From an uncultured Fibrobacterota bacterium (GTDB lineage: Bacteria; Fibrobacterota; Chitinivibrionia; Chitinivibrionales; CAYFVL01): 64,000 nucleotides of DNA. How positions within the stretch are numbered: the first letter of the stretch is position 1; every line of letters starts with the position of its first letter. The position numbers and the translations under genes are program-made. Below the pieces are notes generated by a model that worked only from the letters and a program-made list of their open reading frames with translations, was not told where the DNA came from and did not search any database. Below are positions 1-64,000 of this stretch, piece after piece. The stretch is taken from positions 44,892-108,891 of the forward strand of contig CAYQOU010000002.1 in NCBI GenBank assembly GCA_964419255.1, given 5' to 3'.

Positions 1-1410
1 ATAAGAAGCTCGACAGACCTTGATAATGCGGAAGAATATGAATTTGATGAAATTGAGATTGGCGACAATATTACTCAGGAGAATAATTTGGAGGGCGCTC
101 TTGACATGACTCTTCCTCTGGCCCTGGGGACCAGTGCTCTTGAGCTCAAAGCCGGGGTAAAGGGGCGCCAGAGAATGAAAATGCGCGATGAACTCAAAGA
201 GATATATACCTATGAAGGAAGTGACAATTTGACAATGGATATGGTTACGGGAGACTACAACAATCCGGAGTTTCTCAATGGAAAATATCCCAACTCAGCA
301 AGAAGTTTTGTTGACCCGAAAAAGATCAGAGATTATTTCGAGGATAACAGAAGCAGCTTTGAACTTATTGATGAAGTTGACCTTCTTGAGGATAAGTGGC
401 TGGCCGATTATGAAGCAACAGAAAAGGTTGGAGCTGGCTATTTGCAGGCTAAGCTTTCTCATCGCAGTCTGTCTTTTCTAGGTGGTTTTCGCATGGAGTA
501 CACCGGAGCAAATTATCTGGGATATCAGTTCAATGAAGCGACTGCTCGAGTTAGTGAAGATGAAGGCTATACAAATTCACTGGAATTTTTACCAATGCTG
601 CATGCTAAATATTCACCGGTGGATAATCTCAATATCCGTGCAGCATACACGCGTTCCTTTGCACGACCGGATTTTGAAAAACTTGTGCCATTTTACCTTA
701 TCAATGATGATGGCGATGAGGCTGAATTGGGTAATCCTGATCTGGAAAATACCCATGCAAATTCATTCGATCTGCTTGGTGAATATTTCTTTGAATCGGT
801 TGGTGTAATTTCGGCTGGAGTGTTTGCAAAATTAATCGACGGTTTTATCTATACCCGTATCACCAATAATGGATCGGTCGAGGAGGAGCAGCCGGTTAAT
901 GGTAATGATGCTCTGCTTTACGGTTTTGAAGCAAGCTTTGAAAAACAATTGAACTTTCTTCCTTCTTTTCTTAGTGGGTTAGGCATTGGCGGGAATTACA
1001 CTTATGCTCATTCTGAAGCTGAAGTGGAAACTGTACGTGAAGAAGGTGAAGCATCTATGGTCAGAACAATCAGGCTTCCAGGACAATCAGATCACGTTTT
1101 CAATGCTTATATACAATATGAGAAATATGGATTCAGCTCTCGTCTTGCCACCAACTACCACAGTGATTTCATTGATGAGGTTGGTGCAGAAAAGGGTGAT
1201 GATGAATTTTACGATGAACATCTCCAGCTTGATCTCTCTTTTAGCTATACACTGCCGACATTGAAAACTCTGGTTGTATTCGCAGACTTTGTCAATATCA
1301 CTGATGCTCCGCTTCGCTACTACAGTCTCAATGGAGATGATGAAGAAATCACTCTTCAGCAGGAATATTACTCATGGTGGAGCACATTTGGTATAAAGTA
1401 TTCATTCTAA
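1..1410 (+). CDS. TonB-dependent receptor, C-terminal part (5' end outside window); phytase-associated type
   Basis: Frame open from base 1. TBDR barrel motifs (LPMLHAKY...NIRAAYTRSFARPDF, GNPDL...ANSFDL, NITD), terminal YSF, directly upstream of phytase. Confidence 0.9.
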   Translation: MRSSTDLDNAEEYEFDEIEIGDNITQENNLEGALDMTLPLALGTSALELKAGVKGRQRMKMRDELKEIYTYEGSDNLTMDMVTGDYNNPEFLNGKYPNSARSFVDPKKIRDYFEDNRSSFELIDEVDLLEDKWLADYEATEKVGAGYLQAKLSHRSLSFLGGFRMEYTGANYLGYQFNEATARVSEDEGYTNSLEFLPMLHAKYSPVDNLNIRAAYTRSFARPDFEKLVPFYLINDDGDEAELGNPDLENTHANSFDLLGEYFFESVGVISAGVFAKLIDGFIYTRITNNGSVEEEQPVNGNDALLYGFEASFEKQLNFLPSFLSGLGIGGNYTYAHSEAEVETVREEGEASMVRTIRLPGQSDHVFNAYIQYEKYGFSSRLATNYHSDFIDEVGAEKGDDEFYDEHLQLDLSFSYTLPTLKTLVVFADFVNITDAPLRYYSLNGDDEEITLQQEYYSWWSTFGIKYSF

Positions 1411-1428
1411 AATATTGGAACCGGTACT

Positions 1429-2523
1429 ATGAAATATATTTACATAACAGTATTCGCATTCATGCTTTTCGCTGTTTCCTGTCAAAAGGAATCAGAAATG
1501 AAAACAGCAGAGGATTCAACCAAAAAGAGCATGGTAAAAGCCGCATCCCCGCCGGTGGTTAAAGAAGCATTTGCCACTCAGCTGGATACCGTCGACAACC
1601 TTGACAGCCCGGGATTCTGGCAGGGCCCGGAGGGGAAAAACTGGCTGCTTGCTACTGCAAAGGATAGTAATAAAGTCATAGTGTATGATGCTGCAACAGG
1701 TGAGAAAATGACCTCTTTTGGTCAGGGTGGAAACGGACCTGGAGAGCTTAATCGCCCTAATGGTATCGCGGTTGTGGATTCGGTGGCTTTTGTGGTGGAA
1801 CGAGATAACCACCGTATCCAGCTTTTTGCTCTCCCGTCCTTACAGCCCCTATGCATTGTTGGAGAGAAGAATCTGCGTCGTCCTTACGGAATAACTGTCG
1901 ACAACCATAATGGATTGTATCATTTGTATGTTACAGATAATTATGAAAACCCCGACGAGAGTATTCCTGCTTTAGACAGTCTTGGTCACCGTGTCCATCA
2001 TTTCACCGTTGCTCTTTCTGAAGGTGAACCGCAGGTGAGGCACATCCGGGCTTTTGGTGATACTGAGGGTGAGGGAGTGCTCTATAAAGTTGAATCTATC
2101 CTGATGGACCGGATATACAACAGATTGCTTATAGCCGATGAGTTTGAGATACAGCGAAACATCAAGATATATACACTCGAGGGTTCCTTTACAGGTGCCG
2201 TTTTCGACAGTGCCTTTTTTGCGTACGAACCTGAAGGTATCGCCTTATGGTCATGTTCGTCCGATTCATCGGGGTACTATATAGCCACCGATCAGGATGA
2301 GGATGTTAATACATTTCAGGTATTTGACCGCAGGACACTGAAGTACCGCGGCGGATTTACCGGTGAGATTACTCGCAACACCGATGGTGTGGCATTAACA
2401 CAAGCTGCTTTCGGCCCTTTTTCTCACGGAGTTTTTTATCCCGTTCACAACGACGGAAGTGTGACTGCAATAGCATGGGATGAAATCGCTTCAGCTCTGA
2501 ATCTTAGGGTAAAATGTGACTAA
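1429..2523 (+). CDS. Beta-propeller phytase (3-phytase), lipoprotein
   Basis: Lipobox AVSC; DSPGFW, RPNGIAV, EPEGIALW, NTDGVAL and GVFYPVHND motifs typical of beta-propeller phytases. Confidence 0.85.
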   Translation: MKYIYITVFAFMLFAVSCQKESEMKTAEDSTKKSMVKAASPPVVKEAFATQLDTVDNLDSPGFWQGPEGKNWLLATAKDSNKVIVYDAATGEKMTSFGQGGNGPGELNRPNGIAVVDSVAFVVERDNHRIQLFALPSLQPLCIVGEKNLRRPYGITVDNHNGLYHLYVTDNYENPDESIPALDSLGHRVHHFTVALSEGEPQVRHIRAFGDTEGEGVLYKVESILMDRIYNRLLIADEFEIQRNIKIYTLEGSFTGAVFDSAFFAYEPEGIALWSCSSDSSGYYIATDQDEDVNTFQVFDRRTLKYRGGFTGEITRNTDGVALTQAAFGPFSHGVFYPVHNDGSVTAIAWDEIASALNLRVKCD

Positions 2524-2537
2524 AAAGCAATTTCGTC

Positions 2538-2577
2538 TTGCCCTCTGCGATACTGCATCCGGGGGCAATTTTCTTTC
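2538..2577 (+). terminator. Hairpin, possible intrinsic terminator after phytase
   Basis: TTGCCC...GGGCAA stem followed by TTTTCTTT. Confidence 0.45.
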
Positions 2578-2637
2578 TATGGTGTGCAGCAATATAGCTG
2601 TACACCCATATCACCTGAAATAATTTTTGAAAGTGAG

Positions 2638-3552
2638 ATGAAAAACATGAACTTTCGTAAATCAAACACTACCATTTTTGCTTTTTTGGTATTCCTTTTT
2701 GTCTCTTTACAGGCTCAGGGGGTAACCAAAGAAAACAGGGCCGATCACTCACATGAGCCTGATATTTTTCTTAGAGTGGCTATTATAGGCGATGCTGAAC
2801 CCAAGCCTCTGGCTGAGTTCCCCAATATGGGTGCCGCAGTTGAGCATGTTAATGATCTTGTCAAAAAACAAACAGTCGATTTCATTATCGGCGTTGGTGA
2901 TATACCACATAAAGGTACAAAAATCCAATACGAAGCAGCGACTTCGGTTCTGGAAAAGCTTGCAGCTCCATTCTATCCAATTATGGGTAATGAAGAGAAT
3001 AACAGCACTGTAGAACGGTTCTTGCACTATGCTGCTAAATGGAACAGTCCTATAGACAATCCCCGATATGTACTTGAATATGATCAGATGGCATTTGTCT
3101 TTGCATCACCGGATTTTGGTCGTGATTTCAATGATACAGGCGCGACCTGGATACATGAACAGATTCAGCGTTTGGCTCCAAAACCGGTTTTGCTGATCGT
3201 GCATGGTGCACAAACAGGTGTCTATCAGGAAAACCCGAACAAAGGTATTCACAATGAGCTCTTTAAAAAAAAGGTAATCACACAGCCCAATTTGGCAGCG
3301 GTTATTTCCGGTGATCTGCACATGGATATGGATCGGGTGGTGCACTCAAAGAAAATTGACCATGTACATTATCTTCATATTCCTGCTTTGGAACGTACCA
3401 AAATTCCTGATAAGACAAGGCATACTCCCATGTTCAGGGTGATGACTATTGGGACTGATGGGAATGTTACGGTTGAAACATATGAGGTTGGGATATCTGA
3501 ACCACTCCAAAAGCACTCTTATTCATTTTCATTAAACCTGAAGAACAAATAA
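2638..3552 (+). CDS. Exported calcineurin-like metallophosphoesterase
   Basis: Signal peptide; GDAE, GVGD, MGNEE, IVHG and SGDLH motifs. ATG 2638/2647 preferred over GTG 2584. Confidence 0.8.
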   Translation: MKNMNFRKSNTTIFAFLVFLFVSLQAQGVTKENRADHSHEPDIFLRVAIIGDAEPKPLAEFPNMGAAVEHVNDLVKKQTVDFIIGVGDIPHKGTKIQYEAATSVLEKLAAPFYPIMGNEENNSTVERFLHYAAKWNSPIDNPRYVLEYDQMAFVFASPDFGRDFNDTGATWIHEQIQRLAPKPVLLIVHGAQTGVYQENPNKGIHNELFKKKVITQPNLAAVISGDLHMDMDRVVHSKKIDHVHYLHIPALERTKIPDKTRHTPMFRVMTIGTDGNVTVETYEVGISEPLQKHSYSFSLNLKNK

Positions 3553-3569
3553 TAAAGGCCGTATACTGA

Positions 3570-3851
3570 ATTCCCAAACGTGGTTTTTGGATTAACCCAA
3601 TGCCAGAGTTTCCTTAGAATCATATTACAATGTACGGAAATGAGAAGGAATCTGTGCAGGAATATCCAGATCGCCAACCGTTAGGAAAATCATATTTAAC
3701 CACTTCGGCCACAATGAAGGCAGCGCGACATCCTGCTTTTTGGGCTTGATCCAACCTCAAGCAGTTCATCGGATTTGATATTGAACCAAGTCAGACAAAA
3801 TCCCTGGATTTTTAGTTGACGAGAATTTTAACTATTAATGGTCATGGGCAT
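3570..3851 (-). pseudogene. Degenerate ISL3-like transposase 5' fragment
   Basis: AGGAGG RBS, then MPMTINS*NSRQLKIQGFCLTWFNIKSDELLEVGSSPKSRMSRCLHCGRSG* (CxxCG zinc-finger start), followed by frameshifted RWR/DIP-like pieces; in-frame stops. Confidence 0.45.
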
Positions 3852-3956
3852 AATCCTCCTGATAAACGGTTTATTTGCCAAAAAAATAATCAGTGAGACG
3901 CCCATGTTCTATACTGTCAAAGATTTAGTCGTTTATACGTTTTGGCAATCTCGGAT

Positions 3957-4808
3957 TTACCCTCTTTTCTTATATTCCGGCCTTACAATATCACCGAGAG
4001 GATAGGAGCCGAGAATTCTGAAGAACGTAGTTATTTCCTGGAGATGATTCAGAGCATTCTTTTGTGCTTTGTCATGAGCATACCCCTGAAAATCGAGATA
4101 GAAAAGATATTCAAAATTCTTTCCATTAACGGGACGACTTTCTATCTTGTAAAGATCTATATCTCTTAAGGCGAAGACACTTAAGGCCTTGAAAAGCGCT
4201 CCAGGTATGTTCTTTGTAGAAAAGACAATGGAGGTTTTGATATCTTTAGCACTACACGGCTTCTTTTGCCTGCGAGCGAGTATGAGAAATCTTGTCATAT
4301 TATTTCGATTATCTTCGATATGCCGAGCCAGTACCGACATATCGTAATCTATTGCAGCCTGCATGGAGGCTATGGCAGCGGAATCCTTCAGATGCTCTTC
4401 TTTTATTTTTTTTACAGCCGCAGCAGTGTTGGATACCGCTACAATCTCGATGGATTTCATCAGCTCAAGATACCTTTTACATTGCGCTAAGGCTTGGGGG
4501 TGAGAAAATACTCGTCTGATTTTTGACTTGGTGATCCCACGATTTGCAATCAAATAGTGACTTACCTGTAAAACGATCTCCCCAATGATAAACAGATCGT
4601 TTTCAAGCAGGAGATCATAATTCTGATGTATACTGCCGGCCAAGGAATTTTCGATGGGAATAACCCCATACTGTGCCTGTTTATCGGCAACAGCCCGAAA
4701 AACATCTGTGAATTCCTTTCTTGGAACTACTTTCTTATTTTTCCCGAAAAACAAGACCGCCGCCAATTCCCCGAATGCCCCTCTTTCCCCCTGAAAAGCC
4801 ACTGCCAT
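3957..4808 (-). CDS. pheA: Prephenate dehydratase (monofunctional PDT-ACT)
   Basis: VAFQGERGAF, PIENS, SHPQALAQC, NMTRF, KIESRP motifs; TGATG overlap with upstream gene. Confidence 0.95.
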   Translation of the reverse strand: MAVAFQGERGAFGELAAVLFFGKNKKVVPRKEFTDVFRAVADKQAQYGVIPIENSLAGSIHQNYDLLLENDLFIIGEIVLQVSHYLIANRGITKSKIRRVFSHPQALAQCKRYLELMKSIEIVAVSNTAAAVKKIKEEHLKDSAAIASMQAAIDYDMSVLARHIEDNRNNMTRFLILARRQKKPCSAKDIKTSIVFSTKNIPGALFKALSVFALRDIDLYKIESRPVNGKNFEYLFYLDFQGYAHDKAQKNALNHLQEITTFFRILGSYPLGDIVRPEYKKRG

Positions 4809-5362
4809 CAATAGAGTCTCCTTGCAAGAACATATTTCCGTCTAAAAAAAGAGGAACCCAAGGTACTATATGTAACGCCACGTTTACTACTTGCATGCGC
4901 GAAACGTCCATTCCCTACATAGATTCCAACGTGGTTTATCTTTCTGGAAATACCATTTCTGAAAAACACCAAATCCCCGGCTTTCAGCTGATTTTTGGAA
5001 ATCAGAGTACCCATCTTACTCATATCATGGGACGTCCGTGGCAGTGTTGTATTGGTTAGGTCTCTGTATACCGCTCGAACAAAACCGCTGCAGTCAAAGC
5101 CCTTTCTTGTCGTACCGCCCCAGCGGTACGGTACACCGATATACGAATCAACAATTTGGTGCAACCGCGATTCGGAAACAGTTCCGGCTGATGATAAGGC
5201 TTTTTTGGCGGTATCACTGATGGGTTTTTCCTGTGAGACTTTCGAGGGAGGAATTTTGGTGGGCCTGCTGTAGCGTACCTGTGGTGTGCAGCCAAAGATC
5301 AGAAAACTTAATATAATTAAACCAGCTGCAAATACATATAGTCGCCAACAAACCGAATTCAT
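4808..5362 (-). CDS. NlpC/P60 (C40) peptidoglycan endopeptidase lipoprotein
   Basis: Lipobox IFGC; GVPYRWGG, FDCSG, GDLVFF, HVGIY, FAHAS. Confidence 0.93.
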   Translation of the reverse strand: MNSVCWRLYVFAAGLIILSFLIFGCTPQVRYSRPTKIPPSKVSQEKPISDTAKKALSSAGTVSESRLHQIVDSYIGVPYRWGGTTRKGFDCSGFVRAVYRDLTNTTLPRTSHDMSKMGTLISKNQLKAGDLVFFRNGISRKINHVGIYVGNGRFAHASSKRGVTYSTLGSSFFRRKYVLARRLY

Positions 5363-5365
5363 CAG

Positions 5366-6802
5366 CTATTCCATCAGTGTTTGAGTCGCGTAGCCCAGTT
5401 TCATCAACGTATCTTCCCTCCATTTGGGCGCCATAAACTGTACACCAATCGGCAAGTCGCCATGCTTACCGCAGGGTATACTGATGCCAGGAATACCCGC
5501 CAGATTAGCGGATACCGTGTAGGTATCGGTCAAATACATCTGCAAAGGATTTTGCACCTTCTCGCCGATTCTGAACGCAGGTGTCGGCGCGACCGGAGAA
5601 ACAATAGCATCGCAGGATGTAAATGCGTGGTCGAAATCCTGTCCAATCAGAGTTCGCACCTTGGCCCCTTTAAGATAATATGCATCATAATAGCCGGAGC
5701 TTAATACATAGGTTCCCAGCATAATGCGCCTTTTCACCTCTGCACCAAAGCCTTCTTCACGGGTTGCACAGTACATCTCCTGTAGAGTTTTCCGATTGTC
5801 GCTTCGAAAGCCGTATTTTACTCCATCATATCTGGCCAAATTGGATGATGCTTCCGCGGTGCATATGATATAGTATGCAGCGATTGCATACTGAAGGTGG
5901 GGCAATGATATATCTACCACTTCTGCCCCCAGAGAAACCAAAGCGTCTATAGTATTCTGAACCGCGTTGCGGACAGTATCAGACAGCCCTTCACCGAAGT
6001 ATTCTTTCGGAATGCCAAGTTTCATGGAGCGGAGATCGGTGGTGTATAGTGAGTCATCATTTTCAAATGGTTTTCCCGCGCAGGTCGAGTCTCGCGCATC
6101 TTCCCCCGCAATCACCGACAGGAGCAACCCCGCATCGCGAATGTCGGTTGCAACCGGACCTATTTGATCGAGTGATGAGGCAAATGCGACCAAACCGTAT
6201 CGGCTAACTCGACCATAAGTAGGTTTCATGCCGATAACACCACAATGACTACATGGCTGACGGATTGATCCTCCGGTATCGGAGCCCAGAGCAAGGGGCA
6301 CAAAGCCTGCGGCTACAGCCGCGGCGCTTCCACCACTGCTTCCTCCCGGAGTATATTCGGTGTTGTTCGGATTACGGGTCAGGCCACCGGCAGCCGTTTC
6401 AGTGCTTGATCCCATGGCGAATTCGTCCATGTTTGTTTTCCCTACAATTACAGCTCCGGCCTCTTTTAGAAACTGGACAACCGCAGCATCGTAAGGCGGC
6501 ACAAAGTGCTGAAGCATTTTGGATGAGCAGGTGGTCGGAATCCCTTTTGTACAGATATTATCCTTAACGGCAACCGGGATACCTAGAAGAGGTTTAGCCG
6601 CTTTTTCCTCGGAATTCAGATTATCAAGTTCACGCGCCTGTATTCTGGCCTCTTCTGAGTGAACGTTGGTAAATGCGTTAACCTTCGCATCACCCTTTTC
6701 GATACGGGCAAGAGATTCTTCCACAATCTCTATGCATTTTTTTTTGCCACTTTTCAAATCAGAAACAACCGATTTCATATCTTTATCAAAAAAAGGCATC
6801 AC
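5366..6802 (-). CDS. gatA: Asp/Glu-tRNA amidotransferase subunit A
   Basis: Amidase signature [40 protein letters not shown]. Confidence 0.97.
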
Positions 6803-6819
6803 GATATCCTCTCGGGATC

Positions 6820-7107
6820 TTACTTATACCAACGAAAAAAATACAAACTGATAAAAATTCCGATTACAGAAAGGAGACTAAATTTCATTTGTAAGCCAAT
6901 CTGAAATTTTATAGCATTTAGATCAATTACGACAGGTTCAGGAAAGCCTATGCCAAAAAGAATGTTGTATGTAAAGAAGGTTTTGACCACATTATCACCA
7001 GTCGGCATCATGGTAACCAAACCGTTTAAGTACGAACCAATTATAACGCCTACCAAGACCACCAGAAGCAGTGTTCCAAAGCTCTTCTCTTTCAGACTGA
7101 CCGCCAT
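6820..7107 (-). CDS. DUF4321-family small membrane protein
   Basis: 95 aa, two hydrophobic segments, PVVIDL..IKF.IGL..K.SLLSVIG pattern. Confidence 0.75.
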
Positions 7108-7202
7108 CGGTACGCTCCCTTCTTACCAATTCATTTGGTACTAACCATTGTTCTCTGGACTTTGAATATACAATACGTTTCCGTTAAAAGTCAGCAAAAG
7201 CA

Positions 7203-8441
7203 TTAGCTTCTGGGATATTCTTTAAGCACCATTTTGGCCGTATACCGCTTCTGGTTACGTATAAATGTCACCTTGACCCTATCTTCCACAAAATAATTCA
7301 GGAAGAAACCGTCGATATCCATATGATTGCGGATCTTACGCTTTCCCATTTGAACGATTATATCCCCTTCCTTAAGACCGCAGATATCTCCTGGACTTCC
7401 CTTTTCAACATCGGTAACCAACACCCCCTCAGATTGATCATAACCGAAAGCCAGTGCAACTGACCGATCCAGGTTCTGAACAGTTATTCCGGTCCAGATC
7501 TGACGACGGTGGCCATGATTAAGCAACTCGTCAATAACGCGCTTGGCACTGTTTATCGGAATCGCAAACCCAATCCCAATCGATCCCCTGTTATTATTAC
7601 TTCCCGTGTAAATAAACGTATTTATACCTACGACCTCCCCCTTTGCATTCAAAAGGGGCCCTCCCGAGTTGCCCGGATTGATAGCAGCATCGGTTTGAAT
7701 CATATTCTGATAGTAAACCTTATCCGAGGGAGCAAAATTTCTTCTCAGAGCGCTAACAACCCCCACGGTAACCGTAGGTCGAGGGTCATTGAAAAAATTC
7801 AGAAAAGGATTTCCTATGGCAATAACCCACTCCCCGATCATCAGATCCTCGGAATCGCCGATTTTTAGTGTTGCCAATCCCTTTTTATCTACCTTTATGA
7901 GTGCCAAATCCGAGTAAGGATCACGCCCGACAACTTTTCCTTCAAGCTGCTTGCCATCGGGTAAATCCACATACAGCTTTTGAGCCCCCTCGACAACATG
8001 ATTATTTGTCAAAATGAGGCCATCCTCATCGATAACAAATCCCGATCCCATGTTCTCGACCTCTTTATATTGAGGAACCAGACGATGGGGAAGAAATGGA
8101 TTGAAAAAATCACGCTGATAGTAAAGCGATCCCACATATTGCAATTGAGTCACTATGATTCCAACGACGCCGGAAGATACCCGCTCGGTTGCAGCTACTA
8201 TTGCGGTACGCCGTGAATCGGTAATCGACTGCTGAGTGGAAGGACGAGAAATCGGCGGCTTACGCTCAGACAGATTCGAAGCAAACCCGGAAGAATCTCG
8301 ACTATCGGATTCCGCCGGTTGCATCTCAATATTGTTTCTTCGGTATATCCTGCGGATTGCTTCCCCTCCGACAACAGCTCCCAAAATCAATCCAACCAGA
8401 AGCAACAAAACATATATACTGGAACGCCCTAAGGTATTCAT
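7203..8441 (-). CDS. HtrA/DegQ-like trypsin protease with PDZ domain
   Basis: GSGFVI, TNNHVV, DLALIK, QTDAAINPGNSGGPL; N-terminal TM helix. Start at ATG 8441 overlaps truA stop. Confidence 0.93.
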   Translation of the reverse strand: MNTLGRSSIYVLLLLVGLILGAVVGGEAIRRIYRRNNIEMQPAESDSRDSSGFASNLSERKPPISRPSTQQSITDSRRTAIVAATERVSSGVVGIIVTQLQYVGSLYYQRDFFNPFLPHRLVPQYKEVENMGSGFVIDEDGLILTNNHVVEGAQKLYVDLPDGKQLEGKVVGRDPYSDLALIKVDKKGLATLKIGDSEDLMIGEWVIAIGNPFLNFFNDPRPTVTVGVVSALRRNFAPSDKVYYQNMIQTDAAINPGNSGGPLLNAKGEVVGINTFIYTGSNNNRGSIGIGFAIPINSAKRVIDELLNHGHRRQIWTGITVQNLDRSVALAFGYDQSEGVLVTDVEKGSPGDICGLKEGDIIVQMGKRKIRNHMDIDGFFLNYFVEDRVKVTFIRNQKRYTAKMVLKEYPRS

Positions 8442-9175
8442 AATTCTTCCTCCGGATAGAAGACATTTTCCAGCACCAGCCCACATGCGGGAGCAGTTTC
8501 ACCAGCCCTGTTTCGATCTTTTGAATTTAAAATTTCCCCGACTGAGTATTGTTTTTTTCCCCGCCCGATATCGATCATTGTTCCAACTAGTGATCGCACC
8601 ATTTTATATAAAAACCGATTTGCCTCAATTGTAAAAATGATCAGTTTTTCTTCGAAATCGATCCCCGCCCTATACACTGTACAATCCATGGTGTTGTGAG
8701 AATGACCGGATGAGCAGAATGCGGAAAAGTCATTTTTCCCCACCAGGCTGGATGCTTCCTGTTGTACCCGGGACCAATCGACATCATACGGCATATACCA
8801 GCTTTGATGAGCCGACAGAGGCCTCTTTCGTAAGGTTATTCTATATGTATACAGCCGCTTGATCGCACTATATCGAGCATGAAACGTATCGTCAACCGCT
8901 ACCATGTTGTAAACAGCTATATCCCTCGGGAGTAACGAGTTGACGGACCGTATGCACTGATCCACATCCGTATTCTCCGGCAGCTCGATGTGGGCTCCCT
9001 GCCCCCGTGCATGCACCCCCGCATCTGTGCGTCCCGCACCGACCACACGACACGCCTTTCGAACAACCGTAGAAAAGGCCTTCTCCAGGGTACTCTGGAT
9101 ACTAACCGCATCGAGTTGCGATTGCCAGCCGGAATAACATGCTCCATTGTATTCCACTCTGAAGAAGAATCGCAC
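8438..9175 (-). CDS. truA: tRNA pseudouridine(38-40) synthase
   Basis: YSGWQ, AGRTDAGVHA, FHARYSA, FLYKMVR, TAPACGL. Confidence 0.97.
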   Translation of the reverse strand: MRFFFRVEYNGACYSGWQSQLDAVSIQSTLEKAFSTVVRKACRVVGAGRTDAGVHARGQGAHIELPENTDVDQCIRSVNSLLPRDIAVYNMVAVDDTFHARYSAIKRLYTYRITLRKRPLSAHQSWYMPYDVDWSRVQQEASSLVGKNDFSAFCSSGHSHNTMDCTVYRAGIDFEEKLIIFTIEANRFLYKMVRSLVGTMIDIGRGKKQYSVGEILNSKDRNRAGETAPACGLVLENVFYPEEEL

Positions 9176-10311
9176 TATACTTTTTCCTTTTCACACAGCT
9201 CCGCCACCCGAACGATACGATAACAAAGTAATTCGACTTCATACCGTGAAGCCTCGCATCTGCCCGTTTTTACGCCTACATCGAATTCACGTAACCAGTA
9301 GAATATTTGCTTTAGATGGTGTTCTTTAAATGAGCGGGCGTGACGAACGATGTCGGACAAAACGATCACCGGGTAGGCTTTCTTGACCGGATCTGAAGCA
9401 GTCAACAGCCCGGAGGCTACACCGATTTCATGGGCGAGCTCATTTTTTTGGGTATAATGTAATGAATCGCTCAGATAAGAGCCCATTTTCTCAGGATTAG
9501 CCACCGCAAAGGCCCGGATGCGAAATAATGCCCAGAAATGGCGGAAGGTAGCATATACAAATGAAGGCCCCGAAAACGAAGCGGCAAATAAGGAATCCAG
9601 TATACTCAGGCATCGCACAAAATCCTTGGCCCCCAACGCTCGTGATAGTTCGAAAAAATTCTTCTCTCGGGTTGCGCCGGTTATGCTCATGATAGCATCT
9701 TTGTTTATGGGAACTCCGGGAGATAAATGAATATCGATCTTCTGTAATTCAGAATAGAGCATATCCAGCTCCGAGCCGACTAATTCTATGAGACATTCCG
9801 CATCAGATTTACTCATTTTTCGTCCAAAGAATACAGGCACCTGTGAGATTAGCCAGTCGGCGATTTTGTAATCCGGTGGCCTGCTATATTCATACAGAGC
9901 CACTTTATCCGGAACGGATTTCATCTGTTTTTTAACCGCCAGTGCATCCAGAATCTTTCCAGCTCCATCCTTGCGTTTCTGATTAACATCGATATCGGCT
10001 ATGCAGTATATATCCGGCGGCGCCATCTCTATCACCCGAGCCAATTGCTTGAGTTCACCGTCGGACAGTTCATTCAAATGACGTATGTGAAACAGACGGT
10101 TTTCCTGAAAAAGTGAGGGCGTCATCATTCTTTCGGCAAAGCTGGAGAACGATTCAGTACTCGAATCAAACCGCTCTTCAGTTATGCTTTCATTATCAGC
10201 AAAAAGTTTCTCAATGATTTCTTCGCGCACCGCTTCTCGGGTGATTGTATCGCTACCAGCAAGAAACGAGAAATGAGAAGGCCTGCCTTTAATCATCCCG
10301 CTTTTTCTCAT
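9175..10311 (-). CDS. holA: DNA polymerase III delta subunit
   Basis: TPSLF, LIELVGSELDMLYSELQKI and NFFELSRAL patterns; size fits HolA. Confidence 0.75.
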   Translation of the reverse strand: MRKSGMIKGRPSHFSFLAGSDTITREAVREEIIEKLFADNESITEERFDSSTESFSSFAERMMTPSLFQENRLFHIRHLNELSDGELKQLARVIEMAPPDIYCIADIDVNQKRKDGAGKILDALAVKKQMKSVPDKVALYEYSRPPDYKIADWLISQVPVFFGRKMSKSDAECLIELVGSELDMLYSELQKIDIHLSPGVPINKDAIMSITGATREKNFFELSRALGAKDFVRCLSILDSLFAASFSGPSFVYATFRHFWALFRIRAFAVANPEKMGSYLSDSLHYTQKNELAHEIGVASGLLTASDPVKKAYPVIVLSDIVRHARSFKEHHLKQIFYWLREFDVGVKTGRCEASRYEVELLCYRIVRVAELCEKEKV

Positions 10312-11567
10312 ACTATCAATTGCTCCAGAAAGTGTACCGATTCATTCATCGATGCGGAAAACTTCATTTGAGCATCAATAAAAGCCCGTGCCTCTGTTTT
10401 CAAAGTCTTTATTATCCGAGAAGCCAGTTCTTTTCCATCCTCTACCTGGAAGCCGACACCAGCTGATTGTAATCTGTCACAGCTTTGCTGTTGGGCATGC
10501 GTGTGAGGCCCAAAAAAGACCGGTATTCCGTATTGAGCAGCTTCCCACACGTTGTGACCACCAATCTGAACAAATGTGCCACCAACGACGGCCGCGTCGG
10601 CAATCATGTACACCGTTTCGAGTACTCCATATGCTTCAATCACCGCCACGTGCCAGTCTCTTCCGGCAGAAAGAGCGGTAAGGTGCAAAACATCCGCCGC
10701 CAGTTGATTGACAATGGGCATGGTCGATTTGAGGTGCCGTGGTACAATAATCCATTTAACTTTCATTCCAGATTCGCGCATCTCTTCACATGCAGTACTG
10801 ATAATGACAGCTTCATCCTTATGAACGCATCCAACCGTGATCACCAGCTCGTCGCCGATCGCAAGATCAGATCTGATTGCTGCCCATTTCTCCTGAGATG
10901 GACGCTTTATAACCACATGGCTCTTTAAGTTACCGATAACGCTGATATTGTGGCCATCAACGCCCAACTTCTCAAACCGTTCTCCGTACACCTCATTTTG
11001 AACGAGAACCGGATTTAGATACTCAAAAAGTGTCCGGAATAAAAAACCAAAAGTTTTGTATGCTTCGAATGACTTTTCTTCCAGCCGGCCGTTGACTATA
11101 CCAACCGGCACATTCCTTTTCCGACACACCCATAATAATGCCGGCCAAATCTCGGTTTCCATGATCCAGACGCGGGATATGGAAAAGCTCTTAAGCATTC
11201 TTTTCATTAGAGGAATGGTATCAAAAGGAAGATATCCTATTGCACAAGCAGTATCAGGTTTGTTTTTTTCCAGAAACGCGACACCAGTTTCGGATGTCGC
11301 TGTGAGTACGTATACAACTCCGGGTTTCTTTTGTTCAAGTATGCGTAGAAACTGCAGCAACAGTTTAGCCTCGCCTAAAGATGCGGCATGTAACCAGTGC
11401 ACGACTTTACCATTAAATGGCTTCACGGCATAGGGAAGGCGGTTTCTTGCCCTCACGTGCATAGTACGTGCCCGTTGTTTACCCAGAAGCGGAATAATAC
11501 CGTAGCGAAAACAATTTAAAAAGAGACTGTAAACGTGCAAAGCAAGTGAATTTAGGCTATTTTTCAT
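10308..11567 (-). CDS. waaA: Kdo transferase
   Basis: WLHAASLGE, LPFD, METEIWP, NGRL, GNLK, VPRH, GGHNVWEAA. Confidence 0.92.
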   Translation of the reverse strand: MKNSLNSLALHVYSLFLNCFRYGIIPLLGKQRARTMHVRARNRLPYAVKPFNGKVVHWLHAASLGEAKLLLQFLRILEQKKPGVVYVLTATSETGVAFLEKNKPDTACAIGYLPFDTIPLMKRMLKSFSISRVWIMETEIWPALLWVCRKRNVPVGIVNGRLEEKSFEAYKTFGFLFRTLFEYLNPVLVQNEVYGERFEKLGVDGHNISVIGNLKSHVVIKRPSQEKWAAIRSDLAIGDELVITVGCVHKDEAVIISTACEEMRESGMKVKWIIVPRHLKSTMPIVNQLAADVLHLTALSAGRDWHVAVIEAYGVLETVYMIADAAVVGGTFVQIGGHNVWEAAQYGIPVFFGPHTHAQQQSCDRLQSAGVGFQVEDGKELASRIIKTLKTEARAFIDAQMKFSASMNESVHFLEQLIV

Positions 11568-11569
11568 AA

Positions 11570-13033
11570 TTATTGGAATACTGTGACCCTGTTCTTTCCA
11601 TCCCTTTTCGATTGATACAAGGCCTGATCGGCTTTGCTTATCAGTTCATCCTTAGGTGTTTTTTCTGATCCATCGTAACAGTCCAAACCGATACTCACCG
11701 TATAGGTCACCTGTTTTTGAGAAAAGGTGAAGGGAGTATCAGCAACAGCCTCACAGATGCGTTGTGCCATTATCAAAGCCCCCTCGGCATTGGTTTCGGG
11801 AAGCACTAAGGCAAACTCCTCCCCTCCGTAACGCGCCAGAACATCACCACCCCGAATGGCATCCGATATTCTTCTAGTCAAATCGACCAGTACAGCATCG
11901 CCAACCAGATGTCCATACGAATCATTGATCTTTTTGAAATCATCTATATCTATTAGCGCAAGACAAAAAGGATGTTTATGGCGATTTGCTCTTGCGATCT
12001 CTCGTTCGAGAGTTTCATGGAACATACGATGGTTTGCTACACCGGTGAGACTGTCGGTTTTTGCCTGCATTTTGGCCTGAAGGTCGAGATATCCATGCTC
12101 TACAATGGAAGAGGTTATTGAGGCAAATACGTATAGAAACTGGTTTTTCTGCGCATCAAGTGGCTGGTCTTTTCTGCATACCACACTCAGATAACCGATC
12201 GTCTTGCCAAGAACAGAAAGTCCAATGGTAATGGGCTCCAATTTTTCCACCTCTGAATTGTCGGCCTGCTGCTTCTTACCACTGAAAATGGTAATAGGAT
12301 AGTCCCCAAGCGGCTGTTTTTCCGTTTCTCTTGTCTCCGCGGCCAGATCGTCATGAAGTTTTTCTATGAGTGGTTTGATCTGTTTTTCCGTTATCGAGCC
12401 GATTCTAGGCATAGCAAACGATTCACGAAAACCAATGAAATCTACGGTAATGGCGCAATATTCAGCCTTAAGTTGAGAATTTACCTCCTCCAAAATGACC
12501 CGCATAATTTCAGTAGTATCAAGTGAAAGCATCAGTTTGCGACAGAAATAGTAGAGCGCGGCGACATCATGAAAATGACGCTTAATCTCGGGAACACTCA
12601 CATCCTCATTTCTCATCAGCATGACACTTTTAAGATGAAATATGCGGCCGGCAAGCGCTTTTTCAACCTGATACAGAAAATCGTCAACCGATAGTGGCTT
12701 TAGCAGGTATGAGGTAACACCCAGATTTATCGCTTCCGCAGCCGAGTCAATCGACCCGTAGCCGGTTATCATAATTACTTCTGTGTATGGATCTTTCTGT
12801 TTAGCACTTTTCAGCACATCTAACCCGGAGCCATCCAGCAGTTTCAAATCGGTAATAACCAGATCGTAGCTGATTGAATTGATTTTCTCAATGCTTGATG
12901 CGACAGATTCTGCCACATGGATCATGTCATACGTATCTTCAAGGGCACGCTTCAGGAAGTTGCTAACAACAGGATCATCATCTACAATAAGAATTGAACA
13001 ATCTTTAGGCTTTTTAACATCTTGGATAGTCAT
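11570..13033 (-). CDS. Response-regulator diguanylate cyclase (REC, GAF-like, GGDEF)
   Basis: ILIVDDD and DLVITDL receiver motifs; DSLTG, DIDDFK, RGGD I-site, GGEEF. Confidence 0.93.
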   Translation of the reverse strand: MTIQDVKKPKDCSILIVDDDPVVSNFLKRALEDTYDMIHVAESVASSIEKINSISYDLVITDLKLLDGSGLDVLKSAKQKDPYTEVIMITGYGSIDSAAEAINLGVTSYLLKPLSVDDFLYQVEKALAGRIFHLKSVMLMRNEDVSVPEIKRHFHDVAALYYFCRKLMLSLDTTEIMRVILEEVNSQLKAEYCAITVDFIGFRESFAMPRIGSITEKQIKPLIEKLHDDLAAETRETEKQPLGDYPITIFSGKKQQADNSEVEKLEPITIGLSVLGKTIGYLSVVCRKDQPLDAQKNQFLYVFASITSSIVEHGYLDLQAKMQAKTDSLTGVANHRMFHETLEREIARANRHKHPFCLALIDIDDFKKINDSYGHLVGDAVLVDLTRRISDAIRGGDVLARYGGEEFALVLPETNAEGALIMAQRICEAVADTPFTFSQKQVTYTVSIGLDCYDGSEKTPKDELISKADQALYQSKRDGKNRVTVFQ

Positions 13034-13179
13034 TATCTACTCTATGCTTTGCACCTGGTTGCATTCACGAGGTTAATTGTGGGGGGCATGGGAGTACAAT
13101 ATAACTCTAATATACTAATTGAAATGCGACCGGATCAGGCACTTTTTGAACAGAATGGTTCATATAACAAAATAATGGT

Positions 13180-13208
13180 TTGACTTTATCAGCCTCTCAA
13201 GCTATTTT
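13180..13208 (+). promoter_or_regulatory. Sigma70-type promoter for the lipoprotein operon
   Basis: TTGACT-17bp-TATTTT, 60 bp upstream of ATG 13269. Confidence 0.55.
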
Positions 13209-13268
13209 ATTTTTCCATAAAAGCGGTATGGAGTAAACACATTTAATTTCAACAAGATAGTTACTACC

Positions 13269-14459
13269 ATGAAAACAATCAACTTACTATATGTTCTTCT
13301 CATGGGCATTGGTGTCTTTATTTCCTGTAGCGAAAACCCATTCGATTCCACCACGGATCTTGGTAAAGATATAATAGAAGATTTCGATTCTACGATAACC
13401 GATTTCGATCGAAATTTCAAGACCGTGCAGCTTGAACTGGAAGTTTTATCCGACACGACCATTTTTCTAGAATCAGGTGATTTCCCGGCAGGTGTTCGTT
13501 CCTCTTCACCTTTTCGTGTCGGTATATGGGAAAACGAAAAAGCAACCACATATCTGGAATTCGATGGAAGAACATTTTTAAGCACATTTAGAGAGACAGA
13601 AGACAGCCTGACAGAAGACAGCCTGCAGCTGAGACTTAATTTCACCGACACTCTGGAAGAAATATCTCTTCATGTTCTTTCCGGCACTATCGATTCGTCC
13701 TATTCTTTTTCTGACCTTCATGAATATGAGACAGACAGCCTCGCACCAGATAGTATTCTGGCCCTGGAGGCAACTTTTGATCTGGCCTCCCTTGTAGAAG
13801 AGATTGCCCAAAGAATTCAGGACGGTCTTATCATTGAAGAAGATAACGATGAGGTCGATACCACCTATCCGGATGTCGCATTTCTGATAAAATCCGACTC
13901 TCCGGTAAATGGCATTCAGGATGCGAACCTGACATTTGTCACCAGAGATGGCGAAGATATAGAAGAAACAGAAATCGATTTTCAGGGGGCTCTTTTCGAT
14001 GTTAATGTCATAGATGCGGATGATAACCCCGTGTCGTCACTGGCTACCGATCGCACGGCAATCCTAGCTATTGATTTTGCTCCACTGTGGGATGTACTTC
14101 TTGATGATACCGAAGAAATGACCTATCAGTCATTTTTAGTCACTGAACTTACGATCCGGGCTGATGCCGTTGCGAACCTTAGTCCCCAGGACAGCGCGAT
14201 TGTGTTTACGTATGCTCTTGAGCCGTCTATTGTTGCAAATGACACCGATCTTGCCAACCTGGGAAGTATTCAATTAAACCCGGACTCGACTACAGCCGTA
14301 CTTAGAATAGAACGATTCCTAAACACCATATCGGGCACACCCGAAACTGCTTACCTTCATTTGCCAATAAACTCCAATGCGAATGAACTATTTAGTAAAA
14401 TCAATTGGCATCCTATGGAAGAGGTTTCCATACGGGCTGTTTTAACCACTCCACGGTAG
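13269..14459 (+). CDS. Highly acidic hypothetical lipoprotein (loosely DUF4270-like)
   Basis: Lipobox FISC; D/E-rich beta-type sequence; family assignment weak. Confidence 0.7.
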   Translation: MKTINLLYVLLMGIGVFISCSENPFDSTTDLGKDIIEDFDSTITDFDRNFKTVQLELEVLSDTTIFLESGDFPAGVRSSSPFRVGIWENEKATTYLEFDGRTFLSTFRETEDSLTEDSLQLRLNFTDTLEEISLHVLSGTIDSSYSFSDLHEYETDSLAPDSILALEATFDLASLVEEIAQRIQDGLIIEEDNDEVDTTYPDVAFLIKSDSPVNGIQDANLTFVTRDGEDIEETEIDFQGALFDVNVIDADDNPVSSLATDRTAILAIDFAPLWDVLLDDTEEMTYQSFLVTELTIRADAVANLSPQDSAIVFTYALEPSIVANDTDLANLGSIQLNPDSTTAVLRIERFLNTISGTPETAYLHLPINSNANELFSKINWHPMEEVSIRAVLTTPR

Positions 14460-14465
14460 GAATAT

Positions 14466-15680
14466 ATGCGATCAATCTACATAGCAACAGTTACTTTGTC
14501 ACTCTGTGCATTTCAATTAGCCGCTCAATCGGTGCTTTCTCTTCAATACCCATTGGGGTTACCAATCAATCCTACTTCGGGAATGTCATCTAATATGGGA
14601 GGAGCTGGAGTGGGTATGGCCAACCCAAACCAAATTCTGCTCAAAAACCCGGCTAACCTTGGAATAATAGATCAGACCACGTTTTCTTCCTTTATCTCCC
14701 TCGATTTTCTTCAAATACGAGATGAGGATAGAAACACCGAGCATTTTCAGCTTGTTCCAGAACAGGTCTCTTTCGCATTTCCGGTGGGGATGTTCGGAAC
14801 TATTGGCTTTGGTGTATTGAACCAGACTGATGCGACGGTGAAGTTTGAGTTACCCTCAGAGGATGTCGGCAATGAACTGGAAGGCCAGTTGGCTTTGGAT
14901 CGCGAAGGTGGACTTACCAGCTGGCAGCTGGGGTGGGGAAGAAACCTTGATCGCTGGATTCATCTTGGAGTCGCCTATCAGCGTCTCTACTTTAACCTTA
15001 ACAGCACTGAAATCAAACAAATACCGGAACTTGAGGCCGCTATGGCCAGAGACAGCACCTATCTGCAATATCGTGGTAACGGTATACGACTTGGCATACT
15101 CGTCCCCCTGGGAGATCTAACTGCCGGCATGAGCTGGAACTATGTTTTTGATGGTGAAGCGGATGTCAGAAGTGTAACGAAATTAAGTTCCGGTAATACA
15201 ACAGTGGCAAATACCGACAGCAGCTACGAGCTTGATTTTATTCTCCCCCCCACTTTCACCGTTGGCGCTGCTTATCAGATTAATCCACAATGGCTGACGG
15301 CCGTGGATGTGAGCCTGACACAATGGAATCAGTTTAAGTCCGGCGGCCCGATTTCCAAGCCGCAACGGGACAATACAATGGAGTTAGGCCTCGGGACGCA
15401 GTTTATTCCTTCGCCCGAAGCTCTCTCACCCGAATACTGGGAAACGGTACAATACCGTGCTGGATTCAGATACGATCAGCTCCCAGATGAGAATAGCATG
15501 AATTTTGCTATATCGCTTGGGGCAGGCTTACCGCTTCGAGCTGGAGGCCTGTTGGATGTTGTAGCCAAACTGGGTAGACGCACAGATGACTCCTATTCGG
15601 AATATTCTGAAAATTACATCCATATCGGCCTGGGCATTAACGGTGGCCGAGCCGGGCGCAACGCATACGAGGGTAATTAA
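14466..15680 (+). CDS. Outer-membrane beta-barrel, FadL/PorV-like
   Basis: Signal peptide, MGGAG...NPA hatch motif, amphipathic strands, YRAGFRY. Confidence 0.75.
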   Translation: MRSIYIATVTLSLCAFQLAAQSVLSLQYPLGLPINPTSGMSSNMGGAGVGMANPNQILLKNPANLGIIDQTTFSSFISLDFLQIRDEDRNTEHFQLVPEQVSFAFPVGMFGTIGFGVLNQTDATVKFELPSEDVGNELEGQLALDREGGLTSWQLGWGRNLDRWIHLGVAYQRLYFNLNSTEIKQIPELEAAMARDSTYLQYRGNGIRLGILVPLGDLTAGMSWNYVFDGEADVRSVTKLSSGNTTVANTDSSYELDFILPPTFTVGAAYQINPQWLTAVDVSLTQWNQFKSGGPISKPQRDNTMELGLGTQFIPSPEALSPEYWETVQYRAGFRYDQLPDENSMNFAISLGAGLPLRAGGLLDVVAKLGRRTDDSYSEYSENYIHIGLGINGGRAGRNAYEGN

Positions 15681-15722
15681 TTGATGTGATCTTATAGGTA
15701 GTCTTCACGAAAGGGGGAGTCC

Positions 15723-16646
15723 ATGCAATCAGGTAAGTCTCCAGAAAACAGTGCCTCCAGTAAGAAAAAGACTATGAACGACCAAACCGAATCGCAAAAG
15801 GGTGTTTCCAAGGAAAACACCACAAAAAGTTCATCAATTCCCAGGGATGTCAAAGGTGAACGGAGTATAAAAAAAGCCGGCTCCACAAGCCCCTCTTCCA
15901 AAACACCGGGAGCTACCAGCGCCAAAACCGAAGAAGAGCATAACCGCCTGTCTGGTGGTGCTATGAGGCGCAATTCGTGGTCTCCCGCATCTTTTGTACC
16001 GGCTGCTTATGCCGAACGTCAGAGCAAAATGGCACCACGTTATTTTTTCAATACCAGCATTCCACAATCTTATCATCAATCGTACTTCAGAGCCATGGCA
16101 CGTGATCCTGAATGGATTTTCGCATATTGGGAAATAAATCCTGATCAAATTCAGAAAGCTAAATCATCTCTTGGTGACGATTTCGAGTCTTCCAAAAAGA
16201 TAATTCGTCTGATTGATGTAACGGTTATACAGTACGACGGCACAAACTCCTCTTCTTTCACCGATGTCGAGGTCAATGATTTTGCCACCAACTGGTATTT
16301 AAAAGTTCCTCAGTCCGATCGAAGTTACTTGCTTGAAATCGGTTTTTTATCTCCACGAGGCTGTTTTGAGGTTCTTATTCGTTCAAATGTAGTACAGATC
16401 CCGCGTGCTAAGCCCAGCACGAATACTGAGAGCGAATGGAACACTGTCGACACAGATGAATTATTACGCCTGTCCGGTCTGAATAGAATTCAGATCGGGG
16501 CAAGCGAAAGCATGGTTCTTCAACAATTGGAAAAAAAAGCCAAGTACAATAGCCCTCTATCGATGGAGCAAATCGGCGCGAGTGAAAATGTGCTTTTGCA
16601 GGGAGCAAGCGAGCAACTCAGCTCCGACTGGTTCGCAAATCGTTAG
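15723..16646 (+). CDS. DUF4912-domain protein
   Basis: IPQSY...MARDPEWIFAYWEI, RLIDVT, NWYL, RSNVVQIP; C-terminal GASE repeats. Confidence 0.88.
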   Translation: MQSGKSPENSASSKKKTMNDQTESQKGVSKENTTKSSSIPRDVKGERSIKKAGSTSPSSKTPGATSAKTEEEHNRLSGGAMRRNSWSPASFVPAAYAERQSKMAPRYFFNTSIPQSYHQSYFRAMARDPEWIFAYWEINPDQIQKAKSSLGDDFESSKKIIRLIDVTVIQYDGTNSSSFTDVEVNDFATNWYLKVPQSDRSYLLEIGFLSPRGCFEVLIRSNVVQIPRAKPSTNTESEWNTVDTDELLRLSGLNRIQIGASESMVLQQLEKKAKYNSPLSMEQIGASENVLLQGASEQLSSDWFANR

Positions 16647-16664
16647 ATTCCTCCTTCAGTTAAT

Positions 16665-16695
16665 AAGGATGCCTTTAAAAGGCATCCTTTTTTTT
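16665..16695 (+). terminator. Intrinsic terminator-like hairpin between DUF4912 and GH57
   Basis: AAGGATGCCT-loop-AGGCATCCTT running into a T8 tract. Confidence 0.7.
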
Positions 16696-16706
16696 GTGGT
16701 TAACAC

Positions 16707-18317
16707 ATGGACTTTCATAAGAGGTTACGGCGACCTGCAGGATATGTCAGCCTGATTTTACATGCCCATCTTCCTTTTGTTCGTCACCCGGAGTGTGACT
16801 ATAACATGGAAGAAAACTGGCTTTTTGAAGCCATCAGCGAGACATACATCCCACTGTTGATTACTTTCGGCAATCTTCTGGATGATAGGATTGCTTTTCG
16901 CATTACCATTTCATTAACCCCGACTCTCTGCTCGATGCTCTCAGATGAGTTTCTCCAATACCGATATATACAGTATATCGATCGACTGATTGAGCTGGCA
17001 GAGAAAGAAACTATCCGCACAAAATCTGATCCAGAGATAAACAAGACTGCTCACATGTATTTGGATAAATTCCGGACATGCAAAAGAACATTCGTTGATG
17101 TACATGATGGCAACATTCTGGATGGGTTTCGAGATCTACAAAACAGGGGCGTGTTGGAGATAATCACCTGCGGAGCTACTCACGGTTTTTTCCCAAACAT
17201 GATCAAGCAGGAAAAGACCGTACGGGCTCAGATCGATGTAGCCGTAAAAACACACATGCGTTTTTTCGGCATTCAACCTGCAGGGTTCTGGCTACCGGAA
17301 TGCGGGTACTTTCCCGGTGTGGAGAAATATCTTGATGAGGCACAGATTCGATACTTTTTCGTTGATACCCATGGAATCCTCTATGCAGATCCACGCCCGT
17401 CATACGGCGTATTCGCACCAGTTATTTGCAGAGGAACTAATGTGGCCGCATTTGGTCGCGATATGGAATCATCGAAATCGGTGTGGAGCTCACTGGTCGG
17501 GTATCCAGGCGATTATGAATATAGAGATTTTTACAGGGATATTGGTTTTGACCTGGATATGAATTACATCAAACCTTACATTGACCCTATCGGCATAAGA
17601 ATCAATACGGGGATTAAATATTACAGAATAACCGAGAAAAACTCCAATCACAAGAAACCTTATGATCATCAGGCAGCATTGCGCAAAGCCGCAGAACATG
17701 CCGACGATTTCATGCGTAACCGCCAAAAACAGATCCAGCACCTTTCTACATTAATGGATCGGCCTCCCATAATTATAGCCCCTTACGATGCAGAGCTGTT
17801 TGGACACTGGTGGTATGAGGGTCCCGATTGGCTCAATTATCTGATTCGCCGAATTACTTTTGATCAGCATTCTATCGCACTTGCCACTCCCTCAGATTAT
17901 CTCACCACCTTTCCTACCAACCAGATATCCACCCCCTCTTTCTCCAGCTGGGGGAATAAAGGATATGCAGAGGTCTGGCTCGACAAAAGTAATGATTGGG
18001 TGTATCGTCATCTGCATGCAATCGAGACATACATGACTGAGTATGCACGCAAGCACCTTGATGCTGAAGGGCTAACTGAACGGGCACTCAATCAAATGGC
18101 ACGGGAGCTTCTTTTGGCAGAAAGCAGCGATTGGGCATTCATCATGAAAATGGGTACTACGGTTCAGTATGCCGAGCGCAGAACAAAAGAACATGTGGCA
18201 AATTTTCTAAAACTGTGCGGACAAATAGACAGCGAATCTATTGACAGAAGCTTTCTTGAGATATTGGAATCTCATAATAATATTTTTCCGGACATAGATT
18301 TCCGGGTTTATGCCTGA
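16707..18317 (+). CDS. GH57 1,4-alpha-glucan branching enzyme (DUF1957)
   Basis: HAHLPFV, WLFEAISETYIP, FWLPEC (nucleophile Glu), PYDAELFGHWWYEG, ESSDWAF. Confidence 0.93.
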   Translation: MDFHKRLRRPAGYVSLILHAHLPFVRHPECDYNMEENWLFEAISETYIPLLITFGNLLDDRIAFRITISLTPTLCSMLSDEFLQYRYIQYIDRLIELAEKETIRTKSDPEINKTAHMYLDKFRTCKRTFVDVHDGNILDGFRDLQNRGVLEIITCGATHGFFPNMIKQEKTVRAQIDVAVKTHMRFFGIQPAGFWLPECGYFPGVEKYLDEAQIRYFFVDTHGILYADPRPSYGVFAPVICRGTNVAAFGRDMESSKSVWSSLVGYPGDYEYRDFYRDIGFDLDMNYIKPYIDPIGIRINTGIKYYRITEKNSNHKKPYDHQAALRKAAEHADDFMRNRQKQIQHLSTLMDRPPIIIAPYDAELFGHWWYEGPDWLNYLIRRITFDQHSIALATPSDYLTTFPTNQISTPSFSSWGNKGYAEVWLDKSNDWVYRHLHAIETYMTEYARKHLDAEGLTERALNQMARELLLAESSDWAFIMKMGTTVQYAERRTKEHVANFLKLCGQIDSESIDRSFLEILESHNNIFPDIDFRVYA

Positions 18318-18452
18318 ATTCGCTTTTTTTTGCAGGTAACACTCGACCGATTTGCCGAGGTAGAACAAGACGGCAGGATATGTCGACAGGATTTAACGGA
18401 CGAGAGACTCACTTTTAAGGAGAAGTCACTCTTTTTGTGAGGGTAGCATTAA

Positions 18453-18528
<76 letters not shown>

Positions 18529-18594
18529 CAAGGGTCATAAAATAACAAAATTCACGATGGTCTAACAAGGTCAATTTAAATGCCAGGTGCATAT

Positions 18595-19632
18595 TTACTG
18601 CATCTGCTTATAAATACTTGATATTTCATCTAATTTTCCTTCCAGCTGATCCCGCTCTTCCTTTTTGATTTTCAGCCCGGCGATAATCTTACATTGTTTC
18701 AAGCACTTATCTTTTTGCTGCTGCCCCGCATAGCTCTTTGCGAGGTAATATCTGACAAGTACATGATTGTACGGAGTGAGTACCCCATTTTCCTGCAAAT
18801 GAGTCAGAATGGATGTGAATGTTTTTTCTGCTCTGCTGAACATATTCAGACCGACTTCAGCCTGGCCTTTGCCAAGCTTGAAAATGGTGCTGGTAGGATA
18901 CTTTTTTAACATCCTCTCGGCGATTTCCAACGCTTCATTGTATCTTTTCTCATTACATAATATGGAAATCAGACTTCCCGCGGCCGCATCACCGACAAGC
19001 ATTCCTTTATTAAATGCCGTGTAAAGCATCTCTATGGCTTCCTCCCGCTTGTCTTTGACTCCCGGCATCCACCACAGGGTCTTTGTCATAGCGCTTCGCC
19101 AATAATCGTATGTTCCGATTCCATATAAAAGGTCACTGAAACCCGGATACATACTGGCCATTTCCTTGAAAATCGCTACCCCCTGCCATCCGTGTCTGAA
19201 AGCAGTTATCCATCTACCCATTCGACTTTCGTATGTCCCCTTTGCGCCATTGGCTCCGGCTACAAAGAAACGCGCCCAGGGATCTGCGGGGTCTTTCTGG
19301 AGAATACTCTCACCTTTTGCTATGGCAAGGTCACAATACTGGTAAAATTCATTCTCATTTCGATCATTATTATAAATACTCATGTGTGCATCAAGTACCG
19401 AGGCGTAAAAGAAGTATCCGGCAGGGTGGTCCGGATAGTTTTTTATTATTTTTTTGGTCGTATTCTGCGCGGCTTCGAATTTTTCCTTATAAACATACTG
19501 CATACTGGCGACAGCCAATTCGTACATATCGGAGGGCAACGGAGGCATTTCCGCCCCCATGATTTTAAGAGAAGAAAAAAGCACTGCAAGCGTAATGCAT
19601 ACCCTACTGAGTTTCACTGGTATCATATACAT
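18595..19632 (-). CDS. Exported TPR-repeat protein
   Basis: Signal peptide, YPDHPAGYF motif, helical TPR-like repeats; last gene of the ABC operon. Confidence 0.75.
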   Translation of the reverse strand: MYMIPVKLSRVCITLAVLFSSLKIMGAEMPPLPSDMYELAVASMQYVYKEKFEAAQNTTKKIIKNYPDHPAGYFFYASVLDAHMSIYNNDRNENEFYQYCDLAIAKGESILQKDPADPWARFFVAGANGAKGTYESRMGRWITAFRHGWQGVAIFKEMASMYPGFSDLLYGIGTYDYWRSAMTKTLWWMPGVKDKREEAIEMLYTAFNKGMLVGDAAAGSLISILCNEKRYNEALEIAERMLKKYPTSTIFKLGKGQAEVGLNMFSRAEKTFTSILTHLQENGVLTPYNHVLVRYYLAKSYAGQQQKDKCLKQCKIIAGLKIKKEERDQLEGKLDEISSIYKQMQ

Positions 19633-19975
19633 ATTTGTATTGATTAAAGTACCGCTCCCACTTACGATACTCTGCCTGATAGCGATACTTTCGAACTACT
19701 TTAGCGATATCATTTCTCAAGAAGAAAAATTCGACAACAGCTTTTTTGGAATACTTACCCTCTTCAAAGCTTTCATAAGATTGTACAATGAAGTACACGG
19801 AGTCTGCGACACTTTGTTTCGGAATTTGTCCGGTTAATGATTCCAGATCATCCTGAAGGATAATCTCCAGTTTTTCTCTTATCAGATCATCAGACTCTTC
19901 AACACACCCGGTATGTACGAGTGTCAGTAACAGGAAAGCTGCAAATGGAATTGAATATCGCATATAGTCCCTCAT
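19604..19975 (-). CDS. Small hypothetical lipoprotein
   Basis: Lipobox-like HTGC after a hydrophobic stretch; overlaps both neighbours. Confidence 0.7.
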   Translation of the reverse strand: MRDYMRYSIPFAAFLLLTLVHTGCVEESDDLIREKLEIILQDDLESLTGQIPKQSVADSVYFIVQSYESFEEGKYSKKAVVEFFFLRNDIAKVVRKYRYQAEYRKWERYFNQYKYVYDTSETQ

Positions 19976-21081
19976 TCCAGAATATTGACTCTTGTTTCAG
20001 GATCAAACACATGAACATTTCTTCCGTCTATAAACACCGAAACTTTTTGATCCAGTTTAATTGATTCATCTCTTGAGACAAGAAAGCGCAGGACTGTGCC
20101 TTTGTCCGTTCGACCGATAACAAGATTTCTGTCCCCCATGTTTTCGATTAAATCAACAAGGAGTGAAATTTGTGTATCCGAATACCTTCGTGCAACATTA
20201 GCATCGGCCAGATAAATGTTCTGCGGCCGTATGCCGATGTATACACTCATCCCGAGATATTCCGGTGATTTTTCGCTCTTTTCCCGATCCAGGATTATGA
20301 AGCCAACCGGCGTTTGTACACCTATCAGATCTCCTTTAGCCGAAAGGGTGCCGCTTAAGCCATTGATTGCGGGACTGCCGATAAATTCGGCGGAAAAAAT
20401 CGTATGGGGATAATCATATACATTTCTGGGGGTATCATACTGCTCAAGACGACCGGCATTCAGTATTGCGATCCTCTCACTCATTGTCATCGCTTCCGCC
20501 TGGTTGTGTGTCACGTAAATGATAGTTTTACCGACCTGCCGGTGAACGCGCTTCAGCTCTTCCATGGCCATTTCTCTCAGTGCGGCATCAAGATTACTCA
20601 GCGGTTCGTCAAGCAGCAACACCTCAGGATCAAGTACAAGTGCTCGTGCAAATGCAACCCGCTGTCTCTGCCCCCCGGATATTTCTCGGGGCAAACGTTT
20701 TTCCAGCCCATTTAGCCCCAGCATTCTGACGACCCAGGAGAGTTTTTCATGCATCTTGCTCTGCGCGACTTTTCTTATCTTTAATCCGAAGAGAATATTA
20801 TTCTGAACGCTCATATGGGGAAAAAGCGCATAGCTTTGAAAAACCATTGCAATTCGCCTTTTTTGCGGAGAAATGTTGTTGAATAGTTTGCCGTTAATCT
20901 CCAGTTTCCCTTTTTCTATGGGTTCTAAACCGGCAATCATGCGCAAAAGCGTCGTTTTTCCGCATCCCGATGGCCCAAGCAAGGTGACGAATTCACCGGA
21001 CTTAATCTCCAGGCTTAAATTATCAATAACTTTATGATTATTGTAGTATTTGGTAATATCTGTCAGACGTAATTGAGACAT
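19972..21081 (-). CDS. Carbohydrate ABC transporter ATPase (MalK/UgpC-like, TOBE)
   Basis: GPSGCGKT, VFQSYALFPH, ISGGQRQR, LLDEPLSNLD. Confidence 0.95.
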   Translation of the reverse strand: MSQLRLTDITKYYNNHKVIDNLSLEIKSGEFVTLLGPSGCGKTTLLRMIAGLEPIEKGKLEINGKLFNNISPQKRRIAMVFQSYALFPHMSVQNNILFGLKIRKVAQSKMHEKLSWVVRMLGLNGLEKRLPREISGGQRQRVAFARALVLDPEVLLLDEPLSNLDAALREMAMEELKRVHRQVGKTIIYVTHNQAEAMTMSERIAILNAGRLEQYDTPRNVYDYPHTIFSAEFIGSPAINGLSGTLSAKGDLIGVQTPVGFIILDREKSEKSPEYLGMSVYIGIRPQNIYLADANVARRYSDTQISLLVDLIENMGDRNLVIGRTDKGTVLRFLVSRDESIKLDQKVSVFIDGRNVHVFDPETRVNILE

Positions 21082-21097
21082 ATCTAAAAGCTCACAG

Positions 21098-21940
21098 TTA
21101 TTTTACCGATCCAGAGGTCATACCGGCAACCATGTATTTCTGCACAAAAAGCGAGAACACTATCACCGGAACACTTAAACACACAGAGATGGTTGCAAGA
21201 AGGTTTTGAGGAGGGGCAAAGGCAATCTTTTGGTTCAAATACAGAGTCAGAGTAGAAATTCTGCCCAGTCCTAAAAGGAAATATGCAAATATAAACTCAT
21301 CCCAGGACAATAAAAACGTATAAATTGCCGCTGCGACCAGCCCCGGGATACATAAAGGAAGCAGGATTCGAAAAAAGATCTGAAAGGATCGTGCCCCCAG
21401 AATCTTCGCCTGCTCTTCAATATCCTTTGGAATCGTTTCAAAGGCACTCACACCGATAAAAATAACGTATGGTAGCGCCAACAATGTGTGCGCAAGTATA
21501 ACCCCCCAGTAGGTATTATGCGCGTTAAACCGAATAAAAAATTCTGTCACTGGGATAACAGAAGATATGTCCGGGAATAACCGTATCGAAATTAGTCCAA
21601 GAAGAAAAATTTTCCTTCCCGGTACCCGATTGCGACCAAGCACATACGCTGCCGGCACCCCCATAAGAAGCGAGAGGCCCACCGTGGACAGTGCAATTAT
21701 CAGGCTGTTTACGACTACCATAAAAAATTCATTATCCCTGAACAGGTAGGTGAAATTTCTGAATGTTGGCTCATCAGGCCATAGCGGTATCGGTTTGCCC
21801 CCAGTGTTTATGCTTGCCACATCACTGATCGAATACTTGAAAAGCAGGTATAAGGGGGCGACAACCAACAGTATGGCAAAAACAATGCACATCGCAAGCA
21901 CTATCTTTTTTCCGCGGCTGCGAACGTTTCTTTTCTCCAC
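21098..21940 (-). CDS. Carbohydrate ABC transporter permease (MalG-like)
   Basis: EAA loop IPKDIEEQAKILGA, FLLSWDEF, GMTSGSVK. Confidence 0.93.
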   Translation of the reverse strand: MEKRNVRSRGKKIVLAMCIVFAILLVVAPLYLLFKYSISDVASINTGGKPIPLWPDEPTFRNFTYLFRDNEFFMVVVNSLIIALSTVGLSLLMGVPAAYVLGRNRVPGRKIFLLGLISIRLFPDISSVIPVTEFFIRFNAHNTYWGVILAHTLLALPYVIFIGVSAFETIPKDIEEQAKILGARSFQIFFRILLPLCIPGLVAAAIYTFLLSWDEFIFAYFLLGLGRISTLTLYLNQKIAFAPPQNLLATISVCLSVPVIVFSLFVQKYMVAGMTSGSVK

Positions 21941-21949
21941 AATAACCCC

Positions 21950-22849
21950 CTAATTCCTCACCAGAAACCTGCGCAATATTTCCAACAAATAGAAGAGCAG
22001 GAGCGCAGACAAGATTATGCAAACCACAAGAACAAGGGCGACAACTGCAGCTTCATGAGCCTGCCCCCAATCATTGTACAGTGATTCGATGAGAGTGCCC
22101 AGCAAATCATATTGCCCCGCCAGAATAAAGGGGAAAATAAACTCTTTCCACATCTCGATGGAACGCAGAAGCATGACAGCAGATATGGACGGAAATATCA
22201 GAGGGAAAACCACTTTCCATAAACGCTGAGCAATACTGGCCCCCATATTTTTGGCAGCATCAATGATTTCCGGATCAATTGAGTTTAGCCCCGAAAGGAG
22301 AATAAGCATACTTATTGGCATGTCTCGCCACGCCTTTCCGAGCAGGGAAATTCCTAATGAAAAGAATTTTGCCCCCCTCCAGTCTATCGGAACATCAATT
22401 ATTGGCGGCATTATGGCATATTTACCCATTAGCAGATGGTTGATATGCCCCCCCGGATAATCAAAAAGAATGAATATTAGAGTCGCAGTCACCAGTGCAG
22501 GAATAGCCAATGGTATGATTAATATTGCTCGAAGGAGCCCTTTGAACTTAAAGGAATTATAAACCAGCAAGGCTAGCACTAAACCAACCACCAACTCAAG
22601 AGGTGTACCCACCAGAACAAATAACATCGTATTTGTCAGTGCCGCCCTAAATTCTTTTGCCGCAAGAACAGCCATTACAGGCTCGAGTGAGGGGAAAATT
22701 TCGTTCCCGCTACTCTCAACCACCGAAAAGCTCATTCCCAGAAGATAGGTCAGAACTACAAGTAAAAAACCCAGAAGATATATGGCCGCCGGAATCAGCG
22801 GCCAGTTCTTCTGGATTTGTTTTATCGCTTGATGAACAGATTTGTGCAT
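21950..22849 (-). CDS. Carbohydrate ABC transporter permease (MalF-like)
   Basis: WRDMP, GLNSIDPEIIDAAKNMGA EAA loop, multiple TM helices. Confidence 0.92.
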   Translation of the reverse strand: MHKSVHQAIKQIQKNWPLIPAAIYLLGFLLVVLTYLLGMSFSVVESSGNEIFPSLEPVMAVLAAKEFRAALTNTMLFVLVGTPLELVVGLVLALLVYNSFKFKGLLRAILIIPLAIPALVTATLIFILFDYPGGHINHLLMGKYAIMPPIIDVPIDWRGAKFFSLGISLLGKAWRDMPISMLILLSGLNSIDPEIIDAAKNMGASIAQRLWKVVFPLIFPSISAVMLLRSIEMWKEFIFPFILAGQYDLLGTLIESLYNDWGQAHEAAVVALVLVVCIILSALLLFYLLEILRRFLVRN

Positions 22850-22854
22850 AGATA

Positions 22855-24354
22855 CTATTCAGGATATTCTTCGCCCAGAAGCTCTTGCTGCTTAGGCAAA
22901 AAGTCACTTCCCAGACGCATTTTCATTGTGGCAAGGTCCATTTTCCCATCTGAATTCTCGTCATACTCAACGCACAGTTTATACCAGGCTTCCACATAAT
23001 TTTTGGCAACTTCTGCATACTGTTTGACAAGAGGTATCGTTGCGAGCTGTTCCTGATCCATATGCATGTTTATCTGTTCAACAGACACTTTAAAAATGTC
23101 GCCAACCCATCCTTCATCGAAAACAGCAGGAAGGTTGTTCAGAATATCTTTACGTACAGGAATCATTCCGAACTTTGATATTTCTTCGGCCTGATTCTGT
23201 TTATTGGTGATAAAACGTGCAAACTTATACGCAAGTTCGGGTTCCGGACTCGTTTTGGGTATTCCCCACCACCACCCACCTGTGGTGATGATGCGATTTC
23301 CTTCATATATAGGCCTGCCCTTACTATCAAGAGTAAATGAAACCGCCTGGGGCATTATACTCAATCCCATGTCATCAACATCAGGTAAGTAGGTCGGCAT
23401 ACCGGGATCGTCATCCCAACCATGAACAAGGAAACAGTCAATCTGCTGAAGATATGCCAGGTAGACTTTACCATCCTTTATGCCATTGTAAATATTGGAT
23501 CCCGTCCACGGATCCTGCCACATACCTTTATTGTATAGTCCATTTTTTATCATCACATTTTCCCAGAGAAACATCTCTGCCGGCAGATCCGATGTCATGC
23601 GAAGAATATCGTCGGATTTTGCGCCCAATTGCATCGCGCGATCAACCAAATACAATGCCGTCCCTTCGTAGCGTGCCCCACGATGAGCCAGACGTCCGGT
23701 TTTTATTCCATTATACTCTTCATTTTTCCAGATTGCCCCAATGACATACAGATCGTAAAAATCCCATTCGTTAGGATCGCCTTCAAGCTCATACCCGGCC
23801 GGCAGTCCGTATCCATTTGCCCCTTGGAGTTCTTGGTTAATCTGGCTCTTGTATTTGTCGAACTTCTCAACAGCCTCCGCGACCTTGGATTTGCGATAAA
23901 ACATTATCCGCGTCTCAAGTTTTCGGGGCAGATAATACACTTCGTCATCGATGACACCCAGACCGGCTGCCAATGGATGATATTCGGCAAGATCCTGAGC
24001 TGCCTGCGCCGAATCGACAACCTGGCGCAAAGGCATCATGTACCCGTTTCCCGCCAAAACGCGGGTCATCTCAAATGGAGTCTTGATAAGAGAAATTTCC
24101 GGATTCTTCTTCCCGGACTCAAGCTTAAGCATCCGTTCGATGTCCCACTGATTATTAAACGTGGCGATATTAATCTTACAATCATTCTGTTTCTCAAACT
24201 TCTGAATAATCTTCTCACGGAAATGTCGCTGTTGAGCCGGCATCATACGCAAGAGAACCGTCAATTCTTTTTTGCCCCCTTTGGGTGCACATCCGGCCAA
24301 AATCGCTAACATCACTGCGATAACAGCAATGTGAAATTTATGCGAAAAACTCAT
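22855..24354 (-). CDS. Solute-binding lipoprotein of the sugar ABC importer
   Basis: Lipobox LAGC; KFEKQ, YYLP, GGWWWGIPKTS..PELAYKF (SBP family 1). Confidence 0.88.
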   Translation of the reverse strand: MSFSHKFHIAVIAVMLAILAGCAPKGGKKELTVLLRMMPAQQRHFREKIIQKFEKQNDCKINIATFNNQWDIERMLKLESGKKNPEISLIKTPFEMTRVLAGNGYMMPLRQVVDSAQAAQDLAEYHPLAAGLGVIDDEVYYLPRKLETRIMFYRKSKVAEAVEKFDKYKSQINQELQGANGYGLPAGYELEGDPNEWDFYDLYVIGAIWKNEEYNGIKTGRLAHRGARYEGTALYLVDRAMQLGAKSDDILRMTSDLPAEMFLWENVMIKNGLYNKGMWQDPWTGSNIYNGIKDGKVYLAYLQQIDCFLVHGWDDDPGMPTYLPDVDDMGLSIMPQAVSFTLDSKGRPIYEGNRIITTGGWWWGIPKTSPEPELAYKFARFITNKQNQAEEISKFGMIPVRKDILNNLPAVFDEGWVGDIFKVSVEQINMHMDQEQLATIPLVKQYAEVAKNYVEAWYKLCVEYDENSDGKMDLATMKMRLGSDFLPKQQELLGEEYPE

Positions 24355-24380
24355 AAAACCTCCTCAAGGAAATGAAAAAA

Positions 24381-27300
24381 TTAACTGCCCACAACCATAT
24401 CTTGCTTTAGTTTTCCTGTTAATGTGGTATGCAATAAGGCAACTTCCTCACCACTCTGGCGAAGCTTATTGCTGAATATCTCAAGGAAATTATAGGCAAT
24501 TTCCGGAATATCCATCAGCAACGTCTTTAATGAACTACGTTTTATGACATACACCTCACAATTCTCATTTGCTATTGCAGTTGCAGATCGAGGAGATTCA
24601 TTGAACAGGCCAATTTCTCCATAAGCCTCTCCTACCCGTATGATAGACAGTATAGTTCGAACCCCATTTTTCGCCTTAAAAATCTTGAGGCTTCCACTTC
24701 TAACAATATAAAGATGATCCGATATTTCTCCTTCTTTTGATACTATCGTCTCACGCGGGTAATTTACCAGTTCGGAGATCTCGGCCAGCCCCATTAGTTT
24801 CTCGGCCTGTACGTTACGAAACAGTATCGTTTTTTTGAAAAAAAGAACCGTATCGAGAAGTCTTAATGTTTCCATCTTTTTGTTCGTTTCTTCGAGTGAA
24901 TTTTCTATAATCTCCTCTGCAGCACGAGCTAAGTAGACATAAGGATCTGTTCGCAATGAAATCAGATAATCCTTCTGCGAATTGAGGAGCGCGTCGCTAT
25001 TCTTTTCCATACAAACACAGTACAGGGCACAGAGAGATATCCACTTGTTACGCGAACGGACAAAATAGTGAAGATCTGCATTCTCCGGCTCCTTGAAATG
25101 AAAATATTGTTTGGCATTTTTGCCGATCAATGCCCATGAACGAAATTCCAATATATGATAAATCAACGTCTTTAACCTGCTGTTTGGATATCTCCCCACA
25201 ATCTCAGCCAAATCGTGACGTTGTGAAGTGTCATTTAAATTTATATCCTTTTGCATTCGAGATACAACATCATCTTTTTCGATTAGTACCAATGTATTCA
25301 CCGCCCACTCGCAAACTCTAAAAATCTGTTCATGCAGGGCATCATCAAGAATGTCCCAGTGCGCATTCCTGTTTTTTTTCCTGTTCAACAGATACCACAT
25401 GTACCCATCCAGATACACCCCTTTAAGCTCATCGATGATCCAATACTCCAGACGCTGCTTTGCCGCATCATCCAAGTTAAACAGTTTCCTTGCTCCCTGC
25501 TTCTCCTCTAAAATTTTCTTCAGGACAGTTACAATCTCAAATAGCATCCGCCTGTTTTCAGCCAATTTTATGTATGCAACTAAAGTATGAATCAATGGAA
25601 TGCCCACAGTTTGGGCTACTTTCCCACAAATAGCGATATGATGTCGAGATAAGGTTTCAACTAATCCGAACATCTTTAACTGAGTAGCCGAAGATGAGGA
25701 TCGCAGGATGACTTCGACACTTTTTTTATATATCTGTGGAGAGGTGGATCTCAAATGATGGAGAATTTTCTGTTCCCATCTATCCGGCTGCAAAGTGCCG
25801 AGCAGATAAATACCGGCGGATCGCTTGTTTGTATTTCTGGATGAAAGCAAGCTTTCCAAATATCCAATAACAGTATACCGTTCCCTGTCATCCTGAGTAA
25901 GCCACAAATATTGTGCGGCTTCGATTTGAACTCTCATGGACGGTTCGAAAAGAAGTTCTTTAATTCGGTTTCGCAGCTGCCATTTCCAATGACAGTTCAT
26001 ATTATTAAGTGAATATATGGCATTAGCCCGAATCCGTGGCTCAGAACTATCGAGCAGGAGTTTTATAAAACCTTTGGTTTCATACCAGTAAAAGTTCTTC
26101 AGACACCTGGCGACGCTCTCTTTTACACTGAGCTCTTTTTCCTCATGATATATATCCACCATTATTCTCAAAGCCTGTCGTGTACCAAGGCTGCTTAATA
26201 TTTTTACAGCCAGGCCTCGAAGATCGGCATCTGGTGATTGAGAATACTCCCGCAATATCGACAACATCTTTTGATCGTACTGACTTCCGATTTTTGCTAT
26301 AATATCACTGATGTTGGAGTTGCCGGAAAAGGCTGGTACCAGACCTTGCATGTATGTCTTTCGTATCTTTGCTACCACAACTATCATACATGCCGCATCA
26401 ATAGCTATTATCATAAGTATTATCCAGGTATGCTGGCTTGCCACCATTAAAAACAGAGCTGTCAGAATAATGGCGGAGGGCTTTATTATACCTTCCAGAA
26501 ATGTCTTTGCCCGCCCTCTTTTTTCCCTTGATATGGCGGCAAAAAACATTTGATATACAGGCGAGAATGCATTTTCAAATACTACATGACGGGCAAACTG
26601 AAGAGCCACAAATCCAGCAAAAATAACTTGTAGTCTATTTACGGCTACCTGCTGTATGCCCAGAAGAATAATTGTACCTGAAAATAGGACAACCGGAAGA
26701 ATAAAAAATATTTTGGTGAAGCCGACCTTGCTTATAAGTCCCGGCATTACAAACCATAACCCAAGAATTGTAATTATTCCGTGAGTCAAGTAAAAATTGA
26801 ACTGAAAGGATGCTAGAGATTCTGGTAGAGGAAACCAGACATGGCATTTGTGCCAGAAGAGAAAATCCAACGCAAAAATGGCCAAAAATACAAGAAAGTA
26901 TAATGCAGATATCAGCTTGACCAGATTAATCGAGAGTACATCTTCAACCTCCCTGAGGATACCTCTTCGATTTGATTGATGTCGTATCCTTTCTTTTTTC
27001 AATAACTTGGTACTGTATCGGGTATGGGTATATCTTGATATCAGAAATGCAACCAGGTAGCATGCGGCCCATAGAAGAATCACCGCTTCCGTTTGTATAA
27101 TATCAAGGATAAATCCGCCAATCAACGCACCACTTAAACCACCAAGAAACCCCCAAGCCGCGATTTTGGGAAATTCCCTTTTAGCTTCACCGGTTTTATA
27201 TATATCATTGGCTAGTGTCCAGAAAGTAAGGAACATGACAGTTTTTGACAGATATGATACCGGATATATGGCCCAGAGTAGCAGATGTGGTATTTCGGTA

Positions 27301-27593
27301 TCGGACATGCCACTGATTTGCACTGTACCCAGAAATATGAGTATAAAGACGGTGGTTATGAAAAGGAGTGTGGAGAGAAGTTTAGCCCGGTTTACCTTGT
27401 CTATATTCTTGAAAAAAAAGGCAGGAAGCAGAAAGAGAAGAAGTCCGTTTACCAGATACAACTTGCTTAGGATTTGAGATCCGGCGACACTTACTACAAT
27501 AGACAGCGCCGCGGTTTCACCGACGATTGCTCCGGCAAATATAAATATAAACAGCGAAGCAAAAAGTCGTATGGGGGGAGAGGATCTGTTCAT
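24381..27593 (-). CDS. NTT(Npt1/2)-like MFS membrane domain + HEAT repeats + cyclic-nucleotide-binding domain
   Basis: ~11-12 TM N-terminus with FWTLANDIY...EAKREF and RGRAKTFLEG motifs; HEAT-like EPRIRANAI repeats; C-terminal cNMP domain GEAYGEIGLF...PRSATA. Confidence 0.85.
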   Translation of the reverse strand: MNRSSPPIRLFASLFIFIFAGAIVGETAALSIVVSVAGSQILSKLYLVNGLLLFLLPAFFFKNIDKVNRAKLLSTLLFITTVFILIFLGTVQISGMSDTEIPHLLLWAIYPVSYLSKTVMFLTFWTLANDIYKTGEAKREFPKIAAWGFLGGLSGALIGGFILDIIQTEAVILLWAACYLVAFLISRYTHTRYSTKLLKKERIRHQSNRRGILREVEDVLSINLVKLISALYFLVFLAIFALDFLFWHKCHVWFPLPESLASFQFNFYLTHGIITILGLWFVMPGLISKVGFTKIFFILPVVLFSGTIILLGIQQVAVNRLQVIFAGFVALQFARHVVFENAFSPVYQMFFAAISREKRGRAKTFLEGIIKPSAIILTALFLMVASQHTWIILMIIAIDAACMIVVVAKIRKTYMQGLVPAFSGNSNISDIIAKIGSQYDQKMLSILREYSQSPDADLRGLAVKILSSLGTRQALRIMVDIYHEEKELSVKESVARCLKNFYWYETKGFIKLLLDSSEPRIRANAIYSLNNMNCHWKWQLRNRIKELLFEPSMRVQIEAAQYLWLTQDDRERYTVIGYLESLLSSRNTNKRSAGIYLLGTLQPDRWEQKILHHLRSTSPQIYKKSVEVILRSSSSATQLKMFGLVETLSRHHIAICGKVAQTVGIPLIHTLVAYIKLAENRRMLFEIVTVLKKILEEKQGARKLFNLDDAAKQRLEYWIIDELKGVYLDGYMWYLLNRKKNRNAHWDILDDALHEQIFRVCEWAVNTLVLIEKDDVVSRMQKDINLNDTSQRHDLAEIVGRYPNSRLKTLIYHILEFRSWALIGKNAKQYFHFKEPENADLHYFVRSRNKWISLCALYCVCMEKNSDALLNSQKDYLISLRTDPYVYLARAAEEIIENSLEETNKKMETLRLLDTVLFFKKTILFRNVQAEKLMGLAEISELVNYPRETIVSKEGEISDHLYIVRSGSLKIFKAKNGVRTILSIIRVGEAYGEIGLFNESPRSATAIANENCEVYVIKRSSLKTLLMDIPEIAYNFLEIFSNKLRQSGEEVALLHTTLTGKLKQDMVVGS

Positions 27594-27608
27594 GACTAGA
27601 AAATAGTT

Positions 27609-27640
27609 AAAAAAAAGCGGATAGGTAAAAACCTATCCGC
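27609..27640 (-). terminator. Intrinsic terminator after the porin gene
   Basis: Minus strand GCGGATAGGT-TTTT-ACCTATCCGC followed by T8. Confidence 0.85.
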
Positions 27641-27668
27641 AAATCCCGAAAATATTTTTTGGATTACC

Positions 27669-28904
27669 TTAGAAACTATATGTTGCTGAAAAACGCGTAA
27701 ATATGTTGTCCAGGTCATTTCCGGAAAAGAGATTGGTAAAGGTATAAAAAACGTTTTCATTGACGACAGCATCGACTTTGAACCTGTTCTCGATGTTTAT
27801 GCCCATACCAAATCCGATCAGATCATCATCAGAGCCGGTAGATTCAGGGTTCTGGATCCATTGACCATCATCGTTACTGCTTGTCTGGTAAATCAGACTC
27901 TTCGTCCCTCCGATACGCCACACGAGCCAGTCAAAGATAATGTTTCTTTCGAGACCAAAGCTGACACGACCACCGAGTTCCTGTTGATCGATACCTTGAT
28001 CTTCGCGGTAGATTCCCTCTAAAGCGCTCCAGAAGAAACCACGGTCAATATTAAGGTTAATACCTATACCTCCCGCGACATCAATAAGCGTTCTATTCTC
28101 TTCTAAATTGATGACATCAACGCCAAGGTGAGGAACAAAATCCCCGTTTAATGTCGCCAGGGCACTAAACAGCCTGACATCACCGCGAAATGAAATCTGA
28201 TCATCGGAGATGGTCACCGGCTCGGCTTCTCCATCTTCGGCATCCACCACTAATCCTAAACCGGTCAGCTGAGATGTTCCCAAAGATATTTCAAGATTCA
28301 TTGTCTTTGCCACAGGCCAGTTTATGCCCACATTCCCCTGATACAGACGACTCTCGAGAGGCTCGTCAATAGTATCTGCCTCAAATTCCTGAAAGGCAAG
28401 ATACCCGCCGACTCCGATCATCCCTCCGTTTTTTAGTGCATAACCAACCATAAGATCCACTTTTCCAAGCGGCTCCGGTAGTTGGGCATCGGCATATTCA
28501 GGAAAGACTTTTCTGAATCTCTCTGTTTCCGGATTAATATAATCCAGCCTGTCATCATACCTGTTAAACACAGCCCCGATCGATAACATCGGGAATTGTT
28601 CAGCAGCTTCGGTCGTCTGATTTAGGGAGTAAGAGAGGATGCCGCCAAAATAGGGATTGATTGGATTCCATTCTCTGTCGAGATAGTTTTCCTGCGCGAG
28701 AGTATCAGTTGCCCTGTATACTCCAAGATCACCCATTAACATATTGGGAAAGACATTCACATTAGCCGGGTTTCGGAAAATACTGATGTCATCCATGTAG
28801 AAATTGTCTGTTCTTCCCATAGAAATGACGCGAGCTTTGGTTGCAAAGCTCGCGCATATTATTCCTGCAGTTAGAACCAGACATGTCGCTTTTTTCAAAT
28901 ACAT
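27669..28904 (-). CDS. Outer-membrane beta-barrel protein (putative porin)
   Basis: GGAGG RBS, signal peptide, N-terminal SMG...RNPAN hatch-like motif, amphipathic strands, terminal ATYSF. Confidence 0.8.
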   Translation of the reverse strand: MYLKKATCLVLTAGIICASFATKARVISMGRTDNFYMDDISIFRNPANVNVFPNMLMGDLGVYRATDTLAQENYLDREWNPINPYFGGILSYSLNQTTEAAEQFPMLSIGAVFNRYDDRLDYINPETERFRKVFPEYADAQLPEPLGKVDLMVGYALKNGGMIGVGGYLAFQEFEADTIDEPLESRLYQGNVGINWPVAKTMNLEISLGTSQLTGLGLVVDAEDGEAEPVTISDDQISFRGDVRLFSALATLNGDFVPHLGVDVINLEENRTLIDVAGGIGINLNIDRGFFWSALEGIYREDQGIDQQELGGRVSFGLERNIIFDWLVWRIGGTKSLIYQTSSNDDGQWIQNPESTGSDDDLIGFGMGINIENRFKVDAVVNENVFYTFTNLFSGNDLDNIFTRFSATYSF

Positions 28905-28958
28905 ACAAGTCCTCCGTAAGTAAGGCAACGCTTTAGTACTTCGATGTTTTTACCTTGC

Positions 28959-28987
28959 ATTATACTATAGCAGACATATCCCTGCAA
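28959..28987 (-). promoter_or_regulatory. Internal sigma70 promoter for the porin gene
   Basis: Minus strand TTGCAG-17bp-TATAAT. Confidence 0.65.
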
Positions 28988-28994
28988 GTATTTA

Positions 28995-30350
28995 TTACTG
29001 AGAAAAGACAAACGGATACACAACTTCAGTCACATCACCGGGCTTGTCGATTTTCTCAAAAACCCACCGTTTAACTCTGCTTACCACAAGGTTTTCGAAA
29101 GTTGGATCTCCCATGGTAGAGTTAACGACGTTGCAGAAAATAACCTTTCCAAACTCATCGATAGCGAATTTGACGGTTACCTTTCCTTTCAGTCCGGGTT
29201 TTTCACGCAGGCGTTTGTTATATGCATACCTGAGAGCAGCCAGATTCTGCATTACAACCCTCATGATGCTTGCCCTGCTCCGTCCGCCTGTTAGTGCGCC
29301 ACCTTTGACGAAATTAGGCTTGGACACTTTGAGCTCGCCACGTTTCTTGAGGTTCAGATTACCACCACCATCACCTCCCATGAGGCTTCCCAGCAGATCA
29401 TCAACACCACCTGATCCACCACCGAAACCACTACCGTAGCCGGCGCCGTATCCAATACCGGCTTCACCTTTACGTCCGGTACCACCGCCGCCACCTGATT
29501 TCAATCCACCGACACCAGATAGTACAGCGTCAATTCCACTTGCAAATCCGCCTTTACCAAAGATATCTGCAGATGCGACCGACTTTCCTTTGACAGCTCC
29601 TGAAACGATACCAAGAACACCTTTTCGTGTTACGCGTGCCCGCGGATCACCACCACCACCGGTTCTACCACCTGCACCCTTTTTCTTGGTAGGTTTGAGC
29701 TTCTTCTTTTCCGTTTTTATTTCTTCTTCGGGCTTCTTTTCCTCTTCCTTTTCCTTTTCGAGGGTCTCCGGAAGATCTTTAACGATCTTCGCCACACGCT
29801 CTTCAGGCATTTTTTCGAAGAAGTCAGTAGCCACTTCAACAATCTCACGGGTACTCATCCATGCGCCAAAAGCAAGACCGAGGATCAAACAGATAACTTC
29901 AAGGTTACGAAGTCGTGAGTCCTTTTTGATAACAAAAATATCACCACGTTCCTTCATCTTTTGGGCGTATTCTTCATCTGATAAAACGCGCCCATCCTCT
30001 TCTTCTTCCTCCTCATCATCCAACCTGTCTTGACTGGCAGAAGCCTCCTGCGGTTTTGAAACAGGAGCCGCAGGCCTTGAAGGCCGCCTGCTCTGAGTCG
30101 GCGCAGCGGCATGCTCTGATGCCGCCGGCTGTAGACTCACAAGCTCTATCACCGCTCCGACAGCCTCGAACTGGCTCTTCAGCGCGAGAGCTTCGCCTTC
30201 TTCTGCCTCTTTTCGGATACAGACAGATTTTCTGGTCAATGCATTGAGGACAGCATCCGTGCGATTTCCAGACCAGCGCGCGATTTCCTCCGCAATTGGA
30301 GTAGCCTGACGCGGATCAGGACACCTTTTAATAAGCACTTTATATTTCAC
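28995..30350 (-). CDS. TonB-like energy transducer with AgmX/PglI(GltG)-type C-terminal domain
   Basis: Cytoplasmic N-domain, one TM helix, K/E-rich then Gly-rich linker, C-terminal GRSRASIMRVV...YNKRLREKPGLKGKVTVKF...YPFVF. Confidence 0.85.
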   Translation of the reverse strand: MKYKVLIKRCPDPRQATPIAEEIARWSGNRTDAVLNALTRKSVCIRKEAEEGEALALKSQFEAVGAVIELVSLQPAASEHAAAPTQSRRPSRPAAPVSKPQEASASQDRLDDEEEEEEDGRVLSDEEYAQKMKERGDIFVIKKDSRLRNLEVICLILGLAFGAWMSTREIVEVATDFFEKMPEERVAKIVKDLPETLEKEKEEEKKPEEEIKTEKKKLKPTKKKGAGGRTGGGGDPRARVTRKGVLGIVSGAVKGKSVASADIFGKGGFASGIDAVLSGVGGLKSGGGGGTGRKGEAGIGYGAGYGSGFGGGSGGVDDLLGSLMGGDGGGNLNLKKRGELKVSKPNFVKGGALTGGRSRASIMRVVMQNLAALRYAYNKRLREKPGLKGKVTVKFAIDEFGKVIFCNVVNSTMGDPTFENLVVSRVKRWVFEKIDKPGDVTEVVYPFVFSQ

Positions 30351-30352
30351 GG

Positions 30353-30856
30353 TTACCCATCCCTTTCCATGACAGCAAAGTTCATATCGTTGTATCCAAC
30401 TTTACCACAGGTATTCATCACCTTGAATAATACATCGAAGGAGATGTTTTTGTCTACCTGGACGACGACCTTGCCCACCACCTGGTTTAGTGCCCCCATT
30501 TTCACCATTTCTTCCTCCTGAGAATATGCATCAGCCAGACGTTCTTCAAGCTTTGTAGCTATCGGATCGTGCTTGGTCTGCTCGATTCGCGCGATATCTT
30601 CAGTAGGGCAAATCGGCTGGTTATCGACCAGTAACATATCCTGTGTAACAGCAACCTGAAGGTTGACTTCCTGGGGTTTCTTCTTTGAGATCGAGTTCGG
30701 CAGAACAAGATTATCGGCATTCGTCAATACACTTCCATCCGCCGAATAACTCATAAGAAGGAACACCAGAATAATGGTGAACATATCCATCATGGATGTA
30801 ATGTTCAGCCCTTCAGGCCTTTTCTTTTTGGGGGCTCTTCCTCGTTGTTCAGCCAT
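30353..30856 (-). CDS. ExbD/TolR family protein (AglS-like)
   Basis: LNITSMMDMFTIILVFLL TM with Asp24; VQVDKNISF...VMNTC. Confidence 0.9.
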   Translation of the reverse strand: MAEQRGRAPKKKRPEGLNITSMMDMFTIILVFLLMSYSADGSVLTNADNLVLPNSISKKKPQEVNLQVAVTQDMLLVDNQPICPTEDIARIEQTKHDPIATKLEERLADAYSQEEEMVKMGALNQVVGKVVVQVDKNISFDVLFKVMNTCGKVGYNDMNFAVMERDG

Positions 30857-30859
30857 AGA

Positions 30860-31657
30860 TTAACCCCTTAGTTTAGCGATTGATATGTTTGGAAAATCCG
30901 CGGATCGCGCAGCATCCATTATCTGCACAATTTTATCGAACATCACCTCATTTTCAGCAGCAATGATGATGTCTTCCCCATCATCTGCATCCTTAAACCG
31001 CTCTTTTACCTTCATTAAACGGTTTTTCAGCTCATCATAGGCTGATAGAGGCTTCTTCACATATTCCGCAGGATTTCTGACCAGGATCATACGTCTCGGA
31101 TTAGTCAACGCGTAAACAGTATCTCCGACACTGATTTTTTCTATCGGATTTCCTTCTTCATCGTATAACGCTTCACCAAGTTTGGTATAATAGGTTTTCT
31201 TTACCTCCGAAAAATCATCGTTGGTAACATAAAGAAAGATATCATACCTCTCGTGAATAGTCATCGGACGATTAGTCTTGGGATGAAGAACCGGATCCTT
31301 CGACTTTGGATCGAACTTTACCGTAAATTCGGTATGGTCGTCCTTGGCTACATACTTGTGATATTCCTGATAAAAAATACTCGGCAAAAATCCGCCTTTT
31401 GCTCCTAAAGTAACAACCGAGTCTGTTACAACCGCAGTAAGAAGCAGTTTTTCTTCTTCTTCCTTCTGCGGAGGTTTTTTCACGGCCTTATCCGTTTGAG
31501 ATCCTCGAGCTTCAGGTAGCTTTATATCAATGACCGCGATTTTGGCGAACTCGGCCGAAAGGAGGAGCATAGGAATCAATACCACCATGAGATTCATGAA
31601 TGGCTTGAGATCCATTTCTTCCTCTACCCACTCCTTCTTTCTAATTTTTGATGCCAT
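30860..31657 (-). CDS. ExbD/TolR family protein (AglQ-like) with a large periplasmic insertion
   Basis: MDLKPFMNLMVVLIPMLL TM; C-terminal IIIAAENEVMFDKIVQIMDAAR. Confidence 0.85.
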   Translation of the reverse strand: MASKIRKKEWVEEEMDLKPFMNLMVVLIPMLLLSAEFAKIAVIDIKLPEARGSQTDKAVKKPPQKEEEEKLLLTAVVTDSVVTLGAKGGFLPSIFYQEYHKYVAKDDHTEFTVKFDPKSKDPVLHPKTNRPMTIHERYDIFLYVTNDDFSEVKKTYYTKLGEALYDEEGNPIEKISVGDTVYALTNPRRMILVRNPAEYVKKPLSAYDELKNRLMKVKERFKDADDGEDIIIAAENEVMFDKIVQIMDAARSADFPNISIAKLRG

Positions 31658-31690
31658 CGTTCGATTCCTTACAATTAAAGGTTTTCGCGA

Positions 31691-32320
31691 TTATTCTTCA
31701 ACGAGGTTAATCAACTTCGCTGTTTTTTCGTCCATTTCCTCAACAATCTTATCAGATTTCTGAGACAAAAGTCCCTGACAAAGAATACTGGGTATGGCAA
31801 CCAAAAGACCAAACAGTGTCGTGGACATAGCAACGGAAATACCGGTTGCCAGAGCCTGAGCACGCTGAGCCGCAGGTACGTTAGCAATAGCATCGAACGC
31901 CATCATAAGTCCAAAAATTGTTCCGGTCAGTCCCAACAAAGTTGAAAGGTTAGCCAGAGTATTGAGAATGGAGATGTTCTTTGTTATTGAGGGAGTTTCA
32001 GCCAGAAAAACCTCATCCACTGCCTTCTGCACCTGACGTGAACTCTTACCACGATTTTTCAGGATAGCAGTAACACCCTTGGCAAGAGGAGTACCCACAG
32101 AAGAGGAGTACTTTATCGCCTTTTCGTAGTCGCCTGCTTTTAAATACTTGCTTATCCCGGCCATAAAAGATCCACTGCTGGTTCCGCACTTGAAGAACAG
32201 GAACCAGACACGTTCCAACACAAGACCCAGATTAGCAAAACCGATTAACAGAATAGCCCACATCGTGAAACTTCCTGGAGATGTAAAACCGTCAACGAGA
32301 AACTTGAACAGCTGTTGCAT
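31691..32320 (-). CDS. MotA/TolQ/ExbB proton-channel protein (AglR-like)
   Basis: LGLTGTIFGL and GISVAMSTTLFGLLVAIP; three TM helices. Confidence 0.93.
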   Translation of the reverse strand: MQQLFKFLVDGFTSPGSFTMWAILLIGFANLGLVLERVWFLFFKCGTSSGSFMAGISKYLKAGDYEKAIKYSSSVGTPLAKGVTAILKNRGKSSRQVQKAVDEVFLAETPSITKNISILNTLANLSTLLGLTGTIFGLMMAFDAIANVPAAQRAQALATGISVAMSTTLFGLLVAIPSILCQGLLSQKSDKIVEEMDEKTAKLINLVEE

Positions 32321-32512
32321 CTTCTACCCCTTTCGTTCATAAAAACGTTTAAGCTTGGTGATCCGTTACATTTTTTTGAATTATTGATTTTTTTTAGAGT
32401 GAATCATCCACTCATTTTGTAGCTAAAAGAAGTTTTCCGGTTCTTTACTTTTTAAAAATCTCCTTCCTTCTTACCTTTTTTACCCATATTGTACGATAAC
32501 ATCAGCACTCAA

Positions 32513-35500
32513 TTAGTTTCCAGCAGCAAGATTTTCCTTCTTTTCCTTAAGTTCGCTTAGCTTCTCTTGCTCCTTGCGGATTTCACGAAGTGCGTCTGCT
32601 TCTATACTTCTAAGTTGCGTCAGTTTATCTTCAAGCGGAATGTTCAACTGAACGATTTCCTGAATACGAGCCAGGTTTCTGTTCAAACGCTCATCTATAA
32701 AACCGTGCTTTTGCTCCTCCTGCTGACCTTCAGCAACCTGCTGAACAGGTTCGACAGTCTCGACATCTAAAGCTTCAGATCCGGGATTGATATACTGCAC
32801 ACGCTCTTCTATTTTCGCCAGCCACTTATTGTCTGAAATCCCCAGCTCAGCAGCGGCATATAGACCTTCTTCATATTTGGGCAAAGATGCATCAACCGCT
32901 TCGAGCTGCTTTTCTTCCAGCACCTGACGATATGCCTCCTGCTCCTCCGGGGAAAGCCCGGGAGGTATCGGTGCGCTGACAAATATTCTTCCGATTTCCT
33001 CAAAAAGATCACCCTTGCGGAAAGCCATTTCCATAAACTTATCGGTGGCTTTTTCGGTCCATTCATTCTTAAGGTTCTGCTTGTTTGATGTTTCAACTAC
33101 CCAGCGAAATTTCTCCTGCGCCTTAACATAAAACTTCTCCAGCCCCGAAACGATCTTGATCTTGGACGCGACCTGCTGATCTTTACTTCCGAAAAGAGTC
33201 TGATTCCTGAAACTGTGAGCCATATCAAAGAAACTCTTACCGATCATATAGGTCGAGCGAAGAGTCCACTCGCCCACACCAAGTTCGATGGCATTTGCAT
33301 AATACTTAAGTACCGGCTCAAGCGCCTTTGTCTTCTCCTTAAGCCTTTGCTGAACCTGTTGTTCCGAACTCCCCGACAATTCGATGTCGGAAAACCGCTT
33401 ATGCTTTGCCTCACCCATAATGTAATATGCACGAGAAACTGCCGCTATATCTATAGCAGCCTTCTTCTTAAACTTTTCGTACACATCGATAGCTGTCTGG
33501 GCATTCTTCTCGGTTTGCGCAATATCATCCATCTTATAGAATGCTTCAGCCGCACGTACAAGCGCCATGACCTGCTTTGAGCGATCATCCGGAAACTTCT
33601 CGGCATACCGTGAGAATGCATCCGCCATCTCACCAGGCTTTTCCATCTTCTCATAGCAAAATCCAATGGAATAATACCCTTCGGCAGCGTACTCATCTTC
33701 CGGATATTTTTCAGCCAAGACCGTATATGCCCGTATCGCATCCTCATAGAGATCACCTTTTTCGTAAATCAGACCTGCATTGTATAATGCCTGGGGTGTT
33801 CTTTTATCCTGAGGATACTTTTTGGCAACCAATTCATTAACCTGTCCGGCTTTTTCGTACAGATCCACCTTCTGGTAGGCATCGGAGGCGGCAGACAAAC
33901 TGGGAATAGCATAGTCGGCCTCAGGGACCTTGTTTGCGGCGAGTTCATATATCTTACCGGCATCCTCGAAACGTTCAAGCTTCTTGTAATTTTCCGCCGA
34001 TCGAACATAGGCCTTTTCCCGCAAATCAGATTTGGGGAATTTATCGCCCAGTTCAGAAAACACCTCCGCCGCTTTAGCCAAGTCTTTCGCCTCTTCATAG
34101 CTGGTGGCTGCCTCAAACCACGCCCGATCTGCCACTTTACTCTTCGGATACTTCATCTGCACAGTCTTATACACCTCCGCTGCGCCGGGCAGGTCACCAC
34201 TTTTCTTAAGTTCGGTTGCTTTCTTGAAAATTGCACCCGCGGCAAGATCCAGTATTTCCTGGTACTCTTTACTTTCTGGCTTTTCCTTTTCAAGCAACTT
34301 GTTATAACTTCCCAACGCCATTTCGTAGTTACCCGAACTTGCGTAGCTGTTAGCTAACATACGCAAAGATTTGGGCCCGAATTCAGAGTTGGGATAGCGG
34401 TCGACGATCTTTTTGAACTCTGTTATCGCCGCATCATAAGCCTTGGCCGCATAGTGGACGTTGGCGGCAAGATACAAAACTTCAGCAGACGTTTCCGAAT
34501 TTGGGAAGCGTTGCTGATAGGTTTGTATATAGGAGAGAAATTTCTGAGTCGCCGAGGTGTTGTATGCAGCAGAATCGCTCAACCCATCTTTTGCCTGCTC
34601 CTTCTTACGAAGATTATCGTATGCGACTATAGCATTATATCCTGCATCCTCCTGAGAGACGGCCACACCCTTTTTTCCACCTTCCTTAAGAACGCGTTCT
34701 TTTTCCTCTTCGTCAAGCATCATGGTATCCAGTTCCACTTCGTACTTCGGATAGGTGGAAAGGTCCTGACGTGCAACATAATCATACGCTTCGGCGGCAT
34801 CCTCATACTGTCCAAGCATATTGTAGATTTCAGCTACATTGTACTTAAACTCATATACCTTCCATTTGTCGTCAGGAAATTTGGTAAAGTATTCGGTGTA
34901 GCGAGTGAGTGCTTTCTGATACAGATCTTTTTTCTTTGTTTTCTGAGCATCTGCATGGTAATGAACAGGTATCTGAGCAAGCGCTTTGCGCACCTCTTCC
35001 TTAGCTTTGGCTATCGCCGGCTTGTCATCAGAGTTGTTCTGGGCCCACTGAGAATCTTCCCAGTAATTGTCGACCAGATTTTCTCTTTCGACATTTGCTT
35101 CGTCATACTTTTTCTTGATCACCAGAGCGGCCACCAGCATCTGCTGAGCAGTTGGAGCATCTTTATAGAGCGGAAACGAGCGTATTGCGGAACGCAAAGA
35201 CTTTAAAGCATCGTCGTATTGGCCGTGGTTGTAGTTTTTCATACCCACTGTATACAAGACATAGGCCTGATATGGCTTGCTGCCGACGCGATCGAAGAAA
35301 TCCAGAGCTTTCTGTGCGCCGTCGGGCATGTCGGAAAAGCAGATCCCCAGAAACTCCAGCGCTTCATCGCGAAGATCTTTTTTGACGTATGTACCGTTAT
35401 CGCAGTTGTCGATGTACTTATAAAACAGCTCAGCCGCCTTATCAAACTCGGCCCGGTTGTAGTAAATTTCCGCTTTACGATAGTGCGCCATTTCCTGCAC

Positions 35501-36202
35501 TTCGATGTTGACCTCACCCATATTGATCTTCTCTATATGTTTCAGAGCACAGGTGAAATCACGATCCATGAAACAGAACTCGGCCAGTCGAAAGTGGGCT
35601 GCAGAAGCACGAATACTTCTAGGCCATCTTTTGACGATCTCCTGAAACGCATCTTTTGAACCACCCAACTCGCCCTGAAGCATCAGGATAGCGCCTATCT
35701 GGTAGTATCCTTCATCGGCTTTCTCAAAGTCGGGATACTGCTCGACGCTGGCGCGGTAAAATTCCAGAGGCTTGCTGTAGTCGGGAACCGGGTTTACCGG
35801 CTCAGGCCCCGAGGGGTTTCGTTCCCATCGGTCCATGTCTTTGTTATATTTCTCCTGAGCCTGGATGTAGTCGTCTCGAGCCTGATCGTAGTACAACTTG
35901 GACAAGGTGTACATAACATCGGCGCACCGCATGCTCTTTTTGCCCTGACATCCCTGATACAGCTTCTCGAAACGATCGATTGTTACGCTGATAGACTGCT
36001 TGGGAGCGGCATTTTTATTTATTTTTTCCTGGGCCTTCTTCTGTATAACAGCTTTCTTCTTTTTTAATCTCTCGATTTTCCGAAGCAGCTCTTCCCTCTT
36101 TTTGTTTGCATCCGCTCCGTTGACATCACTGACTACGCTAATTTGGAAACAGAATGCCGCCATCAGCAAACCGAATCCTAAAGACTTCATGGACCGTCGC
36201 AT
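32513..36202 (-). CDS. Large exported TPR protein (GltD/AgmU-like)
   Basis: Signal peptide; many TPR_6/BamD-like repeats (YPxS/FPxS turns); PPGLSPEEQEAYRQVLEE motif near the C-terminus. Confidence 0.85.
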   Translation of the reverse strand: MRRSMKSLGFGLLMAAFCFQISVVSDVNGADANKKREELLRKIERLKKKKAVIQKKAQEKINKNAAPKQSISVTIDRFEKLYQGCQGKKSMRCADVMYTLSKLYYDQARDDYIQAQEKYNKDMDRWERNPSGPEPVNPVPDYSKPLEFYRASVEQYPDFEKADEGYYQIGAILMLQGELGGSKDAFQEIVKRWPRSIRASAAHFRLAEFCFMDRDFTCALKHIEKINMGEVNIEVQEMAHYRKAEIYYNRAEFDKAAELFYKYIDNCDNGTYVKKDLRDEALEFLGICFSDMPDGAQKALDFFDRVGSKPYQAYVLYTVGMKNYNHGQYDDALKSLRSAIRSFPLYKDAPTAQQMLVAALVIKKKYDEANVERENLVDNYWEDSQWAQNNSDDKPAIAKAKEEVRKALAQIPVHYHADAQKTKKKDLYQKALTRYTEYFTKFPDDKWKVYEFKYNVAEIYNMLGQYEDAAEAYDYVARQDLSTYPKYEVELDTMMLDEEEKERVLKEGGKKGVAVSQEDAGYNAIVAYDNLRKKEQAKDGLSDSAAYNTSATQKFLSYIQTYQQRFPNSETSAEVLYLAANVHYAAKAYDAAITEFKKIVDRYPNSEFGPKSLRMLANSYASSGNYEMALGSYNKLLEKEKPESKEYQEILDLAAGAIFKKATELKKSGDLPGAAEVYKTVQMKYPKSKVADRAWFEAATSYEEAKDLAKAAEVFSELGDKFPKSDLREKAYVRSAENYKKLERFEDAGKIYELAANKVPEADYAIPSLSAASDAYQKVDLYEKAGQVNELVAKKYPQDKRTPQALYNAGLIYEKGDLYEDAIRAYTVLAEKYPEDEYAAEGYYSIGFCYEKMEKPGEMADAFSRYAEKFPDDRSKQVMALVRAAEAFYKMDDIAQTEKNAQTAIDVYEKFKKKAAIDIAAVSRAYYIMGEAKHKRFSDIELSGSSEQQVQQRLKEKTKALEPVLKYYANAIELGVGEWTLRSTYMIGKSFFDMAHSFRNQTLFGSKDQQVASKIKIVSGLEKFYVKAQEKFRWVVETSNKQNLKNEWTEKATDKFMEMAFRKGDLFEEIGRIFVSAPIPPGLSPEEQEAYRQVLEEKQLEAVDASLPKYEEGLYAAAELGISDNKWLAKIEERVQYINPGSEALDVETVEPVQQVAEGQQEEQKHGFIDERLNRNLARIQEIVQLNIPLEDKLTQLRSIEADALREIRKEQEKLSELKEKKENLAAGN

Positions 36203-36272
36203 TAGTCTTTTCTCCCTTTTTTGTTTTAGACCCCAAATGTGTTTTTAACCCACCTTAAAGCACTTTCATCCG

Positions 36273-38639
36273 TCACTCAGTACTCTGTTCCAATTCGCGC
36301 CTCAGGCGTTCAATCTCTTCATCAAGTTTTTCCTGCTTCTCACGTTCTTTTTCAATGAGCTGCTGTTCGCGTTGGCCGCCAACCATCTTGACAGCCTTTG
36401 CCAACGCATACTCCGCATCACTGATAATCTGTTCCTTGCGTCGGAAAAACTCTTTGTTCTCTTCAACTAACAGCTTGAAATTAAAATAACTTTTTGACTC
36501 CTGTGAGAATTCGTCAAAATGAATCTTCAAGTTTTCACGCTCGGCAATAGTTGCATCACTAGGCCTTCGTAGAGCGTTTTTCTTGATATCCTGAGAAATC
36601 GGAGCGAACTCTCTGAGGTAGCCCTGAAATCTCTTTGTCTGATACTCCAGATCATCCACATCCGCATAATCATTCTTGGCAGCATCAAGGCAGATTTCAA
36701 GAGCGTCGATAGCTTCCTGATTGCGTCCCTGCAGCATAAGAGAATAGCCAAGAACAAGATACCCCTCCGGTATAAGCGCAGACTCCGAATGAGCACTCAT
36801 CATACGCTGAATCGTTTTCATCGCCTCCTCCGGACGATTAACCTTTATCCAGGACCATGCAACCCCCAGAAGCGCTTCATCTCCATACGGTGAGCCTTCG
36901 GGTACATTGCTGAAAGCTTCAACGGCTTTCCTTAATTCGACCTGCTCAAAATAAAGCTGACCCAGCTTGTTATTTGCGGCATCCAGCAACAATAATTCGG
37001 CCTGATCGGTGGTCGTGTCCTTCACAATATTTGTGAGGTTTCGTACCGCTGCGTTAGTTTTGTCGTTTTCGATATTTATAATCGACAAGGTATACTGGGC
37101 ATACAAATACGTTGGTGCGTCCGGCTTGATTCGTCCGAGGAACTGCTCAGCGGCATTATAGTTTTTTCTCTGGAAGTGAATTTCTCCCGCCAGATAATCA
37201 GCATCGGGAATGATTTCACTTTCTGGATATAGATTTGTTATAAATGCATGATTTTTCAAGGCATCCTCAAACTTGCCCTCGCGGTAATCCAGATTCTGAA
37301 TACCGTATAACATCTTGGGACGAACATCGGAGGTTGTATACTCGGCCAAGCCCTCTTTGTATATTTCCCGCGCGATATCGTTCATATCCAGGAAACGATA
37401 ACAGTTTCCGAGGTAAAGTGTAGCCATATCGTTGAGGTGGAAATTGGGGAAAAGTGAAAGGACTTTCCCGAAAGCAAAGGATGCTTCCCAGTACTTACCA
37501 GCCAAATACAACCGCATTGCCTCATTGTACGCATTCATCGGCGCAAGAATCAGACGATCATACAATCGCTTCGATTCCCGCTGCTCCCTGGTTGGACCGA
37601 AATCGGTACCCAACTTCACCATCATGGTCAAACCACGCTCTGTTTCATTAATACTGTAGCCAATATGGGCATCGAAGTTTACATAATTGATCATTTCCGG
37701 TAAAGGGTATATAAGATTAAGGTTAAATCCCGCATATGGTATGTTATTGTTGGCCCATCCGCATTTGACCCACACCTGCGGAATAAACTCCATCTTAAAA
37801 TGCGCACTGAAACGAGGGACTTTCTTTAAGATGCTCCCATCTGTTAAATCGTCAAATTCACCCTCATCGATGCGCGATTTCCACATATCCACGAAAGCAT
37901 TGTCAAGCACAAATTCACAGTTGGCGATAAGACGGTCGTTGAGCCAGGCGTATCTCAGACCCGCCCTCATACGAGTGGTGGTCTGCTGGCGCTCGGTGCC
38001 ACTTTCGGTATCCCACTCCAACATGGCCGGAACAATATCCTGTAGACTGATAGAAACACCCAGATCTCCGAAACGATAATGATCCAGAGGGTTAAAGTAG
38101 GCACCGACATCCAGCCCAAAGCCCCATCGACTGTCCGAATTGAACTGATTTTGTCGCAACACCTTCGGGTTTGCCCCAATCATAAACCAGGGTAACAATC
38201 TCACGCCATAATGACCGACAAACCAGATATCGCCATAGCGAAGAATGTCACCGGGCACCAGACCACTTCCCCCCTGGCCGACCTCCATCTGATCTATAGA
38301 ACTACCGGTTCCAATAACGGTAAGCCCAGCGGTCTGATTTAAACGGATAGGGGTAAGAAATGAAAACTGCTGATACCCCAGATTGTCATCCAGATCCAAA
38401 TCCCATCGATACAACCCTCCACCCAGATAGAATTGATCCACCCGGTAGGTGAGAGCTGGATTAATCATAGCAGATGTGAAATCTGATATATCCTGTATGT
38501 AATCCGCTTGAAAGTATGGTGCGGAATAGCCTCCATTGGGGGTAAGTGCATGAGCAGAGGATATTATGCACCCCAGGGAGAGGAGACACAGCATGGGAAA
38601 GCGCATCGCGCTACGATATGTATTCTGAACTGATCTCAT
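36273..38639 (-). CDS. PorV/FadL-like beta-barrel fused to C-terminal TPR repeats
   Basis: Signal peptide; D..SAMINPA motif and amphipathic strands (~aa 30-350); then TPR repeats and a coiled-coil tail. Confidence 0.75.
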   Translation of the reverse strand: MRSVQNTYRSAMRFPMLCLLSLGCIISSAHALTPNGGYSAPYFQADYIQDISDFTSAMINPALTYRVDQFYLGGGLYRWDLDLDDNLGYQQFSFLTPIRLNQTAGLTVIGTGSSIDQMEVGQGGSGLVPGDILRYGDIWFVGHYGVRLLPWFMIGANPKVLRQNQFNSDSRWGFGLDVGAYFNPLDHYRFGDLGVSISLQDIVPAMLEWDTESGTERQQTTTRMRAGLRYAWLNDRLIANCEFVLDNAFVDMWKSRIDEGEFDDLTDGSILKKVPRFSAHFKMEFIPQVWVKCGWANNNIPYAGFNLNLIYPLPEMINYVNFDAHIGYSINETERGLTMMVKLGTDFGPTREQRESKRLYDRLILAPMNAYNEAMRLYLAGKYWEASFAFGKVLSLFPNFHLNDMATLYLGNCYRFLDMNDIAREIYKEGLAEYTTSDVRPKMLYGIQNLDYREGKFEDALKNHAFITNLYPESEIIPDADYLAGEIHFQRKNYNAAEQFLGRIKPDAPTYLYAQYTLSIINIENDKTNAAVRNLTNIVKDTTTDQAELLLLDAANNKLGQLYFEQVELRKAVEAFSNVPEGSPYGDEALLGVAWSWIKVNRPEEAMKTIQRMMSAHSESALIPEGYLVLGYSLMLQGRNQEAIDALEICLDAAKNDYADVDDLEYQTKRFQGYLREFAPISQDIKKNALRRPSDATIAERENLKIHFDEFSQESKSYFNFKLLVEENKEFFRRKEQIISDAEYALAKAVKMVGGQREQQLIEKEREKQEKLDEEIERLRRELEQSTE

Positions 38640-38678
38640 TATTGTTGCCTTTACCTGTTTTGCAGGTGCTGTTAAGTA

Positions 38679-40175
38679 CTACTTGATCGGAACCACTTCA
38701 ACACGTCGGTTCTTTGCACGTCCATCAGCTGAATTATTCGAAGCAATCGGCTTTGTCTCTCCATATCCCCGTGCAATCAAGCGTCCCTGACCGATACCGC
38801 GCATGACCAAATAATTCATTACCGTTTTTGCCCTGTCGTAGGAGAGGGCCATGTTATATTTATCGCTTCCCTGACTGTCGGTGTGCCCGGCGATTTCGAC
38901 TTTCACATGAGGATAAGCCTCAAGGCTGTTATAGACTCGCTCGAGTACATAGTAAGATTCTTCGAGAAGCTCAGCGGAAGCGGTCTTGAAATTGACACCT
39001 TTGAGAATCAGAGCCTGTTTAATCTCCTGTGGTTTCTCATCCGGACAGCCATCCTGATCTTTATAGCCGTTTACCGTCTCGGGATTATTCGGGCAACCAT
39101 CCTGAGCATCCGGAATACCATCTTTATCGTTATCGAGGTCGGGACAACCGTCTTCGTCCTGGAAACCGTCACGATCTTCGGGAGTGTTGGGACACTCGTC
39201 CTGAGTATCGTATATGCCGTCTTTATCGTTATCGAAATCGGGACAACCGTCTTCGTCCTCAAATCCATCGTTGTCCTCAGCAACTTCGGGACATTGATCG
39301 ATATCATCGGGAATACCGTCACCATCCTGATCCGTACTCAGCTCCTCAACCATTTGCTGAGAGATCAGACCAATATCCGTACCGTTTTCCCCCTTACCCT
39401 TGAGATAAGAGATACTTTCCAGAAAGTAATTATACTCGGGATGACCGGCAGAGATAAAGATCGGATCTTTAGAAATATTGGTCTGATTTACAACCGCACC
39501 GGCATTGAAGGGAAGACGATTGTTGTAAATATTATTATGTATGATACGAGTTCTTTTTGCTCCCGGAGCGATATAAATACCATACTGCTTGTTGCGGAAC
39601 ATGATATTGTTGCGAACAAGAACCTCCGTGCGATGGGCAGCAAAGATTCCGCAGTAGCCGTTTTCCAGAATAACATTGTGGTCTATGGCGGTACGTGTCC
39701 CCCGAACGGATTCCAGAAAGATGCCGGTCCATTCGTTGCGGTAGATAACATTGTTTTTGATATCTGGCAGAGAGATCAACGCGTGAATACCGGCACCTTT
39801 GTTATCTACGATCAGGTTTCGTTCGATGACCGGCCGGGTGTTCTTACACAGTATACCGGTTGTTCCGTTTCTGATGTTAAAGTTGGCGATAACCGCGCCA
39901 TCCGCGCCTATGATACACGGGCCTTTTCGCTGTCCGTCGATAATGGTTTTGTTTTTATCCTGCCCGAGTAAAACCACGTTATCGGTCAGTGCGATATTCT
40001 CTTTATACACACCATTGACAACATAGACCGTGTCACCTTCATTCGCCTCACCAAGCGCAATATGAATATTGGGGAAGTCGTGAGGAACCACCAGTTTTCT
40101 TCCGGCATCTGCTTTAGGCGCCCAAAACAAAACAACGCCTAACAATAATAGTAAAGGTAATGATCGTGTGGACAT
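38679..40175 (-). CDS. OmpA-family protein: right-handed beta-helix + TSP type-3 repeats + OmpA C-terminal domain
   Basis: Start MSTRSL at 40175; GDTVYV..GVYKE and NxIxxN..GI repeats; DxDxDG..D..DxCP repeats; IAGHTDS...LSYDRA...GYGE...NRRVE. Confidence 0.9.
   Translation of the reverse strand: MSTRSLPLLLLLGVVLFWAPKADAGRKLVVPHDFPNIHIALGEANEGDTVYVVNGVYKENIALTDNVVLLGQDKNKTIIDGQRKGPCIIGADGAVIANFNIRNGTTGILCKNTRPVIERNLIVDNKGAGIHALISLPDIKNNVIYRNEWTGIFLESVRGTRTAIDHNVILENGYCGIFAAHRTEVLVRNNIMFRNKQYGIYIAPGAKRTRIIHNNIYNNRLPFNAGAVVNQTNISKDPIFISAGHPEYNYFLESISYLKGKGENGTDIGLISQQMVEELSTDQDGDGIPDDIDQCPEVAEDNDGFEDEDGCPDFDNDKDGIYDTQDECPNTPEDRDGFQDEDGCPDLDNDKDGIPDAQDGCPNNPETVNGYKDQDGCPDEKPQEIKQALILKGVNFKTASAELLEESYYVLERVYNSLEAYPHVKVEIAGHTDSQGSDKYNMALSYDRAKTVMNYLVMRGIGQGRLIARGYGETKPIASNNSADGRAKNRRVEVVPIK
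39039..39332 (-). repeat. Three tandem ~99-bp coding repeats (TSP3 Ca2+-binding)
   Basis: 33-aa unit DxDxDGIxDxxDxCPxxxExxxGxxDxDGCPD; near-identical DNA blocks GGACAACCGTCTTCGTCCT. Confidence 0.85.
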
Positions 40176-40263
40176 AATCCCTGTTCTTATTAAGGGCTTA
40201 AATTTTAGAATTATGAATACAAATGAGCTCAGAGAAAGGGAGTACAAGTAAATGGCAGTTATG

Positions 40264-40292
40264 AAAATAACTTCATTGAAAAAGCATGTCAA
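40264..40292 (-). promoter_or_regulatory. Sigma70 promoter of the OmpA-TPR-Exb operon
   Basis: Minus strand TTGACA-17bp-TATTTT. Confidence 0.65.
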
Positions 40293-40369
40293 GTTCTGCT
40301 ACCTTTGGGTATGCCCCCCAGCTACCCCCTTATCCGGTCAGCCTTCTCTTAATTAAATTGCTGTGTTCT

Positions 40370-40459
40370 TTTAATCGCAAGCATTTTCTTGTCTCTGCGA
40401 TAAAAATAAGCAAAAAGGTTACGTTATCCACCTGCGCTTTATTGTTATCGCAACAATAA
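40370..40459. promoter_or_regulatory. Candidate regulator binding sites
   Basis: TTTAATCGCA-16-TGCGATAAAA inverted pair and TTATTGTT-ATCGC-AACAATAA palindrome. Confidence 0.4.
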
Positions 40460-40725
40460 TTGCACCCTGTAGCTTCAGGATGCATTATCCGCCTGCCGTT
40501 TACCGCCCCCCTGGTCTCAACACCGTGTCATTGCTGAATATTTTCAATAACACCTTATCTAATTTACACGATTACAACCGAAAATGCCTGTGTTTTTTGA
40601 AAAAAAAACCAATTTATAGCCGATGGCCCCATTTGTATGCCGAAAATGGTCGACTACAGGAGATATTAACCCCCCTCTTTCTTTGCGACTGCCCCGCTAC
40701 CGGCCAAATATGCAGGAAGAAATCA

Positions 40726-42519
40726 TCACTCCCATTCGATTGTGCCTGGCGGCTTGTGGGTTATATCGAAGAAGATGTCGCCTACCCCGCGAAGCTTCTC
40801 GACCTGCTCCACGATCCTGGAAACAGTCGATTCCCTCAAAGGCATGAAACGTGCCGTCATTGCCTCTTGTGATCTGACAGGACGCAATACCACACACTCA
40901 TTTCCATCCCCGTTTATCAGAGGCAGCAAAACAACCGGCATCTGCCAGATTTCCCCGTATTCACCTGAATCATACAGGGTCTCTGTAACGATATTATCTA
41001 CGGCACGAAGCTTATCCAGACGTTCCTTTGTTATATATGCTTCAATCAGCTGATAATCGGGCTGCCCCACTGTGTTTATTCCCAACACTACCCGGTTTAT
41101 ACCCGCGATGGAATTTGTGATGCTTGTCGAAAGCTGCTCCAGAAAGGCCCAGTCGCGCTTACCTACCAGCAAAGCAGGATGAGCGTAGCTTCTCTCGTCC
41201 CCCTGGACCCCGACACTACAAACGGGCAACACATACCCCTTGTAACCGGCGCCAGATGCCAACTGCTCCACCTGCCGGCGTATTTCGGAATCAATTTCCA
41301 TCGGTTTGCCATCCGAACACAAGGTACGCACCCCTAAGCCCGGCCCGGGGAAAGGATGGCGCCATACCAGTTTCTTCGGCAGTCCCAGTTTTTCCCCAAG
41401 CATACGCACTTCGTCTTTATATAGCTGAGCCAATGGTTCGATTATCAGCCCTCTTTCGATCATCTCCAGTATGATATCGACTCTGTTGTGATGAGTCTTT
41501 ATTTTATCCGCATGTTCCGTCCCCGCACTCTCGATAGTGTCGGGATAAATTGTTCCCTGCCCCAGAAGCCACTCATCGGTATTGAGCCCGAGCCGCTTCT
41601 GTTCGTTTTGCTGAACAGACAGGAAAGTGTTACCAATAATTGTTCTTTTCTGCTCCGGATCGCAAACACCCTTTAACGCATCGAGAAACTCATCGCCGGC
41701 ATCTACAGAATGCAGATTATGAAAACCATGCTCATCCATATATTCAGCGATATCACGAGATTCCCAGTGACGCATCAGACCGTTATCCACATGCAGCCCC
41801 AGAACACGTTCCGGGCCGAGAGTCTTGTTTAGAAGAGTAAAGGCGACGGTCGAATCCACACCTCCCGACACCAGAAGAAAGACTCTACGTTCACCACAAT
41901 CTCTGCGGAGATTTTCAGATATTTCGGACAGAAAACCGTTAGGATCCCACTGACGCCTGACACCGCACTCATCAATAAAATCGGACAACAGCTTCATGCC
42001 GTTAGGGGTATCTGTCACTTCCGGATGGAACTGAAGGCCGTAAAAATGGCGTGAGGGATCTCCAACCGCCGCAGTCTCACAATCGGGGGTTGAGCCAAAT
42101 ATGGTAAATCCCGGCGGCAGTTTCTCAACCGCATCCCCATGACTCATCCATATCTGCTGAGTACCGTTAAAACTCTTGAAGATTCCTTCGTCAGACGGTA
42201 TATCTATATTGGCGACACCATATTCCCGCTGATGGCCTCTGCAGACGGTACCTCCGAGCATCTTCGCCATAAGCTGGTGCCCGTAACAGAGTCCGAGTAT
42301 CGGAATGCCTAAGCCAAAGACCCCCACATCCACCGACGGACTTTTTCCATTCAGTACACTGTGAGGACTACCGGAGAGGATGATGCCTTTGAATCGGGTC
42401 AGATCCGTAAGATTTGTATTGGAAGAAACGATCTCTGAATAAGCACCCAATCTTCTTATTCTGTTGGCAATCAGATGGGTGTACTGACCACCAAAGTCAA
42501 TAATTGCAATAGTATCCAT
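40726..42519 (-). CDS. guaA: GMP synthase (glutamine-hydrolysing), long form
   Basis: IDFGGQY, LCYGHQ, FHPEV, SGGVDS, IKTHHN, HPFPGPG, KPPGTIEWE. Confidence 0.96.
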   Translation of the reverse strand: MDTIAIIDFGGQYTHLIANRIRRLGAYSEIVSSNTNLTDLTRFKGIILSGSPHSVLNGKSPSVDVGVFGLGIPILGLCYGHQLMAKMLGGTVCRGHQREYGVANIDIPSDEGIFKSFNGTQQIWMSHGDAVEKLPPGFTIFGSTPDCETAAVGDPSRHFYGLQFHPEVTDTPNGMKLLSDFIDECGVRRQWDPNGFLSEISENLRRDCGERRVFLLVSGGVDSTVAFTLLNKTLGPERVLGLHVDNGLMRHWESRDIAEYMDEHGFHNLHSVDAGDEFLDALKGVCDPEQKRTIIGNTFLSVQQNEQKRLGLNTDEWLLGQGTIYPDTIESAGTEHADKIKTHHNRVDIILEMIERGLIIEPLAQLYKDEVRMLGEKLGLPKKLVWRHPFPGPGLGVRTLCSDGKPMEIDSEIRRQVEQLASGAGYKGYVLPVCSVGVQGDERSYAHPALLVGKRDWAFLEQLSTSITNSIAGINRVVLGINTVGQPDYQLIEAYITKERLDKLRAVDNIVTETLYDSGEYGEIWQMPVVLLPLINGDGNECVVLRPVRSQEAMTARFMPLRESTVSRIVEQVEKLRGVGDIFFDITHKPPGTIEWE

Positions 42520-42639
42520 ATGGTGGAAAAATAATTTCTGCGCATCGTCTCAATGCCCCCATATTGTGTTCGTATGATGTGCAATGTGCTATTTTACCTT
42601 ATGATCGGTTATAGTAGTTCTCTGAAACAGGAGTAATAC

Positions 42640-43200
42640 ATGTCTGAGCAAAACATACGTAAACCAATATCCAATTTCTTCATAAAACGATCGATCCAGT
42701 TTTCCATTATCGGCAAAACATTTCTGATCGTGCTGATTTCCGTGCTCCTGACAACGGTGGTTCTTTCTCTGGTGTATAATGCCCAGTCGCAAGGCGGCAG
42801 TTTTTACTACATGAGCAATAATATTATGGAGGACCTGGCCCTTCACAGCCTGTTGGGTCTTATTCTCCCGGCCCTCATAGTAGCGCAAACGGTAACCATT
42901 CTCATTGCAATAGGTATCGGCCTGTTCTCGTCCCGAAAAGTTGCCGTTCCGATCTACAAGATAGAAAAGTGGGCAAGCCAGCTCAAACAGGGCAAGTTAA
43001 ACACCCATCTGGCATTCCGCGAACAACGCCAGATGCGAGACTTAACCGTTCAGTGTAACGCAGCCGTGGATAAGTATTGTGACATCTTCAAAGAAATCGA
43101 ACGATCGATCAACCGAATAGAAAACACTGACGACTGCCCTCAGGATGTGCAAAAAGAGATACAGAGTATCCGAAAGACTCTCACAACCCTCAACTACTAG
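42640..43200 (+). CDS. Small 2-TM HAMP-domain membrane protein
   Basis: AGGAG RBS; FFIKRSIQ N-terminus, two TM helices, SRKVAVPIYKIE HAMP pattern. Confidence 0.75.
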   Translation: MSEQNIRKPISNFFIKRSIQFSIIGKTFLIVLISVLLTTVVLSLVYNAQSQGGSFYYMSNNIMEDLALHSLLGLILPALIVAQTVTILIAIGIGLFSSRKVAVPIYKIEKWASQLKQGKLNTHLAFREQRQMRDLTVQCNAAVDKYCDIFKEIERSINRIENTDDCPQDVQKEIQSIRKTLTTLNY

Positions 43201-43238
43201 TTCGGCACACAAGCAGTGCCGCCCTGCCGGGCGTACAT

Positions 43239-43272
43239 AAAAAAAGGAGACCACATACCCGGTCTCCTTTTT
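43239..43272. terminator. Bidirectional intrinsic terminator
   Basis: A-tract-GGAGACC-loop-GGTCTCC-T-tract between convergent genes. Confidence 0.85.
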
Positions 43273-43292
43273 CACATTACTTTGATGGTTTT

Positions 43293-44450
43293 CTAGGTGA
43301 ACATATCCTTTGCACGTTCAAAAACTGTCTTCGTTTTTTTCTCGACCTGGGACAAACGTTCGAAAATTTCCTTTTCTTCTTTGGATATTTTCTGTGGTGT
43401 GCGCACATGAACTTTCACCAACTGATCGCCTTTCTCCGAGCGATGCAGCACGGGCAGTCCCTTTCCCCGCAATCTGAAGATCTTTTCGGATTGGGTGCCG
43501 GCTGGAATCTTCAGACTCACCTTACCATCCAGGGTCGGAACAGTTTTGGCTGTTCCCAGAGCGGCTTCGGAAAAGGTAATGTCGATCTCGCAGAAAAGAT
43601 CGATGCCATGCCTCTCGAAAAACTCATCCTTTTTCTCCTGGATAAGAACGATAAGATCGCCGGAAGGTCCCCCATTCGGACCGACATCGCCCTTACCGGG
43701 AACGGAAAGATAATTACCCTCCGCTACTCCCGCCGGAATGTCCACACTGACCGTTGTCTCGGCCTGCTCCCGTCCGCTTCCCTGGCAATTTGAGCATGGG
43801 TTCTGGATAATCTGCCCCTCACCGCGACATTTCGGACACACCGTCTCCTGGACAACCTGCCCGAAAAAGGAATTCGCAACCTGGCGAACCCGTCCGGCAC
43901 CGCCGCATTGGGAGCATGTTTTCTTATCGCCTGTTTCGGAACCCGAGCCGTTACAGACATGACAGCGCTCCTTGCGCCGAACCTTCAGTTTTTTCTCAAC
44001 CCCCTGGCTTATCTCCTGAAGACTCAGTGAGAGACGAAGCTGAAGATCGTTTCCGCGCTGCCCGCCTGCCTGTGCTCTTCTTGCTCTGCCACCCCCAAAC
44101 CCAAACAGATCCGAAAAAACCGAGTCACCACCGAAATCGTTCATGAAGGCGCGTAAGGCATCAGAAATATCGAATCCGGCTCCACCGAATCCACCATAGC
44201 CGCCATAGCCCCCGCCGGCACCCTGCTCAAATGCCGCATGCCCGAACTGGTCGTATTGCGCCCTTTTTTTTGCATCCTTCAGAATCTCATAGGCTTCGGT
44301 AGCTTCACGGAATTTCTCCTCCGCCTCCTTGTTGCCCGGATTCTTATCCGGATGATATTTGACTGCCTGCTTGCGATATGCTTTTTTTATCTCATCTTCA
44401 CTTGCACCCTTACTCAGGCCAAGAACTTCATAATAGTCACGTTTGGGCAT
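43293..44450 (-). CDS. dnaJ: Chaperone DnaJ
   Basis: J domain HPD, G/F region, four CxxCxGxG repeats. Confidence 0.98.
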
Positions 44451-44460
44451 ATTTCCTCTA

Positions 44461-44573
44461 ATCCTGTTTCAAGTACCTGCTCGAGATCGTTGATGCAAAA
44501 ATAGTGGTTCGGAGGCGGCCAAAGCCACCCCCGAACAAATTTTCTTCTCTGCATCCATACACCGGCACAGGAT
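44461..44573 (-). other. Long nested stem-loop between dnaK and dnaJ
   Basis: ATCCTGT/ACAGGAT, GATGCA/TGCATC and a 13-bp GTTCGGGGGTGGC/GCCGCCTCCGAAC stem. Confidence 0.6.
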
Positions 44574-44574
44574 T

Positions 44575-46518
44575 TTACTTATCATCGACCTCTTCAAAGT
44601 CGGCTTCAACAGCACCGTCGCCTTTGTCTTTATCACTGGACTGTTCGGCCTGCTGATCACCGCCGGCACCCGCCTGAGCCCCCTGCTGAGCACCACCGGC
44701 ACCTCCCTGAGCCTGCGCCTGTTTGTACATTTCCTCGGCCATCTTGTGGGAAGATTTCATGAGCGCATCCATGCTGTCTTTGATAGCCTGAATATCTTCA
44801 CCCTTCACCTTCTCCTTCAAATCCTCGAGGGCCGAGGTAATTTTCGATTTATCTTCATCCGATATTTTGTCCCCGGCTTCGGATAATGTCTTCTCCGTCT
44901 GGAAAATCAGCTGATCCGCCTGGTTTTTCACATCCACTTTTTCGCGCTCGGCCTTGTCCTTCTCAGCATTTGCCTCCGCATCCTTAACCATCTTCTGGAT
45001 TTCTTCTTCGGATAGACCGCTGGAGGATTCGATGCGAATCTGCTGACTCTTTCCGGTACCAAGATCCTTGGCCGACACGTGCAGAATACCATTGTTGTCG
45101 ATATCGAAACTTACCTCAATCTGTGGAACACCGCGAGGTGCAGGCGGCAGGCCGACCAGGTCGAATTTCCCCAGCAGCCTGTTATGCGCAGCCATCTCGC
45201 GCTCACCCTGATAGACCATAATCGACACCGCGGTCTGATTGTCGGCGGCCGTGGAAAAAACCTGACTCTTCTTGGTGGGTATGGTGGTATTGCGCTCAAT
45301 CAGCCTGGTCATCACTCCGCCAAGCGTCTCGATACCCAGCGAAAGCGGCGTCACATCCAGCAACAGCACATCTTTAACCGATTCGTCACCACCGAGGATA
45401 GCACCCTGAATGGCAGCCCCCACCGCTACCACCTCATCGGGATTTACCCCCTTATGAGGCGCCTTTCCGAAAAACTTCTCCACCGCCTCCTGCACCGCCG
45501 GTACACGAGTGGAGCCACCCACCAGGATGACTTCCTTAATTTCACTCAGGTCTACCTTGGCGTCGGCCACAGCTTTTTTACACGGGTCGATTGAACGCTG
45601 GATCAGATCGGCAACCAGAGACTCGAATTTCGCCCGGGTTATGGTTACGTCGAGATGTTTGGGACCGCTTGCATCGGCGGTGATAAAAGGAAGGTTGACA
45701 TTTGTCTGCACAGCGGTTGACAATTCACACTTGGCTTTTTCCGCAGCCTCTTTGAGACGCTGCAGAGCCATTCGATCCTGACGAAGATCTATGGTGTTTT
45801 CTTTTTTGAATTCGTCGGCGATATAGTCTATCAGTTTTTGATCGAAATCATCACCACCAAGATGAGTATCTCCATTGGTGGCCTTAACCTCAAAGACCCC
45901 TTCTCCGATTTCCAGAATGGAGATATCGAATGTCCCCCCTCCCAGGTCATAGACTGCAACTATTTCGTTGCCCTTCTTATCCAGGCCATAGGCAAGGGAT
46001 GCCGCAGTGGGTTCGTTTACGATTCGCTTGACATCCAGCCCCGCGATCCGGCCTGCATCTTTTGTTGCCTGACGCTGAGAGTCGTTAAAGTAGGCGGGAA
46101 CGGTAATCACCGCCTCGGTGACCTCCTGACCAAGATAATCCTCTGCGGATTTTTTCAGGTACTGAAGTATCATGGCGGAGATTTCCGGTGGAGTATACTC
46201 TTTGTCGTTTGCCTGCACTTTCACCAGCTCCTGAGGTCCGCCGACGATTTTGTAGGGGACGATCTTCTCTTCGCTTTCGACTTCAACGTGCCTGCGCCCC
46301 ATAAAACGCTTGATTGAGAAAATCGTGTTGTCGGGGTTGGTGATCGCTTGTCGACGGGCAATGGAACCGGTAAGCCGCTCATTGCCTTTTGTGAAGGCAA
46401 CAACCGACGGGGTTGTCCGCCCGCCTTCAGGGTTGGGTATTACGACCGGCTTTCCACCCTCCATCACTGCGACACAGGAGTTTGTCGTTCCCAGATCAAT
46501 TCCAATAATCTTTCCCAT
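44575..46518 (-). CDS. dnaK: Chaperone DnaK
   Basis: [25 protein letters not shown]. Confidence 0.99.
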
Positions 46519-46557
46519 AGCCTACTCCTTCGGGTTGTATTTCAAGGTTTCAGATTT

Positions 46558-47223
46558 CTATTCTTCCGCGCTCTCGGTTTCCTGGGCATCAGACTGTTGG
46601 CCGCTCGAAACGATCACTTTTGCGTGTTTTACGACATGATTCTTGAGCCGATAGCCTTTTTCATATATTTGTGCAATATGATTTTCGGGTATCTCAGCAT
46701 GCGGCATCTTCATCATGGCATCATGGATCTCCGGATCGAACTGATCTCCCACCTCGGTAAATGCTGTCAGTCCATTTTTCTCAAGAACGTCATTGAATTT
46801 GTTGAAAATAAGTTTTATACCATCGAAAAAACGGGTGAAATCGGAGTTCTGTTCCCCGGCCGTCATGGCTCGGTCGAAATTTTCCCGCACGTCAATCAGT
46901 TCCACCATCAGTTTTTCGTTGGCCGACTCCACCAGCTTCTCAAATTCCCGTGCGGTGCGACGTTTGTAATTGTCAAACTCTGCCATCAGGCGAATATAGC
47001 GTTCCTTCTGTGCATCAAGCTCCTGCCTGATCTTGTCCAAGGATTGCTCTTCCTCCTCTATCTGCTCCAGAATCTTTTCTTCAGCCTCTCCCTGAATGCC
47101 TTCGGCTTCTTTCTGCTCTGCGGATGGCTGCTGATTTTGGAGACTTTCCGTCTGCTCCTGCGGTGTTTCTTTTTTTGAAGAATTGTTTTCTTTTGTGTCT
47201 TTTTTTGTGTCTTTTTTTGCCAT
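46558..47223 (-). CDS. grpE: Nucleotide exchange factor GrpE
   Basis: RLMAEFDNYKRR, FDPEIHDA, GYRL. Confidence 0.96.
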   Translation of the reverse strand: MAKKDTKKDTKENNSSKKETPQEQTESLQNQQPSAEQKEAEGIQGEAEEKILEQIEEEEQSLDKIRQELDAQKERYIRLMAEFDNYKRRTAREFEKLVESANEKLMVELIDVRENFDRAMTAGEQNSDFTRFFDGIKLIFNKFNDVLEKNGLTAFTEVGDQFDPEIHDAMMKMPHAEIPENHIAQIYEKGYRLKNHVVKHAKVIVSSGQQSDAQETESAEE

Positions 47224-47255
47224 ACTCTACCTCTAATCAGTTTATAGTATCCTGT

Positions 47256-48299
47256 TTATGAGTATAGTTCGTCAAGCGTTCGCGCCGTGTAATCAACCGC
47301 AGAGACAAGCAGCGGGTAAGGCATTCGCTTCGGGCCGATTACCCCTAAGCTTCCCTCCATATTGCCTATCTGATACTTGGTCTTGACAATACTAAAAGAA
47401 CTGAATTGTCCGTTTTCTATTTCCCCGCCAATTGAAACAATCACCCGACCACTTTCACACGATTGTGTGTCAACCAAATGCATAAGCAGATTCTTTTCTT
47501 CCAGAATCTCGATTATGGCACCGACTTTTTCCTTGTCAAAGAATTCTGGCTGCAGCAATATGTTTGTCTCACCCTGGGTGTAAATCTCCTCACTATCACT
47601 TTCGGCGATAAGCCTCTTTATCGAAGGTACAAACAGACGAATAACACCCAGCTGACATTTCTCAATATCAGAAAATGCCTGATCGCCCGCTTTACACATA
47701 TCAAGCAGTGTCATTCCCTGAAACCGCTCATTGATAAGCTGACAGACCAGCGACAGCTGTTGGGGGTCCACCTGAGACCGGATTTCCACGACGACCGTTT
47801 TGACGAACCCGCTGTCGATAGTCAGATTCATCAAAAAGCGCCCTCCGCCGATCTCATGAATATACACGTGTCGAAACACCGCACTGTGAAGGCGGGGGGC
47901 AAGAATTATCCCCAGCTGCCGGGTCGCCTTACTCAAGGCGCGCGAAGTCGCTTCCATCACCATGTGCAGATCTGACGGATCGATCAGCTTCAGCTCCTTT
48001 TTTATGCCACTCTGAAGCTCGGGAGTAAGATACTCACAATCCATCACATTATCCACGTAGTAGCGATACCCCTTGTCGGTCGGCACTCGTCCGGCCGAAG
48101 TATGAGGATGGGTTATAAAGCCCTTCTCCTCCAGATCGCCCATTACATTTCTGACAGTCGCCGCGGATAAACTAAATCCGGGCTGCTTCGCAATGAAGCG
48201 TGAGCTGGTCGGATTCGCACTGAGAATATAGTTACGGACAATCGTCTGAAGTATCCGCTCTTCTCTGTCTGATAGATTCTTTCTGCTCTCCATATTCAT
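47256..48299 (-). CDS. hrcA: Heat-inducible transcription repressor HrcA
   Basis: SAATVRNVM.DLE, PHTSAGRVPTDKGYRYYVD, GVIGPKRM; start at 48299 or 48293. Confidence 0.96.
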   Translation of the reverse strand: MNMESRKNLSDREERILQTIVRNYILSANPTSSRFIAKQPGFSLSAATVRNVMGDLEEKGFITHPHTSAGRVPTDKGYRYYVDNVMDCEYLTPELQSGIKKELKLIDPSDLHMVMEATSRALSKATRQLGIILAPRLHSAVFRHVYIHEIGGGRFLMNLTIDSGFVKTVVVEIRSQVDPQQLSLVCQLINERFQGMTLLDMCKAGDQAFSDIEKCQLGVIRLFVPSIKRLIAESDSEEIYTQGETNILLQPEFFDKEKVGAIIEILEEKNLLMHLVDTQSCESGRVIVSIGGEIENGQFSSFSIVKTKYQIGNMEGSLGVIGPKRMPYPLLVSAVDYTARTLDELYS

Positions 48300-48319
48300 A
48301 GCAATTAAAACCACGAAAC

Positions 48320-48347
48320 GCCATGGGGGTCTTTTTGCCCCCATGGC
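48320..48347 (-). terminator. Hairpin/attenuating terminator after groEL
   Basis: GCCATGGGGG-loop-CCCCATGGC followed by an interrupted U-rich tail. Confidence 0.65.
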
Positions 48348-48378
48348 ATTCTGAACTAAGGTACACAGGGGCCAGGTC

Positions 48379-50046
48379 TTACATCATACCACCCATACCG
48401 CCCATACCGCCCATGCCGCCCATACCACCCATGCCACCCATGTCGGGAGCACCGGCAGCATCTTTTTCTTCTTTGGGCTTTTCTGAGACGATACACTCCG
48501 TAGTCAGAACCAGTGATGCAATACTTGCAGCATTCTCCAAAGCGGTACGAGTGACCTTGGTCGGATCGATAACTCCGGCCTTCACCAAGTCTTCGTATTC
48601 CTCGGTGTATGCATTGTACCCAAAAGCGCCTTTTCCATTTTTCACCTCGTTTGCAACCACGGAAGGCTCCTGGCCGGCATTGGATATGATCATACGCAAC
48701 GGCTCCTCGATAGCACGTTTGATGATATCGACGCCGACTTTCTCATCCCCGGAGAGCTTCAGATCGTCCAGCACCTTGCTTGCACGAATCAACGCAACAC
48801 CACCACCGGCGACAATACCCTCTTCGACAGCCGCACGTGTGGCATGCAGTGCATCTTCGACTCGCGCCTTCTTCTCTTTCATTTCGGTCTCGGTTGCAGC
48901 ACCGATATTTATTACCGCAACACCACCGGCCAGCTTGGCCAGACGCTCCTGAAGCTTTTCACGATCGTAATCGGAGGTGGTTTCTTCTATCTGCCTGCGG
49001 ATCTGATTTACACGACCCTTGATATCTTCGGCTTTACCGGCACCCTCGATGATCGTGGTGTTCTCCTTTTCGATCGTCACACGCTTTGCCGAGCCCAACG
49101 AATCGACCGTGGTATTTTCCAGTTTGAAACCAGCCTCTTCACTGATCAGAATACCACCGGTGAGAACAGCGATATCTTCCAGCATCGCCTTGCGACGATC
49201 GCCAAATCCCGGAGCCTTCACCGCGGCAATCTTCAACGTTCCGCGAAGCTTGTTGACAACCAGAGTCGCCAGAGCCTCACCTTCGACATCCTCGGCGATG
49301 ATCAGAAGCTGCTTGCCCATCTGAGCAACCTTTTCCAGAAGCGGCAGCAGATCTTTCATGGCACTGATCTTCTTGTCGTGAATCAGGATAAGCGGCTCAT
49401 CCAGCACCGTCTCCATCGTCTCAGGATTGGTGACAAAGTACGGTGAGAGATACCCGCGATCAAACTGCATCCCCTCGACAACTTCCAGGTTTGTCTCGAT
49501 TCCCTTTGCTTCCTCCACCGTGATCACACCGTCTTTACCCACCTTTTCCATGGCACGAGCGATAAGATCACCGATTTCTTTGTCGTTGTTTGCGGAGATC
49601 GCACCAACCTGGGCAATTTCCTTCTGACCCGCCACTGTCTGTGAATCCTTCATGAGCTGATCGACAATCGCACGGACAGCCTGGTCGATACCACGCTTGA
49701 TTCCCATCGGATTTGCCCCGGCAGTCACATTCTTGAGACCGACACGTGCAATCACCTGTGCCAAAACGGTAGCAGTGGTCGTACCATCACCAGCCACATC
49801 ACTGGTCTTGGATGCGACCTCTTTAACCATCTGCGCCCCCATGTTCTCGAACTTGTCTTCCAGCTCAATCTCCTTAGCCACCGTCACACCGTCTTTTGTG
49901 ACAGTCGGCGAACCAAAGCTCTTGTCCAAAACGACATTGCGTCCTTTCGGTCCAAGGGTCACCTTCACGGCATTAGCAAGAGTATCGATACCGCGAAGCA
50001 GTTTATCTCGTGCAACTGTATCAAAAGCCAACTGTTTTCCAGCCAT
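48379..50046 (-). CDS. groL: Chaperonin GroEL
   Basis: [19 protein letters not shown] tail. Confidence 0.99.
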
Positions 50047-50104
50047 GGTGTATATCTCCTTTTTGAAATGTATCTGAAATTTGTTTTATCTGGGAATCAA
50101 TTAC

Positions 50105-50389
50105 TTAAAGAATCGCAAGAACATCGCTTTCACGCATGATAAGGTAATCGGTACCATCGATGGTTACTTCCGTACCGGAGTATTTCCCGTAGAGAACTTT
50201 ATCACCGGATTTGAGAGTCATACCGATTTTTTGACCATTGTCGGCGATTTTGCCGTCACCAACAGCAACCACTTCACCTTTCTGAGGCTTTTCTTTTGCA
50301 TTTTCCGGGATGATAATACCACCGGCGGTCTTCTCCTCTGCTTCAAGAGGCCTTACGATCACGCGGTCTGCCAATGGTTTGATGTTCAT
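50105..50389 (-). CDS. groS: Co-chaperonin GroES
   Basis: [21 protein letters not shown]. Confidence 0.99.
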
Positions 50390-50474
50390 ATCTTCCTCCT
50401 GTTGTAATTGTAGAAAATGTATTAATGTATTAACACGCAGTTGCTTTCGACTAATCCCTTAAGCAACGCACCCT

Positions 50475-50501
50475 TTAGCACTCAACATCAAAGAGTGCTA
50501 A
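50475..50501. promoter_or_regulatory. CIRCE element (HrcA operator)
   Basis: Perfect TTAGCACTC-N9-GAGTGCTAA. Confidence 0.97.
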
Positions 50502-50502
50502 C

Positions 50503-50531
50503 AAATTATATGATTTTAATGGTGGTGTCAA
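50503..50531 (-). promoter_or_regulatory. groES promoter
   Basis: Minus strand TTGACA, then TATAAT at 15 bp or TAATTT at 17 bp, directly upstream of CIRCE. Confidence 0.75.
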
Positions 50532-50612
50532 GAAAAAAATATTCGTTTCGAAAAAAAAGTGTGTCGTTAAGGAGTTGGTTTTTATGACCGATATACGGTA
50601 TAATGGAAGTAT

Positions 50613-51869
50613 GTGTTACCCGAATTGAAACGGCCTGTCATGAATTTTTTGGTTTCCTACCTTGAGAAGCTTGGTATATCGCAAAAAGAACGCCAAATAC
50701 TGCTGCGTGTGTTTGTTATCAGCTTCACCGTCAGCATCTGCTGCGTTGCCACCATATGGCTCATATCTTTTTTAAGACAAAAAAGGGCTCAACATGCGAT
50801 AGTAGAGAACCAAACAGACATACCACCTCATGCAACCAAACGTACCAAAGGTTTTGATCTGCAGTCTGTCGATATCCGTGCCCATCGCTATGCCGCCGAC
50901 TACTTTTCCTCCACAAACCAACCACTGCATGCGATATCTCACTACCAACGTATTCTTCAAGCCAGACCGCAAGATATACACGCTTCCCTGGCCCTGGCTA
51001 CCACTTACATGGAAGGCGGCCTTTTTGAAGAATCGATACAACTCTTTGAGAAGCTTTTGCAATTTGATAATCAAGACAGCCTGCTCTGTGTAATTGAGGC
51101 CCGATATGGCCTCGCCCTTTTTCATAGCGGCCAGGTACGGAAAAGCATCTCCAGGCTTGAAGAGTGCCTCAAGAGATGTCCGCATAATGCTGAAGCTGCA
51201 TGCTTTCGGGGGCAGGTGGAAGCATCGGTGAATCCAGGATCATCCAAAACAATCGATTACTTCACTCACGCAATTGCGCTGGATTCGAACTACACCGAAG
51301 CACCTTACCAGCTTGCCAGGTATCTTATGAACAGACCACAGGCAAGTCGTGCCGATCTAATTCGGTCACGCGATAATCTTTTACGAGTCCTGACGCTCGA
51401 GCCACTTCACGCCAAAGCACACTCACGGCTGGGAATGGTTTATTATTACCTTCAGCAACCAGCCCCCGCTCAGAAATCCTACGAGACTGCCCTTGCACTC
51501 AATCCGCAAGATTACAATACACATTTCAACCTCGGCGAGCTGTATTTTACTACCTGGGATAATGAGGCGGATGCCCTTCGATCATTCAAACGCACGGTTG
51601 AGCTGAAAAAGGATCATACCAGGGCCAATTTTCGCATAGGTCTGATCTCTTTGCGAAACAGTATGAAACGCGAGGCTGTTTATTATCTTGAACAAGCGCA
51701 TAAAAGCGATCCGGAGGACATTAGGATTCTTCTGCAGCTTGCAGTTGCCTATGAGCGCCTGGGCGTACGCGACAAAGCGATTCAAAAATATCGCCAGATC
51801 CTTTCCCTGGACTCTCTTAACGATATCGCCCGACATAAGCTTCTTTTACTGCAAGATAACAACAATTGA
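50613..51869 (+). CDS. Membrane-anchored TPR protein
   Basis: N-terminal TM helix, multiple canonical TPRs; start 50613 or 50640. Confidence 0.85.
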   Translation: MLPELKRPVMNFLVSYLEKLGISQKERQILLRVFVISFTVSICCVATIWLISFLRQKRAQHAIVENQTDIPPHATKRTKGFDLQSVDIRAHRYAADYFSSTNQPLHAISHYQRILQARPQDIHASLALATTYMEGGLFEESIQLFEKLLQFDNQDSLLCVIEARYGLALFHSGQVRKSISRLEECLKRCPHNAEAACFRGQVEASVNPGSSKTIDYFTHAIALDSNYTEAPYQLARYLMNRPQASRADLIRSRDNLLRVLTLEPLHAKAHSRLGMVYYYLQQPAPAQKSYETALALNPQDYNTHFNLGELYFTTWDNEADALRSFKRTVELKKDHTRANFRIGLISLRNSMKREAVYYLEQAHKSDPEDIRILLQLAVAYERLGVRDKAIQKYRQILSLDSLNDIARHKLLLLQDNNN

Positions 51870-52051
51870 CGCAATTCACTGTAAAAGAATAAGTTCCGAC
51901 AAAAAAGACTTGACCTTTCAGCGTTTTAGGATATATTCTTATGATGGATACGAAACAGAAACACGGTTTTCAATATCCGATTGATTTAACCTAAGCTACA
52001 CAACCATTTACTATATCAGGTTTACTATATCAGATAAAGAGATTTAGAACT

Positions 52052-52369
52052 ATGGCAAATATCACAAAAAAAGACTTGGTCGAGCGCATTTCTGATGCTA
52101 CCGGACTGACACAGGTAGACACCAAAATAGTTGTAGAGAGTTTTCTTGATGCTGTTTCCCAGGCTCTGCAAACCGGAAGCAATATCGAGATCAGAGGTTT
52201 CGGACGATTTAAGATCAAAGAAAAGAAGGCACGTGTCGCCCGCAACCCACGCACCAATGAGCATATTGAGGTAGAGGCCGGATTCAAACCGATATTTGAA
52301 GCTTCAAAGGAGTTACGCAATCGCGTAAACGATAAGTTCATCGAACGGGAACAACAGAATATACAGTAG
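52052..52369 (+). CDS. HU/IHF family DNA-binding protein
   Basis: TKKDLV, IEIRGFGRF, ARNPRT; TTGACC promoter-like site at 51910. Confidence 0.95.
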   Translation: MANITKKDLVERISDATGLTQVDTKIVVESFLDAVSQALQTGSNIEIRGFGRFKIKEKKARVARNPRTNEHIEVEAGFKPIFEASKELRNRVNDKFIEREQQNIQ

Positions 52370-52393
52370 CCTGCAAGCTGCCAAGTGTACCAC

Positions 52394-52419
52394 AAAAAAG
52401 GGCGCTTTTTTCAGCGCCC
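52394..52419 (-). terminator. Intrinsic terminator
   Basis: GGGCGCT/AGCGCCC stem with A6 on the + strand. Confidence 0.7.
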
Positions 52420-52448
52420 CGACTTACCCCCGATTCAGCAACAAACCA

Positions 52449-53390
52449 TCAATTCTCTTTTACTACCCGATCCTCGTTTTTCCAAATCTCAAGTGCCGCG
52501 GTTTTGAGGTCTTTATACCAGGTGCGTATGTCCTCAGTTTCGACACCCAATTCACGGGCGATATCTTCAACGGGATTACCGCATTCGACACGCGCCACAG
52601 CCAGCCATCTTTTCCTGGGCTTAATGTAGGGTTTTTCATCATTTGGATTATTATCGGCTTCTATAGCAGCGTTTTCCGAAGCGGTTTCATCACCACTCTT
52701 GTCGTTAACTTCACCACCGTCGGTTTCATCCTCCTCACCTTCCGGTACGAACTGCTCGTCAGCCTTGTCCCCCAATGCTTCTGCGACACCTACCGACTCA
52801 CCCGGGCTATTCATCTCTTTTATATCAACGACTTCACGCTTCTCCTCGATCGCACTGGTTACTTCCGTCAGAAGACTATCCATAGAGACATTTTCGTGAT
52901 AGCCCACCGATGAGTATTTGACGGTTCCATCCGGGGCTATCACGAAGAGAGCCGGCAACGATTTAACTTTGTATCGCTCAGCCGTGCGGTGATACGGATC
53001 GAGCAACACCGGTAGCGTAACTTTGTTTTCTTCTACATACGGGTTGGCTACAGACGCGCCTTCCTTATCCATGTTGATAAGAAAAATTTTAATTTTCTTT
53101 TTACTGTTTTTCTCGTAGAATTTGATCAGCTCGGGTATCTCTTTTTTACACGGCTTACAGTAGGTTGCCCAAAAGCTGAGAATGACAGTATACGGTTGGT
53201 CATTGATATACGGTTTGGAAAGGTTAGTACCACACCATACCCGCAAAGCCTCCCGGTTACCATCAAGCGTAGGGAGGGAGAATGTAGGCGCCATTGTCCC
53301 CGCTTTCAGCGGCTGGGCATCGGCGGCATTTACTTCGAAGTATGCGCCATATAAGAATATGGCAGGAATGATGAACATGAGAAATTTCAC
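52449..53390 (-). CDS. TlpA/ResA-like thiol-disulfide oxidoreductase with acidic linker and C-terminal HTH-like domain
   Basis: Signal peptide, APTFSL, FWATYCKPC, SLPALFVI; C-terminal VEDIARELGVETEDIRTW. Confidence 0.85.
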   Translation of the reverse strand: MKFLMFIIPAIFLYGAYFEVNAADAQPLKAGTMAPTFSLPTLDGNREALRVWCGTNLSKPYINDQPYTVILSFWATYCKPCKKEIPELIKFYEKNSKKKIKIFLINMDKEGASVANPYVEENKVTLPVLLDPYHRTAERYKVKSLPALFVIAPDGTVKYSSVGYHENVSMDSLLTEVTSAIEEKREVVDIKEMNSPGESVGVAEALGDKADEQFVPEGEEDETDGGEVNDKSGDETASENAAIEADNNPNDEKPYIKPRKRWLAVARVECGNPVEDIARELGVETEDIRTWYKDLKTAALEIWKNEDRVVKEN

Positions 53391-53420
53391 AGTGCCCCCC
53401 TTTGGCTCAAAACCGATTAA

Positions 53421-54227
53421 TTACTTTTTGCCCAGTTCTCGAGACCTTTCTGTTGCTGCCAGGATTGCCTTCATGACAGAAAATGCAAACCCATTTTCCT
53501 CCAGCGAAAGTAATCCGTATGCAGTGGTTCCCCCCGCAGACATAACATTATGTTTTAGTTCCGCGGGTTCGGTCTGCGAACATTGTACCATTTTGGCGGC
53601 ACCAATCACCGTCTGGACAGCACATTCACGTGCGATTTTCGGTGGCAGTCCCGCTGTTATGCCCCCCTCGATCAGCGCCTCGATGAAACGATAGACATAG
53701 GCCGGCCCGCTGCCCGAAACCCCGGTGACAGCATCCAGCAGCGTTTCGGCCACCGCAAGTACCTTCCCACAGCAGCCCATGACACGCTCGACTGTCTGCC
53801 CATCTTTTTCGTCGCAATTGCTGCTGAGCGCATAGGCGGAAACACCTTCTCCAATCAAAGCAGGAGTATTAGGCATCACCCGGCACAGATGTGCATCATC
53901 CCCGAAATGGTTCGCAAGGCTGCTCATGTGCACGCCCGCCGCAATGGAGATCCACAGGACAGAGTTCCTCTTCCCACCGGCACAGGCGCAAAGCTCAGCT
54001 GCGACGGTTTGAATATCTTGCGGCTTTACGGCAATGAGCACAGCCTCGGGGCTTTCCTTATCATTAAACCATTGATCCGGAGATTTGACAAGGACAGATT
54101 CAGGCAACTGTTCCGTGGCTTTAGAAGATGAGTCATAGGCGGTGATTGTGAACTGGGGCTGAGCGGCAACAAGGCCATTTATGATTGCCCGCCCCATATT
54201 ACCACACCCCAGTACAGCAATATGCAT
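53421..54227 (-). CDS. proC: Pyrroline-5-carboxylate reductase
   Basis: GCGNMG, AVKPQ, RVMPNTP, GSGPAY, SAGGTT. Confidence 0.96.
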   Translation of the reverse strand: MHIAVLGCGNMGRAIINGLVAAQPQFTITAYDSSSKATEQLPESVLVKSPDQWFNDKESPEAVLIAVKPQDIQTVAAELCACAGGKRNSVLWISIAAGVHMSSLANHFGDDAHLCRVMPNTPALIGEGVSAYALSSNCDEKDGQTVERVMGCCGKVLAVAETLLDAVTGVSGSGPAYVYRFIEALIEGGITAGLPPKIARECAVQTVIGAAKMVQCSQTEPAELKHNVMSAGGTTAYGLLSLEENGFAFSVMKAILAATERSRELGKK

Positions 54228-54239
54228 GGTACGATTCCT

Positions 54240-55496
54240 TTAACTATTCATCGACTCCAAAAACTGCTGATTAGTTTTGGTGTTTGCGATTTTATCTTGC
54301 ATGAATTCCATCATTTCTATCGGAGCGCGTGCAGTGGATGAAAGGAATTTTCTGAGGATCCACATCCGGTTTAGCTCTTCCTTGCTCATCAGAAGCTCTT
54401 CCTTACGCGTACCGGAGCGCATCAGATCGATTGCCGGAAAGATTCGTCTGTCGGCAATTTTTCGATCCAGGACAAGCTCCATGTTACCGGTGCCTTTAAA
54501 CTCCTCGAAGATTACCTCATCCATGCGACTGCCTGTTTCTATAAGTGCAGTTGCAATGATTGTCAGGCTACCGCCGCGGTCGATGTTTCTGGCGGCTCCG
54601 AAGAAACGCTTGGGTTTGTAAAGCGCCTGGGAATCCACACCACCGGAAAGGATTCTGCCGGAATGCGGAGCCACGGTGTTGTGAGCGCGCGCAAGACGAG
54701 TGATACTATCCAGAAGGATGACCACATCACGATTGTGCTCGACAAGCCTCTTGGCACGTTCAATCACCATCTCGGCCACCACCACGTGGCGTTCTGCCGG
54801 CTCGTCAAAGGTGGAGCTGATGATCTCGGCACCTCTGACAGAGCGCTGCATATCGGTAACCTCTTCGGGCCGCTCGTCGATAAGCAGTACAATCAGGATT
54901 ACATCGGGATGGTTATGCAAAATTGCATTGGCGATGTTTTTGAGCAGCACTGTTTTACCGGTACGTGGAGGAGCTACGATAAGCCCTCTCTGCCCCTTAC
55001 CGATCGGCGTAAACAGGTTCATGACCCGCGTGGACAATTCCCGACGATCATATTCCATGTTGAATCGTTCTTCCGGAAAAAGCGGTGTCAGGTCATCAAA
55101 ATTGATCTTCTTTTTGCACTCCTCGGGATCTTCGAAATTAATCATCTCGACACGAAGAAGTGCAAAATAGCGCTCCGAATCTTTGGGAGGTCGCACCTGA
55201 CCGCTTACCGTATCCCCGGTACGCAGGTGAAATCTTTTTATCTGAGAAGGAGATACGTAGATATCATCCGGCCCGCTCAGATAACTGTTTGTGGGTGAGC
55301 GAAGGAAACCGAACCCATCAGGCATTATCTCCAGAACACCTTCGGCAAACATCTGGCCGTTTCTGGCCGCTTCGCCTTCGAGTATCTTGAAGATCAGCTC
55401 CTGCTTATTCAGGTGCCTGTGTTCACCAATGTTCAGGCTTACAGCCAGATCATTGAGTTCGGTCATCGACTTAGTCTTCAGTTCGACAACATTCAT
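54240..55496 (-). CDS. rho: Transcription termination factor Rho
   Basis: [35 protein letters not shown]. Confidence 0.98.
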
Positions 55497-55585
55497 TATT
55501 CTACCTCTATTGGATAGGAGGGTTGTGGAAGGTGGGATAAATTCTTTTTTATACCTGACATCGGGAAAAATTTTTCGCCGTTAGC

Positions 55586-55594
55586 AGTATAACA
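55586..55594 (-). promoter_or_regulatory. Extended -10 promoter candidate for rho
   Basis: Minus strand TGTTATACT ~90 bp upstream of the rho ATG. Confidence 0.45.
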
Positions 55595-55639
55595 AAAAAC
55601 TTGCCATTCATTTCTATTTTAAAAAACGCTTTCGCTTTT

Positions 55640-55818
55640 CTATAAGACGAATCTGGAAGCACGAAGGTTAAAAGATCCACTCGAAAACGATCGAGCGAAT
55701 GTAACGCAGTGCTCAGAGTGATGAAAATTTATTTGATTTTTTGGATTGGATTTTATACCAAACGAGTCGCTATGAGGTGTTCCTCTATCAAGGCACATGA
55801 TCCAGCACGATTCGGAAT
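55640..55818 (-). ncRNA. Putative 6S RNA (ssrS-like)
   Basis: ~175-nt rod with closing stem, central bubble carrying a 3' hairpin, and upper stem (paired by hand); own promoter immediately upstream and a weak U-tract hairpin downstream. Confidence 0.55.
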
Positions 55819-55823
55819 ACAAA

Positions 55824-55852
55824 AATTTACTTTATGTAGCTATACCTGTCAA
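55824..55852 (-). promoter_or_regulatory. Sigma70 promoter for the putative 6S RNA
   Basis: Minus strand TTGACA-17bp-TAAATT. Confidence 0.65.
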
Positions 55853-55887
55853 GTTTTTCTTGTATTCACTAAAACGTTACTATAAAT

Positions 55888-55927
55888 TGTACGAATCGCC
55901 GCGAGAGAATCGCTCAATTCAAATACA
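55888..55927 (-). repeat. MITE-like palindromic repeat, copy A (partial, inverted)
   Basis: CGAATCGCCGCGAGAGAATCGCTCAATTCA matches the reverse complement of copy D. Confidence 0.75.
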
Positions 55928-56023
55928 AATATATGTGATTGAAAGCAGTTTGCGGAAGGTGTTTTTTCTCTCCCACCTTATATTTCGCTGACAATCAGCT
56001 GAAATTGTCTATCCACGACACTT

Positions 56024-57190
56024 TTAAACCACCCGAAGCACCAGACCTTTGAGATACTCTCCTTCCCGGTGGGCGATGTTAGTCGGATGATCAAACGGCT
56101 GTCCCGGAGTATCAAGAAGCTGGACCTGCCGCTGTGCATCCACGGCCGCTCCAAAAATAATTTGTCTGAAAAGCTGTGGGTCTATAGCCTGCGAACAGGA
56201 AAACGTGAAAAGTACGCCTCCCGGTGCCAAAGCTTTCAAAGCAAGCAGATTCACATCTTTATATCCCCTTGCCGCTTTCTGACGCTCTCCATGGTGGCGG
56301 GCAAATTTTGGTGGATCAAGAATTATCAGCGAGAAAGACTCATTTACCTCACGAAGGAAATTAAACACGCTTGCGGCTGCGAAATCCTGTTCCTGGCATC
56401 CGAATCGGTTCAGTACCCGATTCTTCTTAGCCTGCTCCAACGCTTTCCGCGAAGCATCGACACTTATTACCCTTTCGGCCCCGCCCTTCAAGGCATTTAA
56501 TGAAAACCCTCCCGTGTAGCAGAAACAATCCGCTACACATGCCCCGCTCGCGTATCTGCGTACCAGGGCCCTGTTTTCTCTCTGATCCAGAAACAGCCCC
56601 GTCTTTTGCCCTCCCGCAAGGTCAACCTCATAGCACAGGTCATTTTCCCTGATTACCCGTTCACGGGGCATCTCCCCCCATATCAGATCATTTACTGATT
56701 GAATCTTCTCCCGTGAGACAGACTCGGCATCGGAGCGCTCATATATGAATTGAGGTGTGCATGTTTCTTTCAATGCACCTATTATCGACTCACGCATCAT
56801 GCGCATGCCCGCGGTAAGAAGCTGTACACACAAACCATCCCCATATCTGTCTACGATAAGCCCGGGAAGAAAATCTCCTTCCGAATTAATGAGACGATAT
56901 GCCGTGGTTTGATTGTCAAACATTCCCCTGCGACGGCTCACCGAACAGGCAATCCTCTCAAAAAGCAGTTGTGGCGTAAACTGCTCATCACCACGGGTAA
57001 GCACCCGGACCGATATCGAGGAAGACAAATTACAGTAGCCCTGCCCCAGGACCTCTCCGGATGAAGCCTTTATCGTGCCAATCTCACCCGGCTTCCCTTT
57101 TGGCTGCACCCTGTCTATGGCGCCGGAAAAGATCCAGGGATGCCCCGCTCGAACAGGCCGATCCTTTCCTTTTTTCAATACAATGTCCAT
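56024..57190 (-). CDS. rlmI: RlmI-like class I SAM-dependent rRNA methyltransferase (PUA domain)
   Basis: GHPWIFSGA, SEGDFLPGL, GQKTGLFLDQREN, LDPPKF, EGEYLKG; start MDIVLK at 57190. Confidence 0.88.
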   Translation of the reverse strand: MDIVLKKGKDRPVRAGHPWIFSGAIDRVQPKGKPGEIGTIKASSGEVLGQGYCNLSSSISVRVLTRGDEQFTPQLLFERIACSVSRRRGMFDNQTTAYRLINSEGDFLPGLIVDRYGDGLCVQLLTAGMRMMRESIIGALKETCTPQFIYERSDAESVSREKIQSVNDLIWGEMPRERVIRENDLCYEVDLAGGQKTGLFLDQRENRALVRRYASGACVADCFCYTGGFSLNALKGGAERVISVDASRKALEQAKKNRVLNRFGCQEQDFAAASVFNFLREVNESFSLIILDPPKFARHHGERQKAARGYKDVNLLALKALAPGGVLFTFSCSQAIDPQLFRQIIFGAAVDAQRQVQLLDTPGQPFDHPTNIAHREGEYLKGLVLRVV

Positions 57191-57192
57191 CG

Positions 57193-57260
57193 TATACCTG
57201 AAATCCCAACTTTGAGCGATTCTCTCGCGACGATTCACACAGAACAGCTCAATTCAGTTG
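57193..57260 (+). repeat. MITE-like repeat, copy B
   Basis: TATACCTGAA[9-bp insert]TTGAGCGATTCTCTCGCGACGATTCACACAGAACAGCTCAATTCAG. Confidence 0.8.
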
Positions 57261-57304
57261 AAAGAAAACTGTGCATTACAATGCAGCAAATAGTAATATT
57301 ACTG

Positions 57305-57365
57305 TATACCTGAATTATGCGACTCTCCCGCTGTAGTTCGCCCAGAATCGCTCAATTCAGATTCA
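57305..57365 (+). repeat. MITE-like repeat, copy C (degenerate)
   Basis: TATACCTGAATTATGCGACTCTCCCG...CAGAATCGCTCAATTCAG. Confidence 0.75.
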
Positions 57366-57418
57366 ACCTAAATTAAAACATTTACAGGAATTTATTCCAT
57401 TCTTCTTTGGATTTGCTC

Positions 57419-58441
57419 ATGAGTATAAAATCGTTTTTCATCGTCTTTTACTGCTGCATTCTCGCCGGATGCGCAGTGTCATCATCCCAAAAAGCCGAAC
57501 AGACAAAAGAAACAGAACCACAGAAACGCGCAGGCTCCCATGAGCCCGATTCATCATCCTCAACCCAAAACAGCCAGTCAGGACAACACTCCCCCCAAAG
57601 CACCAATACATCACAGGGAACACATATTCCGGTATCGGAATGGACCGGACATCAGTTCGTTTTACTTCGCATAAACCCGCAGTTTAGTGAATACGGGCAC
57701 CACCTTTATACAAGCCCGAATCTCGACAGGGAATCTTCACCCCCAAACAGTTCTATCGCAACAAATAAACATCGACTGCGCCATAAACCGTTTGCAGGCC
57801 ATATGGTCACTGTCCAAAATACGAAGAAAACAGAGGATGGCGAATGGTTTGTCACCTTCCTGCTCGACACCCTGGACCTTCGGCTCTACGCCAAAACAAA
57901 TCAGGGAGTCGTTGAAGGAATCGCTCTGGCCAATGATCTTGAAAAAGCTCGCGATTTTTTTCTCGGTGATACTATTTATTCACGAAAGAGACGAATAGAG
58001 ATGTACGATTCGATCCATCAGTCCTTTAGAAATATGGATGTTTCCGTTACGACCCCCCTTATTGTACATGATATCTGTTGGGGAACAACACCGCTGCCCT
58101 CAAAACCGTTATGGATTCAGGTTATCACTCCCCAGAACGACTCCGGCTTCATACCGGTACATTTCGGCACGACAAATACCATCACCGCCGCCGGCAACGG
58201 AGAGCTGCTCTGGATAAAGGACATTCTCCCCGAAAACCCTCGCAGCTACTATCAGTGGGACCCCTACGTCTGGGAAGTTATCGACAAACATAACATTTTC
58301 GAAGGAATGACCTCCGAGCAGGTTCTTCTTTCGTGGGGCAGCCCCGACAAAACGGAGAGGCAACAGGATTGCGATACCTGGGTTTATAACAACAGCACTC
58401 TGACTTTCTGCAAAGATACGCTGGTACGGCATGAGAACTGA
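57419..58441 (+). CDS. Hypothetical lipoprotein with C-terminal SmpA/OmlA-like motif
   Basis: Lipobox LAGC, S/Q/T-rich linker, GMTSEQVLLSWGSP...WVY. Confidence 0.75.
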   Translation: MSIKSFFIVFYCCILAGCAVSSSQKAEQTKETEPQKRAGSHEPDSSSSTQNSQSGQHSPQSTNTSQGTHIPVSEWTGHQFVLLRINPQFSEYGHHLYTSPNLDRESSPPNSSIATNKHRLRHKPFAGHMVTVQNTKKTEDGEWFVTFLLDTLDLRLYAKTNQGVVEGIALANDLEKARDFFLGDTIYSRKRRIEMYDSIHQSFRNMDVSVTTPLIVHDICWGTTPLPSKPLWIQVITPQNDSGFIPVHFGTTNTITAAGNGELLWIKDILPENPRSYYQWDPYVWEVIDKHNIFEGMTSEQVLLSWGSPDKTERQQDCDTWVYNNSTLTFCKDTLVRHEN

Positions 58442-58508
58442 GCCCCCTGATGCTGACAGGGGACGCATACTCCAAACGACGGGACAAATACAACGTGTTT
58501 CTTGAAAC

Positions 58509-58571
58509 TACACCCTGAATTAAGCTATTCTCTCGCGGCGATTCGCACGGAACCGCTCAATTCAGGGTATA
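58509..58571 (+). repeat. MITE-like repeat, copy D (best preserved, 63 bp)
   Basis: TACACCCTGAATTAAGCTATTC...GAACCGCTCAATTCAGGGTATA; ~22-bp imperfect terminal inverted repeats with TA ends. Confidence 0.85.
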
Positions 58572-58587
58572 ACTGTAACAGCCCCTG

Positions 58588-59946
58588 CTAAATGTCTATT
58601 TCCAGTATGGCATCCTTTATTACCTCGGCTACCGTCGGATGCGGAAAAACGACATCTGAGATTTCATTAATCTTCATTTTTTTCTGTATCATGACCGATG
58701 CTCCGTAAATCATTTCCGAACACTCTCCACCAATCATATGAATCCCCAGAAGCGTCCCGCTGTCTTTGTCCGCCACCGCTTTGATTATCCCATAGCCTCT
58801 CTCGGTTTCCGCCAGATAGCGACCACTGTATCCCAGGGGAATTTTGCTTGTTGCCACATCATACCCACGCTCCAGAGCCTGCTCCTTTGTCAGACCCACC
58901 GACGCGATTTCAGGGTGGGAGTATATCACATTGGGAATGGCATCATAATTCACCACGGCCTCTCTTCCCATGATCGTATCGATAACAACCTCGGCTTCGC
59001 GACTTGCCGTGTGAGCCAACATGCTTCTCCCATTGATATCTCCGGCAGCATAGACTCCGGAAACGTTTGTTCGCCCCTGCAAATCGACTTTAACCCTGCT
59101 CCCCTTCATCTCCACACCGATTTTCTCCAGCCCCAGCCCTTCGGTGGAAGGTCTTCGGCCCACGCTCATCAAGACAATATCGGCGGCAACCGTGTGTCGA
59201 CCACCGTCAAAGTCCTCAAACATCACATGTTTGTCACCGATTTCAGTAACGCGGGAATTCAGAACTATATTGACCCCCCTCTTTTCGAGCTGCTTGCCAA
59301 GTATGGTGCTTATCTCCTGATCGACTTCCCCCGCAATCCCGGGAAGCATCTCGATAATCGTGACCCGACTGCCGATTTCTGCAAATATGGTGGCAAATTC
59401 CAGCCCTATAACCCCGCCACCAATGATTACCAGTTTCTCGGGGATGAAATCGATCGACAAAATCTCCCTGTTCGTATACACAAAAGGCTGATCTGCACCG
59501 GGAACAGGCAGCCTTACAGCATCAGAGCCGGTGCAGAGAAGGAGTTTTTTTGCCGCATAATTTTTTTCACCCGCCTTAACGCGAAACATATCACCCGAAG
59601 GAGAAATGATATGCGCCCTCTCATAGACGACATCGACATTCTTTCTCTTTTTGTTATTTTCCGATGCTCTGCGGATTCTCTGAACCAGCTTATCTTTCCT
59701 GGCCATCGCCGCCTTTATATCGAAGTCGGCGTGCTGGACTGTCACTCCAAACACCTGGCTTTCCTTTGCCTGTGCATAGAGCCTGGAACAATGCAAAAGT
59801 GCCTTGGAAGGTATACACCCCTCGTTTAAACACACGCCGCCAAGTTTTCGCTGCTCGATAAGAAGCGTTTTGAGGCCTTCCTGTTGAGCTAATTCCGCGG
59901 CATTTCCCCCCGCAGGCCCACCGCCAATGACAACAACATCATACAT
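58588..59946 (-). CDS. lpdA: Dihydrolipoyl dehydrogenase
   Basis: GGGPAG, GGVCLNEGCIPSK, GGGVIGLE, MLAHTA, HPTVAE. Confidence 0.95.
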   Translation of the reverse strand: MYDVVVIGGGPAGGNAAELAQQEGLKTLLIEQRKLGGVCLNEGCIPSKALLHCSRLYAQAKESQVFGVTVQHADFDIKAAMARKDKLVQRIRRASENNKKRKNVDVVYERAHIISPSGDMFRVKAGEKNYAAKKLLLCTGSDAVRLPVPGADQPFVYTNREILSIDFIPEKLVIIGGGVIGLEFATIFAEIGSRVTIIEMLPGIAGEVDQEISTILGKQLEKRGVNIVLNSRVTEIGDKHVMFEDFDGGRHTVAADIVLMSVGRRPSTEGLGLEKIGVEMKGSRVKVDLQGRTNVSGVYAAGDINGRSMLAHTASREAEVVIDTIMGREAVVNYDAIPNVIYSHPEIASVGLTKEQALERGYDVATSKIPLGYSGRYLAETERGYGIIKAVADKDSGTLLGIHMIGGECSEMIYGASVMIQKKMKINEISDVVFPHPTVAEVIKDAILEIDI

Positions 59947-60287
59947 ATTTTTCCTCCACGAGACATCACGGGTACGGTGGCTTTAAAACAGCCCCACCCC
60001 TTGCTGTAATTGTGGTCATGAATATGATTCATGTCAGCCTGACCGGACAAGAAAAGGCCAGAACATACGACCGAAAGGTCAAACCACGCCGGTTGATCGG
60101 GGATGTATATTTTTACCTGAATCGAGTGGCTCCAGTGGGACGAAACGGGACAGGAGTGCTTAAGCGGATTTTCCTTCTCCTAATGCACCCCTCCGCCCAG
60201 CCGCAGACACACCGGCTGGACATCTTTCCCCCGGCAAAGGGAAGGCTTTTTAAAACCGGTTTTATCGCCTGCCCCTCCACCATACTT

Positions 60288-60428
60288 ATGGGGTGTCGCT
60301 AAATTGGCAAGGCATAACAAATGCCTCGACAGTCTCAGCACGAACGGCCTTTATGAGTCACATCAGCTAATCCGTTCGCCCTGAGCCGTGGAAAGGGTAT
60401 ACCAAACTACATTTAGCGATAATCCCTA
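60288..60428. mobile_element. MITE/REPIN-like element with an internal REP pair
   Basis: Terminal inverted repeat GGGTGTCGCTAAAT / ATTTAGCGATAATCCC; internal inverted pair CCTCGACAGTCTCAGCACGAACGG / CCGTTCGCCCTGAGCCGTGGAAAGGG. Confidence 0.7.
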
Positions 60429-60519
60429 TGCAAGGGGGGTCAATCAGCCCTTTCGGAGCTTTGATTCTCCGGCTTTGCCGGACTTAGTATTCTCATTCAG
60501 ACAGTCAAAAGGAGACCAC

Positions 60520-61362
60520 ATGAAACGAGTCGGTGCACACGTTTCTATTTCCGGCGGAGTCCAGAATGCTCCGGTCAACGCAAAAAACATCGGGGCGAAA
60601 GCGTTTGCCATGTTCACTAAAAATCAGCGCCAGTGGCACGCCAAAGCATACCCGTCATCGACGATAGACGCCTTTCACAAGGCAATGGAAGAAAACGGGT
60701 ATAAAGCCGAGCATGTCCTGCCCCACGACAGCTACCTGATCAACATCGGCAGTCCGGTTGCGGATATGTATGAGAAATCATTCAAAGCCTTCGTCGATGA
60801 GCTGAGCCGCTGTGATCAACTGGGACTGAAATTTCTTAACATCCACCCGGGCAGTCATGTCAAAAAAGTATCGGAAGAGCAGTGTATGGATACTATAGCC
60901 GAGAGCATAAACAAGGCATTCGATATCGTGCCACATGTAACCGTCGTGCTCGAAAACACCGCCGGTCAAGGTTCCAATGTCGGATACCGTTTCGAGCACC
61001 TGGCGTATATGATAGATAAGGTCGAAGATAAATCCCGCATCGGCGTGTGTCTGGATACCTGCCACACATTCGCCGCCGGCTACGATATTCAGACTCCAGG
61101 CGCATTTGATAAGACGATGGAGCACTTCGACCGGATCGTGGGTTTCTCGTATCTCAGAGGCATGCATCTCAACGACGCCAAAAGCGCTTACGGCAGCAAG
61201 CTCGACAGACACCAGAGTCTGGGTGAGGGAAACCTGGGCCTTGAAACCTTCCGATGCATCATGAATGATCCCCGATTCGAGGAGATCCCCTTGATTCTGG
61301 AGACAATTGATGATTCGAGATGGGCAGCGGAAATACGACTGTTGTATGATTTGGTTGATTGA
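60520..61362 (+). CDS. nfo: Endonuclease IV
   Basis: AGGAG RBS; [38 protein letters not shown]. Confidence 0.96.
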
Positions 61363-61384
61363 AAGAAGTAAGAAGGAAGAAGTA

Positions 61385-61424
61385 AGAAGAACGCGGCCCT
61401 CTCGGGAGTGCCGCTTCCTTCTTC
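61385..61424. terminator. Hairpin between convergent nfo and glgC
   Basis: GAAGAA-GCGGC...GCCGC-TTC-TTCTTC imperfect stem. Confidence 0.45.
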
Positions 61425-61478
61425 AAAATACCGGGATGCAGTCCCTTTTGGAGATGCCGCATCGGTTATCGTTTACCA

Positions 61479-62765
61479 TCAGACAATCGTCCCGGCGGGG
61501 ATAACCGACCCCTTGGGTATGATCGTAATACCATCCCGTATCCAGTAGGACTCACCATTGTAGTCCTTCTCACCGGTCTTATCCCTGATAACCACACCAT
61601 CACCGATACGCGCATTCTTATCTATGATCGTACGCTCCAGCATGCATCCCTTTCCGATACCTATAGAAGGCAGGCCCTCCTCTTTTCTCTTCTGACTGCT
61701 GAGGATGTGTTCACCTTCGTAAAAGTCGGCTCCCAACATGACTACTTCCCGAAGATTTGAGTTTTCACCGATGATACTCCTCATGCCGATTATCGAATCG
61801 TTTATGTGTGCTCCCGTGATATCCGACCCCTCCACCAGAAGCGAGTCGCGGATATTGGAACGAATCACACGGGTGGGTGGCAGCGATCGGGTGCGGGTAT
61901 ATACCGGCCAGTTGGGCTGGTAGAGCCTAAACGGTGCGTTTTGCCGGGCAAGTTCGATATTGGAATCGAAAAACGCCTGAATTGTTCCGATATCGGCCCA
62001 GTAGTCGGTAAAAGGATAGGCCATGACTTTATACTTGTTGATTGCGGCTGGAAGAATCTCCTTACCAAAATCGGTTTTTTCCTTATTGGCAAGAAGATCC
62101 TTGAGCACTTTGGGCTCAAAGACATACACACCCATGGATGCAAGGCATCGATTCTCGTCGATATCTATTCCCCGGGACTTGAAAATAGTAGGATCTACCG
62201 CCAGCCGCTCCACAACCTCCGGATCTTTCGGTTTCTCTACAAACTCCTCGATTTCCCCCTTGGCATTGACCCTGCATAACCCCATACGGGTAGCTTCGTC
62301 GAAATCGACCGGATACAGGCACAGGCTGATATCGGCTTTATTCTCCGTATGAAAGGCCATCAATTTACGATAATCCATACGGTAGAGGTGATCGCCCGAA
62401 AGAATCAACATCTGAGAGAAATCGTAGTAGGTGGTATGATTGAGAGTGGCTCGCACCGCATCGGCGGTTCCCTGAAACCAGTCGGCCCCCTGAGGGGTCT
62501 GCTCGGCGGCAAGCACCTCCACAAAACCATCACTGAAGGTATCAAACTGGTATGTCTGCATGATATGGCGATGAAGACTGGCGGACATGAATTGAGTAAG
62601 TACCGATACCCGCTTGATGCCCGAGTTGATGCAGTTGGACAGGGGAATATCTATCAGTCGATATTTTCCTGCAAAGCTGACCGCAGGTTTAGATCTCTGG
62701 AGAGTCAGAGGAAACAGACGCGTACCTCTCCCTCCCCCGAGAATCACTGCAGCAATAGAGTTCAT
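61479..62765 (-). CDS. glgC: Glucose-1-phosphate adenylyltransferase
   Basis: GGGRGTRLFPLT, KPAV, WFQGTADAV, LSGDHLY, FVEKP, ASMGVY. Confidence 0.96.
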   Translation of the reverse strand: MNSIAAVILGGGRGTRLFPLTLQRSKPAVSFAGKYRLIDIPLSNCINSGIKRVSVLTQFMSASLHRHIMQTYQFDTFSDGFVEVLAAEQTPQGADWFQGTADAVRATLNHTTYYDFSQMLILSGDHLYRMDYRKLMAFHTENKADISLCLYPVDFDEATRMGLCRVNAKGEIEEFVEKPKDPEVVERLAVDPTIFKSRGIDIDENRCLASMGVYVFEPKVLKDLLANKEKTDFGKEILPAAINKYKVMAYPFTDYWADIGTIQAFFDSNIELARQNAPFRLYQPNWPVYTRTRSLPPTRVIRSNIRDSLLVEGSDITGAHINDSIIGMRSIIGENSNLREVVMLGADFYEGEHILSSQKRKEEGLPSIGIGKGCMLERTIIDKNARIGDGVVIRDKTGEKDYNGESYWIRDGITIIPKGSVIPAGTIV

Positions 62766-62880
62766 ATGTCCTCCTGATTATCCAATATATTGTGAAAGTT
62801 GTGTCTACAACACCGTGTGCCAGAGGCTATTTGCCCCTCCGCATGCATCTCTTCTCTTCGCAGTGAAAAGATAAAAATGG

Positions 62881-62940
62881 TACCTGGATTAAGTTTTTCT
62901 CTCGTGTTGATTCGCTCAGAACCGCTCAATTCAGGGTTAA
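62881..62940 (+). repeat. MITE-like repeat, copy E (degenerate)
   Basis: TACCTGGATTAAG...TCTCTCG...ATTCGCTCAGAACCGCTCAATTCAGGGT. Confidence 0.75.
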
Positions 62941-63108
62941 AATATAAATGGTACCTGTTACCGGCGCATTAGAAGATCCGTCGATTACTGATGTTTTCCA
63001 TAAAAAGAACCGCAGCCCCTCAAATAATGTCGACAAAATCAAACAGCTGGTCTAACTTCCGATCTGACGAGCCTTTAAGTGTATCGTTAAATCACGGCGG
63101 AGCCAATC

Positions 63109-63144
63109 AAAAAAAAGGCGAATCTCACCGGAGAGACCCGCCTT
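63109..63144 (-). terminator. Intrinsic terminator
   Basis: Minus strand AAGGCGGGTCTC...GAGATTCGCC followed by T8. Confidence 0.75.
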
Positions 63145-63169
63145 GGCATCGTCGGTGTGGACGATCCGG

Positions 63170-64000
63170 TTAGAAATAATAACCGAGGTTTATGTTGAAC
63201 CGATAATTCCATTCGGGATCGGCCGCTCCAGCTGCCAAATCAGGCACTCGACCATCTGTTATCCAGGGATGATTGTATGCGGCAATAAGATCGACATAGG
63301 TGAAAATCGGTCCGGCCGCAATCGATGCACCGAACACGTTTTGCTGGGTGTTCTCAAAATCGTCATTATCCTTTGCCATGTACGTGTAATCGTCATAGAA
63401 CGTAACCGTTGCCGGTCCGATATCGAAAGGTAATGTGTATGCCAATCCCACGGTATACAGTGCTGCCTGTGAGGCAACCAGATAGGTGTCGCCGTATGCC
63501 CCCATCGTTATTGCCTCGATATCGTCTCCCCCGGCATCCTGTGCATCGAAGTTATACAATATCGTATGTGCCTTGAGGTTGATCTGTCCGACGGTTGCAT
63601 CCAGATGAACCGCTCCGGCATATCTGTTGGACCAGGCATCATCCCCGAGATTATCGTTGTAAATCTGTCCGTACTGACCCGAAAGGCCGAATTCGATGTT
63701 TCCGAAATATCCCATATCGATAACGTATGCACCACGAAGGTTGAACTGATTCTTTTCCTCATAGCTCTGAGCTTCCCCCGGCACAATATCATATGAGTAT
63801 CTGGACGCAGCGGGAACAGCACCTCCGGAAGCTAATCCCCGTGGTTCGGCTTGCAAAAAGTAAGCAAGGGCCAGATCGAAGCTTTTCCAGCGATGTGTAA
63901 GCTTTATCCCCATGTCGTAGTCATCCTCTAATCCAACATAGTATGCCGTCGAAAACCAGTAACTGTGTGAGGCGTAGGTAAGATCTCCAAAGGGGACCTG
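63170..64000 (-). CDS. Outer-membrane beta-barrel/porin, C-terminal part (5' end outside window)
   Basis: Frame open to the window edge (QVPFGDLTYASHSYWFSTAYYVGLEDDYDMG...); terminal RFNINLGYYF barrel signature. Confidence 0.75.
   Translation of the reverse strand, partial: QVPFGDLTYASHSYWFSTAYYVGLEDDYDMGIKLTHRWKSFDLALAYFLQAEPRGLASGGAVPAASRYSYDIVPGEAQSYEEKNQFNLRGAYVIDMGYFGNIEFGLSGQYGQIYNDNLGDDAWSNRYAGAVHLDATVGQINLKAHTILYNFDAQDAGGDDIEAITMGAYGDTYLVASQAALYTVGLAYTLPFDIGPATVTFYDDYTYMAKDNDDFENTQQNVFGASIAAGPIFTYVDLIAAYNHPWITDGRVPDLAAGAADPEWNYRFNINLGYYF

Follow-up and report, generated by a model that had tools for sequence, protein, structure and literature searches.

A conserved Glt-core-type trans-envelope gene cluster of Fibrobacterota with PorV-like and PopA-like outer-membrane proteins

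Introduction

The closest described relatives of the locus analyzed here are the Agl-Glt machinery of Myxococcus xanthus, with its paralog Agl-Nfs, and a gene cluster of Fibrobacter succinogenes. In the available portion of Luciano 2011 (PMC3169522), the Agl/Glt "core complex" comprises aglR, aglQ, aglS, gltD, gltE, gltG and gltC; the F. succinogenes cluster genes are described there as homologs of this complex and share a clade with the glt/agl genes of M. xanthus. The cluster of F. succinogenes S85 (FSU_2396-FSU_2404) consists of eight highly expressed genes, which excerpts of two further articles tie to outer-membrane vesicles and to cellulose (PMC8092306, PMC6851124). According to the accessible part of the published record, FSU_2396 and FSU_2397 occur in a vesicle complex together with a fibro-slime protein and cellulases, and FSU_2404 was named a PopA-family protein, likely a hexamer, in the portion available of a study of that family (PMC12228718).

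Two questions meet in this cluster. One, of long standing, concerns the way in which Fibrobacter and related bacteria attach to and break down crystalline cellulose or chitin in the absence of cellulosomes and Sus-like systems; the other, posed since 2011, is the role of the core complex outside gliding myxobacteria. The cluster occurs almost throughout the phylum and its products are abundant in the envelopes and vesicles of F. succinogenes. Here, we analyzed its occurrence in an uncultured Fibrobacterota bacterium of the Chitinivibrionales, within a stretch of 64,000 nucleotides (the window hereafter). A preliminary description of the window had presented the locus as its best candidate for an uncharacterized system. 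We found that this does not hold: publications on the F. succinogenes counterpart date back to 2011, and the cluster is not new as such, its parts having already been described in that species.

Gene content and layout of the cluster

ORF coordinates and domain searches revealed eight co-oriented genes at positions 27669-40175 of the window, all on the minus strand. They are listed here with the neighboring features, starting from the upstream end.

40264..40292, minus strand: promoter-like site TTGACA-17-TATTTT, upstream of the first gene (consensus match only)
38679..40175, minus strand: beta-helix/TSP3/OmpA-domain protein, 498 aa (signal peptide and domains); counterpart of FSU_2396
36273..38639, minus strand: PorV/PorQ-like barrel fused to a GltC-like TPR/long-helix region, 788 aa (AF2, Foldseek, hhalign); counterpart of FSU_2397
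32513..36202, minus strand: GltD-like giant periplasmic TPR scaffold, 1229 aa (hhalign); counterpart of FSU_2398
31691..32320, minus strand: TolQ/ExbB/AglR-type channel subunit, 209 aa (PF01618, 91.8 bits); counterpart of FSU_2400
30860..31657, minus strand: long ExbD/TolR-like subunit, 265 aa (PF02472, 48.2 bits); counterpart of FSU_2401
30353..30856, minus strand: short ExbD/TolR-like subunit, 167 aa (PF02472, 57.0 bits); counterpart of FSU_2402
28995..30350, minus strand: GltG-type TonB-like transducer, 451 aa (NF033768); counterpart of FSU_2403
27669..28928, minus strand: PopA-family porin-like outer-membrane protein, 419 aa (AF2, Foldseek); counterpart of FSU_2404
27617..27640, minus strand: terminator-like hairpin with a T8 run behind it, immediately downstream of the last gene (consensus match only)
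24381..27593, minus strand: HEAT-repeat and cNMP-binding polytopic membrane protein, 1070 aa; possibly associated gene

The genes and domains named in the preliminary description were all recovered. The gaps between the cluster genes measure 2-192 nt and no minus-strand ORF of at least 40 aa was found in them. For the first gene, the ATG at 40175 is favored over a longer TTG start at 40292, which appears unlikely, because the former agrees with the lengths of the orthologs (497-502 aa); the last gene probably starts at the ATG at 28907, giving 412 aa. The hairpin presents a 10-bp stem with 6 GC pairs. The position of the promoter-like site is its sole merit, because the number of such sites in the region is close to the shuffle expectation (30 seen and 28.2 expected). 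The HEAT/cNMP protein contains many hydrophobic segments, and its gene comes after the last cluster gene in many loci, including loci of two other families.

None of the eight cluster proteins matched the TBDR/Plug, SusD or TolB models, and the OmpA domain of the first product matched the Pal model only below its cut-off (79 vs 125 bits), in line with the earlier statement that the cluster lacks TBDR, SusD, TolB and Pal.

Based on gene order, published annotations and protein masses, we identify the cluster as the Chitinivibrionales counterpart of FSU_2396-FSU_2404, with the same eight protein types in identical order in the same phylum. The published masses of FSU_2396, 2397, 2398, 2401, 2402 and 2403 (55.97, 83.84, 146.67, 32.44, 18.24 and 32.45 kDa) are close to those computed for a locus of another family, L107 (55.97, 83.87, 146.72, 32.45, 18.24 and 32.45 kDa). 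Agreement within 0.6 kDa was obtained for 6 of 7 proteins in L107 and for all 7 in L112, the comparison being one of mass and not of sequence. The similarly ordered F. succinogenes locus that the preliminary description had linked to cellulose use is real and colinear, as judged from annotations and masses. Relative to the Fibrobacter-type loci, however, the giant TPR protein of the window shows a low identity (~28%) and the TonB-like protein is ~140 aa longer: its extra N-terminal cytoplasmic domain was found in 28/28 rows of the Chitinivibrionales type and in 0/6 rows from other families. The HEAT/cNMP gene lies downstream in the window but not in the Fibrobacter-type loci.

Conservation across Fibrobacterota

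We observed a conserved gene order across the phylum: OmpA, barrel-TPR, GltD-like, ExbB, long ExbD, short ExbD, TonB-like and PopA-like. All 20 related loci were colinear, with 10 showing all eight genes, three (family f9) without the first two and seven stopping at a contig edge. A larger set of 57 loci with matches, which overlaps the first set since many of its loci come from the same genomes, contained 30 loci with the full order, 4 without the first two genes despite the presence of upstream sequence, and 23 that were cut by contig ends but colinear; a rearranged order was found in 0/57. Among eight loci of four other families, seven presented the full order and one had no match for the last gene. 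These results answer the question of synteny across Fibrobacterota raised in the preliminary description: the order is conserved, without rearrangement in the loci examined. The arrangement is not due to chance, as every related locus of sufficient length repeats this order. The eight genes form one conserved operon, predicted to encode a proton-driven machine joining the inner and outer membranes.

The giant TPR protein has an ortholog in 31/31 relatives and in 78 of the 81 Fibrobacterota genomes searched. In family f9, the first two genes are missing at the locus and the barrel-TPR proteins encoded elsewhere are only 23-26% identical; the outer-membrane platform is therefore not constant.

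Motor, transducer and periplasmic scaffold

The two ExbD/TolR-like subunits differ at the position of the expected membrane Asp. The long subunit carries an Asn in its place (N22 in 45/55 orthologs), while the short subunit keeps the Asp (D24 in 53/54 orthologs). In a tree of 26 rows, the window ExbB groups with its orthologs in a clade (support 89/99), which falls outside the TolQ+ExbB clade (support 85/78), and the fork with the AglR-like protein is left open in this tree. The window ExbB thus stands apart from the TolQ and ExbB of its own genome. With the HMM of the ExbB family, the Myxococcota AglR-like protein reached 164 bits, and none of its paralogs exceeded 64 bits. Similarly, the cluster HMMs scored the Myxococcota triple of L120 best among 7 paralogs, and in this AglRQS-like triple the genes likewise run in the order ExbB, ExbD, ExbD.

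We also examined the other systems of the genome. Separate TolQ, TolB and Pal genes lie on C16, where the TolB-like gene (C16:52699-53880) adjoins a TolQ gene and an OmpA-domain gene. The 13 Plug-domain matches of the genome all lie outside the cluster, and the ExbB genes on C59 adjoin TBDR genes. The cluster is separate from the Tol-Pal and ExbB systems of the genome.

The 451-aa transducer is composed of a 75-aa N-terminal cytoplasmic domain, an acidic linker, one membrane helix (~151-170), Lys/Glu-rich and Gly-rich stretches and an AgmX/PglI-type C-terminal domain. The NCBIfam model of this last domain (NF033768) scored 83.4 bits (cut-off 40) and had no match in a TonB of the same genome, encoded on C81. 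TonB_C reached 22.9 bits, slightly below the Pfam cut-off, and the TonB C-terminal model 34.3 bits. The transducer is not an equivalog of GltG, because the GltG equivalog model scored 98 bits over residues 177-451 for a cut-off of 650. The 1229-aa protein aligned over 913 columns to the protein that occupies the GltD position in a Myxococcota glt locus (hhalign; probability 100%, E 3.6e-39), a reference taken as GltD from its position between GltC and GltE. This alignment identifies the giant TPR protein as a predicted GltD homolog. The YbgF/CpoB model scored 145 and 81 bits on the cluster TPR proteins.

Outer-membrane components

The first product matched the OmpA (76.9 bits), Beta_helix (70.1), NosD (48.8) and TSP_3 (33.8) models and contains a TraB-like TSP3+OmpA region (150 bits). 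Its N-terminal sequence reads as a plain signal peptide without an evident lipobox, in which it differs from the Pal lipoprotein, and it is predicted to be a periplasmic, peptidoglycan-binding protein without a barrel of its own.

In the AF2 model of the 788-aa protein (mean pLDDT 81), a beta-barrel (~70-347) is followed by TPR and long helices (351-787). The barrel matched chain 8gl6_F of a T9SS complex in Foldseek (E 3e-9, TM(target) 0.56). We take this chain to be PorV; the title of the entry names the T9SS complex only. The NCBIfam PorV/PorQ model covered residues 53-235 with 26.3 bits, below its cut-off of 90. The TPR part aligned to a Myxococcota GltC over 255 columns (hhalign; probability 97.3%, E 2e-11), keeping in mind that TPR proteins match each other easily, and the NCBIfam GltC model scored 17 bits vs a cut-off of 450. 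The barrel resembles the T9SS PorV/PorQ barrels in fold, but ~440 residues, forming TPR and long helices, are fused to it. Four true PorV-family matches lie elsewhere in the genome, which also encodes 15 C-terminal domains of the T9SS type that score above the cut-off of their family.

The last product was also modeled as a barrel (AF2, pLDDT 85). Its best Foldseek match was the Bdellovibrio PopA 9gf0 (E 2e-9, TM(target) 0.70), and its top three matches were all PopA chains (E 2e-9 to 9e-9, TM(target) 0.68-0.70), at 14-15% identity. In the PopA superfamily, a 16-strand barrel with a plug assembles into a radial oligomer around a central lipid chamber. The NCBIfam PopA model scored 37.8 bits, below its cut-off, and weaker likeness to FadL and to a chitoporin was detected (Foldseek, E ~1e-4). 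The "porin" of the preliminary description is therefore PopA-like in its predicted fold and the barrel of the 788-aa protein PorV-like; both assignments rest on predicted folds because both family sequence scores are below cut-off. A paralog of the barrel-TPR protein and three OmpA-domain genes were found beside the true Tol-Pal genes on C16.

Relationship to the Agl/Glt core complex

The cluster probably represents the version of the Agl/Glt core complex found in Fibrobacterota. With the M. xanthus Agl-Glt machinery, its Agl-Nfs paralog and the core complex, it shares one TolQ-like and two TolR-like genes, a TonB-like transducer of the GltG type, a giant TPR protein resembling GltD and, less surely, a GltC-like TPR region. 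The original proposal of an Agl-Glt/Tol-Exb-like machine is supported by the GltD homology, the GltG-type tail and the presence of one ExbB with two ExbD as in the AglRQS-like triple. Several differences were nevertheless observed. The window cluster lacks the separate GltE gene of the Agl/Glt core (NF033758 had no match at E <= 0.01 among the eight proteins), and GltE is present in one proteobacterial core locus and in the Myxococcota locus. In addition, the FHA domain of GltG is absent from the window transducer, the GltC-like region continues from a barrel in a single fusion protein, and the membrane Asp missing in one TolR-like subunit is kept in both members of the Myxococcota pair. The outer-membrane parts (PorV-like, PopA-like and the OmpA/beta-helix protein) also differ from those of Agl-Glt. 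For the components of the gliding machine proper (GltA/B/H/K barrels, CglB adhesin, GltF, GltI, GltJ, AglZ and MglA), those Glt models that appeared in the searches gave weak or no matches on the eight proteins (GltJ, 17 bits).

Proposed function and alternatives

From the observed gene content, homologies, folds, conservation and separateness from the Tol-Pal and ExbB systems, we infer a subunit stoichiometry, subunit contacts and an output for the machine. The cluster probably encodes a Glt-core-type force transducer on an outer-membrane platform that mechanically handles outer-membrane-anchored material, with no TonB-box-gated import. The TolQ/AglR-type channel would hold a mixed TolR-like pair, one member with the proton-carrying Asp and the other with Asn, which together would turn proton flow into movement. 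This movement would pass to the single-pass GltG-type TonB-like protein, whose long flexible periplasmic part and AgmX/PglI-type end domain would reach the giant GltD-like TPR scaffold. The scaffold would in turn couple to the phylum-specific platform, made of the PorV-like barrel with its GltC-like TPR arm, the PopA-family protein and the OmpA-anchored beta-helix protein, the latter presumably tied to peptidoglycan via its OmpA domain. The output would most likely be the positioning, moving or releasing of surface glycan-degrading and adhesion complexes.

Alternatively, the cluster could be a second Tol-Pal-like system, in which the motor and the TonB/TolA-like protein regulate the ties of the OmpA-domain and barrel-TPR proteins to peptidoglycan, the PopA-like lipid-trapping oligomer shapes the membrane, and the output is outer-membrane stability and vesicle release. 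The parts do parallel TolQ, TolR, TolA, Pal and CpoB: a motor with a single-pass transducer, a peptidoglycan-binding OmpA-type domain that scores on the Pal model and YbgF/CpoB-like TPR units are all common to both systems. The near-universal presence in the phylum is expected of a housekeeping role, and the barrel-TPR paralog and three OmpA-domain genes beside the true Tol-Pal genes on C16 also agree with this reading. The PopA family encloses a lipid patch, according to the accessible text on it (PMC12228718), and Yeoman 2021, as far as its available part goes, proposed a role of FSU_2396-2404 in vesicle formation; this published link consists of expression and co-occurrence only. However, the genome already holds a complete Tol-Pal set, the window ExbB lies outside the TolQ clade, and the cluster is without a TolB-like partner. 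We therefore judge a tether or vesicle function to be unlikely.

We consider it more doubtful still that the TonB-like protein opens the PopA-like or a PorV/FadL-like barrel so that chito- or cello-oligosaccharides reach the periplasm and then the neighboring ABC transporter. This interpretation comes from Raut 2019, whose authors found FSU_2400-2403 raised on cellulose and proposed TonB-dependent cellodextrin uptake; import was also among the options of the preliminary description. The induction is small (1.2-1.7-fold) and would suit a general housekeeping function of the envelope no less than one specific to glycans, a point that also counts against the proposed force transducer. Several of the F. 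succinogenes products were detected under all growth conditions, and lineages with different substrates have all retained the cluster. Genes for a sugar-binding protein and permeases do lie downstream in the window, and the adjacency had been taken to favor a non-Sus import route. This argument is weak: the 1070-aa gene and the terminator-like hairpin (27640-27617) intervene, and a solute-binding-protein gene adjoins the cluster in 6/20 related loci, some of which are incomplete. The FadL and chitoporin likeness of the last product is consistent with import, and the MotA/ExbB and ExbD families and the TonB-type C-terminal fold are common to TonB-ExbB-ExbD systems and the window cluster. In contrast to those systems, the cluster has no plug-bearing TBDR and two unlike ExbD genes, its transducer ends in a GltG-type domain, and the TBDR-linked ExbB genes of the genome fall in other clades. 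No conserved His was found in the transducer membrane helix across 34 aligned rows, whereas the SHLS motif with its His is, in the part available of PMC12204202, the motor-binding motif of TonB/TolA. Giant TPR scaffolds play no part in known TonB uptake and, in the available text of PMC12228718, the PopA lumen is plugged and liposome-swelling results for PopA itself argue against small-molecule transport. Finally, the core common to the cluster and Agl-Glt could suggest that the machine moves the cell along chitin or cellulose fibers, as Agl-Glt moves Myxococcus. We regard this as highly improbable: neither a separate GltE nor an FHA domain is present among the eight proteins and, in the portion available of Luciano 2011 (PMC3169522), it is argued that the core alone is insufficient for motility and that most core-bearing bacteria are not gliders.

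Returning to the Glt-core-type force transducer, the cluster unites a Glt-type motor with PorV-like and PopA-like outer-membrane proteins, pieces that are described separately in the articles cited here; the available text of the PopA study (PMC12228718) never mentions TonB or gliding. One speculative and rather unlikely proposal is that the outer-membrane end of a proton-driven Glt-type motor consists of the barrel-TPR protein with its PorV-like fold and the lipid-trapping oligomer of the PopA family, and that Fibrobacterota use this motor to carry or release surface-anchored polysaccharide-degrading and adhesion complexes, on the cell or in the form of vesicles. If true, this would be the long-sought mechanical engine behind cellulosome-free fiber degradation. 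The joined picture yields concrete, testable subunit contacts. In this proposal, the N-terminal peptide of the barrel protein might serve as a docking strand for the GltG-type end domain; this peptide (~residues 33-52) is nearly invariant and disordered.

Gene layout of the cluster

Eight consecutive genes fill 27669-40292 of the minus strand in the ORF listing, separated by gaps of 2-192 nt that contain no further ORFs. This confirms the eight co-oriented genes of the preliminary description, and Pfam and NCBIfam recovered each of the domains named there: Beta_helix/NosD, TSP_3 and OmpA, TPR for the proteins of 788 and 1229 aa, MotA_ExbB, two ExbD and a TonB-type C-terminus. For the first gene, the ATG at 40175 is the most likely start, in agreement with the previous placement; it gives a plain signal peptide and fits the length of the orthologs. 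Long plus-strand ORFs lie opposite the cluster genes (e.g., 38883-39971 and 34454-35206), and these we took to be mechanical ORFs opposite real genes. The cluster is bordered by the following features:

40726-42519: guaA, upstream of the cluster
40292-40264, minus strand: promoter-like hexamer pair, consensus match
27640-27617, minus strand: strong terminator-like hairpin with a T8 run, directly 3' of the last gene, consensus match
24381-27593, minus strand: gene of a 1070-aa protein, downstream of the cluster, with sugar ABC genes next

Consensus promoter- and terminator-like sites are not commoner here than in shuffled sequences, and therefore only the position of these two sites counts. No Rfam family was matched at 24000-43500. 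The 1070-aa protein combines HEAT repeats and a cNMP-binding domain with many membrane segments towards its N-terminus, and its gene comes after the last gene of the cluster in many loci, those of two other families of the phylum included. Its membrane part weakly resembles the TLC ATP/ADP transporter, under the threshold (E = 0.011), which is a lead only.

Conservation across Fibrobacterota

A contig scan with the 1229-aa protein as a single query found no relative, and relatives were reached with an alignment. Full-length orthologs of this protein were found in 31 of 31 relatives, and 78 of 81 genomes from across the phylum contain one at E <= 1e-60, the three genomes without it being 92-98% complete. 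Gene order was compared by tblastn and by searches with ortholog HMMs in three sets of loci, the first two of which have many genomes in common. All 20 loci of the first set were colinear: all eight genes were found in 10 of them, a contig edge was reached in seven, and three loci of family f9 (L028-L030) hold the last six genes without an adjoining OmpA or barrel-TPR gene. Among 57 named loci with matches, the full order was found in 30, whereas 23 were cut by contig ends but colinear and four lacked the first two genes despite the presence of upstream DNA; none was rearranged. Four other families of the phylum presented the eight genes in order in seven of eight loci, the last gene having no match in the remaining one. 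The synteny that the preliminary description had proposed to examine is thus kept across Fibrobacterota.

Family f9 possesses only a 23-26% identical barrel-TPR protein, located elsewhere in the genome. Since the OmpA and barrel-TPR genes do not adjoin the cluster in this family, the constant core consists of the GltD-like, ExbB, two ExbD, TonB-like and PopA-like proteins. The relatives listed by a homologue search with the barrel-TPR protein were all more than 50% identical to it and came from metagenomes of Chitinivibrionales and Fibrobacterota, so that no named protein of Fibrobacter succinogenes S85 was reached. Separately, the atlas pointed to PorV/PorQ and TPR-like clusters in Zixiibacteriota, Eiseniibacteriota and Elusimicrobiota (score 0.90), which we treat as leads only.

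Relation to the Fibrobacter succinogenes cluster

The preliminary description had pointed to a similarly ordered locus in F. succinogenes. In strain S85, FSU_2396 is described as an OmpA protein, FSU_2397 and FSU_2398 as TPR proteins, FSU_2400 as ExbB, FSU_2401 and FSU_2402 as ExbD and FSU_2403 as TonB, while FSU_2404 is presented as a PopA-superfamily protein that likely forms a hexamer (PMC12228718). These are the same families in the same order, and the protein masses also match. The published masses (Raut 2015) and those computed from L107, a locus from another family of the phylum, are respectively 55.97 and 55.97, 83.84 and 83.87, 146.67 and 146.72, 32.44 and 32.45, 18.24 and 18.24, and 32.45 and 32.45 kDa. 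The ExbB mass did not match in L107 because the longest ORF was chosen; in another locus (L112) the masses are 23.04 versus 23.06 kDa. Order, families and masses suggest that the two clusters are orthologous.

The candidate for an uncharacterised system in the preliminary description is thus not an undescribed one, as the F. succinogenes counterpart has already been described, although piecemeal. Luciano 2011 (PMC3169522) reports that F. succinogenes homologs fall into one clade with the glt and agl genes of M. xanthus, and names the set a core complex, which is duplicated in Fibrobacteres and whose function is given as unknown. The present window adds a member of this cluster from another order, with a few lineage-specific traits.

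Homology to the Glt core

Over 913 columns, the 1229-aa profile aligned with the protein whose gene is flanked by those of GltC and GltE in the glt locus of a Myxococcota genome (hhalign probability 100%, E = 3.6e-39). The TonB-like protein matched the AgmX/PglI C-terminal domain model with 83.4 bits (cut-off 40), and its periplasmic half matched the GltG model with 98 bits, far under the equivalog cut-off. As a control, the TonB encoded on another contig of the same genome (C81) does not match the AgmX/PglI model, which is matched by three other TonB-like proteins of this genome (on C23, C56 and C67). When the HMM of the cluster ExbB was searched against a Myxococcota genome, one paralog scored 164 bits and the others at most 64; two ExbD-like genes come after the 164-bit paralog, as they do after ExbB in the cluster.

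In a tree of 26 ExbB-type rows, the window protein and its orthologs form a clade (support 89/99) outside the clade (85/78) that contains the TolQ of the genome, which adjoins TolB, and the TBDR-linked ExbB genes. The fork between the window clade and the AglR-like protein is not resolved in this tree. The genome encodes a TolQ/TolB/Pal region of its own on C16, and presents 13 Plug-domain and 12 MotA/ExbB matches. The results support the view that the cluster is a Glt-core-type system and neither a Tol-Pal nor a TonB uptake set. The Agl-Glt-like reading of the preliminary description is thus sustained by the GltD homology, the AgmX/PglI tail and the order of ExbB and two ExbD, and the ExbB does not group with the TolQ or the TBDR-linked ExbB proteins of the same genome.

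The cluster differs from the Myxococcus core in several respects. The latter includes a separate GltE gene, for which we found no equivalent among the eight proteins, and an FHA domain on the transducer; the TonB-like protein of the cluster lacks FHA and carries a 75-aa cytoplasmic N-terminal domain and an acidic linker instead. The two ExbD proteins also differ at the membrane Asp:

30126-30350, minus strand: N-terminal domain of the TonB-like protein (residues 1-75), conserved, followed by the acidic linker
30860-31657, minus strand: ExbD-long, in which Asn (N22) replaces the membrane Asp in 45 of 55 orthologs
30353-30856, minus strand: ExbD-short, with the membrane Asp (D24) kept in 53 of 54 orthologs

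In a Myxococcota AglQ/AglS-like pair, both members possess this Asp. The N-terminal domain and linker were present throughout the 28 Chitinivibrionales-type rows but missing from the six rows that represent other families. The sole match of this domain is a likeness to the C-terminal domain of ribosomal L7/L12 under the threshold (E = 0.043), a lead only. Finally, the membrane helix of the TonB-like protein lacks the conserved His that is described as part of the SHLS motif (PMC12204202).

Predicted outer-membrane and periplasmic proteins

The AF2 model of the 788-aa protein (pLDDT 81) places a barrel at residues ~70-347 and, after it, TPR and long helices. Foldseek matched it to chain 8gl6_F of a type IX secretion complex (E = 3e-9, TM(target) 0.56), which we take to be PorV, as well as to many TPR proteins. 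A weak PorV/PorQ family match at residues 53-235 agrees with this reading. The TPR part aligned with Myxococcota GltC (hhalign probability 97.3%), a likeness that is suggestive only because TPR proteins match one another easily. One further segment was defined in this protein:

about 38484-38543, minus strand: N-terminal peptide of the barrel-TPR protein (residues about 33-52), directly after the signal sequence

This peptide is nearly invariant in 31 orthologs (G36, G37 and D46 are invariant and A40-A45 conserved at >=90%) and yet it is modelled as disordered (pLDDT <50), which suggests that it may be a docking peptide or strand.

The last gene product adopts a barrel fold in its model (pLDDT 85), and its top three Foldseek matches are Bdellovibrio PopA chains (E = 2e-9, TM(target) 0.70), matches to FadL, PorV and chitoporin being four to five orders of magnitude weaker. 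Among the loci examined, a PopA-type gene in last position was found in Fibrobacterota only. A 393-aa gene located after the GltG-like gene of a proteobacterial core locus (L093) was considered as a PopA-like candidate and rejected, as it showed no likeness to the PopA-like protein of the window (hhalign probability 0.3%). The first gene product presents a signal peptide, a beta-helix, calcium-type TSP3 repeats and an OmpA peptidoglycan-binding domain without a barrel, and is probably periplasmic. Outside the cluster, the genome encodes four true PorV-family proteins and 15 T9SS-type C-terminal domains over the cut-offs.

Proposed mechanism and output

We propose a chain of components by analogy with the AglR5QS-GltG-GltD-GltC model (PMC11761067) and with Tol/Exb motors. 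ExbB and the mixed ExbD pair would form the stator, and a GltG-type transducer would span the periplasm to the GltD-like scaffold, itself coupled to the barrel-TPR, PopA-like and OmpA proteins. A complex prediction for residues 65-840 of the GltD-like protein and 236-451 of the TonB-like protein, run without controls, scored 0.19 (mark 0.32), which speaks neither for nor against this contact.

We favour, as the output of this machine, the mechanical handling of outer-membrane-anchored complexes of enzymes and adhesins, because FSU_2396 and FSU_2397 are reported to occur together with cellulases and a fibro-slime protein in a complex from vesicles, and because the barrel is of the PorV type. 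A role in vesicle formation or tethering comes close behind. Import is a weaker reading than the latter: the preliminary description had taken the adjacency of the ABC operon as a pointer to it, but the link between the cluster and the ABC genes is loose, the cluster contains no TBDR, the end domain of the TonB-like protein is of the GltG type, and PopA is described as plugged (PMC12228718). Gliding is unlikely for the core alone, following Luciano 2011 (PMC3169522).

Related sets elsewhere in the genome

A second core-like set is located on C23 (G000:C23:11000-30900, L115) and comprises TPR proteins of 1151 and 1004 aa, ExbB, two ExbD and a 347-aa TonB-like protein with a GltG-type AgmX/PglI domain. 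The genes that come next on this strand are Wza-like, Wzc-like, methyltransferase and two glycosyltransferase genes. Of the 16 relatives with a Wza-like gene, 12 have it at a distance of 4.6-5.0 kb past the paralogous TPR pair, with contig and strand shared, and the remaining four have it on another contig. The arrangement recalls the Myxococcus Nfs system, which is reported to handle exported spore-coat polymer (PMC3858216).

A third set (G000:C81:10884-13278, L117) consists of ExbB, two ExbD and a TonB without AgmX/PglI match; in the tree, the ExbB of this set falls together with the core-like proteins of the C23 type (support 93/93). On C16 (G000:C16:36000-55900, L116), a 767-aa barrel-TPR paralog and three OmpA-domain genes adjoin the Tol-Pal genes, with a 1217-aa TPR protein and a Crp-type cNMP regulator nearby, and a further barrel-TPR paralog is encoded at C5:33628-36018. 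Finally, in a distant core-like locus of Candidatus Raymondbacteria (L101:18952-20921), C-terminal sorting domains for type IX secretion are present on the two proteins encoded after the TonB-like gene.
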